A stretch of 64,000 bases of DNA from Gnetum montanum (lineage: Eukaryota > Plantae > Gnetophyta), in the NCBI GenBank assembly GCA_015680685.1, contig MNCI01002312.1:226655-290654 (forward strand), given 5' to 3'. Position numbers and translations under genes: made by a program. The number at the start of each line of letters is the position of its first letter. Position 1 is the first letter of the stretch. Below, one piece after another: positions 1 through 64,000 of the stretch. Under the pieces are notes generated by a model. It had not been told where the DNA came from, did not search any database, and saw only the letters and a list, made by a program, of their open reading frames with translations.

Positions 1-2407
1 GGACTAGCTGAAGGCCTCTCCCATGTGGCCAATCATCACTTCCACCAAGGAGTGGTACATGGGTGAAACATTCCTATTCTAGAACAATAGGTAGCCTAGA
101 GAAATGATGAAAATCAAGGACATCTCGGTGACCAACTTATTGTAGGCCATTATTGTAGATCTTTTCTTGAAATAGGAACAAATCTTATTGAAATTGCAAT
201 GTAGGCAGATCCAAACATTAAGAAAGAATGAATGTGATGGTGTTATGATATTGACCGCAAGGAGTTTGGCACACTCACACTAGTAGAGAGGATCCATTAT
301 AAGATTGTCACCTTCCACCTCAATCCTTCAGTGAGGCTAAGAAAATTCACTACCTTCTCTATCCAAGCATGCACTGCTCTAAGTGAAAGATTCTTGGTCA
401 ACATTCCATAGTTGATATTTCTAGAGATGGAGGAGAATTTTAAAGAAAATAAACATGGAAGGAAGCACTCCCCTTTCCATGCCTCATTAAGAAATTTTGT
501 TGAAGGGGAGGGATAGTTCATTACACCAATCATGACATTAGGTAAGTTTCAACCGCTAGCTAGGTGAAAATGATGAAAGATAAGACACCTACAATGACTA
601 TCCATGAAGAGGAGCAGTGACCACCACCTCCACTTGTCACTCAAAAAACTATGCTAGACATCACTGCAAGCATCCAATAGTTGTGAGAATATAATGAATG
701 GCGGTTGAGTGAACAAGAGCAATGACTAGCCATGAGTCATCTTAATGAGATGGCCTAAACAATTAGCCTGATGAAAGATGGTGGATATATTTTCTTGGTC
801 CAAAGAATATATCTTGTAGAATAACAATCACTTCCAAAAATTTCTAGGAATGCTACAACCTTCTCAATGCACTTGGAGGAGGATGAGGGGGCAATAGTTT
901 TGGTGATGCAGCACCAAGGGTAGGAAACAATAGTAGAAGTGGTTACTAATAGGATTTTCAAAACTCTCAATGCACTTGCGGCATCTAGATCAGACATCAT
1001 TGCACTTAAAGATGTGCAAATGTTTATAGGGACTATAAGTGGTAAAATAAGTGTATCACAACATGAGGAGCTGCTAGACCAACTAGTGGTAATTGGGAAA
1101 CCAGTTCTAGTTTTCTTTGACCTTCTAGACAACATCACTACAACCTAGTTAGAGCTATTGGTGGAGGGGCAACTTGAAATAGCTAGGGAGAAAAACAAAT
1201 TCTTGGCTATAGAAGTTGCTAAACTAAGAGCACAAATTTCCAATCTTGAATTTCTCAACTCAATACTAACAAGATATCAAGCTATGGAATAGATTCATAC
1301 CATGCTTAAAGGGGTTGACGATGCAATGGAGATGATGGTGTTCTATAGATCCTTGGCAGAAGCCACACAACACGCAATTCAGAAGGCCTTCAATTAGACC
1401 TACCAAGATAATGTCTAGTTGATCACAAAAAATCATTGCCTATAGAATGTGATGCATACAAGAAATAGTCAATTAATTTTATCTATCAATAGTAGGAGTA
1501 ATTGGATAGAGCAAACATAGAATTGAGAACATTAGTAGTAGAGAATAGGAATCTCTCAATGGAGGAGGTGCATGCCTTTCATCAAAAGTCTACAATTGAG
1601 GTAGTTGCCTGGAAATTTGAAGCTCTCAAATTTGGGAAAGTCAAAGATCATTATAGAGAGTAGTTCAATCTACAAAAGGAAGTAAATGAAAAACATATCC
1701 AATTTGTAAAGGTAAATTCAAATGAATCCCTTTTGCAACTCTAGCAAGGTAGGGAAGTTTGGCAACCCATCATTGATGGGATAGATGCCTAAAATAAGGA
1801 AAAAATCTATACGAAGAAGTTGCAAATCGAGAAGATGACGAAGTACATGGAGCTTTCCAATCTCTGTTATGCAAATCTAGCCATGTTGACTGCTAGATGG
1901 TCATGGTCTAAATTAGAAAAGTAGGTGGCTAGCTCGTACTTGCTATATGAGGCTGAGATCAAGCACCACAAGGACACCGAGGACAAACCTATGCTGGCTA
2001 ATGATGAACTCAAAGTTTTCAAGGCATACTTCACAGATCAAAAATTAACTATTGAGAACCTAGCTAGAAGGATGAATGACTACTAGGAGCTATAGAATGT
2101 AGTTAGGGCATTTGACATCAAACACAAACAGTTTGCTACCGAGTTTATCAATGTCAAGGAGATGTTCCCCATCATGCCTTGTCCATGGGATGTCCCCATT
2201 CTAGCCCACATTGGTGATGCGATGTGTACTGTGAATGATCCCAAAAGTAAGGAGGAGAAGATGTAGGCATTGCTTGATTCCTTCCACCTTCCATTGGAGG
2301 TTGCAGCCGTAGTAAGATAGCTATAGCTACCTTAGCTACCAGACATGCCCGAAGCTAGTGAAAGTCCTTCAAAGCCTCAAGAGCCAACACCACCTATAAC
2401 TGTCTAA
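1..2407 (+). pseudogene. Decayed TE-type ORF with a coiled-coil-like C-terminal half; possibly the antisense extra gene of element C
   Basis: A long codon-like + strand stretch (e.g. ELLDQLVVIGKPVLVFFDLLDNITTT*LELLVEGQLEIAREKNKFLAIEVAKLRAQISNLEF) is broken by stops and ends ...PQEPTPPITV* at ~2407. No gag or pol motif is recognisable. Confidence 0.4.
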
Positions 2408-2460
2408 TCTTCACTACTATCTAGATTTGAAAGTTAGAATATTTGAAACTACATTGTTTT

Positions 2461-4171
2461 GTTGAAACTACACTCTCCACTATTGGAACTATACTCTAGA
2501 GTGTAGTCAACATAGTCTACACAAATAGTCCAGACTTTGAAATTTTTCTAAGTGTCCTAACTATCCTCTAGAACATAGTCAACATAGTTAGCACTAAAAT
2601 GGCCAATTTTGCAAGTTTTCCTAAGTGTCAAACCAAAGGATACTAAGCATGGTTGGGATGGAAGAAACAGTTTGGAAAAATTTCTAGCTTTTGGTGCTAT
2701 GCTCTAAAGTGTAGCTAGCATAGTCAACAATGAGGACATCAATTTTTCAAGTTTTCCTAAGTGTCAAACCAAAGGATACTAAGCATGGTTGGGATGGAAG
2801 AAATAGTTTGGCAAAATTTCTAGCTTTTGGCACTATGCTCTAAAGTGTAGCTAGCATAGTCAACAATGAGGACATCAATTTTGCAAGTTTTTTCCAAGTG
2901 TTTGGGCTATACTTTCCCTACTAGGACTATGCTCTAGAGTGTAGTCAATGTAGTCTGCACTAAACCTCACTTTTTGCAAGATTTTTCTAATTGTTGGACT
3001 ACACTAGAGTGTAGTCAACGTAGTCAAGTAGAACTACCTCTACAAGCCTCCAGAACTTAGCACTAGCCTACATGTCAAATCCAACATTCCTTTGACAAGC
3101 AAGATTTGAAATTTGTATTCCGTTTGCATACCCCATTTTTCCCTTAATTGTACCTATGCTTGACACCACTCAAGATAGTGGAAAACATAGTCTTGAAGCG
3201 TAATCTCCAAAACTTCACTATTTTGCATTATTTTTAGGTAAATTATGGTCTATTTTTCACTCATACATGTAGTCTTGGAAGTGTAATCATGGTCTAATAG
3301 TCTCATAAGGTCTATTGGAGCACACCAATGAAACACCATTTTGCTTCAATAGGAGCATAGTTGGGGTTAGCGTAGTCTTAAATATCCCTCTACCACATGG
3401 CACCTAATTTTTAACTCATACTAACTCTAGTCCTATAAATACACTAATGCTTCATGTTTTAGGGGTTGGAATTTTGGCATTTTGGTTAGCAAATCTCACA
3501 TTCAATTGAAAAAATTTTAGCATTGGCATCATTAGAACCCTTGCACCCAAGCACACTTAGCATCTTGATGAATGTTGGGACACCACCTAACACTGCTGTA
3601 TAGTGACCAACACATCATACACCATTGCATCTTGTAGGACATTATAGTAGCCAACTTGGTAGGCTTAGATCCCATAATAGATGTCAGTTCTTCATAGCTA
3701 GACACCTTAAGATTGTGACTACATTTCCTACTATGCTTGTATGTACACAACATACCTCCTAAAAGTTTCTTTGCAATCAACTATGCTTCCCCCATTTGGG
3801 GTGGTGGCTTTCTCTCTTACCCATATTTTATGCACTTTTCACATTTTCTCTTGCATTTTAGCATTCTACCCACATTTTTCATTATTTAGGCACATATTCA
3901 CACATTTTTACCTTTATTTTTGTGCCTAAAATGGCTACAATGCTCACACCCATGGTCATCACAAACATCGTAAAACACTACATCCCCCTCCCCCACTCAC
4001 CCTTGACACTCATTTTATCATAACACTTGTAATTCCTAGTTCAATCAACAAGACCATTTTGGGCACCCTGCCTCTATTCCCAGTAGCCCTTGTGTGGAAG
4101 CAATGTTAAGGCTTCGTGATCATGGACCTCTTGGAGTACCATTCTAGCCTCTAATGTTTTTGGTCACTACA
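2461..4171 (+). repeat. 5' LTR of element B, lacking about the first 80 bp seen in its 3' LTR
   Basis: Aligns to the 3' LTR from ~15437 onward. TATAAAT at 3434. Ends TGGTCACTACA just before the PBS. Confidence 0.85.
2605..2890 (+). repeat. Near-identical 136-bp tandem duplication inside the B 5' LTR
   Basis: AACCAAAGGATACTAAGCATGGTTGGGATGGAAGAAA... occurs at 2631 and 2767. The 3' LTR has a single copy (~15630-15790). Confidence 0.85.
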
Positions 4172-4177
4172 GTTTTC

Positions 4178-4192
4178 TGGTGCTAGAAGGAG
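4178..4192 (+). promoter_or_regulatory. Primer binding site of element B, complementary to tRNA-Asn(GUU)
   Basis: TGGTGCTAGAAGGAG matches the complement of the plant tRNA-Asn 3' end ...CCCUCCUUCUAGCGCCA, with one CpG-type change. Confidence 0.8.
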
Positions 4193-4562
4193 AACCTTCA
4201 TCATTTCCTTATTCGACCATCCCTTGGTTGTTGCCTTGCTTGCTCTTTGCATCCAATGTAGATTTGTCCTTACTATCACTTCCCTTGGAAACTGATCCGA
4301 TAACACTAGAATTTTTACACTTAGCCAAATTCTAGATTCTCAATAGAGTGTATTTGGCTCCAATGTAGTGAGCATAGTCAACTTTGAGTGTAGTCCTAGA
4401 GTTAGTTATTTTTCAACACATTTACACTTAGTCATTTTTCTCTACATTTTAGACATAGTCATTTCTCTACATTTTTATACTTAGACATTTTTCTTACACT
4501 TTTGTAGTTAAGTCATTTTTCTCCATTTTTCATCAATGACCTTTGTATTTTTCTCTTGCAGC

Positions 4563-7500
4563 ATGACTCCTAAGCAACCTTCGATCTTTGTTTCAAGCTT
4601 GATGGTTGTCCTAACCATTTAGCAAGAGATCCTAATTAACTTTCTTGGGGATAGGGGTCTTGTCCTTGCACAAAGGTAATCTTTCAAGTAGTGCAACCTA
4701 CCTCCCAAGGTCATGTTGCTTAACAATAAGCAATAGAACTTCAGTTGTGCAAAAATCCAAGTGGATTTGCCCTTATTCTACTAAGAAATTGATACCAAAC
4801 ATAGTTATGAGCTCATGCATCATAATGAGAAGGAATGGTTCCCTTTCAATTTTAACTTTATCCCTCTCACAAAATACTACTAGTGGATGCTAAACAACCT
4901 CATTTGCAACATGGGCTCTAAGGTAGGGATAAACTACAAGGAGCCCCTGTAGGAGGAGCTAGATGAGTTTGAGGATCCATTTGAGTGTGATGACTCATTC
5001 CATGCTTCATTCTAGTAGATAGCCTTTTCTTTCACTCCCCTAGTGTCTCATAGCCTAGTGTCACCACCTAAGTCAATACCTGTGGTGACAAATTACCAAG
5101 CATAATAGACATACCAAGATGTTGCTCTACCTTTTAGCTTTTCCTTCAATGTGCCCTTCACCATCCCTTTGCAGTCTACGTAGCCTTCATAGCTTGTCCA
5201 GCCTATTCGATCGATTCAACCCATTCAGGCCATCTAGCCTTGTGTAGTAGTAACCATTGTGCCTATGCAACCCTATGTGCAAGTCATGCACATCCCTCCC
5301 TCACTGTATGTGACTTAGGCATAGTTCATCCCACCTATCATGTCGACACCATTTACAATGACCCATACCACAAACCTATGGTGGGGCCTAGGTAGTGTGC
5401 CCATGCCACAACCCATGTAATAGGCATTACATGTGGTCACATAACCTGAAGTTAGGTCATGGGCCACCCAACAACCATAGTGGGCAACACAACCCATGTA
5501 GCCTACCATAACCACACCTATCTTGGATCAAGCATTTTGGCTAATTCAAAGCCTTACTAAAGAGGTAAAGTGACTAAAGGAAAGATCCTCTAAAATAGTC
5601 CATGTAATGAACTTTTACCAAGACAATCTAATTAGTCTTGTAGTTGCACCATTGGCACTACCTACTAGGGTCCCACTCCCATAGTTTATCAAATACAATG
5701 GTGAAGGAGATCCTAATGCCCATATGGCAACCTTCCAGTTAGAATGCCTCCTACTATATGTGTTTTCCATGTAATTAATCAACAAGACACTAGATTGGTA
5801 CCACATGCTCCCCAAGGCCTCCATCACTTCTTTGGAGGAATTGCTTATCCAATCTGTCACATGATTCAAGTACAACTTAAAGCTTGAGGCAATCCTAGAC
5901 TAGCCGATGCAAGTCAAGTAGGGCCATTTAGAGCCTACACAAAAATTCATTTAGTGATGGGGCGCATCACTTAACAAGATCCATGAGACCATCATAGAAA
6001 CATAGATACTAGCCATCTTCAAAGGCATAGTGAATGACTTCATCAAGTTGAAATTGTATTACCTTTTCCTGTAGTCCCTAAGCAAAGCATTTGCTCAAAC
6101 CAAGAGCATTCAAGATGTAGTGGAGGCCATCAAGGATCTAACCTACATGGCTTATAAGAACCTACATGCAAAAAAGGAGAAAGACAAGGACAAAGGAAAG
6201 CAAGCAACCAAAACCATTGCAATAGTGGCCAATGAGATTAAGCCAACCAATGCCAAACCAATGGCCAAGCCATCCAAGGCCCTGGCCAACAACAAGGTGG
6301 CTAGCTCTAGCATAGTGACAAACAAGCAACCTACATCGTTAACATGGAACTAGCTACCATGAGGCCTAACTTCAAGTCCAAGGATTACTTGAAGTACACA
6401 CCATTGCCTATTAAGAAATCAAAGCTTTTGAATTAATTACTTCATGATGGATGCATCCAGTACAAGCAAATGTTCGAGAATGCTCACAAGTGGCATGACT
6501 GATATTGTGAGCTTCTTAAAAATCATTTAGCTACACTACCTAACAAGCCTGTGGTTCCTAAGCATTTCATATTGGACCAATTTTTCCAATATCACCAAAT
6601 ACAGGGTCACAATACAAACTTTTGCATGGCATTGTAGGATGATATACAATGCATGATTGGCAAAGGCGAGTTGGTCCTTTATGCAATCAACCCCATGCAC
6701 CCCCAAAACCAATCAATGGAGCTTTACAAGGATTCTCTCAATGCAAATGGTGTAGGATACATCATCCACACTATTAGAATTAGTAACAATTTAGAGCTGA
6801 TGCACAAACCATTTGTGGTTTGTGCACCCTCTGATGACATTGGAACCTCCTTGTCCTCAAATAGTTTGAGGACTCCTTTGTTATCCAAGCACCAACTTAG
6901 GTGCCAATAACACCCTTTGTGGTCAAGGCCTTACAACATGTTGTAGCTACAATAGCCCAAACACCATTTATCATAAGGATGCTACAATGTATGGACTCCC
7001 CATGTGTTGGAAGTCTAGTGGTGCGTAATGCTTTGGTCCCTACTTACCCAAGACCCCATCCTATAGCCAAACACCAATAAGCAATCAAGATGAAAAACTA
7101 GAGGCCTAATGAATGCCTCATAGATCAAATGCTTAGGTAGGACCAAGACCAAAGGGCACTAGGCCTAGCAAAGCCTGTCCCCTTGTCTTCTATCCCAATG
7201 GCCCAACCAATAGAAGAGGCCAGCACAACTAACAACCAACAATGGAGCACTGAGGCTCCAAAGTAAACAAGGCAAGCAAGGTCCAAATCCCCTTCACATG
7301 AGATCTATCTCTTGGGAAACATGGAGGAGATGAAGGCCAAAAAAAAGTAGCATATGGTAGAAGAGGCCTCCTTGACACACTGGCATAAGTTAAATAGGCC
7401 TTAAAACAAAAAAAATACAACATTAAGCTTGTACAACCTAATAATGACTTATTCTACCCATCATGAAGTGTTAGTGTGCATGTTGACCTCTATCCCTATT

Positions 7501-8296
7501 ACAGAGGATATCCTAGTGGATGAATAGTCCATCCATGTTGTGATGTTTCCTCCTCCCCCACAAGAATTGATTTCAACACCCCTAGCATTTCACAATGAGG
7601 TGATCAAGGTGGACTCTAAGAAGGGTCAAGTCATTACCATGCTGATAATGCAAAATCTACAATGTACACATTGATGATGGGGTAACAACCAATGTCATCT
7701 CATACACAATCATTAACAAGATTGCTCTAGCCAATTAAATTAAACCAACAAAGACAACATGTCTTAAATCCTTCAATGGGTCACTTTTTTTTATAAGGGG
7801 AACTATCACGATAGCCTTTGTGGTAAGGGAGCAGTTCCCCACCATTGCTGAATTCATAGTGGTTGAAAAGATGCCAATTTTCAACTTGATCTTGGGTAGG
7901 CCTTGGTTAGCCTAGCTATAGGCCATCTCCTCCCCAATCCATTAGGAAATCCACCTTCCATATGAAGGTGAAGAGGTTATCATACATGGTGACAACATAG
8001 CACCTCTTACTGTCAACAACACTGACACTAAACATAGGTCAAAGATGGAGTTCCTTAATGACATGCCTATCATAGAGGACAAAGGTAAAAAATGTGAAGC
8101 AAACCAACTTGAAGAGCCAATGGGAGTCCCTGACCCTTCGAAAGATGCTTTGTGGGTAGAATTTCCCTACAAGATAGTTGACAAAGGTCAAGGCAAGCAC
8201 TGCATCATACCCTCTGGCCCTATGTGCCACCTAACCCATACTAGATTAGGAAATAACTATGTAACTAAGGCATTCCCTTGGTCCAATAGACACTAG
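4563..8296 (+). pseudogene. gag: Decayed gag-protease of element B
   Basis: ATG follows an acceptor-like TTTTCTCTTGCAG. Gag core FIKYNGEGDPNAHMATF at ~5685, zinc-knuckle remnant YHQIQGHNTNFC at ~6590, protease VHIDDG...FNLILGRPWL at 7663-7910. Many stops and frameshifts. Confidence 0.85.
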
Positions 8297-8520
8297 ATCC
8301 CTGCCTACGCCATGTCTGCACATTTTTCCTATTTGCATTTTATGTTAGCTTGGTTATCTGCATTTTTAGACTATTTGCTTCTTTATGTGTTTATTTACTC
8401 TATTTGTGCATTTAGTAAGTTTACATTTCTTCTTCGTTACTTTTTAGCAGTTAGTTTACACATGAAAAATTGAAAATACATAAACATCATAAAATGCAAA
8501 AGTTACAAAAATACATAGCC

Positions 8521-8822
8521 GTCCATGGCCTTAAACTAGCCATATGTGGTCTAGAAAGGCCTTAAACTATTATGTGGCCTACCATGACCTAAAACTAGCA
8601 ATCTCTCTTACATCACATGGGTTGGGATGGCCTTAAACTAATGCATGGTCCACCATGGCCATTAACTAGCATTGCATAGCCTGCCATGGCCTAAAATTGG
8701 TAACACTTTTCCTTTCAAAGCATGGCCCAAATTGATCTTAAACTATCACTGGGATCCAAAATGACCTAAAAATATCAAAATGTTATCTACACACACATTC
8801 CAAAATGGCCTAACACTAGCAA
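8521..8822 (+). repeat. Motif array 1 of element B (~9 copies of hairpin plus TTAAACTAGCA)
   Basis: Units such as GGTCCACCATGGCCATTAACTAGCA and GGTCTAGAAAGGCCTTAAACTA, with variable spacers, just after the gag-PR stop. Confidence 0.85.
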
Positions 8823-9031
8823 TCGCTACAACCTAATCACATCAACTCACTACATCATTAATATCAAACACATATTAAATAAATGCAAAAGTCTATTCAT
8901 CACAATCTATGTAGCAAAATTTTTGTTTCATTTCATAGAAAAATAATAATACATCACATGATCATCTGCATTACATAGCAAGAATACAAAAAATACAAAA
9001 CACCTAATGATGGGGCTACATTAAGATCTAT

Positions 9032-12000
9032 TTAACCAATGGCACTAGGTGGGGGTGGAGGCTCCTCTTCTTCCACAATGCTGCTAAGGCCTACAGCATC
9101 ACCTAGTTCCTATCAACAACAACAACAAAATGAAAAATTGTAAGCAAATGTATAATATGCAACTAATAGAAAAAAACATAAAAAGCAACATAAATATCTA
9201 ACCTAAGAGGGTCCCACATCAACCATGTCTAGAGGTATGCTATCAAGGCCCTCCTCCAAGTGTTAGAGAATTTTGGCCTCTAATAGTCATGTCTAGTCCT
9301 CTTGGTCAAAGTCAACACCTGCAAGGGTCTTGTCTTTGTTCACAGTAATCTGTGTAGGTAGCTACTTAGAAAGGATGGCAAATGAAGCCTCCCCTAAGGG
9401 TATGGTAATCTCTAACCACTATGTGACGAGAAAATATGTCAAAGGTCCAACTTCCACCAATCACCTCAATGAACAAATTAAGGAAATGGGATTTGATGGA
9501 CTCTTCTTTTATTTGCTGTAGGTATGCATCTCACTCAAACTTGTAGTGGTGTTTATGATCCTTTTGCATGTGCCCCCACTTGCACACCTTAGCACTAAAA
9601 TTTTTCCAATCCTAACCCTTTTAGGCAAGCAGGTTGAACTATAGCCTCTACTTAATAATCTCCTGGGTAGCCTCATTCTTGCCCTAGATCATTGTCCAAT
9701 ACTTGGTATAATTAATCTCTATGGTCTACCAGGTACTATCTCTCTATGCCTGAGCTGATAGGAAATCATATTGGCACTAGGGGTTCTCGATCTTTGTGTT
9801 CTAGCTTGCCACTGTCTCTTGAAGCTTGTGCATGCATTTCCATTGGTACTCATTCAAGCACCTATAGCTCCATAATGTTTTTACACTATAAATCATGCAC
9901 TTGCTAACTACCTTGTACACATGGCAAGGAACTTGCTCCACTTCAGGAGGGTATTCAAGGACAACATCCACCTTAGCCACCTATTTTAGATCCCAAAGGA
10001 GCTTAGAACCTGTTGGCATGCAACAAGAAAATAAACATTAGCCATAGACTAAGCATAAAATTAGTAAAGAAATGTAAATAAAATAAAAATACACATACCA
10101 AGATCAAGATCTACCTACTATATGTGAGCCACTATATCCTCAATAATGCCTTCCATGAAGGCAAACATATTTGACATCTTTACCCATGACTCCATGCAAT
10201 CAATGGGAATGGGTGGTGGACCACTGGCAGGTGCATCTAAGGTTGCATAACAACAACACTAAGCAAAAAATAAATAGCTAAGGATGTAAGAGCAAAAGAG
10301 CAACAAAAAATGGCAACTTAAAGTGCTTACCAAGAAAGCCTTTAGGTGTGAGAGTAGGGGGATCTCCCAGCTACACACCATTAAAGAGGCTAGCAAAATC
10401 ACCCTTGTTAGGGTGTAATAGCCCCTCTACATCAAATTGATGGAAGTTCTCTATGGCCTCGTGCAGCTCCTCTATGTGTGCCTCGTCCTCCTCAACTTGA
10501 GGAGGGGCCATCTCTGCCACTATTATTGCTGATGCTTTGGTAGCCCTCTCACCTAACTTACAAACATAGCATGTTAGAATTAGCATAACATAACATGAAA
10601 ACATAGAAAAATAAACATAGAAAATATAAAACAAATGCATCTACATGTGTACTAACCTACAACATCTATCCACAAAGTGGGAATCTTCAGCTATATTTTC
10701 TTGATGCTCACCTATCCAATTATAGGGGTAGCCTCCTTTGTTGAGTGTGGCCTTTTGATCTTTGCCTTGGAAGGCCCCACCATTTGCGCAATATAACAGT
10801 TGGCCTTGTTCACATCCCCAATAATTATTAGGGGAAACTCACCCATGTTTTCATGAGATTAATGTAACCATGACCTTCCTAGATGACCTTTGGTCATAAC
10901 TAAGTATGACTCATTGATCCCCTGTAGGGGATCTTGCATATGAGTGGTTGCAAATAGGTACTTGAGACAAGGCTTGAATAGCTACTCACAATCTTACACT
11001 ACCCAATTCTTACTATCTTGGGCCATTGAAAACTCCATGAACCTTCATAGATACACTACAAAGAATGTGAAGTGCATGTGAGACCTCACCTGGAGGTTGT
11101 AGCAAAGTCTAGTGATCTCTGCTTATAGTCCAATGGTGATGAAGAAGGCCCAATTGAACCTCATGCCCTCTTCTAGTACCTTCCTCATCACCTATGCCTA
11201 CTTGACCCCAAGGATTTTTCCTTGGGAGAGAAACTTTAAAAATTCATGGGCATGAAAAAGAGGGTAGAGCTCCTAGACCTCAAGCACACACATGTCTCTA
11301 ATCATGATGGCTCTATGAGATTGGGTGGTTACCAACCACTCCTCAATCTCTCCTTTATAGTGCACCTCTCTGTTGGCCTTGTTAATGACCAACAAGCCAT
11401 TAGAGAAAAGGCGAAAGAAGTCAACAAAGAAGGCATCATTGAGGTCCAAGACTACCCTCACTTTATGCACATGGGTGATGAAGCAGCAAGTGTTGCTGCT
11501 GAAAGAGTCTATAATGGTGACCATGTTGGACACTAGAATGCTTGGGCTAAGGGCCAAGAAAAGTTCCATCAACCTAGCATGCATGAGCTGACTGATCAAT
11601 GCCTTTGAGGCCTAATGACACAACCAATGTTATGCCCCCTCCAAATCATTGTACTTCATGATGAGGGTGGCCTCATTGTAGCCTATGGTGATCACTGTCA
11701 CCTTTCCTAAAGCAATTATAGCTACAACATAGGCAAATAAATGTTAAAATTATGTAAGGGTGAATCAATGAGTTCATTTGAGCAAGCACAAAATCGAAGT
11801 ACTTAAGTGCTTACATAGAACAAATGGTGTGTGAGATGGAGGTGGTGGGTAATTAGCTCCTTAAAATTGGACACACCACTAAACCACCCCTCATCAAGCC
11901 AACCATAGGTCTTGCACCACTCAAATGACTTCGAGTATTAGGTGGAGTAATTCTTTATATCATCTCCCACCTACTTAGGTATGGACCCCCAAAAGTTTAT

Positions 12001-13372
12001 ACTAGAGGAGAACACCCTCTAGATATAAATTTCAATATGTCCTAGTTGGCCCTAGAAAATAATGTCTTGGTGATAGCACCTACAGCCTCTACTGCTAAGT
12101 GTGACCACATAATCACACTAAAGTGCCATAGTGGGAATGCCAGGAACTTGGATGCCCTTGGCCAAAACCTTACTACTTGACAACCCACCTTCATATTTGA
12201 TGTAGGCATGTTGGACATAGGCTCGCTCATGCAACAAAGAATGCCAACAAGCTCCACAATGACTAAGATTGGCTTTAACAACACCTTGCGATCGCATAAA
12301 TGACAAATGTAGCGTTAATATACAATAGATGCATTTTGGAAAAAATACATTATGGTAAAAAATGGTGATAACCTTACCCTACGATGATGGCCTATGATCA
12401 CTGCTAATGTACATGGCCCCTTCCCACACTAGAAAATACTTAGATGAAAAAAAAATAGCATTAGGGGATAACCCCTACTATGAGACTTTCCTACCACAAG
12501 CCATCCTAGCTACCACTTATGTTCTCATCCCTACCCCTACTCTATGCTTGATGTAGAAATTTTTCCATGTGAACCCTTCAATGCTTCCCCACCCTACAAT
12601 GTGTCATTTGGCCACCACTGTAGCCCTAGACCCTATTGAGATTTTTAAAAAAATAAGAAAATAAGGTGAGTAGCAAAGGCTCACTGCATCCTAGCCCTAT
12701 AGGTGGTGGTCCTAAGGCCACCATAAGACCTCAATCTCTACCTTGCCCCACCTGTCACCTACTAGAACACCAAGCCTCATTTCCTGTGGCCACATCGGCT
12801 ACTACAGCAGCCATGGCTACTACAAAACATAAACCCTTTCCCCTATGGTCACTTTCATTAAGCACACATAAAAACCCTTTCCTTGCAGCAATACCAATTG
12901 TCATAGCAGTTGTGACCATCACAACTCAAACCCTTTCACTGTGCCCTCACCCAGTCAAAACCCTCACCCCACAAAACCCTTGTAAGAATCATGCAGTTTA
13001 TACTTGGTTGTGATAGCCCAAATGACCATGGTGGTGTTGTCCCTTATCATGGCAAGGTATAGACCAAAACCTAGCCCCAAGCTCCAAGTGCCTATGTATA
13101 GAAAGCCAAAAGAATGAAAATAATGAAAAAGGGGCAGAGCATAGTTGGAGTACCTAGCAGTCGGTGGTGCACTTTACTCCTTCACGCATGCCCATGGTAG
13201 GCTTCCTAGGACTCACCCTTCCTTGTCTACATTGACTAGGATAGGGTGCTAATGTCCACTTTAGTATGACATTCTAGCAACTACACTTTTACAACTATGC
13301 TATGCTCTCAAAATTTTGTATTTTCACCTTTAACAATGAAAAATTTCCCAAGGGTAAAACACGCTCTTATAC
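9032..13372 (-). pseudogene. Antisense multi-exon extra gene of element B (unknown protein; Transposase_32-like N-terminal half, coiled-coil C-terminal half)
   Basis: Minus-strand GT-AG introns at 9110-9202, 10010-10098, 10237-10330, 10553-10656 and 11722-11814. Exon peptides include LMELFLALSPSILV, VLEEGMRFNWAFFI and DVGPS|. Homologous to the copies in A and D. Confidence 0.8.
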
Positions 13373-13560
13373 CCTTGGGAACCACTTAATTTTTTACCCA
13401 CCCAAGACTATGCTCAATAGTGCAAAGCATAGTTGCATGTAAGTGTATTCACTAGAGTTAGGAAAATTTTGAATTTTTCTTATCACCCAATGACCAAAAA
13501 AGCTAGTTTTGCTTTTCTAATGCACCAAGCCTCACTCCAATGATGCACTAAGTGCACAAA

Positions 13561-14175
13561 ACCATCTACTATGGTGTTAAACTACCACCCAACAGTTTGT
13601 TAAGACGTTAAATTGGTGCTTCATAGCCCACCATGGCCTTAAACTGGCAACACATGGTCCAAAACGGCCCAAAACTAGCAACACACAAGGCCTGGAATGA
13701 GCTTAAACTGCTATTGTGGCTTGGAATGATCCAAAAGTATAGCTTTTTGCATTACTTTCCTTTCATTTGTGCATTAACTTTGTTAAAACAAGTGCCACTT
13801 GATGATGTTTTTCTAGTTGACTCTTGCAACATCTTGCATTGACAAAGCATGGATATGCATGCAACACCGTACCTCAGTAAAGCAAGGTAAGAACTCATCC
13901 ACCATGATGCTAAAACTAGCATAGTAGTCTACTTTGAGTATAAACTGGCATAGTATAGCTCATCTACAATGACACTATAATTAGCACACATAGTCTGCTA
14001 TGACTATAAACTAGCACAGATTGTCCTTGGGTCATGACATTAAACTACCACAAGAGCTTGTATGCCATGATGCTAAAATGGCACGCAGTAGTCTACTAGG
14101 ACTATAAACTAATGCACCATTATTTGCTAGGACCTTAAACTAGGTTCATAGTCTACTAGGACCTTAAACTAGCAT
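13561..14175 (+). repeat. Fused motif arrays 2 and 3 of element B (~15 copies) at the position where pol is missing
   Basis: Units CATCCACCATGATGCTAAAACTAGCA, ATAGTCTGCTATGACTATAAACTAGCA and TAGTCTACTAGGACCTTAAACTAGCA. Confidence 0.85.
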
Positions 14176-15342
14176 TTTCATAATTTTTCAACACTTGCCA
14201 TTGGTATGGCCTTTAGACAACTTGCAACATCATTATCCTCGACACTTTCACTAGCTTCCTAAGCACTTGCAACTGGCTCAGCCTTTTGAGCATTTGTAGC
14301 ATCTTTGTATCTAGCATTTGATTTTCATTTCATCTTTTGTGGTCTACTTGTCTTCTTAGAGTTTTGTTTGCAAAATGAAGCCTTAGAGGTGATCAAGCAA
14401 ATAAGTATCTCATCATAGAAGCAAGTCATCATATCGTTCCAATGTGCATGATTGAACTAGTTAAGCCACTCAAGAGTGCACATCCTCCTCATCCCATTAT
14501 AGCCTACACACATCCACTCCTTCATACTAATAGCCTCTCATCCCTGCATACTCATAATTACACATCCCTCAAATGCATATGCACTATGATGCATATGACA
14601 TTCTCTTCATGTCAACTATAGAACCTAAGGTAGACGTAACATAATTTGTCCTATGGAAAGCCTCTGTTGGCTGGTCAAAACCCAAGTAGATGTAACACAA
14701 CTCATCCTGGGGAGGAAATACCTATGCTACAGAAATGACGTGGTTGCATCAAAGAAAAGCCCATCTTGTGGTACATAGTCCACTCGATGGCCAACACCTT
14801 GTAAATAACATTTTGGAATGTGCGGAACCTGATGGAGGTTCATCCTATAGTAAAGAAAATAAGCAAAAGAAAAAAGAAAAAAAAAAGCAAAGAAAAGAAA
14901 AAGAGAATAGAAAAAGGAAAAGGGGAAAAAGCACTTCCCCAAGCAAATAGAAAACACTACAATTTCACAATTGATCCAACCCTAAATCCACATTGACCTT
15001 CTCATAAGCACTCTAATGAGAGGTCATAATTTTAGGGGTAAGCCATTCTAGTATCATGGAATTTGAGTCTCTCATAAGCATTCTGACAAGAGATTATCAT
15101 TTTGGAAACAAGCCACCCTGGTACCACATCTTATAGTATCACATTGTTTGCATTTCACTCTCTTATTATCTCCTAGCACATTCCTTACATCCTTTATACC
15201 CAACATACCATTACCCTTAACACTTTTGAGCATGGTGAAATGATATTTAGTTGAGTACTGACAAGTGATGTTGGTGCCAAGCCTATTATGGTGTTTTTCA
15301 TTCTTTGTTAACATCTCTTGGGCCACTCCTTCATATGTCAAC

Positions 15343-15351
15343 AAAGAGGGG
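15343..15351 (+). promoter_or_regulatory. Polypurine tract of element B
   Basis: AAAGAGGGG, 4 nt before the LTR start TGAAACACC. Confidence 0.8.
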
Positions 15352-15355
15352 CCAG

Positions 15356-15941
15356 TGAAACACCACCAAATTTGGGCTTCTAGGTCTTAACTACAAATTT
15401 GGCTAAGTCTTAAAACTGATAAATTTTTTCTAAGTGTTAAAAATATGCTCTCCACTAATTAAACTATGATCTAGAGCATAGTTAGCATAGTCTACATAAA
15501 TAGCCTAGATTTCCAAATTTTTCTAAGTGTTAGTAGAAACTACAAAATTTTTCTAAGTATTTTAACTACATTGTCCCTACTAGGACTACATTCTAGAGTG
15601 TATTCAACATAGTTAGCAGTAAAATGGCCAATGTTGCATGTTTTCCTTAGTGTTAAGCTAGAGGCTACTAAGCATGGTTTGGATGGAAGAAATAGTTTGG
15701 TAAAATTTCTCACTTCTAGCACTATGCTTCCTACTATGCTTCAAAGTGTAGCTAGCATAGTTAGCACTAAGGAAATCAATTTTACAAGTTTTTTCTAAGT
15801 GTTTGGGCTATGCTCTCCCTACCATGGCTATGCTCTCCTTTCCAAGAGTATTCTCTAAATTGTAGCTAGCATAGTCAACATTGAACCTCATTTTTTTCAA
15901 GATTTGTCTAACTACTGTACTACAATTTAGAGCATAGTTAG
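15356..15941 (+). repeat. 3' LTR of element B, left part (split by element A)
   Basis: Starts TGAAAC after the PPT. Homologous to 2461-3020. Confidence 0.85.
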
Positions 15942-17526
15942 TAAAACATCCCAAAAAATTCAAAGTCATTCTCGCTTTACTAGGCCTTACAATTCATGCA
16001 GCACTATGATAGTTCTTGAGGAGGAGAATGCTCTGAATTTAGGCTGGTTAGTTCAGAAAATTTTCTACATTAGGTGTAAACAGGCTCTACGGATCATCCT
16101 GCCTATTAACCTAAGTAGTTTTCCTAGCCAATAGCCTACTCAGAAATGGTGCGTGGAGTTGACAATAGTGCTCAAGATGCATGAAATAGTTCAACAAGTT
16201 TTCTAAGTCATGAAGTCTGCTATGCCACGTCATGCCCTGCTATGTAGTGTAGCAGGCTTCAGAAAACAATTGCAAGATGAAGTGCCACGCTACGCTACGC
16301 TATGCAGTGTAGCATAGCATGGCCACAACTATACAACCAAATCCATCGCCCAACTTCAAGTGATTCAACAATGTTCCTTTCCATCAGGAAGTGGTGGACC
16401 ATGTCTGTTGCTATGCTACATTGAGCTACATGATGCAGCGAGGCATAGCAATCCTGAGGAAGAGACAGAAGGAAGCTCAAAGGGCAGAATCAGCAAGTTC
16501 GCAAGTCTCACAACATAGGAAGCAAATTTTTCACATTGGCAAAGTTTTCACAACTAAGTCCAGTCACTACGCTATGCTACGCTACGTAGCATAGCAAGCA
16601 TGCAACACACATGTAGCAGAATGCACGACAAGATGCTACGCTACGTCAAGCATGTTGTGCCACAAAGCACAGCAAAGCATGCAGGTAGTTATGCAACATC
16701 AATATACTTTCCCTAATTGGACCATTGGCACATGTCTCCAGACGCTGACAATGCAATTATGGCATGGAAGGCTCACAGTTACAGCATAGCAGACTCGCAT
16801 TACAATGGTCATGCAGGTCCAATGGTCATACATGGCACGTGTGACACCAGTAAGTCAACATGGGCCCAGGGCACATGGCATCCAAACATCCCCTTTCATA
16901 TGCCCTTTAGCCCTATAAATGCCCCAATGAGCAATGCTCAAAGGGTTGGACTATCCCTTGATGTTCTAAGATAAGCATTGTAACATTGAGCATTGAGCAC
17001 TGTAAGCTTTCTATTTGACATTGCAAATAGTTAGCATTTTTAACTAGCATTTTGTTCTATCTCCCTTTCTACAACCTTGGTAGAAGTTTCACATTGTCAA
17101 CTTCCAAGTCCATGCCCAAGCACATAGCAGCTTTGCTCTACATGTCCTGGTTACTCTTAGGATCTCTACGCTCCCCAACATTGTGCAACTGACTATACCC
17201 ATCTCAACAGAGCAAGCTTGTAGCTTCAGAGTGGTGCACTTTTGTAACTACATTTTACTTTATTTCCTAGTTATTGTTGTGCTTCACATTACTTTCTGCT
17301 TCATTTACTTTTAAATATTACTTTGTGCTTTCATTCCCATTTTTAAATAATATGTTGCAAAAGGCTATATAGATGTCAATTAAGTCCCTGTCTAATCGAC
17401 CAGACTATTCAGGGTGCCCTGTATCTGCTCACACCCAGCATGGCCCTCCCATGAGTACTAGGTCAAGATTGTTGCACCCGTCAACCCCTCGGCATTTTCT
17501 AGCTGCTGATGTTTTTGGTCGATATA
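15942..17526 (+). repeat. 5' LTR of element A
   Basis: TAAAACATCCCAAAAAATTCAAAGTC...TTTTTGGTCGATATA, collinear with 32309-33903. TATAAAT at 16914. Confidence 0.92.
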
Positions 17527-17532
17527 GTTTTC

Positions 17533-17549
17533 TGGTGCTAGAAGAAGGG
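17533..17549 (+). promoter_or_regulatory. Primer binding site of element A (tRNA-Asn)
   Basis: TGGTGCTAGAAGAAGGG, 6 nt after the LTR end, as in element B. Confidence 0.8.
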
Positions 17550-17654
17550 CCTTTTGGTGCCTTTTCTGTGTGTCATAGTAGTTTTGTGAGCCTTCTGCAC
17601 CCTGATATGCATAAGCATAAATATGACATCCTCTTGCGGTTGTTTTTGCTTTGT

Positions 17655-18170
17655 GCAGTGTAGATTAGTCATCTCAATGGTTCCCCGGGAGCCCTATAGA
17701 ACACAAGACCTCTGATCGCCTGTTGACTAGCCTATCTTATGGTAGTCTTACATGTGTTCTGTACCTCATCGCATGTGGTATAGACCAATTGCCTCGACGG
17801 TTCCTATGAAACCCTGCAAGACATAAAGCCTTCTTGATTGCCAGTTAGCTTGCCCATCCTACGGTAGTCTTGCACGTGCTCTATACCCTATCGTGCACTA
17901 GCGTAAATGTGACACCATTTTGTAGTTGTTTACGCTTTGTGTGGTACAGGTCGGTCACTTCGACAATTCCTCCAGAACCCTATGAGACATAAAGTCTTCT
18001 TAATTTCCAGTTAACTAAACTTATTTTACAGTAGTCTTGCTTGCGCTCTGTACCCTATCATGCACTAGCGTAAACATGACACCCTTTCGCAGTTGTTTAC
18101 ACTTTGTGTAGTGCAGATGGGTCGCCTCGATGGTTCCTTGGGAATTCGGCAAGATGTGAAGCCTTTCTTT
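17655..18170 (+). repeat. Degenerate tandem repeat (~120-170 bp unit, ~3.5 copies) in the 5' UTR of A
   Basis: Recurring CCTCGAYGGTTCC...GACATAAAG...GTAGTCTTRCACGTG.TCTRTACCCTATCG blocks near 17660, 17780, 17945 and 18115. Confidence 0.7.
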
Positions 18171-18231
18171 TGCTGTTTTCCAGTTTCCTTGTGCTTTTTG
18201 CATTCTCTTTTGCATAACTACTTGCTTAACA

Positions 18232-21200
18232 ATGGCTCTTTCGAACACTACTGCTAATACCTTCAATGTTGAAGTTCCCATCACGGTTCAAGGCACTACT
18301 AGTGCCGAACAACACTGCACCAGACGTTGGAGACACGTCAATCTCTCAGAATCCAAAACCAAGAACCTAAGGGATTGGCCCAGCAACATGAGTGTTACAG
18401 CTTCCTCTACATGAAGGTGCAAGAAAATCTACCCTTAGACATACATGAACTCAAGGATAAACGTAGCTTCGAGTTCACTTACTACAATGGGAAGGAATTT
18501 GTTCCTACTCCCGGCATTTCTTTACCTTTGACACAGATAGACCAAAGGCTTATAGATTAACTAATCTAGTTGGCTATTCTTAGGGAGAAATAGGACACAA
18601 TGTCCAACCAAGATGAAGCCTTTCAAGATGGACAGGAGGAACTTGATTCCCAATCAGATGAGGGAGGTCCAACCAGCCCTGTTCCTATCCCTCCTACCCA
18701 GTCTTTCTGGGCTAAGCCATTGTCTATCACTACTCCCTTTGTGATTATGACTACATTTACACAACCCATGATTATGACTGCTATGGTTAGCCATGCTAAT
18801 CCCATGGTTTTTCAACACCCTCTCTCTCCTATTTTGCCTATTTTTTTGTAGCTACTATTCCTTTGCAAATTATTCAGCTATCTATTCCTGTAGCATACCA
18901 TATGCCAATCATGGCTACCCTACCACATGTTCATACAATGCCTAATTCACAATCATATGCGACTTCTTTTTCTATTCCTACATTCATGCCTATTCCACCC
19001 ATGGTGGTGGGCCCTATTTTCCTCTTTTCCTACCCCGCAACCATTGAAGATGTCTCACTACATCCATTCTCATGCATACCAAGCCTTGCAAATGGTACAA
19101 CCCAAAATGNCCCCCCCCCCCCCCAACTATTTACAACATTGTAGGGTTTGGACCAAGCATTCCAGCTCATCCAGACCCTCACAGAGGAAATAAAATGCCT
19201 CAAAGTTATTGGGTCTGACACAGTACAAGTCATGGACTTCTACCAAGATGACCCCATCAGCCTTGTAATTCTTGCTTTAACACTACCCCTAGGGATGTCT
19301 CTCCCACAATTCATGAAGTATGATGGAGAGGGAGATTCCAATGCACATCTTGTCACCTTTAGGTTTGAGTCTTTGCTATTACAACAATGGATGCACACAA
19401 TTATTTGCATCTTCACCATGTCCCTAGCTGGGAAAGCCTTGGATTGGTACCGCGTGTTGCCACGCTTATCCATTTCAACTATGGAAGAGCTGCTGATCTA
19501 ATTCATGATGCGCTTCAGGTACAAATTGAAGCCAAAAACCATGCTGGATTAGTTGATGAGTGTGAAGAAAGAAACTCTAGAGCCAATTCAGAAGTTCATT
19601 CAACGTTGGAGCGCAACCCTTAACAAAATCCGCGAACCCATCGTGGAGGCCCACCTGCTGGCCTTCTTTAAGGGTGTAGTGAACGACTTCATCATGTCTA
19701 AACTATACTACCTCACTCCTCACTCCCTTAGTCAGGATTTCGCTTAGACTAAGACAATATAAGATGCAGCTGAGGTAAGTAAAGACCCAGCCTACATCAC
19801 TTACAAAAATTCCTTCACAAAGAGGGACAAAGGCAAAGCCCTAACAACCATAGTGGTCATTGTGGCAACTGAGGTTAAGCCCAAACCTAGCAACAACGAT
19901 AGCAAGAACAAAAATAAACTGGCCATACTAGCGTCCAACCTCATGCCCAGACAAGGCCATGTGTCGCAACTTGCTATGCCTACAACTGAGACATTTGTAC
20001 AAACCAAACCCAACTTTGAGCGCAAAGACCACTCAAAGTACACCACATTTCCTCTCAAGCCTTTAGAGCTTCTGAAGCAACTGCTGGCAGTAGGATACAT
20101 CCAACATAAGCAGATGTCAGAAGAAGCAATCAAAAGGCAACAACATTATTGCAAACTCCTTAGAAGCCCCTCTTTGGCCCTGCCCAATGAGCCTCCAGTT
20201 CCTAGGGGTTTTAGGCTAGACAGGTTTTGTGACTACCACCAATAATGTGGTCATGACACGGATTACTGTTTGGCATTACAAGATGACATCCAAAGATTAA
20301 TTGACCAAGGGAAACTAGTGCTAGACGAAAGAAACCTAGTACATCCTAAAATCCAATCTATGCATGTCTACACAGATCCCCTCAATGCCAACAATTACGG
20401 TTATGTAATCAATGCCATCAGCATTAACAATGATCCAAGGTCACCCCAGTAGCCATTCATGGTCCATGTGCCTCAGCGTAGTGCACCAGCACCACAAGTG
20501 GCTAATCAAAGCTCGCAATAGCTTTTCATCCTAAAAGTTCCACCACGGGCATCCACCTTTGCACCACCTATCAACGAGGCCACATGGCCCCACCCAGTGA
20601 CACCTCTAGCTCCATTTGTCATTAGTGGGCCGATGCCCTCGACGGCCCCTATCTCACGTGAAATAGTTGAATAGCCTTCTTGCCCTACAAGGCGAGAATT
20701 CCACTTCACGGGTGAGCCATCAAGGGGAAATACCGTCAAAAGTACCCCCAAGCCTACTCCTTCACCCTTTGCATTGATGCCTTCACCACCAAAGAAAAAT
20801 GTCAACATGACCATGTAGCTTGCATCACTCTGCCAACAAGGATCTAAACCCAGATCCGAAGTCACCCCTCCTTGAGAAATTCGTCTTCTGGGATAAATAG
20901 AAGAGGAGGAAAGTGTCAAAAAAGGGGACGGCTAAGATCTCTTAGATGCCCTCACGCAGGTCAAACAAGCTCTAAAACAAAAAAAACACTACATTGAGTT
21001 TGTACAACCTAATCATGACATCCATCCTGCATTGCGAGGCTCTGATTTGCATGTTGACAATGATTCCGGTCAATGAAGACATTCTAGCAGAAGAAGAAGC
21101 AATCCACTCAGTCATGCTTCCTCCAGTACCTACAAGGTCAGAACAACCTCAACTAACCTTTTGCAGTGATGCCATTAGTGAAGATCCCAAAGGAGGTCAA

Positions 21201-21854
21201 GTGACTATGACACCCCTTTTCATCACAATTCGGGTGAGCCAACACCAGATCCGAATGGTACATGTTGATGATGGGGCTGCCATGAATGCCATCCCCTTTT
21301 CCATTGTAGAAAAGTTGGGCTTGGTCGACCAGATTAAACCCACAATGATGTCATGCCTAAGGTCATTCAATGGGACGCGAGTCATGGTAAAGAGCATAGT
21401 TCACATAAACTTCGTAGTAGGGGACCAATTCCCCACAAATGCAATGTTCATTGTAGTCAAGGAAATGCCCAGGTTCAACCTGATCTTGGGGAGATCATGG
21501 TTAGCACAACTTAGGGTTGTCTCCTCACCCATACACCAGGAACTCTACCTGCCTTACACAGGTAGAGAGGTGGTGATCCATGATGAAGAAGTAGCAATGC
21601 AAGCGATCCACAACGTAGGTGTGGAAAAAGGCTCAGAGGTCATAACTTCTAAGAATGAAGCACCTATTGTAACTTACACTGACTACTCGATAGAGGGGTC
21701 ATCTCAGCAAGTTGATCGCCAAGGTGAAAACACGTGGACTGAGTTACCCTTCCAAGTGGGAGGTAACAGTGTAGACAAAGGCCCTGGCAGAGTGCCTAAG
21801 CCTTACGTCTCACCCAATCCGCATCAAGTTAAGAAGCAGCTTCGCCTAACATAG
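18232..21854 (+). pseudogene. gag: Decayed gag-protease of element A
   Basis: Retrotrans_gag-type core PQFMKYDGEGDSNAHLVTF...ALDWY, zinc knuckle FCDYHQ*CGHDTDYC at ~20226, and aspartic protease VHVDDGAAMNAIP...FNLILGRSWL in ORF 20994-21854. Confidence 0.92.
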
Positions 21855-21899
21855 CAACTCCATTGCTTCTTGCCCACACACTACTCATGCTTCTACGCT

Positions 21900-22080
21900 A
21901 TGGCACGAAATGGCCTAAAACTAGCGATGTGCTTGAAATGGCCTAAAACTAGCAATGCTACGCGATGGCCCAAAATGGCCTAAAACTAGCATAAGTTACC
22001 AGTAAGCCCTTGTTCAAGTGGTTGACGCATCATTTCTTCGGCATGTTACACAATGGCATGAAATGGCCTAAAACTAGCAC
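21900..22080 (+). repeat. Motif array 1 of element A (4 copies)
   Basis: Four AAATGGCCTAAAACTAGC units, e.g. GGCC-CAAAAT-GGCC-TAAAAC-TAGCA. Confidence 0.85.
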
Positions 22081-22245
22081 ATGAAAGCATGAACACTTTA
22101 TACAAAAAGCATGTATGTAATACACAAGTTAGCGCAAAATCCTCTTACTTTTTCAAAACTGTTATCTTTCAATGTTTGCAAAATTCATTATACAAGATTG
22201 CAAAAAATCTAAAATTTCTAATTTTCAAAAAAAAAATCCATGCGA

Positions 22246-25200
22246 TTATGGGTTGTTTGCATCGTTTTTTCTTTGTGCTCCTACATCATTACCTTTGCTT
22301 GCTTTGTCCCTTGCTAACTCTTCATTTCCTCCCTCCATGGGCACTGCACCCTCACCTGGGGCCTGCATCGTAGGGGTGAGGTGGTCAGCTAGGGTAAAAA
22401 ACACAAACTACAACAGAGCATGAACATAAAATTAATGAGATAGAAAATGACTAACCTGAGAAGGGCCCACATCTATCTTGAAGGGTATCTAATCTAAACC
22501 AAGCCCGAGGTGACACCAGACCTCCTTTTCTGTGATATCTAGCCAACATCCTTTTCTTGGTGCAACATCTACTACATCAGCTCTCTCCCTTTCTATGAGT
22601 GTTCATCTTGGTGTCCCCGGAGAAAAGGACATGGTCACGGTCTTCCCTGCGGGAAGGCCACCTTCTAGCTAGGAGATTTTGTAACCTTGACCTGCTCTTT
22701 GAATCTAGTATAGACTTCAAAAGTGTTAATGGTATTTACAAATTCTTCATACGTAAATGCCTTCATAGCAGTGTCTTCGTATAACTTACGATGGGTGGAA
22801 TTTTCCTATTTATACATATATTTATGGTTTCTTTGCCTCTGCCCCCATTCATAAATCTTGGCACTGATGTCTCTTAGATCTTGATAATTCTGATCCAGTA
22901 GATCCATATGCATCTACTACTCTATTAGTTTGTGAGTAGTCTTGACATTCTGATGCACAACTATCCAAAATCAAGCGTGGTCTTCCATAGCTGGGCGCCA
23001 GTCCTCGTTGTTAGTGTCACGGGCCATGAGTAACTCGTTCCTCAACTTGAGATCCTCCACCTCAGTCCTCAAGTTAGCCTCCCTATACTTTGCCTTCTGA
23101 GATTATTTCCATAGCTCCTTGTTGGTATGCTTGCACTCCCACAGAGAGCATGTTGAGTGCAAAGCACATTTGTAGACCTTGTCGTATGCACGACGAGACA
23201 CCTCGGTTACTTCTGGTGGGAATGTGGACATAACACTAACTTTCAAAGATCATGTTGGGTCCCACTTGAGTCGAGAAGCTACCATGACACAAAGAACACA
23301 CCAATTGCATTAGCATAGAACAAGTTGAAAATGCAAGAAATTTTAGCATAACAACATGAGAGTAGATGACACTGCTACTTACCCGCTTCAAGGTCCACCT
23401 ACTAAAGGCAATTAATCATGTCATTAACAATCCCCTGCATAAACACAAATTTGTCAGGGATTTTATCCCAAGACCCTGTGTGAATCGGAGGGGGTCCCGC
23501 GACATCGTCAATAGCACCTGTTGTGTAACCAAACATGTTAGCAATGACCAAAATGGACTATGATAAGGTAGACATATTACCAAACTCACCAGCGTCCGGT
23601 TGCAGTCTCGCTTCCAGCTAATGCAAGATGATGGTAGAAGCCTAGCTAGAAGTTCCTCCCAGGTCCCTATGAACCTCTTCTTCATGTGCTGGTGCCTTTT
23701 CTTTCAAGAAACCAGAACCTTTTTAATTCAAGGGAGGCTCCTCCTCACCAGTAGGAGAGTTCTCCCTAATAATGAGAGCCCCTACCTTAATGGTAGGAGC
23801 TCTCCACCTTTCGACTAGGACCCTTCTCTCTGAGACTGGGGCCCCCGCATCTTCATTTGTCATCCCTATCCTAAGGGCTAACACCTCTTCGTCACCTTCT
23901 TCTACTTCCTCTTTTTCTTCTGATGATCAAAAAACATGTTTGCATTAGCTCAAAGCAATTTATCCTAAGGCAGATGCTACACTACGCTACGCCATCTAGC
24001 ATAGCATAGCGTAGTTGACTACAAAAAACTAAGCATTTAAGGGAAGTACTTACCAATAGGGGGTTTCATCCTATATAGTTTAAGCTACAGTCGTTGCCCC
24101 TCCCCTTCCCCCATGCGAAGGGTTTCCCTAATTGGAGGAGGCCTCTTTCGCTACAACTTGCTAGCCATAGTCTCAGCCATGAGACGTTCACCCTGCGATG
24201 CGCTACCGTCTATGATGAGGGGCCTCTCGCCCATGCTGTCCTAGCTGTGAACATTGTGGGCTACTCGATCCATCATCATTACAGAAAAAAAATCCTTGAT
24301 TATTTCTGGGGGATCCTAGGCTTGGATGGTTCAAAAAATCTGGTGAATCCAAGGTCTGGAAATCTGGTCACAATTTCGTACAACCCAACCTCCTTTCTCC
24401 TGAACCACCAAGAACTCCATGAAGCACTTAATATAGCCTATGTCGAAGGCATAATGGATGTTGGAACGGGACTCTGTTTTCTTACGGTGTCCCAAGATTT
24501 CAGCCCACAAGCCTTTACATAGGGACTCGACCCAGTTGTAACGAGTCCCTTCCTCCATAACCACATGCATTATCCAAGCCTACTCGAGCCCTCGGACCTT
24601 TCCCTAGGTGAGTAGTTGGGGGAATGAGTGAGCGTGGAAAGCAGGGTAAATCTCCTTGGTAGGTCCTTTTTTGAGCTTATCCATAGGAAGCCCCTTGCAC
24701 TCCTTGGTGAGCCCCAACCACTCTTGAATGTCCTTCCTCTAGAGGGTCAACTTGATCTCAGATTTCAACCCTATCGGAATGCCTTCGGTAGGGACACTAA
24801 AAAAATTCACAAACAACTGGTCATTGATGTCAATGACCACCCGCATGTCATGCACATGCAAGCGAAAGTAGCCCACCTTGTCGAAAAAGGATTCGACTAA
24901 GAAAACCATCTCGATGGTAGGAACACCCAAATTCGAGGCCAAGAATAGATCCATAAGCCCTCCTTTTCAATGTTCTAGACCAACGAATCTAAGGCTCCAT
25001 CACCATTCAACCAGCGTTGGTTCTTCGCTACTTCTCCATACTTGAAGTAGACATTCACCCGCTATGCCTCAACGGTTACCACCAACAGCCCCTGAGGTTC
25101 CTTTGGCCCTGAAACAGTTCCACAAAAAACATTTAGTGAAACATAAAAGAATTAAAAATGTGCAAAGACACTTAAGCATATGGAACTTACTGCTCGACCT

Positions 25201-26786
25201 ACTAGGTCGGTATGGCAATGGGAACTGCGGGAGGTTAACCAGAACTCGTTCAACCATGATTAATTTGAAGGGTTTCATCCACTCCCCATCCAACCAGCCC
25301 TACCCCTTGCACTGATTATAGAGGGGAGAATATACATCTGGGTAGGTGTGGTACTTGCCCCCGCATTAGACAATCACACCCACTCACAAGTTCTCAGTAG
25401 AAGAGAAATCCTGTAGGGCTAGTTGCACTATGGCCAATAGACTCGGTGTGTCATGAATCCCATCCTCGTCGATGAAGAACCTAGTAACAAACACAAACTA
25501 TTAGCATTAGACTGCTATGGCCAGCATCATACAAACACAGCAGAACAAGGCTGCAAAAAGAAAAAACTCATCTGCCAACACAATAGACAGTCCCTTGAGG
25601 GTTCTGAAAGCACGTCGTCATAAAACATGCGAGGAACAATGTGTTAAAACTGTGGTAGCAGCTATACTTAGGCATATCCTAGATCTAGGCCAAGTGCCTT
25701 AACCTTGTTGGGCGCTTACTGGATCCTTCTCCCTACCCACTCATGATTGCCCAATTGGTTAGAAACCTTAGAATGCCTCGGCTTACCCCAGGAAAAATGG
25801 GTTCTGTTATGCCGGCCTCCTCCTCCTCCTCTAGGGAGGACCAAATGATCATGCTAAAGTGGTCAAGGAGGAATTTTAGGAAGCCTTGTGCCCCTTTTCT
25901 GAACTAGACCTTGCTCTCCCATATGTATCTGGGGAGGATGAGAATTAGCCACAGGTCTGCTCAAAAGACACAGGACCCCTCTAATTTCCAAAACAATTAG
26001 CCTAGGCCTCAGTCCCTCCATGCACAACACAATTAGAAAATGTTAGCATCATATCTAAGGGAAATACATGCACAATGTAGCAACACCTAGCAATTCATGC
26101 ATATAGTGTAGCATAACCCTCTACCTGCACATAGCGTAGCAAGGGTGCGAAAGCCTAGAAAGAATATGCAAATAGTCTAGCATAGCAACAAAACAATTGA
26201 CACCATGCCCCAACAAAGCACGTGTCGCACCATTGCATCACACATGGCCTAGACCTCCTAAGGGTCCTACGTTATACCACACGAAGGTCAAGCAACTTAA
26301 ACTACCCCAACCCTCGCAGTTATGACAACCACGGTAGTGCCAGTTTCAGCAGCCTTGCATGCAACTACGACGTACTTTTTATGCATCTACCATGATCAAA
26401 ATGATGACAGTGGTGATGAAAAGGCCAAAATGATGTGACCACAAAAACACAACCAGCCAATAATGGACTCAAAAGCAATAGGACACAAAATAAAAGGCAA
26501 AGGAAACACAGTAACTTACTAGGTCAACAATGTGCTCTTCTACACTGCAACACGTTCTTGTGTCGCACACCCTAGGGTCTTCTTCACCTCCTCAACTTTT
26601 GCAAGCACCAAATAAATCTTAGGAGCCATTGTCCTCCTTGCATATTTACCCTCTTTGCTATAAAAAACTCACCTTGCTAGTCGTTGGCACAATTGCTTGG
26701 TGCTCCAAAATTGCCTTGTGCTCCGATGTGGGCTCTGCATTCTTACGATGAGAATGGAAAAATTTCCAGGGTTTAACCCCTATTTA
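22246..26786 (-). pseudogene. Antisense multi-exon extra gene of element A, located between PR and RT
   Basis: Minus-strand GT-AG introns at 22389-22455, 23279-23382, 23518-23589, 23920-24053 and 25109-25190, plus a first donor near 26519. Exon 22456-23278 reads in one frame for about 220 codons, interrupted only by stops consistent with C>T decay. Motifs GLMDLFLA, LVESFF and EEGTRYNW. Confidence 0.85.
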
Positions 26787-26787
26787 T
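26777..26787 (-). promoter_or_regulatory. Internal TATA-like promoter of the antisense gene in element A
   Basis: Minus strand CATAAATAGGGGTTAAACCCTGGAAATTTTTCCATT matches D 61269 TATAAATAGGGGATTACCCATGGTAATCTTGTCATT. Confidence 0.6.
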
Positions 26788-26967
26788 GGTTGTAATGATA
26801 AGATGGAAAAACTTGCTATTCTCTATCTCTAATTAATGTGGAGCACGTAGTACAACGTAGCATGCTTGTCATGACATCGTAGCACTATTAGCATTAAAGC
26901 CTTGACATGCTTCAAACCAACTGTTCGCTTTCCCAAAAACAAAAAAAATATATTTGTTTTCGTTACA

Positions 26968-27447
26968 AGTCTGAAAAGACCTTAAACTAGTAATCCTAGC
27001 AATCGTAGCATGACTAGTCAGAAAAGACCTTAAACTAGAAATCCTAGCATAGTTGCACCTCTAATGGTCTGAAAAGACCCTAAACTAGCAGTTTCAACCT
27101 ATCACGTTCACAGTCCGCAATGACGTTAAACTAACAATACCACATTCTTACATGGGTGGTTTTTGCATCTTCTTCCATATTGATAGTGTCACAAATTCTA
27201 GTAGTTTCATCTTTTCATGTCAACAATTTGTATTTTTGCGTTAACGCATACTTGCAGTTCCCCATTTCATTTTGCACATTAAGATCTCGCATGTTACAAG
27301 TTGGCAGTCCGGAATGACACTAAACTAGAAGTTTAGCATTTGCATATCAACAGTTTCACAACTTCACACTTTGCATCGGCAATTTTGCATCTTTAGCAGT
27401 CCTGCATTTTCATGCCTTGGTGGCCCACCATGACCTTAAAACTGGCA
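26968..27447 (+). repeat. Motif array 2 of element A (6 copies) upstream of pol
   Basis: GGTC-TGAAAA-GACC-CTAAAC-TAGCA, and GTCCGCAATGACGTTAAACTAAC at 27113-27135. Confidence 0.85.
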
Positions 27448-27583
27448 AACTTTCAATCTTTACATCATCTCACTTCATGAGTTGCATCACATCACTATTT
27501 TGCAAAATTTTTATTACAAAAAATCTTTCCGACAGATGCCCCTTAACCAGGCTTTTATCTTATGTTGGTAGGTCAAGCAAGAG

Positions 27584-30500
27584 ATGAAAATCCATCGTGA
27601 CCTTTGCACACCTTTAATGTTAGTAGGTCCATAGGGCAGACTTGTGAGATAGTTGGACCCCAACATGATCGATTGGGGTTTGACCACAACTAGCACCATA
27701 GCAACCTTAGAGGCATTCCCAAACTGGCCCGAGCATCTAGTCCAAACCCTAGAATTAGAGGTCAGGGATGTGGTCGAGGACTCTCTCTTTGAGAAACCTG
27801 TGACCATGCCGAAGGGGGAAGTGAAAACGCTAAAACTTAGTTTCCTCCTAGACACACAAATGCACAAAAACATAGCTAAGATTTTTCAAGACAACATCAG
27901 TCTCTTCACATGGCCATACAGTGACATGCTGAGTCTGGATCTGTGGCTAATTTAGCACGACATCATCCTAGACCCACACATGAAGATAGTCAAGCAAAAG
28001 ACCCGCAAGATTAAGCTGGAAATCGCACTAGCCGTGAGGGATGAAATCACCAAGCTATACGAAGCTGGTTTCATCTGCGTAGTTGATTACTTAGAGTGGG
28101 TGTCCAACATCGTTGTAGTTTCAAAGAAAATGGGAGGAATACGGATCTATATAGACTTCTGGGATTTGAACAAGGCAACGATCAAGGATAATGTCCCACT
28201 TCCAAGCATCGATTAGCTCATCGATACCACGACTGGTCATGCTCTGCTATCCTTCATGAATGGTTTCTCTAGATACAATCAAATCTGCATTAACCTAGGG
28301 CATCAGCTATCAACAACCTTCATGACCCCATGGGGGACCTTTTGCTACACCATGATGCCCTTCAGGCTCAAGAATGCTAGAGAAACCTACCAGCAAGCCA
28401 TGACTTACATTTTTAGCAACTATATCCTAGATACATTAAATGACTACGTGAATGATATAGCTGTCAAGTCCAAAGAGGTAGCTAATCACCCATGCGATCT
28501 AGAAGTAGTCCTCAAGCGCTACCAAATGCACGACTTATGTCTCAACCCTAAGAAGTGCATCTTCAGGGTGAAAATTAGATGCATGTTAGGGTTCATAGTA
28601 TCGAAGGCCAAAATAGGGGTAGACCTTGACAAAGTCAAGGCCATCATCAACCTGGCACCTCCCACAAACCTCAAGGATCTACATGGTTTGCAAGATAGGG
28701 TATAGTTCATTTGAAGGTTTATAGCAAGGTTGATCAACAAGTTACACCCCATGCAACATCTTCTAAAAAAAGGATTAACTTCGAGTGGACAACCCAGTGT
28801 TAACAAGCCTTCGACGACCTAAAGAAGGAACTCTCACACCTCTCGATTGTGCATCTACCACAAAAGAATAAACCCTTCTTTATCTACCTCGCCACCTCCA
28901 ACACATCTGTCATGACACTGCTATGTCAGAAATGAGATGATGGTTTTGAGATACCAGTGTATTATCTGAGCCACACACTAATAGCACACAAGGAAAAATA
29001 CAATGAAGTGGAGAGGAATTTCCTTCCCTTAGTGTTCACACTAAAAAAGTGATGGCATTACCTATTCCGCAGTATAGCCAACATCATTTGCAAAAGCAAT
29101 ATACTTCAGGCTATCACTAACAACCTATACGAAAGTAGCAAGATAGCCCGATGGAAGGTGATAACCATGGAGTTTGATTTAAACTATGTAAGTCAATCGT
29201 CAACGAAGGGTCAAGCCATAGCAACCCAACTCATAGCCTCACCAATTGATGACCAAGCAACCATAGACCCCAAATTTCTAGATGAGCACATTAGCAATAT
29301 TGACATTGTCCCATTGCATCTCGAAGCCACTCTACACTTCGACGGCGCCTCAACTGTGCAAGGAGGTAGTGCCGCTACCATCATCACATTCTCTTCTAGG
29401 GAAATACATTCATCTGCATATTGTTTTACGTTCCCTTACACCAACAATGTGGTAGAGTATGAGGGGTTACTCAGAGGCCTCTTAACTGACCGGGCACTGC
29501 ACATGCAACACCTGACAATCCAGGGAGATTTACAACTAGTTGTGCATCAAATCACTAAGGTCTACACCTACAAGGCTACACACCAGCAACCCTACTGCGA
29601 CCTAGAAAAAACCCTACTTAAGCAATTTTCAATCATAGATGTGCAACATGTGCCATGCAATGAGAACACCATGGCAGATGTCTTAGCTACCCTTGCATTA
29701 AACATTCTGTCACATTCCTTGGAAAACTTGCCAACTTCAATTATCGAATGTGCAGAGCCTATCACTCAGGTGGAACATGTGGCCTCTATCAGTGCTGCAG
29801 ATACCCAAGAGTGGTACACCCACATTAAAACCTACCTACAACATGGCGAACCCCCATATGAATTAACATCTACCCAGCGAGATGTAATCCGTAAGAGTGC
29901 CCGGCAATACGTGTTCATGGGAAATAATACCCTGTGCTGACATTCCTACTACGGGATATTTCTAGCATGCGTGGGTGGGGAGCAAGCATAGAAGGTAGTT
30001 AATGAGGTGCATGAGGGCTATGGCTGAAAAAAATTAGATGCCTAGAGTACTACTGGCCCCACATGGACTGTGACTGCCTAACAAAAGTCAAGACGTGTGA
30101 CATGTGCCAGAGATATGCAAATCTCATACACATAGCACCTGTAGACCTACATCCAATGCAAATCACGTGGCCCTTCCAATGATGGGGATTAGACCTCATA
30201 GGGCCTATCATGCCTAAGTCCTCCATAGGGCATAGTTTCATTATCACCACCACTGAGTACTTTACCAAGTGGGTGGAAGCTATCCCTTGGAGAAATATGA
30301 TGTCTTAGCAAATCTATCATTTCATCCTAGACAACATCGTAACCAGATTTGGGCTTCCAATGACTATTGTGACTGACAATGGGCCATAGTTTAGTAGCAT
30401 GGAAACCTGAACCTTCTACAAAAATCTAGGCATTAAGCAATCATTCTCTTCCCCCTATTATCCATAGGCGAATCGGTAGGTAGAGGCTACAAATAATTCC

Positions 30501-31025
30501 ATCATCAACTTGTTGAAGTAGATTCTTAACAACAGCAAGAGGCGGTGGCACGAGCAACTCCTCTACATTGTGTGGACCTACCAAACAATGTGCAGGACCA
30601 TGACAAGTAAGACTCCTTATAGCCTTGTTTATGGATCTAAAGCTGTGTTGCCTCTTGATTTGCAGGTACCATCACTCTGAATGATCCTCGCGAATGTTGT
30701 GAACGAAGCCCAGAACAATGAATTGTGGACCATCAACCTCAACTGAATAGAATAGGAGTGCACATAGATGCTGAGACACATCAAGCACTACCAAAGCAAG
30801 CAGTAGTAGAAGCACCATGTAGACCCGCATTGATGACCAGTGCAAAAGTGAGACCTCATCCTCAAGGCCATCTACAAGCATGTGAGAAAATTATCAGCCA
30901 ACTAGGAAGGTCCTTACGTGGTCACTAAAGCCTTCAGGAATGCAACCTTCAAGCTAGCGGACATGGAAGACAACGAGTTTGCCAAACCGGTGAATCACTC
31001 GTACCTTAAGACATACTACATCTGA
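27584..31025 (+). pseudogene. pol: Decayed pol of element A: RT, RNase H, archaeal-type RNase H, integrase
   Basis: RT: WVSNIVVV, DLNKA, FCYTMMPFRLKNA, YVNDI, LNPKKC. aRH: LHFDGAS...TNNVVEYEGL...GDLQLVV...ENTMADVLA. INT: WGLDLIGP, EYFTKWVEA, IVTDNG, EGPYVV. Confidence 0.95.
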
Positions 31026-31047
31026 AGCACAACAACAACCACCACCA

Positions 31048-31290
31048 TCTGCTAAGACAAACCGGTGCTACGAGCACCGTCCACAATGACATTAAACTAG
31101 TAGCATCGAGTAGCGTCCACAATGACGTTAAACTAGTGGCATCGAGCACCATCTGCTATGATGAAAACTTGGCATGGCTCATCCATTATGATGTTAAACT
31201 AGCATGTACAATCCGCTAGGACGTTAAAATGGTACAACATTTTGCTGGAACCTTAAACTAGCACATGGTCTACCAAGACCTTAAACTGGG
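31048..31290 (+). repeat. Motif array 3 of element A (~8 copies) directly after the pol stop
   Basis: CGTC-CACAAT-GACG-TTAAAC-TAGTG, CATC-CATTAT-GATG-TTAAAC-TAGCA and GGTC-TACCAA-GACC-TTAAAC-TGG. Confidence 0.88.
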
Positions 31291-31369
31291 TTCGCATTGC
31301 ATCCCTAGCATGCACCAACACTAGATACACATCGAACAAGCATGCATAGTGCTGATGTGTGGGTGGGAC

Positions 31370-31960
31370 GTCGTAACTGCAAAATGCGATTCATGATACA
31401 ATGGGAACACGGTCTAGAACATATGCAACACTACCATCCTTAGCATCATGCTGACCCTTCGTAGATGTCGTATGATGTCACACTGGCCCTCTGGACCTAC
31501 CATCGCCACAGCCCATCGCCCTGATGGTAGTTCCTTGGCTAGTTCCTGTAGCTGGAGTTCCAGTAGTATTGTGGCTTGGCCACAATATTATTATCCTCTA
31601 GCCCCTTGCCAACTCCTCAGCTCGCTCAATGTTTAGCTATGTTGTAGCTGATCCCATAGCTAAACTAAGAATGCATACCTTTGGCATGGATTCTAGAGCA
31701 TCTACACTCACAGCAACTCTCGATGCCTTCGAGGCTAGCTCCTCCATGCTGGTGCTATCAAGGCTGCTATTGGCCTTACTGCATTAGACATTTCACCCCA
31801 GTGACGATGCCCAATAGATTCAACAATGCCAATAGTCAACAAGACCTTTGCCCCCAAGGGCACAGCTTGCAACAGCAGCAAATGCTACTACATTGCGAAG
31901 CAAGTGCGTCGGCTTGCTCAACTACTTCAGAGTGCAAATTCCATGATGTGCATAACACAA
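31370..31960 (-). pseudogene. Second antisense ORF of element A (unknown protein)
   Basis: Minus-strand peptide GLEDNNIVAKPQYYWNSS...EGQCDIIRHLRRVS...LHMF*TVFP, conserved at the protein level with D 56040-56720. Confidence 0.65.
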
Positions 31961-32295
31961 CTCACTATATGGAAAGCATTTGTAGGCAGGTCAAAAGCTT
32001 TCACGGATGTAACACAACTCATTCTATGAAGGAAACAGCTATCCTACGAGAGGTTGAAGAACAACAATAGCTAAAGATGAAAATACGAACGAGCCCCTCA
32101 TGAGCACTCCGATGAGGGACTCTGCTAAACATCATCTTTTCTCTCTGCCTTAACCTTTGCAAAACCAATGCAACACTCTCAACTACAATGAAGCAATGCC
32201 TTGGCACTCACCAAGCGAAAACCTTGGCATTTTTCCTGCTGTGATGTTTCGTATTCTTTGTCAATGTTTAGCGAGCCCATTCTCTAGATGTTGAC

Positions 32296-32304
32296 AAAGA
32301 GGGG
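32296..32304 (+). promoter_or_regulatory. Polypurine tract of element A
   Basis: AAAGAGGGG, 4 nt before TGAAACACC. Confidence 0.85.
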
Positions 32305-32308
32305 TCAA

Positions 32309-33903
32309 TGAAACACCTCAAAAAATTCAAAGTCATTCTCTCTTCACCAAGCCTTGCAATTCGTGCAGCACCACGATAGTTCTTTAGGAGGAGAACACTC
32401 TGAATTTCGGCCGGCTAGTTTGGAAAATTTTCTACTTTAGGTGTAAATAGGCTCTACAGATCATCCTGCCTATCCACTTAAGTAGTTTTCCTAGCCAACA
32501 ACCTACTCAGAAATGGTGTGCAGAGCTGATAATAGCACTCAGGATGTGTGAAATAGTTTAGAAAGTTTTCTCAGTCACAAAGTCTACTACGCCACGCCAT
32601 GCCCCGCTATGTAGCATAGCAAGCTTCAGAAAACAATTGCAGGATAAATTTCCATGCTACGCTATGCTATGTAGCATAGCGTAGCATGGAAACAACTATA
32701 CAACTAGCTCCATCACCCAACTTCAAGTCCTTCAACAATGTCCCTTTCCGTTAGGAAGTGGTGGACCATATCTACTGCTATGCTATGTTGAGCTACATGG
32801 CACAACGAGGCATAGCAATCCTACTGAAGAGATAGAAGGTAGCTCAAAGGGTAGAATCAGCAAGTTCGCAAATCTCGCAACACAAGAAGCAAAGTTTGCA
32901 CATTGGCAAATTTTTCACGACTAAGGCCAGTCGCTACGCTATGCTACGCTACATAGCGTAGCATAGCATAGCAAGCATGCAACACACATGTAGTGGAACA
33001 CATGACAAGATTCTACGCTACTCCAAGCATGCTACGCCATAAAGCACAGAAAATCAAGTAGGTGGTTGTACGACATCAATGCACTTCACCTAATTGGACC
33101 GTTGGCACATGTCTCCAGACACTAACGGTGCAATTACGGCGTGGCAGGCTCATAGTTACAGCATAGCAGACTCGCATTACAACGGTCATGCAGGTCCAAC
33201 GGTCATACGTGGCACGTGTGCTGCTCGCAAGTCAACGTGGGCCCAGGGAATGTAGCATCCAAATGACCTCTTTCACATGCCCTTTAGCCCTATAAATACC
33301 CCAATGAGCAGTGCTCAAAGGGTTGGACTATCCCTTGATGCTCTAAGATAAGCATTGTAACATTGAGCATTGAGCATTCTAAGCTTTCGATTTGACACTG
33401 TAAATAGTTAGCATTTTTAGTTGGCATTTTTTTCTGTCTCCCTTTCTACCACCTTGGTAGAAGTTTCACATTGTCAGCTCCCAAGTCTATGCCCAAGCAC
33501 ATAACAGCTTTGCTCTACATGTCCTGGTTACTCTTGGGATCTCTGCACTCCCCAACGTTGTGCAACTGACTGTACCCATCGCAACAGAGCAAGCTTGTAG
33601 CTTCGGAGCGGTGCACTTTTCTAACTACATTTTACTTTATTTTTTGTTTATTGCTATGCTTTACATTACTTTCTGCTTCATTTACTTTTAAATATTATTT
33701 CGTGCTTTCATTTCTGTTTTCAAATTATATGTTGCAAAAGGCTATATAGACATCGATTAAGTCCCTATCTAATCATCTAGACTATTCAAGGCACCTCGTA
33801 TCCTCTCACACCTAGCATGGCCCTCCTACAGGTACGGGGTCGAGATTGTCGCACCCGCCAACCCCTTGGTGTTTTCCAGCCGTCAACGTTTTCGATCGCT
33901 ACA
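32309..33903 (+). repeat. 3' LTR of element A
   Basis: TG...CA termini (TGAAAC...GATCGCTACA), collinear with the 5' LTR. Confidence 0.93.
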
Positions 33904-35070
33904 AATAGCATAGTGAAGAAAAACTACTTCTATAATCCTTCAAAACTTAGCATTGACCTACATATCATCTCCAACATTCTTTCAATGAGCGAGATTAGCA
34001 ATTTTCACTTCTTTTGCACCCGCAATTTTTCCCTAAATTGTACCTATGCTCGACACCACTTGAGAGAGTAGATAGCATACTCCTAGAGTGTAGTCTCCAA
34101 AACTATACTATTTTTCATTATTTTCAAGTACATTGTAGTCTATTTGTCACTTGCACATGTAATCTTGGCAACATAGTCATGGTATAGCAACCTCACAAGG
34201 TCCATTGGAGCACACCAATGGAACACCATTTTGCTTCAGTAGGAGCATAGCTAGGGCTAGCATAGTCCCAACTATCCCTCTACCATGTGGTGCCTGATTT
34301 GTGACTCATGCTAATCCTAGCCCTATAAATACCCCAACACTTCATGTTTTAGGGGTTGGCATTTTGACTTTTCGATTGGAAAATCTCACATTCAATTGGT
34401 AAAATTTGAGCATTGGCATTCTTGTTACCCTTACACTTGAGCACACTTACCATTTTGGCAAACTTTGGGACATCGCCTACCACTGCTATTTGGGACACTG
34501 CCTACCATTGCTATACACTACCTAGCATATTGTACTCTAGCATAACTTGTAGGACACCACAACAACCAACCCAGTAGGCTTAGATCCTGTGGTAGATGTT
34601 AGTTCTTCATAGCTAGATACACTGAGACTATGACTATACTACCTACTATGCCTAATTGTACACTACATACCTCATAAACTTCTCTTTGTAGTTAACTATG
34701 CTCCCCCCATTTTGGGTGGTGCCTTTCTCTCTTACTCATATTTTATGGACTTTTCACATTTTCTCTTGCATTTTAGCATTCTACATGCATTTTTAATTAT
34801 TCAAGCACATATTCATGCATTAGCACCCTTTTTTAATGCCTAAAACCTCTACTATTGTTACACCTATGGGCACCGTAGACATCAAAAAACACCCCCCCCC
34901 TTGATACTTATTTCATTATAACACCTGTAAGTCCTAGTTTGATCATCGAGACCATTCTTGGCACCCTGCCTCCATTCCATGTAGGCCCTTATGTAGAAGT
35001 ATGATCAAGGCTATGTAATCATGGACCTCTTGGAGTACCATTCCAGCCTCTAACATTTTTGATCACTACA
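33904..35070 (+). repeat. 3' LTR of element B, right part
   Basis: Homologous to ~3020-4171. Ends GATCACTACA. Confidence 0.88.
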
Positions 35071-37410
35071 AGAGGGAGAACCCTAATCACAAAAATATCC
35101 CTATAAAGTATATGTGATGTTATCCCTATAAAAAAAAGGGGCCTTCAGCTAGTAGAAGTTGAAGTACCCTTATCATTACGAGTGGGTACCCAAATCACAA
35201 ACAGCTCCCTCGTAGGTGTAGCATTATTGGTTACATTGAATGCTATGATAGTGTATAGACTATTATTGGCATTCAGTCGGTCTTTGTAGACTTGCATGGG
35301 TTGATTTTCTAGTTCAACTAGATTTGAGAAATTAGGTACCAATTCATCCTTGTATATCATCTTTTGCAGGTCATCCTTAAGTGCTAGGAAAAATTCAATG
35401 TCATGATCTAGTAGTTGATGGTAGGGGAAAAAGTGATCAATTTTGAAGTATTTAGATAGTGAGGGATCATCCTTGGTTTTAAGAGCAAGATTTTTTTCTA
35501 TCTTGCATAGCTTTTCATGCCTTTGGTAGGTACTTTCGATCATTTTTTAGTATCGAATTCTTCCACACTTTAATAGTTGATCAAGGAGTTCCAATGATTT
35601 TAACGATAACTAAGGATACTTTGATGGGTCTTTTAATTAAAATTTTGGCCTTGCATTGGTTGATGTAGAGGCCCTAGATGTGGAAGGTTGATTATTGTTA
35701 TGAACAAGGACCCTGGGTTGACTAGTCTTTGACCCACATGCAATCATTTTGTTGTTTTCTTTGGCCATTAGAGCCATAGTTGTGTTGTGTTTCCTCACCT
35801 TCTTCCTATCCTTTGATGCATGTTGGTTCTTAAATTTCACATAGGTAGGGTCATGGCTAGTCTTGTCCATGTCCTCTATGTTCTTCATCTATGAAAAGGC
35901 TTGGCTTTGTGACTTTGGATCAAGGTAATATAGCTTTGACTTAATAAAGTTGTTAACTACCCCTTTGAAGATAGTGAGAATGTGGATCTCAGTTATTAGT
36001 TATGGAATCTTATTAAGAAGAGCATTCTATAATTGTATAAAATTTAGTGCTATCTTAAGGGGTCCCTGCTTGACCTTCATTACATGGTCAAGAGTCATAT
36101 CAAGTTTCAAGTTATACTCGAAATAGTTCACAAATTGGGAAATCAAGTCTTCAAGAGATGATATGGATCCTCTAGATAAAGCATGAAACTAGTCCAAGGA
36201 TTTTCCAATTAGGGATAGGAAATATCTACATGATCGTATGTAGCCAGGCTTGTAGTAATAAGCACTTAGAAGAAAAGGTTATGAGGTGGGCATTCAAGTC
36301 ACCTTCACCATTTTACTTGGTGAATTATGGAATGGGAATGCTCAATAAAAGAGTAATTGGTGGGACAATAAGGCTAATGGATTAATTTTGGTAGAAGTCC
36401 ATTATCTTGATTGATTGGCTTATATAAGCTTTATGCTTTTGTAACTCTTTCATCAAGTCTTGAATCATTTGAAATGCCTGATCCAATCCTTGAGATATGC
36501 TTGCAGACTACAGTGTTTACATGAATGGATGAGGGATTAGTTGAGAGGCCTATAACCTTGTGATGGGCTATAGTGTCAAAGGGATAAGTTGGGTTATGAT
36601 GGTCATCGATGGGCTAAACATGGAGAAGGATTTTTGTGCCAAAACTTCAGGCACAAAGAGGGTAAATAGTGTTTGTGCATTCTAGGTCACCTATTATCTT
36701 GCTATGGGGCCCACTAGTATAGAAAAGGGGTGTGTGGTGGTGAGAACCACTAGTGAGGATCATCTTGATAGAGGTTGCATGGTGAAAGGCATGGACAAAA
36801 AGAGGAAGGTTGTTTGAGGCATGAACTATGCCTAATGGGCCACTATAATAGGAGCTAGTACAAACATAGTTGGGTGTACAGGAGACAATGGTTGAGATGC
36901 CTATCCCATGGAAGAAATACGTAGGGATAAAGTCACTATGGTGGCTTGAGTGGCCAGTTATTAGAATAGGCCTCATATGAAGGTTTCTTGTTTGGGCTCT
37001 ACTTCAAACTCATCATGTTTTTCATGCTATCTTTCTGAGCTTAATTTTGCATCCTACTCATCCATCTCAATTAATTGAGAAATTATACATGCATAGGCAT
37101 CATTCAAAGGTATTTTATCATAAGAATAGGTTATGTACTCCTTTCTATCACAATGGAATAACTTGTATTTGTACTTAGCTTTTACCTCTATGATTCGAAG
37201 GTGTAATCTAGCTTGGATTTTTACGCATATGTAGTTGTATTGCTCTTCATTGAGCACAAAAAAGTTTTGGCTATACCCTCATAGCCTAAAGATATTTTCT
37301 ACACTTAACTATAGTGAGGTCTCTAGGATCATAGATACTCACTCCATCTTGGTCAACTACCATGTTGGTCATGTCAATGGGCAAAATAGTGAACTTACCA
37401 AAAGACATTG
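35071..37410 (-). pseudogene. gag: Decayed gag of element C, an older related Tat element on the minus strand, truncated by the insertion of B
   Basis: Minus-strand peptides homologous to A/B gag: LNEEQYNYICVKIQ, KFT-NGEGDLNAHL, DPTYVKFKN and FKIDHFFPYHQLLDHDIEFFLALKDDLQKMI. Confidence 0.8.
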
Positions 37411-37914
37411 TTAAACACGTTGATTTTTGGATTTTACTGATTTTAGTTATAAATGAAAAATGTGGTTTAAATTGTTTTTTAGGCATAAAATGGTGTATAT
37501 TGCACTGAAAAAATGGTGTTGAGGTTTTGAAGTTGTTGATACCAACTATGCTAGTTTTTAAAGTAATGTCTACACTAAAAGGTGTTTAGTAGAAAACTAT
37601 GGTTTTCAGCCAACTACACTAAGGTAGGTGGTGAAAAATGGATTTTTACATGGAATAACCAAATTGAAAAATTTTCTGCCAAAGGGTGTATGTTACTTTT
37701 AGAGAGTGAAATATGAAAATTTTTGGTATTCCAAGGATCATGCTAGAGTCTTGGAGATGTCTACACTAGCTTTTTGGCTATAAAATTTCATATCAAGTGT
37801 GGTAGGGTTTTGAGATGGTCTATGCTAGATTTCAGTTTCCAAACATAGTTTTCAAAAGGAAAAAATTATGGGCATTGTTGCTGACTCACTGGCTTTCATA
37901 GAATCCAAAAACTA

Positions 37915-39200
37915 CTATGAAAATGTTGTGATAACTCAAAACCCCCACCACAATCATGCTAGGCACTTTGAACCTTCCCAAACCCATATATGGACATCAT
38001 AGCACTTTTCGACTTGGGAAGTAAGAGAGTAGCAACTTATAAGGCATTTTTTGGCCCTAAAAAGTCCAAGTATGAAAAATTGTAGGTCATGGGCTACTAA
38101 CCTCACATTTACAATGGAATCTTTCCTCGAGTTGAATAGTGAAGGTTATAGGTTACAACATGTGTTTTCTTAGTGGTTTTTCAGATACTTTTGAGCCTAT
38201 TCATAAGAATGATTTTTGCCACTATAGACCCACTCTACCATGTGGTAAGCTATCATGTCATCATTAAGATTGGGCTTATTTTTTTTATCTTGATGAGTTT
38301 CTTGGCCTCTACCATGTCATCTTCTATCCATGTTAGCATGATGTCAGCAATGCCACATCAGCAACTAGAGGAATCACTTTTTTCATCTAGAAGAATTTTG
38401 CTTCCTCTACCATGTCATCTTTTGCAAATGTTAGCATGATGTTAGCATATGTCACTTCAACACCTCATACACATCAGCCAAAGGCCAAGTTAGAGTACCA
38501 TATCAACATTACCATGTCAACTTCTGTCACATCATTGTGATGTTGACAAGCTACCATGTTAGCTTTTAAAGATAGATCATAATGGTGATTAGTAGCTTGA
38601 TCAATGTTTTCTACCACATCAACATGACTTTCATGCCACATCAGCTCATAGAATCAACTCATAAAGTAGAAATTTAGCCCTACATGATTGATCTACCACA
38701 TCAGCAATGCCATAATGACTTTGCCACTTTAGCTTTCCACCACATTAGCTTTTTGAGTCATTTTGAAGGATGAAATTTCTCCTTTGCAAACCAACTTTAC
38801 CATAACTCCACATTAGCATGATGTTAGTAATGCTATGTTAGCATTTAGATGAAGCATAATTTTTCATCTAGATGAGTTTTGTAGCCTCTACCATGTGAGA
38901 ATGATAGCATTAGTGACATCATCAAAGTGTCATGTTAGTTTGCAGAGCTAGTTCATGAGGGTAATTTTAGGGTTTATAAACTCACTCTGGCACATCAACA
39001 TCAGTGACATCATCATGATGTCAACATTATTCCACGTTAGCATGTAGAGTCATTTCGTGAAGTTAAAATTTAGTTTGATGAACTAGCTCTATAGCATAGC
39101 ACCACATCATCACTACCACATCAACACCCTATTATGTTAGCATGTAGAGCTCATTTGTGAGCTCACATTCCAACCTCATTAAAGATTCCATTGAATCAAA
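37915..39200 (-). repeat. Probable LTR region of element C, rich in short CCAYGTCAGC/ATGTTAGCATG-type repeats
   Basis: Lies upstream of C gag and is full of degenerate CCACATCAGC/CCATGTTAGC units. Boundaries and PBS are not resolved. Confidence 0.4.
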
Positions 39201-39301
39201 TCATTAAAAAGCATGCTATTACAAGAATTTACTTAGTAGTTAGAAATTAAATAACCTTAAAACTAAATTCAATGAACCATGCTCTCTTAAGGAAATGCAA
39301 T

Positions 39302-40632
39302 TATCATTGAAGGAGCCCAAGATGTGGAGGATTTGTGGGACAGTTGTCCAACGTCCTATGTAAAAAGGACATTTGGTAGCTATAGATTTTAATTTATATG
39401 GTTGTTGTAACTAAATTCCCTTAGTGGTTGTAACTAAATTTAAATTTCCATGATGTTTGTTACTAATAAGCCACTATAAAAAGGGCTTAAGGGCTAAAAA
39501 AAGGGGAAGGATGAATTAAGAAGAAATATTGAAGATTACTTGTAAAATAGCTTTATAAATGCAACATCAATTTAGTTGCTTTGCTTAAATCCTATGAGTT
39601 CTTTCTCATCTCATTTTATCTTACTTGCTTAGCTAATGATTTTGATAGGTTTATCCTTGGCATTTAATTTTGGGATTTTTTTATTACTCTTTTAGTTTTA
39701 ATGTCTTGTAATTCTAAACACTTATTGCTTAGCCATGTAAGAGCTAGTATTCTTCTATTGAAAATCATCTTATGCAATTTAATAGTAATACCTTTATGAA
39801 ATTTCTTATTCAAGTTTAGAGGGTCTAGAAAATCTTTGATATTTTGGGCTAACTTGAAATAGCTTAATTTTGAATTTTTTCCTCATGTACAATCTTGAAA
39901 TTGTTGTACCTTTTCTAATAGCTCTATTTTCTGCAATTCTTAACATCTATTAACTAGCCATATAATAGCTTGTATTTTTCTTTTACAATGTATTTTGGAC
40001 AATTTAATAGAAGTGTCTTTTATGAAATTACTTATTGAGCCCATAGGATTTGGATAATTTCTAACATATTAGGTTGAATTTGAATAGTTTTATTTCCAAA
40101 TGTTTTCTCATGTTAATTTTATCTCAATTAAATGTTTGAGATTTCACACAAATTTTCCTTCTCCCTTACTTTCATTTAAAAGCCATTGAATCTCATTCTA
40201 TTTCTATTTTTCTTATAGACTTTTCTCTCTAGGGAAAAATAGAAGTAGATTTTTGCAGGACTATGCTTAAGCATTTTGGTGAAATTTTATTTGTCTCAAT
40301 CACTGTACCATTAAGATTATATATATTGAGTAACTTAACAAAATAGGAGCGAATAATGATTCACAATATTCAAAAAAGTTAGCTAAATGTCTATTATAAT
40401 AGTCAATTATTTTTTAATACACAAATCCAACCATTTCAACAATCATAACAACAAATACACATTCACACTTAATTTTCTCTATTACCATTGAGTTTATTTA
40501 GAGGCATTTGGGCCTTGGTGTTTCAAGAGACCAGCAAACACCTAAACACAAGTTTGAAAGAACACCTTCATCTCCTATAATCCCAGTCACATGGCCAAAG
40601 GAAACATTGCTAATCCCAAATGGTTGCCAATA
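39302..40632 (+). repeat. Solo-LTR-like repeat, same family as 50563-51193
   Basis: TATAAAAAGGG at ~39475. Its 3' 450 bp align with 50770-51193 (CTCTAGGGAAAA.TAGAAGTAGATT; GGGCCTTGGTGTT; CCCAAAYGGTYGCCAAYA end). The left boundary is approximate. Confidence 0.6.
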
Positions 40633-40699
40633 CTACCTAGAGACTAACTTCCATTCTTCTCATTATCATTACAAAACAAACATTCAACAAGAAAGGGGA

Positions 40700-41930
40700 A
40701 GATATTTTTCAAGTCTTTCTTAGCTCCCTTATACACATTGATGATGTTTCTATTCTTTGACTCTACTCTCTACAACTAATAGCTCTACCAAATCTAGCTT
40801 AGAGCTTTTGATATTTGTTCTCTCTTTAGAAAGCCAAGCCAATACCTCAAAATTATAGGATCCTAGGTGATTATGACTTGTTTTTGATCCATAAAAATTA
40901 TAAAAATGGCTTTCTCTATAGATTAACTCTTTATTAACCTTATACATTCCATCATGCTAGGATAGGGATGTTTCAAGTTTAAGGTACATAAAATGCCTAC
41001 CCTTTCAAACTTATTGAAATACTTCACTCCTTTAAAAAGCTACTATTGGATACTTTGTACCTTGTTTTTCTAACTTCTAACTCTTTAACCAAGCTAGTTA
41101 CACCAAAAAACTTAGGCTCATCCACACCTTTTTGAGCTATAATAATCATCATAGAATGGTCAATGCAATAATACAAAAATTTTGTTTTTTTCTAACAAAT
41201 AACTTGACCATAAATACTCATCTCTTAGTCGAAGAATGATCGTCAAACTCTTAGGATATTCCACATTCTTCCCATGGGTTTCACCTCATAATGGATGTAG
41301 CCATCCCCTATTCTCATATTCAGTCCAAAACTAGTGAAGCAATAAGCTTCTATATTAAGCTTCAAAATGGGACATGACCTAAAGTTGCTAGTTGTGGTAT
41401 TGAGAAAAGTCTCATAGCAATGTTTGTAAAAATTCAAAATTATCTAATCCCTATACATAGGGATCCATGAACCTACACACCCATACTATAGTTAGTCATG
41501 ATTAGCACTTAGCTAATTTTTTACTAATCATTCAAAACCAACTCACCTTTAAATAAACATCTATGAACTTGTTGGATTCAAAATTTCTCTAGAAGTATGT
41601 GTTTCTAGAAGTAATGTACTATCAATACTAAGCTATTCATATCCTTCCTTTTTCATAGCTTGTCCAAATATTTCCTATAAACTAAGATATCCTTAGATAG
41701 TTCTTCTATCTCTGACTACTATTCATAGATGATCTTTGTTAGCTCAATTAACAATCCAAGAAGTATTTACTCCAAAACTCTCAAAATGGTTTCCTCTCCT
41801 AAGCTTATACAAATCACCATGTGGAAGTACTTGAAGAACTTCAAAAATTCTATGGCCACTTATTAATCCTAGATCTTATGATGCATCATAGATGCATCAT
41901 CAAATAGTGGATTACATTTGATAAGCCTTT
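40700..41930 (-). pseudogene. Very decayed minus-strand coding-like segment upstream of pol E
   Basis: Codon-like reading on the minus strand (VAIEFLKFFKYFHMVICISLGEETILRVLE*ILLGLLIELTKIIYE). No recognised domain. Confidence 0.3.
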
Positions 41931-43299
41931 CCTTTCACCTTTTATTCTCCAAGATGATCCTCTCATTTACTAATAGAAAAAACATAGGCTCAATCACCAT
42001 TAGTATTGGTGCTACAACATCCCTACAGAAATAATACAACACTTATTTCTACTATGTTAAAATATAGTATAATGCATTGTTTCCTTTTGGTAATCATTGA
42101 TGTCAATATGTTTTGACATATTACATGAAACCTCTTCCTAGTATTTCATGTGAAAACTTCTAATACTGTACTCTTTAATGCTTAGTATTAATACTTACAT
42201 CAAATCTTAGTTGATGTCTAACATCATTTCTTCTAAATGACATTTAGCCCAACCCCTATGTTTCATGTCATGACCTAGACTAATGTCATATATTAAATAT
42301 TTATCTTAGAATATGTAAAAATTCTATTCTACATGGAAAATTTCTACATGATGTGTTGCTAAATATATTGTTAGACTTAATGCATTCTTTGAGAACTCTG
42401 CATCAAAAATTCTCACGTCGTGTTCTTTTGTGTCATGTGCTTACTCAAAACCAAAAATCCTTAATTTTTAAAAATTGAATATGAAATATAAAAAATTACT
42501 ATACATATAATTCTACACTTTCATCACTATATTCTACATGAAAAGCATACTTTGGTAAAATAATGACTTTTCTCTTGAATCTCTTGCCTTTATGACCTAT
42601 GGATCAATGTTCACCAAGGCAATTACGAAATTACTATAGTTCAAAAATTATAGGTCAAAATTCAATATAAATCTTGGTAAAAAAATCCTTCCTTTGCTAA
42701 TAAAAACTTAATAATAGCATGCATTTACATGCAATGCAGTTTTAAACTTTAGAAAATGAAATTTATTAAAACCCTTGAAACTAGGTACTATTTATTAGGT
42801 TTTCAATCCCATAATAAAATCAATTTTAAAATGTTAAATTTTTTCTCTATAGATAATTCTACCTAGATAATGTTTCTCAAATCAAGCCTAGCTTGATGTT
42901 TTGCTAGCAAAAATCCATTAGAAAAATTTAAAAATCAAGTTTTCATTATAATGTAATACACAGAAATAGTTCTTAACCATAACTAAAATTCCTAGCTAGG
43001 GTTCATGTTACTTATATTTATGTCTTTTGAGGAAGAATGTAGGATTGTGGTAGTCCTATGCTACTATTGGTTCTACCTCTAGCTCCCTATTTAATGTTGT
43101 CAGTTACAATTACTTACTTATTTTCTAGTTTTTGACTTATCACTTTTTTCTCTTAACTTTGCTTTCACATCATTTCTAAATTTCTGAGTTGCAAATCAAA
43201 GCTTTCATGTCATTTTCTTCTTCTAATTTATTTATATAGGCCTATAAAACAACATTACTTCTAGAAAATATTAACTTTTGATAGGTGATGTTTTGACAT

Positions 43300-46200
43300 A
43301 ATCTAGTTTTTACATTGCACATCATTTCATTTTTGAATCTCTTCATGGACTATAATTGCTCTGATTTTGATCTAGGCCAACATGGCTACTTGTCCATCAT
43401 TCCTCATTCAGCCTCTTGCTTATAGTATCATGAACATTAGGTATGTTAGATCCTCAATATATCTTTATTATCTTTGAATCATGTTCAACAAGTATAGCTT
43501 CTCTTATAGCTTCACCAAACATTACTAAGGATTAACTAATTCCCCAATCCAACCTTTCTTTTCTTGATTGAGATCTCTCTTTGAGAAATGATAATCTAAT
43601 TAATCTAGCTATACTTAATAATAAAGGTGAATATAATACACTTTAACTTAGTTCTTTTCTTTCTCAAGATTACAAGAAAGCTATTATAGCTACGTTACAA
43701 AATCACTCAGTTTCTTTTACCCAAGGCTATAGTGATGTATCTAATCTAGATCTAAGGCTGGTACAACATAATATTATTTCATAAGAAGGTTATAAATCTA
43801 TTAAATAGAAGACTAGAAAAACTCATCTAACCATTTCTCTTTCTATAAAATAAGAAATTACTAAGCTCTACAATGTTAGGTTTATCTATCTTGTTGACTA
43901 TTTAGATTATGTCTCCAACATGGTTGTGATTCCTAGGAAGAATGGTGGAATTCACATATGCATTAGCTTTTGATACCATAAAAAAGCTTTCGTTAAAGAT
44001 GATTTTCTACTACCAAATATCAATTAGCTCATAGACTTGATAACTATTCATGCTCTCTTATCGTTTATGAATGGGTTTTTTTTATTATATTCAAATCTAG
44101 CTAAATATAGAACACTAATAATATACTACTTTTATGACTCCTTGAAGAACATTTTCCTAGACTAAAATGTCCTCCAAACTCAAGAATACTAAAGACACCT
44201 ATCAACATGTTATGAATATCATTTTTAGTGATATGATATACAAAATAATCAATGACTATATTGATGACTTGACTATTAAATCCACTTTAGCATGTGATCA
44301 TGCTCCTAACCTAGACCAAGTCTTAACCCACTATGACAAATGTAACCCATATAATAACCATAAGAAATGTATCTTTGGTGTTCTTATAAGTAAGATGTTG
44401 TATTATCTTGTATCTCAATATGGTATAACAATTGATCTTAACATGGTTAAAGCTATTATAATCTCTTACCATCTAGAAACATTCAAGACATTTGTGTTCT
44501 ATAATACCATATTCAATTGATTTGTCATTTTATCATCAATATTACAAATTATTTCCATCCTTAACTCATTTACTTTACAATTCTAACATTTTCATCTAGA
44601 ATGAGAAGTGCCAAAATGTCTTTGTTACCATCAAAGAAGTCTTAACTTTCCTTTCTATGCTACATCTTACATGATTTGATTAATCTTCTTTCCTTCATAT
44701 CTCTAAATCCAACCATTCCATAGCTATCATGCTTTATCAAAAGATAAGAAGATGGAGATGATCTTTCTATATATTACATGTCATCCTTTTTTAGACTATG
44801 AAACTAGATATTCTAAATTTAAAAAGTCTTGTCTAAGTTTTGTCTCTGCTCTTAGGAAGTGAAGGCATTATTTCTTATATGATAAAGTGTTTATCATTTG
44901 TAGAGGAAAAATTCTTAAATAAAGTGTTATAACCATTTTGATAGTCATCACTTATCTTGTTGGAAAAATTTTCTCATTAAGTTTAATCTTTTTTATTTAT
45001 CTTAACACTTTGTTAAAGGTCAAGTTATAGCTAATCTAATCTCTTCTTGTAAATCTAATGATATTATTCACAACTTACATGATGACATGAGTAACTCAAA
45101 TTTTGTCCTTCATTTCAATGAATCTCATACTTCCTTCAAATGTATTGCAACTTGTGTTCTTGTTGTTCCTACTAAAGATATTCTCTATAGAACTTATTAA
45201 CTTGAATTTTCATGTACTAATAATATACCTAAATATAACACTCTAATTTGTGGTCTCTTGCTAGCTTTGCAAAATCAACTCAATACTATTACTATTTATG
45301 ATTATTTTCAACTCATCATAAACCAAGTTAATGATGAATATTACTATAAACATCCTCATCTTATTTCTTATCTAGATATGGCTAAGGAACTTATTTCTTC
45401 CTTTTTAGCTTATATCTTAAGTCATATTCTACATTCTAAAAAAGATGCTAGTCAATGCTTTGGCAAAATTTGTAATTCATGGTAATCCATCTACCATATG
45501 TGATTAACTTATGTAATATATTTACTTAACATTTATAACACAATCTTCTAATATCTTAATCAATGTTATCAACAGAGTTGATAAAAATCACCATAATATT
45601 GGTATTGGTATTCTTTATTATCTCACTACTGTTAAAACTCCTAGTCATGTGTCACTTGCTCAAAATGATGTTCTATGTAAATGTATTCAACATTTTCATT
45701 TAATAAATCCCAATATTCTACATTGATTTTATACTATAGGTGTTCTTCTATGTTATATTAACCTAGCTTTGTCTAGGATAGTCCTTGATTAAGTTCATTC
45801 AAAATTTTATAGTGAATACTTAGGGTTATGTTCTCTAACTTCTTATGTCATTTCTTTGAGCTATTTGTGAAAACCTTAGCTAAGGATGCTTATGACCTAA
45901 TCAAAACATGTGATACTTATCAAGGACATGCACTGCTCATCTATGCTCCTCCACAAGAACTTCATATATCTTAGATTACATGGTCTTTTAAAAAATTGAA
46001 CCTACACCTAATTAGTGCCTTTACTCATCCTTCTTTTGCCAGGAACCAATTTATTCTAACTATTATGGAATACTTGAATAAGCAAGAAGAACCAATTCTA
46101 TTCCATTACACTAAGTCTTATTTCATTTATCATTTTATCCATGATCATATCATTACTTGTTTTGATATACCTCTCTAAATTATGATTGACAATGATTCTC

Positions 46201-46846
46201 AATTTAAAAGTAAAAAGGTAGTTTATTTTTGTTCTATGTATTATGTCACCCAATCATTTTCTTCACCTTCCTATCCTCAATCTAATGGTCAAGTCAAATC
46301 CACTAATACAACTCTCATTCACTTTCTCTATAACATGGTCAACAAAAACCCAACACAATTAGTACATTAAGTTGTCCTAGGCTTTTTAGATCTATTACAC
46401 TACTTTTCCTATAGTCTATAGGCATATCTCATATCTATAAACCTATGATTCTAAGGAAATATTATGATTTGAGCTTTGCATCCCATATCTCCATGTTACT
46501 TTGCATGATTAACTCTTAGATCAACATAATGATAGCATGTGATGCATTGAGTTGAATATTATTGAAGAATAATATCAAGCTACTCTTAAGAATATAAATG
46601 AATATTAGAAAGACATTCAACATCATTATTCTAAGCATATCAAAATATAGTAGATTCATGAAGGAAGGTGACATAATCCTTTACCAGTTTCCAAACTCTA
46701 GAAATACAAAGTCCTCTTCCAAATGGTAGGATCTTTTTGTTGTAGTTCAATATTTACATAATGATACCAAAATTTTATCTAATTTGAAAGGACATCAATT
46801 TCTATATCCTATCAATAGGATATTTTTGAAACACTGCTACATGTAG
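43300..46846 (+). pseudogene. pol: Highly decayed Tat-type pol (RT-RH-aRH-INT) of element E
   Basis: KDDFLLPNI, LKNTKDTYQHVMNIIFSD, YIDDL, KKCIFGV, CTNNIPKY, IDNDSQFKS and SPSYPQSNGQVKSTN. Confidence 0.85.
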
Positions 46847-48123
46847 TTAACTATCTTATCACAACATTAAATCTACTAGCTATTCGAGGCTAAACATGTA
46901 TTCTTCTAGGAGCAATTTAGTCTACATTAGCTCTTTTATACCATGAATGGATACATACTATATTATAATAACATGTTTATTTTAACCTTGTTTTCTTTAA
47001 ACCATTTTGACTACTAATCGTCCTCTCTATCTCATATTCTACTATCTCTCCGTATATTTTTCTCATATGTTCCTACTTTATCTATCTTATTCTACTATAT
47101 GTGCTTAGAATAATTAGTGAGATTTTTGAATGATTGAATATCTCATTGCTTCCTATGAGGATGTGATTAAGTATATTATTGAATGAGACAAGAAGGTGTT
47201 ACTATTTCAATACTATACATGGCATTTTTTCATCCATATAGTGTGTAGGATTTAATCATACCCCACTTCTATTACATAGCACCATTCTGATGAGAGTTGT
47301 ATAGGTTATATCCTCTTCTCTTTCCTTTTTCTTTTGCTTTCTATTTTCATATACTATAATTTCTGTTTTCGTGTACTATATTTTTTTCTTCCTATTATTC
47401 CCTTCTCTTATCTATTCTCATTTATCTCTATATTTATCACATTGATGAGGGCAAATAAGTATCTTTACCTTGAAGTAGTGAGGGAGTGTTGAGTGAAATG
47501 TGACATAAGAAGTAAGAATACTCATTTGAGTGAGGTGAGGAAGAGGTGGATTTAGTCATGTTTCACTTCTATGACATAACATCTCATTTTTATTATATTG
47601 GTGATATCCCTAGCATGCCCTCCTTATACTTTTATTATTTTAAGTTTTTGCTTTCATCTATCTTCCTATCTTTCTCTACCCCTTTCTCCTCTCATACTTT
47701 ACATTGGTGAGGCTAAATGAATGTCTCTTCTTTACTCTAATGAGGGTGTGACTAAGAGAATTGAGTGGATTGGGGAGTGTTTTTCTAATACTTTGTGTGT
47801 TTCAGCATTAATTTTTCTATTCATGACATCTAACATCATTCTATCTTTTGACATTCAATGTCATTTATCTATGTCAACTACATTTTAACATTAACTACAA
47901 CTATGTACATCATTTCTCCTATCTACAAGTTTTTGTGAGCCCTAATGTATCATTCCTTTATGATTTATTAGGAATTTCTTGCCTATAAATAAGAGCATAC
48001 CTCTAATCAAGAAGGGGTTGGACATATCAAAAAAATAAATAATCTTTGAATAAGACTAATTTCAATGATTACCAATTAAGTATTAAACCCTCTAAGAGAT
48101 TTCATCCATTTTAGAGCTTCTAA

Positions 48124-48534
48124 TGTTAGGAATTGAAACAAGAAAAAAAGAAATAAAATATCACAAACAAACACACAAAACATGAAATATTTTATGTGGT
48201 TCGGCTTAATGTTGCCTACATCCATGACTATAATTTTTATTCATTTCTTAGGTTTCACAATGATACACTCATTCTCCACCAAAGGAAGGCACATTACACC
48301 TATATATATAACTAGGATTTTCATCTTTCCAAACATAAATAGCTAAATTTTCTAGCTTTCCTTCCAAATTAATAGCTAGTAAGCTTTCCAAATTTCATCT
48401 TTCCAAATTAATAGCTAGAAATTTTAGCTTTTCAAATTGTTGGCACATTTTGGCCATCTTATGGAAAAGTTTGGCATGATTAAAGGTTTATACAGTTAGA
48501 AGAATTTCAGTTTGTAGAAAAAGGAGATATAACA
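48124..48534 (-). repeat. Solo LTR, probably Ty1/Copia (411 bp)
   Basis: Terminal inverted TGTTA...TAACA, flanks TCTAA/TCTAT (4/5 TSD), and an internal GTGGTTCGGC...TGCCTACATCCA motif typical of reverse-oriented Copia LTRs. Confidence 0.65.
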
Positions 48535-49135
48535 TCTATGGAAAGAAAAATGGTCAAAGAAAGGATGTTATATCCATTATACAAATTATGCACTCATCAA
48601 TGTATTATCCTTTTATTCTTTTCATAAACTACATTAGTTCCATTCCCTACCTACACATCACCGTGGAAATTTTATTTTTGTCTGCTTTACCGTTGATACT
48701 TCTTGGGGATGCATTTGCCTATGCCTGTACTGTGCCATGTTTCTATTTTTGTTTGAAGTGTGGAAAAGGAGGCAGCTAAATAATCATTTGCAGAGCCTTC
48801 AGCATCACGAATTGGATGTGATTGCTGCAGAGAAAAAAATAAATAATAATAAGAAAAAAAATGCTGCCGAAGGAGTCAGTCTCTCTCAATTTGCAGATAC
48901 GGGCTCTCCTGTACCCTCCAATGTTGCTTTAGAAATTAGTGGAAAACTTCCTTTTAATGCATTAACTTGAATACATATGGATCCATGGTTGTGGAGGTTG
49001 GAATTGCTATCTAGACGACAATCAAGAATATGCTTGTTCCTATAGATTCTTTAATTAATCAAAGTTATCCCTGGGAAGAGATTTCAGTGGCCGTCAGCTT
49101 AACTGACAAGGGTTTCTAGGTTTGAATTTTACAGT

Positions 49136-49260
49136 GCAAAGTGGGGCTCATTGGCCGATCTGGATTTCCGTGTCCATGTGCATATAAGTCTGGTACAGTT
49201 ACCAGCACCATCGTTTGATCCACGAGTCGCACGGCTGCAACACGAACCCACGTTTCCCTT
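49136..49260 (+). pseudogene. Possible AN1-type zinc-finger (SAP-family) remnant
   Basis: After an acceptor-like TTTTACAG it reads CKVGLIGRSGFPCPC, then in another frame HHRLIHESHGC. This resembles the AN1 pattern KVGLTGFxCRC...HRYxExHxC. CpGs are locally retained. Confidence 0.3.
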
Positions 49261-49910
49261 TCTACAATTACGAATTTATGGAGGAACGCTTGGTGCCTGT
49301 TGTTGCTGTTGTGCATCAATGGCAAAAAATTAAAGGAGAAGCACAAAAATAGAAGGCAATGCTGACCACGTCGTCAGAATGGAGGTCTGGCAGAGACTGA
49401 TGCGTGCAATCACTCAAGATTTTAGGATAGATCTACGTTTCCACTCACTGCCGTGACTCACAATACTCTGTTGTAGGGATTCTTTCACTGTGGCCTTGTC
49501 AAGAAAACCTGGTTTTTCTAGGAACGCATTTAAAAAAAACTTATAGGTGATAATCACAAATGACATCCATTCCTAGAACCTACAATCCGAAATAGCAGCT
49601 GTGCCCGCCGATGCATTCGTTATCGCCATACCAATCCACTGAACACGGCGACAGAGACACGAAGGCATTCTAAGACAGGTGTATAACCGAATCTGCAGAG
49701 CAAGAGATATTTTAACTAATGCTGGAGTTGCAGTTTAATCTATCATTGAAACTTACCATTAATTTAATTATTCCAAGTGCCCTACTGAAGACTTACCTTT
49801 GATTTAATTATTCCAAGTGTTTAAACATTATTTTTCCAACATTATTATATATATAAGTTACTACTCATAAAATATTTGCAATATTAATGTTAAAATATTT
49901 GTAAAATATT

Positions 49911-50562
49911 NNNNNNNNNNNNNNNNNNNNNNNNNNNNNNNNNNNNNNNNNNNNNNNNNNNNNNNNNNNNNNNNNNNNNNNNNNNNNNNNNNNNNNNNNN
50001 NNNNNNNNNNNNNNNNNNNNNNNNNNNNNNNNNNNNNNNNNNNNNNNNNNNNNNNNNNNNNNNNNNNNNNNNNNNNNNNNNNNNNNNNNNNNNNNNNNNN
50101 NNNNNNNNNNNNNNNNNNNNNNNNNNNNNNNNNNNNNNNNNNNNNNNNNNNNNNNNNNNNNNNNNNNNNNNNNNNNNNNNNNNNNNNNNNNNNNNNNNNN
50201 NNNNNNNNNNNNNNNNNNNNNNNNNNNNNNNNNNNNNNNNNNNNNNNNNNNNNNNNNNNNNNNNNNNNNNNNNNNNNNNNNNNNNNNNNNNNNNNNNNNN
50301 NNNNNNNNNNNNNNNNNNNNNNNNNNNNNNNNNNNNNNNNNNNNNNNNNNNNNNNNNNNNNNNNNNNNNNNNNNNNNNNNNNNNNNNNNNNNNNNNNNNN
50401 NNNNNNNNNNNNNNNNNNNNNNNNNNNNNNNNNNNNNNNNNNNNNNNNNNNNNNNNNNNNNNNNNNNNNNNNNNNNNNNNNNNNNNNNNNNNNNNNNNNN
50501 NNNNNNNNNNNNNNNNNNNNNNNNNNNNNNNNNNNNNNNNNNNNNNNNNNNNNNNNNNNNNN
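49911..50562. other. Assembly gap (652 N)
   Basis: Run of N. Confidence 1.
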
Positions 50563-51193
50563 CAAAATGAAGTCTCGTACATGGTAGTTTACACAGCAAT
50601 TTTTTGGTAGCATAGTAGGATTGTCTTGAAGAAATTGCTTATTTGAGCCTTGGAAGTTTGAACAATTCATAGTTATTGAATTTGGGATAGCTTTATTGCA
50701 AAGTGTTTACTCGTGTCATTTTACCTTGTTTAAATATTTGAGGTCCACGCAAATTTTCTTTCTTTTCTATCTATTTCCATCGAATCTGGCTCTATTTCTA
50801 ATTTTCTTGTGGAACTATTTCTTTCTCTAGGGAAAATTAGAAGTAGATTCATAGAGTTGTGCTCAAATGTTTTTGCAAAATTTTATTTGTTACAAGTAGG
50901 TATTATAAGGACCATGGAGACTAGGTAATTAAACAAAATAGAAACTCTCAACAACTCACAGTACTTGGCAAAGTTGGCTAAATCTCTTTAAGATAAGTCA
51001 TTTGTAGTTTACACACAATGCAATCATTTCATTTTACACAACCGCACACTGCAACAGCACACACACACACACTCACATTAACTACTAAGTCTATTTGGAG
51101 GTATCTGGGCCTTGGTGTTGCCGGAGATTAGCAAGCACCTAAATCCTATTTGAGGACACTCGTTGGCAGTCGCGTCCCAAACGGTCGCCAACA
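50563..51193 (+). repeat. 3' portion of an LTR inserted into the 3' LTR of the Copia fragment
   Basis: Ends CCCAAACGGTCGCCAACA. Homologous to ~40190-40632. Confidence 0.65.
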
Positions 51194-53127
51194 CAAATAT
51201 GAAGAGAAAAAATCAGACTCCATTCTTTCCAACCTCTCACTTGGAGGCTAATTTTCAGAATCCACTAATGAAACCTTGTACCTCTCTTGCCCCATAAAAA
51301 AATGCTCACCTAGTGTGGTACCTCCTCATAATTAACCTTGGAGGCCAACTGAGATAGTGCACAACCTTAGTTTATCCAGAGTAACAACTTTGGTCATCAT
51401 GTATGTTGGGCTCTTTAATCTAAGAATCTTCTTTAATGACAATACTCCTTCATTTATCAATCCACGAATGTGGTGATACCTCAATTAAATATGCTTTGAT
51501 CTTTCATGGAATGCTAGATTTTTAGCAAGATGAATGGCACTTTAACTATCATTGTAAAGTGCATTGTTGTCTTGTCTCTTGCCCAACTCTTTCAAAAAAT
51601 TCTTCAACCAAATTATTTTTTTACTAGCTTATGAAATAGCCATATATTCTACTTTTGTGGTCGAGAGAGTAACACTTTTCTAAAGTCTAGACATCCATCT
51701 AATAGTAGTACCACCCAAAGTGAAGACATGACCTATCATACTCTTTCAATTATCCAAGTCTCCACCCAAATCAGTATATGAGAAGCCTTATAAAGTAACA
51801 TCATTCTTTTTAAAATAAAGTTTCATACTTGACGTGCCTTTTAAGTATCTAAAAATCCACTTCATAGCTTCCAATTTCTCCCTTCCTAGATTTGACATAT
51901 ACATGCTAACAACTCCTACTACATGAGCTATGTTCAGCCTTGTACACACCATAGCATATATCAAGATTCCAATCACTAAAGCATAAGGTACTCTAGCCAT
52001 GTATTTTCTCTCCTCATTTATTTTTGGTGACTACTCCTTAGAGAGACAAAATTGGCTTCCCATAGGAGTACTTCTGATATTAGCGTCTTGAAGTCTAAAC
52101 CTACTCAGCAACTTTTCTATGTACTTTTCTTGAGATAGCTTCAAAAGTCCCTTTAATCTATCTCTAGATATTTTCATCCCAAGTATATGCTTAGCTGGCC
52201 CTATGTATTTCATCTCAAATTTTTTTTGCCAATTGTTGCTTCAACCTATTGATCTCCTTCATACTAGGCCTTGCAACTAGAATATCATCAACATATAATA
52301 GCAATATGATATAAAAATCATCAAAATTATTGAAATAACAAAGCCACTATCACACATGAATCCATCAAAATTCTTGTACCATTGTCTAGGAGCCTACTTT
52401 AATCCATACGAAATTTCTTTAATTTACATACCAAATTTTCCTTCCATGGAACTTGGAAGCCTTCTAGTTGTGTCATGTAAATTTCTTCTTCAAGGTCACC
52501 CATGTAGGAACACAATCTTCACATCTAATTATTTGAAGTGTAGATTTTCTACAGCCATAATACTCAGCACCAATCTAATAGTCGTCAACTTGACTACAAG
52601 AGAGAATATCTCATTGTAGTCAATCCCTTTCTTTTTTTGAAAGCCCTTAATTACTAATCTAACCTTGTATATATTGCTACCATCATGCTCATCTTTGACC
52701 CTATACACCCACTTATTCTACAAGGCTTTCTTCCCTTCTAGCAAGTTAGTAAGTGTCCATGCTTCATTGCTTTCAATGGATTTCATCTCATCTTTCATGA
52801 CTAACTCCCACATGACTGAATCTTTCACTTGCACTGCTTCATAAAAATGCTTCAATTCCCCAACATTATTTAGAATTAAATAATGTAAACAAGGAGAATA
52901 TTATTGTGAATGTTTGATCACTCTATTTGATCTTCTCAATGAAGGCTTAGGGGTAATTGGTTATGCTTCTACACTTCCATTTTTAGGACTAGCTTGCACC
53001 ATTTTAGACACAACATTTTCTAAAATTTCCTCCAACTCAATCTTCTCATGTTCTTTTGTATATTTGCATGCACACTTTGATTCTATGGAAATCCTATCGT
53101 TAAACATCACATTTTCATTAAAGGTAA
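51194..53127 (-). mobile_element. pol: Ty1/Copia (Tnt1/Tork-like) fragment: end of INT, RT, RNase H, PPT and the start of the 3' LTR
   Basis: MARVPYALVIGILIYAMVCTRLNIAHVVGVVS, LLYVDDILVA, ILGMKISRDR, YKVRLVIKGF and HERSKHI. PPT CTCCAAGTGAGAG (minus strand) at ~51234-51246. Confidence 0.92.
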
Positions 53128-55351
53128 TGTGACATCTAAAAAAAATCGGTGGTTGGAACACTAAGAGGTTATCAAGCATACAGCCTAATCCTGGATCCAT
53201 GCGAGGGTCATGCTAGAGAAAATGGAAATGAGGTGCCCTAAATGGTCTGTTCAATTAGTCAGGGACTTACATGGTGTACAATAACCATATGCAAACAGTA
53301 ATTTTAAAATGCAAGACACTCAAATTGAAATGGAAGAAAACGTGGGGTGCACGATAATAGAAATGCATCAAAGCATGTAACTAGGACAATAAGCATGAAT
53401 AAGTACACATGAATGCAACATATATGCTATAGAAAAAATGGAATGAGATTTTAGGTGAGGGATTGCACCACCCAAAAATTGGGGGATCTGATCTTTGTTT
53501 GGCTAATGAATATGTACAACTGGTATGCAGTACTAGACAAGCACAGCTAACAATGGAATAATATGATCATAACTCCTGGACTGCTGCCTATGGGATGCTA
53601 ATAGAAACCAATGAGCTGATGCTTGCTGAGCTGAGAGGCACTATGCTGGGTTGAGGAGAGATCTGGGAAGTGCTACTACTAGGATTTTCTATTTATCAAC
53701 CTTCTATTTGCCAATCTCTTTGTCAAAGCTTACTGCAAGAAGCCAACAGCCAAAAGCCAACTTCCAAAAGAAAACCTTTTAAACATTATTTTCTAGGGTA
53801 TTTATAGATCCAAGAGTGGGAGGAATATGTGGTTGGATGCCACATTTCCTGGGTCTGATAGGGCACAAACGTGGATGTGCTACACTGGTGTGTGATGCTA
53901 TGCTAATGTGCTATGCTGAATGGAACGAGGCTGGAAGTGAGACCTACTAAGCTATGACCTTATCATTCAGATTGCATGTACCCAAGGGACTACCATATTT
54001 TTACAAAAAATTCTTATGACAAATGTAAAGTGAAGCTTATGCTTCGGGACTACATCTTCCCCTCTCTTATGAGTAGCCTCAAGTGTAGAGCCAATTTTGG
54101 GACTTCACAATGGATGCAACAAGCACAGAAAAATGTTGATATCGACTATTAAGGAGATGTTGGGGTAGAATTGACCATGGATGAAGAGTCCTGAAGAGTC
54201 CAAAGATGTCTTGTAGCTTCTTTTCAAGTGTTACACTACTTACGTTGTTCAACATAGCGTAGTAGCATGAAGACCTGCTCGCTACACTATGCTACACTAC
54301 ACAGCATAGTAGCCACCTTTAAGATAAGTTTTGCTCAAAAAATGAAAATAACCCTCTGAGGCTTAGCAAGGCAAGCTATTTCAATAACCAACCATTACAC
54401 TTTTCATGTTAAAGAAGCCTGAGACTTCCTGGTTTCATCCCTGGGACATCTTTTATTTTGTAGGTCCTTGCTACACTGTGCTATGCTATGCAGCGTAGTA
54501 GCAAGTCTGAGATGAATTTGAACTACAACCTGCAATGTTTTCTTAGGAGACTTTGATTAGGACCTAAGGGTGAAGTGGGACAGGTAGTCTTGGAGGTTGA
54601 AGCATGGCCAAGTGTAATTCTTTTGCTAGAACAACTTGAGAAAAGACTTTCTTAGTGCTAGCATTTTGCTACGCTGTACGTTGTGTAGCGTAGCACAGTG
54701 TAGCACCTAGATTGGGGAATCTTTTGCAAAATTTTCCTATGTCACATCGATCACACTTCAAGGGTATAGCAAGGTAAGCATCCTTGAAGATTGAAGAATG
54801 GTCAAGTGCATTTTCTCTATCAATACAATTTCAAGGAAGATTGTGTTATGGTTAGCACCTTGCTACATTGTGCAGCATAGCACAACATAGCGCCCAAAAT
54901 GGGATGAATTTTGTGAAATTTTCCATATTTTTTCCATGCTACAGTAATCATATTCCAAGGATGAAGTAGGGTAGGCATCCTTGGATACTGAATATCTGCC
55001 AACTGCATCTTTTGTGTTTTATCTAACACTTACAAAATTTTTTATTATCACATGGCCTACTACGTTGTGCAGCGTAGCATAGTGTCACAAGCCTCACAAT
55101 TAGAAAATTTGCTAAACTATTTAGTCCATCCTCAGTGACTCCCTTTTTGCAAACTAGCCTCATGACTGGGTGCTGCGTTGATTGTAATATAGAGGGTGGC
55201 AAGCAGGCCCAAAAGTGGGTTCATAGGCATCAGGACTTCCAGTGTGCCATGTTTTCTACATGGTCCAATGTGACACCGTGCTTGTAGAGATACTTGGTTA
55301 AATTTCAAAAATGTGCTAAATCATGAGAGTCCAAAAATATATGGTATTTCA
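53128..55351 (-). repeat. 3' LTR of element D (~2.2 kb)
   Basis: On the minus strand it starts TGAAATACC after the PPT and ends ...TTTTAGATGTCACA. The terminal 130 bp resemble the A/B LTR ends. TATAAAT on the minus strand near 53800. Confidence 0.8.
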
Positions 55352-56039
55352 ATGCCTCCTCTTTATTTACATTTGGAGGATCTTCCCGAGAGATGTTAAC
55401 AATGAAAACAAAACATTATGCTAAATGCAACACTCACATTGTTTGTTAGTTCCTACTTAGATAATGCTTTGCTATGCTTGGGAGTGCTAGGAAAGCTAAG
55501 TATGATAGAGAAAGGGAATGGGTTTGAGGAAATTGGACTAGGAAAAAGGAAAGATGTAGGATGTGTTATCATGAGAGCCATTGTCATAGTGTGATCCCTC
55601 GTCAGAATGATTATGAGGGATTTGGCACACATGAGTAGCTTCTCCATTTGGATTTCAACCTCCCATCAGAGTGCTTAGAGGTGGTCGATCCAAGGCTGAG
55701 ATGATTGCAAAGAAACTATGCTATTTGCTTTGGGAACTTGGCTATATCGCCATTTTTCATTCATTTCTTTAGGGGAAATCATACACCCATGTTCATTCGA
55801 GGGAAACTGTGTCATCACTATAGAACAGGTGTTCCCTCCCTGGGATGAGTTTGTGTTACATCCATGTGGGGCTTTGACTAGTCTATAGAGGCTTCCCATA
55901 GGACAAGCTGCATTACGTCTATCATGGGCTTGGAAGTTAAGCATGGGAAAGGGTTTCACATGCATTGGAAAATCTTGGGAGGAAGATGTCAGAAATTGTA
56001 AGTATATGGAATGGAGATTAAGTTGGCTGAAGGGAGAAT

Positions 56040-56720
56040 AGGATATGCACTCTCAAGTACCTAGGCTAATCGAAGCAAGTACTTTAGAATAATGTAGTGT
56101 CTTGTTCTCATGGTGGAACAAATTCATGAATGATGCCATCTTGGCTTTTATCCTACAAAAAAAACAAAGAGAAAACTAGAAAAAACAGCCATCAAGGGTA
56201 GTAAGGGCAAAGTCCTATTTTCTTGGGACACTACTAGGGTGGCAAGTGTTATGTCTTACACATGCAATGTTCAAAGTAGGAAGGCCAATGCAGGCTTCGA
56301 CAGCGGTAGGCCAGAAAGCTTCAACAACCCTACCGAAAATAAGCATTAAAGAGGCTAGGAGCAGTGATGATGTAGGTGCTCAGGAATCCCCACCAAAAGC
56401 AAGAATCATGAAATCCAACTGCAAGGTGAGAAGCCTAACAGTTGAATGCTTTTTTAGACTCTAGCAATGGTGAGGACTAGAGGATGCCAACATTATGGTT
56501 ACGCCACAATTCTTTTGGGACTCCAGCAGGGAGTTCTGACAATGGGAGCTATGACCAAACTGATTGGCAATGATGGAAATAGCTCTAGAAGGTCAACAAG
56601 ATGTCATATGGCATCTCTAGAAGATCAGCAAGATACCATGGATAACAACACTGCATATGTCCCAAAGGGATTTTCCTTGGTGGCGTGAACTTCATTCTAG
56701 AACTACCACATCCCACCCCA
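56040..56720 (+). pseudogene. Second antisense ORF of element D
   Basis: GLEDANIMVTPQFFWDSS...EGQQDVIWHL*KIS...LHMSQRDFP, homologous to A 31370-31960. Confidence 0.65.
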
Positions 56721-56805
56721 TCTTGCTTATGAAGGTTGAAGATATGCATGCTCACTTGTTCACAAGGTCACATATGTGAGCTAGGAGGTGTTGCACTGCG
56801 AACTC

Positions 56806-57195
56806 AATTTTAGGTCCCAATAGACCGTAAGATGTGCTAGTTTAAAGTCTTAGTAGACTATGGTCCTAGTTTAGGGTCTAGGCAAACCAAGCTATGCTAG
56901 TTTAAGGTCCCAATAGACGATTGTGCTAGTTTAAGATCCCAGCAGATCGCACTATGATAGTTTAAGGTCCTAGTAGACCATTTTCCTAGTTTAAGGTCTT
57001 GACAATCCATTGTGCTAGTTTAAGGTCATAGCAAATGGAGGATGGCCAGTTTAAGGTCATAGAGGACCATGTTGTGGGTACTAGTTTTATGTCATGGCCC
57101 AAACACGTGTTGTGTCATTTTAACATCATAGTAGATGTTCTATGCCAATTTTATGTCATAGCAGATGGTTTGTGCTAGTTTATGGTCATAGCAGA
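56806..57195 (-). repeat. Motif array 3 of element D (~13 copies, ~29-30 bp period)
   Basis: Repeated TGCTAGTTTAAGGTC on the + strand, i.e. GACCTTAAACTAGCA in element sense. Confidence 0.9.
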
Positions 57196-57237
57196 ATATC
57201 TACTTACCTTGCTTTATGTTTGGTGTAATCTTTCATG

Positions 57238-60200
57238 TTAGGCATAGTAGGGCTTCAAGTTCAAATGATTGATAGGATTTGGGAATTCGTTTCCATATGA
57301 GTTAGCAAGTTTGAATGCCCCATTCTCATATGATTTTGTTTCCAAAAAAAGGCCCTTCCTAGTTGGCTAAGAATTTTTTCATGGGCTCACAGAAAGCCTT
57401 GAGGACTAAGTCCTCCTTCTTGATCAGTCGTTGGTGCAAATTGTAGTGATGTTTCCACTGTTGCTTGTCTTGGTACCACTCGATGCTTTTAAGTGTTTGG
57501 ATGTGCTCCTTCTTCACAGAGTCAAGGTCAATGATCCTTGACTTGTTGCTTTGAGCCTCATCTATGATGTTCAAAAGGATCATTCAAAGTGATGGAACTT
57601 GCAATTCAAGAGGTAACACTACTTTAGATCTGTATACAAGACTATACAAGGTCTTACCTATAGCTGTCCTACATGTTGTGTGATAAGCCCAAAGCATGTA
57701 GAGGATTTGCTCATGCCATCACCTCTTGCTACTACTAAGAATCCTTTTCAAAATGTTGATAATGACTTTATTGGTAGCCTCTACTTGGCCATTTGCCTAG
57801 GGGTAATATGATGATGAGAAAGAACGTTTGATACCAAGACTTTCATAAAAGGCTTTGGTTTTTATGCTACTAAATTGGGGCTCGTTGTTGGTAACAATAG
57901 TCATGGGAAGGCCAAATCATATCACTATGTTATCCAAAAGGAACTTGAAAACTTGTTGGAATGTGGTCTTTTTGAGAGGAATGGCTTCTACCCACTTTGT
58001 AAAGTACTCAGTTGTAGTAATGATGAAACTATACCCTCTAGAAGACTTAGGTGTAATGGGTCCTATGATGTCTAGTCCGCAACATTGGAAAGGCCATGTG
58101 ATTTATGTGATATGTAATTCAGTAGGAGATAAATGTATAAGGTTCCCATATCATTGACATATATTGCATGTCCTTACCTTAGCAATGCAGTTGCATTCCA
58201 TGTAAGGCCAATAGTAGCCTAAACGTCTAATTTTTGCTACCATAGCCTTGGGAGCTATGTGCCCTCCACACAATCCCTCATGGACTTGATCAAAAAAATT
58301 TTGTGCTTCATCCCCATTAACGCAAACTAGAAATATCCCATCATAAGAGCATTTGCATAGAGTGTTTTCTCTTATGACGACATGTTATCATGCTTGCTTT
58401 TCTGTTGCATCCCTTTGGGCAAGTGTCAGGTTGTGTGGGGGTTCATCATGTTGGAGATATGTTTTAATGTCATCATACCTTTCTTGAGTATGTACTTCAC
58501 TTACAGATGCTATATTTTCCATGTGAATGATGGGGTCGGTGCATTTCACTATCGTAGTAGGTAAGGTGGCAAACATGTGTAGCAGTACACTCAGGGCCAA
58601 CATTGCTAATGCATCGGCTATAGTATTTTCATTACAGGGTACGTATTGAACATCCAAGGTTGCAAATTTCTTTAGCACATATTTGGCTAAATCATAGTAA
58701 GGTTGTAAATGTTATGCCTTGCATGTGAATACCTCTTCAACATGATTAATGACTAATTGCAAGTCATCTCAAATTGCTAACTTTTAGATTCCTAACTCTC
58801 GAGCTACTAGAATGCCCCTAAGGAGACCTTCATATTCTACTACATTGTTGATGCAAAGAAATGTGAAATGATATGCAAAAGGTTGGATCTCTTGAGAGGG
58901 AAATGTGAAAAGCGGTGGCACTACCACCTTGTGCAGTTGAGGCATCATAAAAATGTATGATGGCTTCAAAGTCTGCAAGTACTAGGCGTATGCTACTAAC
59001 CTGCTCATCTCAAAATTCAAGCTCTATCACTCCTTGATCATTGGTATGCGGAGCCATAAGCTGTGTAGCTATTTCTTGACCCTTTATAGATGACTATGCT
59101 ACCTAGTGTAGGTTGAATTCCATGATTATGGCTTTCCATTGAGCTATGCTACTTTTGTATATATTGGTTGTAATAGCCCAAAGTATGTTATTCTTGCAAA
59201 TAATGTTTACTTGGCTATCAAACAAGTAATGCCTCCACTTTTTAAGTTCGAACACTAAAGTAAGAAAATTTTTCTCTACTTTCTGGTATTTTTCTTCATA
59301 GGCTACCAACGCATGACTCAAGTAGTAGATAGGGATTTCGGAACCATCATTCCTCTTTTGGCAGAGCAGAGCAGCAATAGACTAGTCTGAAGATAAATGT
59401 AAAAAGTTTTGTCTCTCTATGGAGGGTAAATAGTGGGAAGATGGACAAGCCCTTTTTGTAAGCTATCAAAAGCCTCTTGACATTGATTTGTCCATTCAAA
59501 GTTAAATCCCTTTTTTAGCAAGTGTTTCACTAGATGCAACTTATCTATTAACCTTGCGATAAATCTTCTTATGAATTGTACCCTACCTTGTAGCCTACAT
59601 AACTCCTTAAGGTTTGTAGGTGGTGCCAAGTTAACAATGGCTTTAACTTTATCAAGCTCTACATGTATCCCTATTTTTGACACTAAAAAACCTAACATGT
59701 GTCCACTTTTGACTCTGAAAATACATTTTCCAGGGTTGAGGTGAAGTTCATGCCTACGAAAACATTGAAGGACCAAGTTTAGGTTTTTTTCATGATCAAT
59801 AGCTTTCTTAGATTTAATGGCTATATCATCCATGTAATCATTTATCTTCTCTAAATGATAGTCACTAAAGATGTAAGTCATCACCTGCTGATATGTCGTT
59901 CCTACATTCTTTAGCTTGAAGGACATCATCATGTAACAAAATGTTTCCTAAGGGATCATGAAGGTGGTGGCTAGTTGATGTTCTAGGTTTATGTGAATTT
60001 GATTGTAGCCTGAGAATCCATCCATGAATGATAGTAAGGCATGGCCTACCGTGGTATCGATCAGTTGGTCGATGCTAGGCAATGGAAAATCGTCCTTAAT
60101 CGTTGCCTTGTTCAAATCCCATAAGTCTATATAAATTTGTATACCCCCAATTTTCTTGAAAATGACTATGATGTTTAATACCCACTCCAAATAATTGAAT

Positions 60201-60688
60201 GCCCAAATGAACCCATCCAAGTAAAGTTTTTCCCATGTACAGGTAAGGTGATTTCTAGTTTAATCTTGCAGGTTTTTTTTTTACCACCTTTACACATGAA
60301 CCTAGTATGATATTATGTTGTATGATGCATGGGTCTAAGCCTAGCATATCTTCATACAATCATTCAAATACTTTAGCATTAATTGAGGACCTTAAAGATG
60401 TTTTTTTGAACCTGACTCTAGAAAAGAGCTAACCTTTAATGTTCTTGCCTCTCTTTTGGATGTAGTCATGGGGATTTCGATAAGGGGGTCCTCAGTTACA
60501 TCACTGACTTCTAGATCTAAGGCACAGATTAGATGTTTGAGGTAATCTAAGGGTGTTTCTAAGGATGCTATGTAGTTGTCATAGGAGGGTGGTTTGAAGT
60601 CTACCAACTCTACATTCAAGGATCTCATAAACCAGTTGTGGGGTCCTGTCAGAGTTAAGGGAAAATAGAGATCATCATGCACGGTCAT
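57238..60688 (-). pseudogene. pol: Decayed pol of element D (RT-RH-aRH-INT)
   Basis: DLNKATIKDDFPLPSIDQL, MDGFSGYNQI, YMDDI, LNPGKC, NNVVEYEGLLRG, ENTIADALA, EYFTKWVEA, ending LKPYYA*. Confidence 0.95.
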
Positions 60689-60802
60689 TTTTTAAGCACT
60701 CCTACAATAATAAGCCAAAAAAAAAAGTCAAGTGATACCTGCTTAACAAAGCAACATGCAATGAAATATATGTAAGGCAATGATGCAATGTTAAAAAATT
60801 TC

Positions 60803-61045
60803 CAGTTTAAGGTCTTAGCGGACCACCACCATGCAAAGTTATATGTCAAAATTACTAGTTTAAGGTCGTAGCGGATCATCACTATGACTAGAAAATAGAG
60901 GGAATTCTAAAATTGCTAGTTTAAGGTCATAGCGGACTACAATCATGCAACATTATATGCCAAAATTTACTAGTTTAAGGTCATAGTGGATCGTAACTAT
61001 GCAATGTTGTAAGTCAAAATTGCCAATTTAAGGTTGTAGCAGACC
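60803..61045 (-). repeat. Motif array 2 of element D (5 copies) upstream of pol
   Basis: In element sense: GGTC-CGCTAA-GACC-TTAAAC-TGG, AGTC-CGCTAT-GACC-TTAAAC-TAGCA and GATC-CACTAT-GACC-TTAAAC-TAGTA. Confidence 0.88.
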
Positions 61046-61268
61046 GTAGCTGTGTAACATTACAAAAATGAGGTGAAAATTTTGGCATATTTGCATGCTA
61101 TGCTACAACTGTGTGCTACACTGCAACTATGTGCTATGCTACAAGGGACAAGGGCATTCCACATTATGCGTGGGATGTGGGACATTCCATGTTAGGTGTG
61201 GGATGTCCCGTGTTAGGTGTGGGACATGGAACATCCCAAAAATTAACAAGTGTTGTAACCTTGTAAGC

Positions 61269-64000
61269 TATAAATAGGGGATTACCCATGGTAATCTTGT
61301 CATTTTCATTATCAGAGCTAACAACCATAGCATAGTGCGATTCAAACAGAGAGGCAATGTAGCGATCGATACATCCAAGTTTGTCAACATGACGATGGTG
61401 CATAGGAGTGAACGTAGGCATCAAGGTATCACAAAGGTGGACGAAGGAGAATGCACCTTGCAATGTCTCCCCAGGGTATGCATTGAGGAATCACAAGAAG
61501 CGCCATCTACACTGTAAGTTGCTACACTACCCTTTCTTACATTGTGCGATCTATTAAATGGGGCTGTTACTATAATCACCATGCCCTAGTGGATACAGTC
61601 GTTACCATCGCTACAATATGACTTTTGTCAGTATGGCCTTAGTTGCCACTGCAGCTACTACACTATGGTTATTGCATGTCATTTCCATGGCTACCATTGT
61701 TGTGGGTGGGACAATGTATTATTTTGAGGGTTTAGAAGGTTCTGTGCGGCATAGCATACATTTTGGATAGCGTAGCACCCATGGAGGGAGTTCTAGTTTG
61801 CAAGGTTTCTAGGCAGCATAACACATGTTCTGGGTAGTGTAGCGCATGTAAAGGGGGTTTCAGATTATATTTTATTTTGTTACATTGTGTGCAGTGGAAC
61901 AGGGCTGGGGCTATGGAAACGCTATGTGTTCCTTTTCAGGCCATGTTACTTTTTTCAGTGTGATTGATAGGCTATGTTGCATTTTCAGTGCCTATTATGC
62001 TATGCTGTCATGCTGTTATGCCATCATACTTACTACACTACTAGACTTGCTACATTGTCATCGTGTTACTTTTGTCAACGTGACTAAAATACTATGTTGT
62101 GTTTTTTGTGCCTATTATGCTACGCTGTCATGATGCTATGCCATCATACTTGCTATGCTACTATACATGCTACATTGTCATCATGTTACTTTTGTCAGCA
62201 TGACTCACAGGCTGTGTTGTGTTTTCAATGCTTGTTACGCTACGCTATCACACTACTACACTACCATACTTGCTACGCTACTATTCTTTCTATGTTGTCA
62301 TACATGCTACGCTGTTATACCTATTACGCTACTATGCCTGTCACACTACATGAGGTGTACCCATTACATTGCTACATTGCATGTCACATGGCCGCTACGC
62401 TGCATGGGATGTACTCGCTACGCTGTGTCATGCGCTACGCTGCTACGCTACGTGTAACATGGCTACTATGCTATATAGTAACTATCACTTGAACACTATG
62501 AACTAATGCTTTGTGCTACACCATGCAAGGTCATGTTAAAATTATATTGATCGTGATTGAGCTGGTTGGGATTCTATGCTACCTAAGTGCCCTTGTGGCC
62601 AACATCCCTCCCTCCCCACACATGAGTAAGGGACTAGGAAATTCGGTTTCAAGAAGGTGCGTGGAAATTCCTAGAGTTCCTCCTTCGTCACTTCAGTGTG
62701 ATGGTATGGTAACACTTGTCAGCTAAGACCACTGATGTTCTGGGTGAAACGCTATTGCCTAGTGCAAACCATGGCATCTTATAGTTTATGGCTAATGGAT
62801 CTATTAAAGGAGAAGGGGTCGAGAGCTCAAATCGACACCTAAAAGGTTTGAGATGCTTGTCTTGGGTTTGGGCTATGCTTGAAATTAAGTGTTACCATAA
62901 GTAAAACACCTTGTTTGTCACTCGTCACATGGACACTTTATTCCAGAATCCACCTAGGACCATCTACTATGTCATTGGGTGAGTCCTACGAAGATACTTA
63001 GGTATGGTACATCATTTTTCTTGCATAGTTGAAATGCTTATTATGCTCTGTGTGTTGCTAGATTTATCATTGACAAAGATGGTCTCCACAATCAAGAGGG
63101 GGCATTGGCATTGGCCCAAATAGCCTTACAAGAGTTCTCTTCTATCGAGAACATGCGCACCAGTGTCATAGAATAGCTTGGGGCTGATTTAAAAATCTAT
63201 CCAACCAAGTATGCCAAGTTCTATCTGAAATGCGAAGAACTTAGAGGGTTAGATGGTGAATGGGCATTCTGCCAAATACCTACCATGGAAGAAGTTTTTG
63301 TGGAAATCCCATGTGAGATTATGAAATTTTTTTCATGTGTTCAAGTGATTGATTTTTTTTCGCCTTTTGTTAATTTTTTTATTGATTATTGTGATAATGG
63401 CCGAGTCCAAAGAGGTTACGGTAATCATGTCCAAACGTGAAGAAACTAATCTCTTATTTAAATACAGTGAAGTGGACGAGACATGAAGTTGGTTATGTAA
63501 TGTGGCCCTAGTCACCCTTGTTCAGAATTTCCAAGAGGCTGGGCTCATGGACCTATTCTTAGTAATAAATCCAAGCATTCTGGTTGTAGAGATGCTCACC
63601 CTTGTTGATTCTTTTAAATAAATGACTAACCACTTTCACATGCAAGTGGATAATGTGTGGGTGGTGTTTGAGATCACCAATGGCCTTTTCATATATCTCT
63701 TCGGTGTCCCTTTTGATGGTCTACCCATAGGGGATAAGATTGGCAAAGATGTAAATCATCGAGGGGACATAGAAGAATGGTTGGGAAACAACAAAGATCA
63801 TAAGGGGATTTACATGCAAAAGGTCAAGTTAGAGGTAGCCCATAAGGTTTATCCTATCTTCCAGACTCACACTTTCTCCAAGTTACTCTCCCAAGGAAAA
63901 ATTCTTGCGGTAAAGAAAGCTTGGATTATGAGGGATGTCATGGAAGAAGGGACTCGCTATAATTGGGCCAGGTACCTTGTTGAGGGTTTGTGGGCAGAAA
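61269..64000 (+). pseudogene. 5' part of the antisense multi-exon gene of element D, with TATA box at 61269
   Basis: TATAAATAGGGG, first donor GTAAGT at ~61514, and exon peptides EIPRVPPSSLQCDGMVTL, GLDGEW, AGLMDLFL and MEEGTRYNWARYLVEGLWAE that match A and B. Confidence 0.8.
61942..62300 (+). repeat. 120-bp tandem repeat (3 copies) followed by a GCTAC-type microrepeat
   Basis: CRTGTTACTTTT... recurs at 61942, 62062 and 62182. Confidence 0.8.

What the first reader, a model, noticed from the sequence alone, without database searches (positions are those of the whole stretch)
26968..27447. Retrotransposon arrays of a motif resembling the plant-virus XRN-resistant 'coremin'/Box-1 RNA
Seen: about 60 copies of a ~23-nt motif lie in clusters across elements A, B and D (8521-8822, 13561-14175, 21900-22080, 26968-27447, 31048-31290, 56806-57195, 60803-61045). 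They are always in element-sense orientation and have variable spacers. The copy at 27113-27135 reads GTCCGCAATGACGTTAAACTAAC. Established, recalled from memory: the coremin motif of beet necrotic yellow vein virus RNA3, also cucumovirus Box 1, is GUCCGAAGACGUUAAACUAC. It is a short hairpin followed by UUAAAC that stalls 5'-3' XRN exonucleases and yields subgenomic RNAs. The retroelement motif has the same GTC-loop-GAC plus TTAAACT layout but a 6-nt loop instead of 4 nt. Inference: this family carries tandem xrRNA-like blocks that protect or process its RNA. I know of no such report for LTR retrotransposons.
Basis: partly seen in the sequence, partly recalled or inferred. Interest (0 to 1): 0.92.

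Follow-up and report, generated by a model that had tools for sequence, protein, structure and literature searches.

The report
Virus-type RNA roadblocks in retrotransposons
These plant jumping genes carry about 56 sense-strand copies of a small RNA motif that matches a plant-virus element known to stop RNA-degrading enzymes, grouped at the borders of their genes, so they likely use it to shield or cut their own RNA into sub-messages, which is untested.

Summary
56 copies (58 by covariance model) of a 23-nt unit form eight clusters, all on the element-sense strand of three Tat-clade Ty3/gypsy elements. The 6-nt loop is no mismatch: it is the published hexaloop coremin (xrRNA-C; YGNNAD loop, AACUA core). 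The loop at 27116-27121, CGCAAU, stalled Xrn1 in vitro in a viral context. Seven copies meet the published hairpin-1, loop and core rules (null 0.03). Most others differ by CpG decay. Stem pairs covary, and variation falls on positions that mutagenesis found tolerant (p=0.0008). Arrays sit after the gag-protease stop, before the RT start codon and after the integrase stop. The same motif occurs at comparable places in unrelated retroelements, just behind stop codons of RNA viruses, and in phages and bacteria. The scan noted it before in phages and giant viruses; no retrotransposon note turned up. Not shown: Xrn stalling, protected 5' ends, or the required second hairpin. Best reading: a 5'-3' exonuclease (and ribosome) roadblock that partitions the element RNA. 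No report for retrotransposons was found in my searches.

The parts
26968..27446 (+). Array 2 of element B: 6 coremin-type units, ending 137 nt before the RT start codon
   Evidence: 4 of the 6 meet the published rules
27113..27135 (+). Unit with the virus-tested loop: stem GTC/GAC, loop CGCAAT, spacer GTTAAACTA; a 5-bp hairpin is predicted about 8 nt downstream
   Evidence: loop CGCAAU was Xrn1-resistant in PMC10520033
21902..22078 (+). Array 1 of element B: 4 units, all with the C-G second pair (GCC/GGC type), starting 48 nt after the gag-protease stop
31078..31290 (+). Array 3 of element B: 7 units, starting 53 nt after the integrase stop at 31023-31025
8517..8820 (+). Array 1 of element A: 9 units, 221 nt after the protease ORF ends
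13563..14173 (+). Fused array of element A (5+7 units, 2 more weak ones). Its upstream flank resembles that of array 2 and its downstream flank that of array 3; RT-integrase is missing
60801..61045 (-). Array 2 of element D: 5 units, ending 112 nt before the RT start codon at 60688
56803..57197 (-). Array 3 of element D: 13 units, 41 nt after the integrase stop
15937..33903 (+). Element B, 18-kb LTR-to-LTR Tat-clade Ty3/gypsy element (LTRs about 15937-17526 and 32304-33903, 85% alike), nested in the 3' LTR of element A; ORFs decayed
18303..21854 (+). B gag-like region and aspartic protease ORF
   Evidence: (PF13975, below the curated cut-off); the gag label rests on position and recall, no Pfam hit
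23416..25953 (-). Remnants of an antisense extra ORF between protease and RT, with homologues in A (10374-11611) and D (about 62594-64000)
   Evidence: no Pfam family or homologue found
26777..26787 (.). CCCCTATTTAT box conserved in B and D (61280), TATA-like on the antisense strand, about 180 nt upstream of array 2 in B
   Evidence: promoter role inferred
27555..27586 (+). U-rich tract, TAG|G splice-acceptor-like site (27569-27572) and RT start codon (27584); same layout in D (60704, 60688)
   Evidence: splicing not observed
27584..31025 (+). B RT - RNase H - extra archaeal-type RNase H - integrase (decayed); aRH between RH and INT
2440..35070 (+). Element A (gag-protease, antisense ORF, no RT-integrase; LTRs 77% alike), interrupted by B; left end approximate
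55306..64000 (-). Element D, partial (runs off the window): antisense ORF, array 2, RT-INT (65% DNA identity to B), array 3

Best explanation
The repeats are copies of the hexaloop coremin motif on the sense strand of a plant Ty3/gypsy (Tat-clade) retrotransposon, set in clusters at the borders of its reading frames, where in active copies they likely fold into the small hairpin-plus-tail knot that is predicted to stop 5'-to-3' exonucleases (XRN4) and scanning ribosomes. Shown: the sequence match to the published rules, strand, placement, stem covariation and constraint pattern. Inferred: decapped or sliced element RNA is chewed until an array. This would leave three protected 3' pieces, starting after gag-protease, just ahead of the RT start codon, and in the 3' UTR, as viral intergenic and 3'-UTR xrRNAs do. 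The unspliced RNA, with an early stop and a tail of about 10 kb, would be a decay target, which would favour such blocks. Multiple copies would buffer against CpG decay. Most copies in this window are decayed relics.
For: (1) Published rules (PMC6546385; PMC10520033): stem of 3 bp or more, loop YGNNAD, spacer A16-A20. Seven copies meet them against null 0.03; 17 against 0.12 if loop G->A is allowed. (2) The first two loop bases read CG 7, TG 20, CA 12, TA 12 of 56, the decay spectrum of an ancestral methylated CG. RNA reads from related copies show an intact GGCC-CGAAAT-GGCC unit (tables 5c and 7); CGAAAU is a tested resistant loop. (3) Transversions per column: 0-5 of 56 at 8 positions found essential, 6-18 at 5 tolerant positions, exact p=0.0008. 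(4) Stem: 22 cells changed on both sides against 7.7 shuffled, 0/500, and slid controls were lower. The U-A to C-G change is mutant hp1.4, which restored resistance. In viral contigs the paired GCC/GGC form has 86 hits and the unpaired GCC/GAC form 1. (5) Core identity is 0.78 between arrays against 0.26-0.31 for flanks. (6) The window-derived pattern lies within 60 nt after a sense stop in 17 of 37 distinct viral and 13 of 71 distinct metagenome loci, against 0 in the antisense mirror; many carry RdRP or capsid genes. (7) Unrelated retroelements (RT 19-34% identical to B and D where aligned) carry it after gag (L007, L074), ahead of the RT domain (L065, L013, L044), after integrase/pol (L008, L071, L042, L055) or 5' of gag (L039).
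Against: No functional data. Six RNA runs gave no pile-up of read ends at any array, but they are not degradome libraries, depth was 0-20 and most reads were under 90% alike. Hairpin 2, essential in BNYVV, is not established. The best downstream hairpin averages -2.95 against -1.97 kcal/mol shuffled in the window, and the test barely separates RNA viruses either (-4.98 against -3.42). The next unit starts mostly 5-8 nt after position 22, whereas two extra bases there nearly abolished stalling in BNYVV. 44 of 56 copies have G at coremin position C21 and 15 of 56 have G at A20; neither change was among the mutants in the main text I read. The C-G second pair is confined to arrays A1, A2 and B1, so it may be one or two events. 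Copies were picked by a profile, which inflates motif-versus-flank contrasts. Related element E (43446-46345) has no array, so not every related element keeps the motif. The motif is also in bacteria and phages, which lack Xrn1 (recalled), so its general role may be wider or different. In Arabidopsis EVD, loss of XRN4 changed nothing (PMC8892269, passages), though EVD is a different (copia, recalled) element and was not checked for this motif.
Confidence: 0.62

Rival explanations
1. Same RNA fold, but its main job is translational. It blocks scanning or re-initiating ribosomes after the gag-protease stop and ahead of the RT start codon, so that RT-integrase is made only from an Ogre-type spliced RNA that has lost arrays 1 and 2.
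For: Hexaloop coremins stalled scanning ribosomes as well as or better than wild type (PMC10520033). Arrays 1 and 2 flank the protease-RT gap, and an acceptor-like site lies between array 2 and the RT ATG in both B and D. In Ogre this gap is an intron spliced from a subset of transcripts (PMC6317226).
Against: It does not explain array 3, which lies after the last stop. No conserved donor site was found and no protease-to-RT joint was listed (low depth).
Confidence: 0.2
2. An RNA signal for Gag binding, packaging, dimerisation or RT template switching rather than for decay.
For: Sense-only, multi-copy, and kept in the RT-less element A. A looks like a deletion that joins the array-2 flank to the array-3 flank, as expected if units promote recombination.
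Against: The same motif and variants occur in RNA viruses, phages and bacteria without Gag or RT. Any repeat can seed such a deletion.
Confidence: 0.08
3. A DNA element: a spaced palindrome (GTC-N6-GAC) bound by a host factor or by the antisense-ORF protein, for example upstream of the antisense promoter.
For: A TATA-like box for the antisense strand lies about 180-240 nt from array 2 in B and D. Retand antisense proteins are predicted to bind DNA (PMC11963269).
Against: The motif is strictly one-stranded with an asymmetric tail. It occurs in RNA viruses that have no DNA stage. Its constraint follows RNA mutagenesis data. No such box was found at arrays 1 or 3.
Confidence: 0.07
4. Neutral short tandem repeats, common in Ogre/Retand elements, that resemble coremin by chance.
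For: Family-specific tandem arrays of unknown function are common in these lineages. Most copies here are decayed.
Against: The core is kept while the spacers are near background even within an array. Seven rule-compliant copies against 0.03 expected. One copy matches viral and other retroelement copies over 21 nt.
Confidence: 0.03

Closest known systems
Hexaloop coremin / xrRNA-C (BNYVV RNA3, cucumovirus Box-1; hexaloop forms in ETBTV, AEV, PEMV-1, marine RNA virus JP-B and others; PMC6546385, PMC10520033)
   Same: 3-4 bp hairpin, YGNNAD loop, UUAAACUA tail, the same tolerated variants (C-G second pair, G-C fourth pair, U14A), tandem copies, placement after stop codons and between ORFs.
   Different: Host is a nuclear LTR retrotransposon; 4-13 copies per cluster; G usually replaces C21; hairpin 2 not evident; no assay.
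Ogre/Retand (Tat clade) Ty3/gypsy elements (PMC6317226, PMC11963269)
   Same: aRH between RH and INT; gag-protease separated from RT-RH-INT; acceptor-like site before RT; antisense extra ORF; internal short-repeat arrays.
   Different: The protease-RT gap is about 5.7 kb (Ogre mean 274 bp) and holds the antisense ORF, which in Retand lies after pol. The repeats are a recognisable structured RNA motif, whereas published arrays are called family-specific and of unknown function.
Class 3 plant-virus xrRNA (ST9a; PMC12397905)
   Same: Same proposed job; often intergenic, making coding subgenomic RNAs.
   Different: A different, larger fold; that paper does not mention coremin or retroelements.

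Membership tests
Coremin xrRNA-C (hexaloop) | Hairpin 1 of at least 3 bp, pyrimidine-purine closing pair | tested here: met
   33 of 56 copies pair all three positions; covariation 0/500 shuffles
Coremin xrRNA-C (hexaloop) | Loop YGNNAD | tested here: met
   22 of 56 exact; 51 of 56 begin with CG or its decay products; last base D in 53 of 56. The D rule is not strict in nature: 85 viral hits end in C
Coremin xrRNA-C (hexaloop) | Spacer core A16-A20 (AACUA) at the fixed distance | tested here: met
   38 of 56 exact; A20 is G in 15
Coremin xrRNA-C (hexaloop) | C21 (partly required in BNYVV) | tested here: inconclusive
   G in 44 of 56; all four bases occur in viral copies; C21G is not in the main text read
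Coremin xrRNA-C (hexaloop) | Hairpin 2 directly after the spacer | tested here: inconclusive
   weak excess only, and the test barely separates viral positives
Coremin xrRNA-C (hexaloop) | Stalls Xrn1/XRN4, giving a 5'-phosphate end just ahead of hairpin 1 | not testable with these tools
   no degradome or assay; ordinary RNA-seq uninformative
Tat clade Ty3/gypsy | Order gag-PR-RT-RH-INT with an extra aRH | tested here: met
   aRH between RH and INT as in Ogre/Retand
Ogre subclade | Short spliced intron between gag-PR and RT | tested here: inconclusive
   acceptor-like site present; gap 5.7 kb; no donor or joint found
Retand subclade | Antisense TRP28 ORF between pol and the 3' LTR | tested here: not met
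   the antisense ORF lies between PR and RT and has no Pfam hit
Any Rfam family | Score at the gathering threshold | tested here: not met
   0 hits in the window; only weak hits (E 1.8 or higher) at 26900-27500

The most novel reading that the evidence does not exclude
The coremin knot is a near-universal RNA roadblock that LTR retrotransposons of plants and other eukaryotes have adopted repeatedly. In elements whose gag-protease is cut off from RT-integrase, it lets host 5'-3' decay carve out a separate subgenomic pol RNA and a stable non-coding 3' RNA. That would be a virus-like way of setting the Gag:Pol ratio, different from frameshifting, read-through or splicing, and it would give a function to some of the unexplained repeat arrays of Ogre/Tat elements.
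Probability: 0.3. Interest if true: 0.92.

Novelty: new variant of a known kind. Interest (0 to 1): 0.8.

Why it matters
In the papers I found, natural xrRNAs are described from viruses only. A coremin in high-copy nuclear retroelements would mean that large plant genomes encode very many nuclease roadblocks. It would link transposon life cycles to XRN4/RDR6 competition, and offer a testable role for internal repeat arrays whose origin and function the Retand survey calls unknown. The test is cheap: units of about 45 nt in a standard Xrn1 assay. The natural variants collected here also constrain the still unsolved coremin structure.

Tried and rejected
No whole genome is held, so genome-wide strand bias and young copies were not examined. 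Rfam: nothing in the window; the GP20-b overlap in L126 (35.4 bits, threshold 36.2) rests mostly on downstream sequence and does not fit the motif's stem. GTDB genomes were meant as a negative control (47 loci) but failed as one: 35 of 39 distinct hits share C at the free Y position. No RNA holder was listed for 26600-30900. RNA reads gave no end pile-up at arrays and no splice joint; not informative. DNA joints between arrays in Logan contigs have sides of only 20-24 nt and were treated as motif cross-mapping, not deletions. Frameshift stimulation was checked only by eye: no slippery heptamer at the right distance in L065, and the window's arrays lie outside ORFs. L181 was first binned as a retroelement by a zinc-knuckle hit and dropped after its ORFs looked RNA-viral; it is still in the 'retro_other' mean. 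No RT relatives in viral contigs. Protein searches named no host; the representative search never left the queue. Whole-strand folding z-scores were unremarkable, as expected for so small a motif. The Retand paper's supplements hold none of four motif 8-mers.

Full report
Observation. The motif is in the sequence as described. An iterated profile found 51 copies, against 0 in each of 5 shuffles. A lower threshold added 5. A covariance model trained on 54 of them returns 58 at E<=1. The 56 copies analysed form eight clusters, and all lie on the coding strand of their element (38 on + in A and B, 18 on - in D). No genome is held, so strand bias is shown for this window only.

Anatomy. Self-comparison and tblastn show element B as an 18-kb LTR-to-LTR unit (15937-33903, LTRs 85% alike) nested in the 3' LTR of element A, and element D as a partial relative on the minus strand (65% DNA identity over RT-INT). 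Domains are gag-like, protease, RT, RNase H, an extra archaeal-type RNase H and integrase. aRH between RH and INT marks the Ogre/Retand side of the Tat clade (PMC6317226, passages). A plant host with a methylated genome is inferred from this and from the decay pattern; no call names it. The layout is unusual. In B it runs gag-protease, stop, array 1, an antisense ORF of no known family, array 2, RT-RH-aRH-INT with its own ATG, stop, array 3, LTR; D shows the same order from the antisense ORF onward. Array 1 starts 48 nt (B) and 221 nt (A) after the protease ORF. Array 2 ends 137 nt (B) and 112 nt (D) before the RT ATG. Array 3 starts 53 nt (B) and 41 nt (D) after the integrase stop. A U-rich TAG|G acceptor-like site precedes the ATG in B and D. 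In Ogre the protease-RT gap is an intron averaging 274 bp; here it is about 5.7 kb. Element A lacks RT-INT, and its second array joins an array-2-like upstream flank to an array-3-like downstream flank. Related element E has no array, and none was found near the truncated element C.

Comparison with the published rules. I read parts 1-3 of 4 of PMC6546385, parts 1-4 of 6 and the supplement text of PMC10520033, and passages of PMC10321173. Their figures, which hold the natural alignments, are not available. Coremin needs a stem of 3 bp or more, a YGAD or YGNNAD loop, spacer bases A16-A20 and a second hairpin. The loop at 27116-27121 is CGCAAU, one of the natural hexaloops shown resistant in the BNYVV context. 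A scan with these rules alone (hairpin 2 left out) gives 7 copies against 0.03 expected, or 17 against 0.12 if the loop G may be A. Of 56 copies, 33 keep the stem, 22 the loop, 38 the core and 7 all three. The first two loop bases are CG 7, TG 20, CA 12, TA 12, other 5, which is what methyl-CpG decay of CG produces. RNA reads of related copies show the intact unit GGCC-CGAAAT-GGCC (2 reads in table 5c, 7 in a loose end). Transversions number 0-5 at the 8 essential positions and 6-18 at 5 tolerant ones (exact p=0.0008). All four stem pairs show double changes (22 cells against 7.7), but the copies are related and the C-G second pair is limited to three arrays. An outside control is cleaner: in viral contigs the paired variant has 86 hits and the unpaired one 1. 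Against a strict match: a final loop C, inactive in vitro, has 85 viral hits; C21 is G in 44 and A20 is G in 15 of 56 copies; and hairpin 2 is not demonstrated.

Elsewhere. The window-derived pattern returned 116 metagenome loci (of about 300 estimated), 120 viral loci (of about 190) and 47 prokaryote loci. Among loci with flanks, 13 of 71 and 17 of 37 distinct ones lie within 60 nt after a sense stop of an ORF of 200 codons or more, against 0 in the antisense mirror; for the GCC variant the counts are 29 against 2 of 60 (ORFs of 150 codons or more). Many are RNA viruses (RdRP or capsid hits). Twenty of the 116 hold two or more co-oriented copies. I scanned upstream ORFs of 49 of the 80 flanked metagenome loci and further ORFs. 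Retroelement domains were found in L007, L008, L013, L039, L042, L044 and L065, in L055 (tblastn) and weakly in L074; L071 is 73-78% like L008. The motif lies 12 nt after the integrase ORF in L008, about 190 nt after pol in L042/L055, behind gag in L007 and L074, and 5' of the first ORF in L039. In L065 it lies between the gag-protease ORF and RT, 51 nt before the first in-frame ATG, which parallels array 2. L013 and L044 belong to the same clade as L065 and have it ahead of the RT domain, but both also have in-frame ATGs upstream. Where they align, these RTs are 19-34% identical to B and D. The largest arrays outside the window (L009, L010, L021, L023, L075, L079) have no identifiable ORF and remain unassigned. 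Because the loci were selected by the pattern, their match at fixed positions is by construction; their placement is not.

Mechanism. Shown: sequence, strand, placement, constraint. From the literature: such motifs stall Xrn1 and scanning ribosomes and can stimulate frameshifting. Inferred: in active copies the arrays are roadblocks that leave protected 3' fragments at ORF borders (0.62). The main rival uses the same fold chiefly against ribosomes, with splicing releasing pol (0.2); the two can coexist. How an uncapped pol fragment would be translated is unexplained. Six RNA runs show low-level transcription of the family (48-1083 reads laid per run, mostly under 90% alike) but no end pile-up at arrays and no listed splice joint (the joint table was truncated). 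These libraries cannot decide the question.

Novelty. Searches for xrRNA+retrotransposon (20 of 23 listed), exoribonuclease-resistant+LTR retrotransposon, XRN4+retrotransposon+subgenomic+Ty3, coremin and motif letters listed no report of coremin in a retroelement; I judged the listings by title and abstract start. Subscription papers, figures and bioRxiv supplements were not searchable. I also read passages of PMC12397905, PMC11963269 (supplements searched) and PMC8892269. Earlier scan notes describe coremin-like motifs in phages and giant viruses but none in retrotransposons. Verdict: a known RNA motif in a new class of host with a new arrayed, ORF-border design; function untested; interest 0.8.

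Noticed in passing
L059:2405-2599, L068:2190-2347, L003:2360-2543: A GIR1-like (lariat-capping ribozyme) match follows the motif in tombus-like RNA viruses, behind the replicase ORF and, in L003 and L068, ahead of a second ORF (53.5, 37.9 and 21 bits; threshold 100). It could cap a subgenomic RNA.
   Followed up: no
L119, L124, L129-L131, L137, L140, L142, L145, L147-L149, L151, L154, L155, L162, L163: Phytoplasma genomes carry many dispersed copies of the motif (11 in Ca. Phytoplasma rubi).
   Followed up: no
L139, L143, L159, L161 (also L125, L146, L160 further off): In CPR and other bacteria the motif lies about 17-23 nt upstream of tRNA-Gln or tRNA-Leu genes on the same strand.
   Followed up: partly
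L135:297-322: The motif directly follows GTGC, forming a GTGCG start, ahead of a group II intron domain match; it may be the intron's 5' hairpin (the GTGCG start is recalled).
   Followed up: no
L029:940-961: Motif 24 nt after a circovirus-type capsid ORF, in a contig that also has a partial MISL RNA match.
   Followed up: no
window 21854-27584: A protease-RT gap of 5.7 kb holding an antisense ORF with no Pfam family or homologue found; I found this layout described for neither Ogre nor Retand in the passages read.
   Followed up: partly
window 51200-53400 (-): Decayed Ty1/copia-like RT-RNase H remnant, seen in the translation printed (family recalled, no Pfam hit); no motif there.
   Followed up: no
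window 2560-2935, 15585-15836, 17574-18165, 61944-62303: Other tandem repeats (136-, about 167- and 120-nt periods) in or near the LTRs and inside element D, unrelated to the motif.
   Followed up: no
L009, L010, L021, L023, L075, L079: Non-coding contigs with 4-13 co-oriented units; L079 shows a CpG-decay pattern like the window. Origin not assigned.
   Followed up: partly
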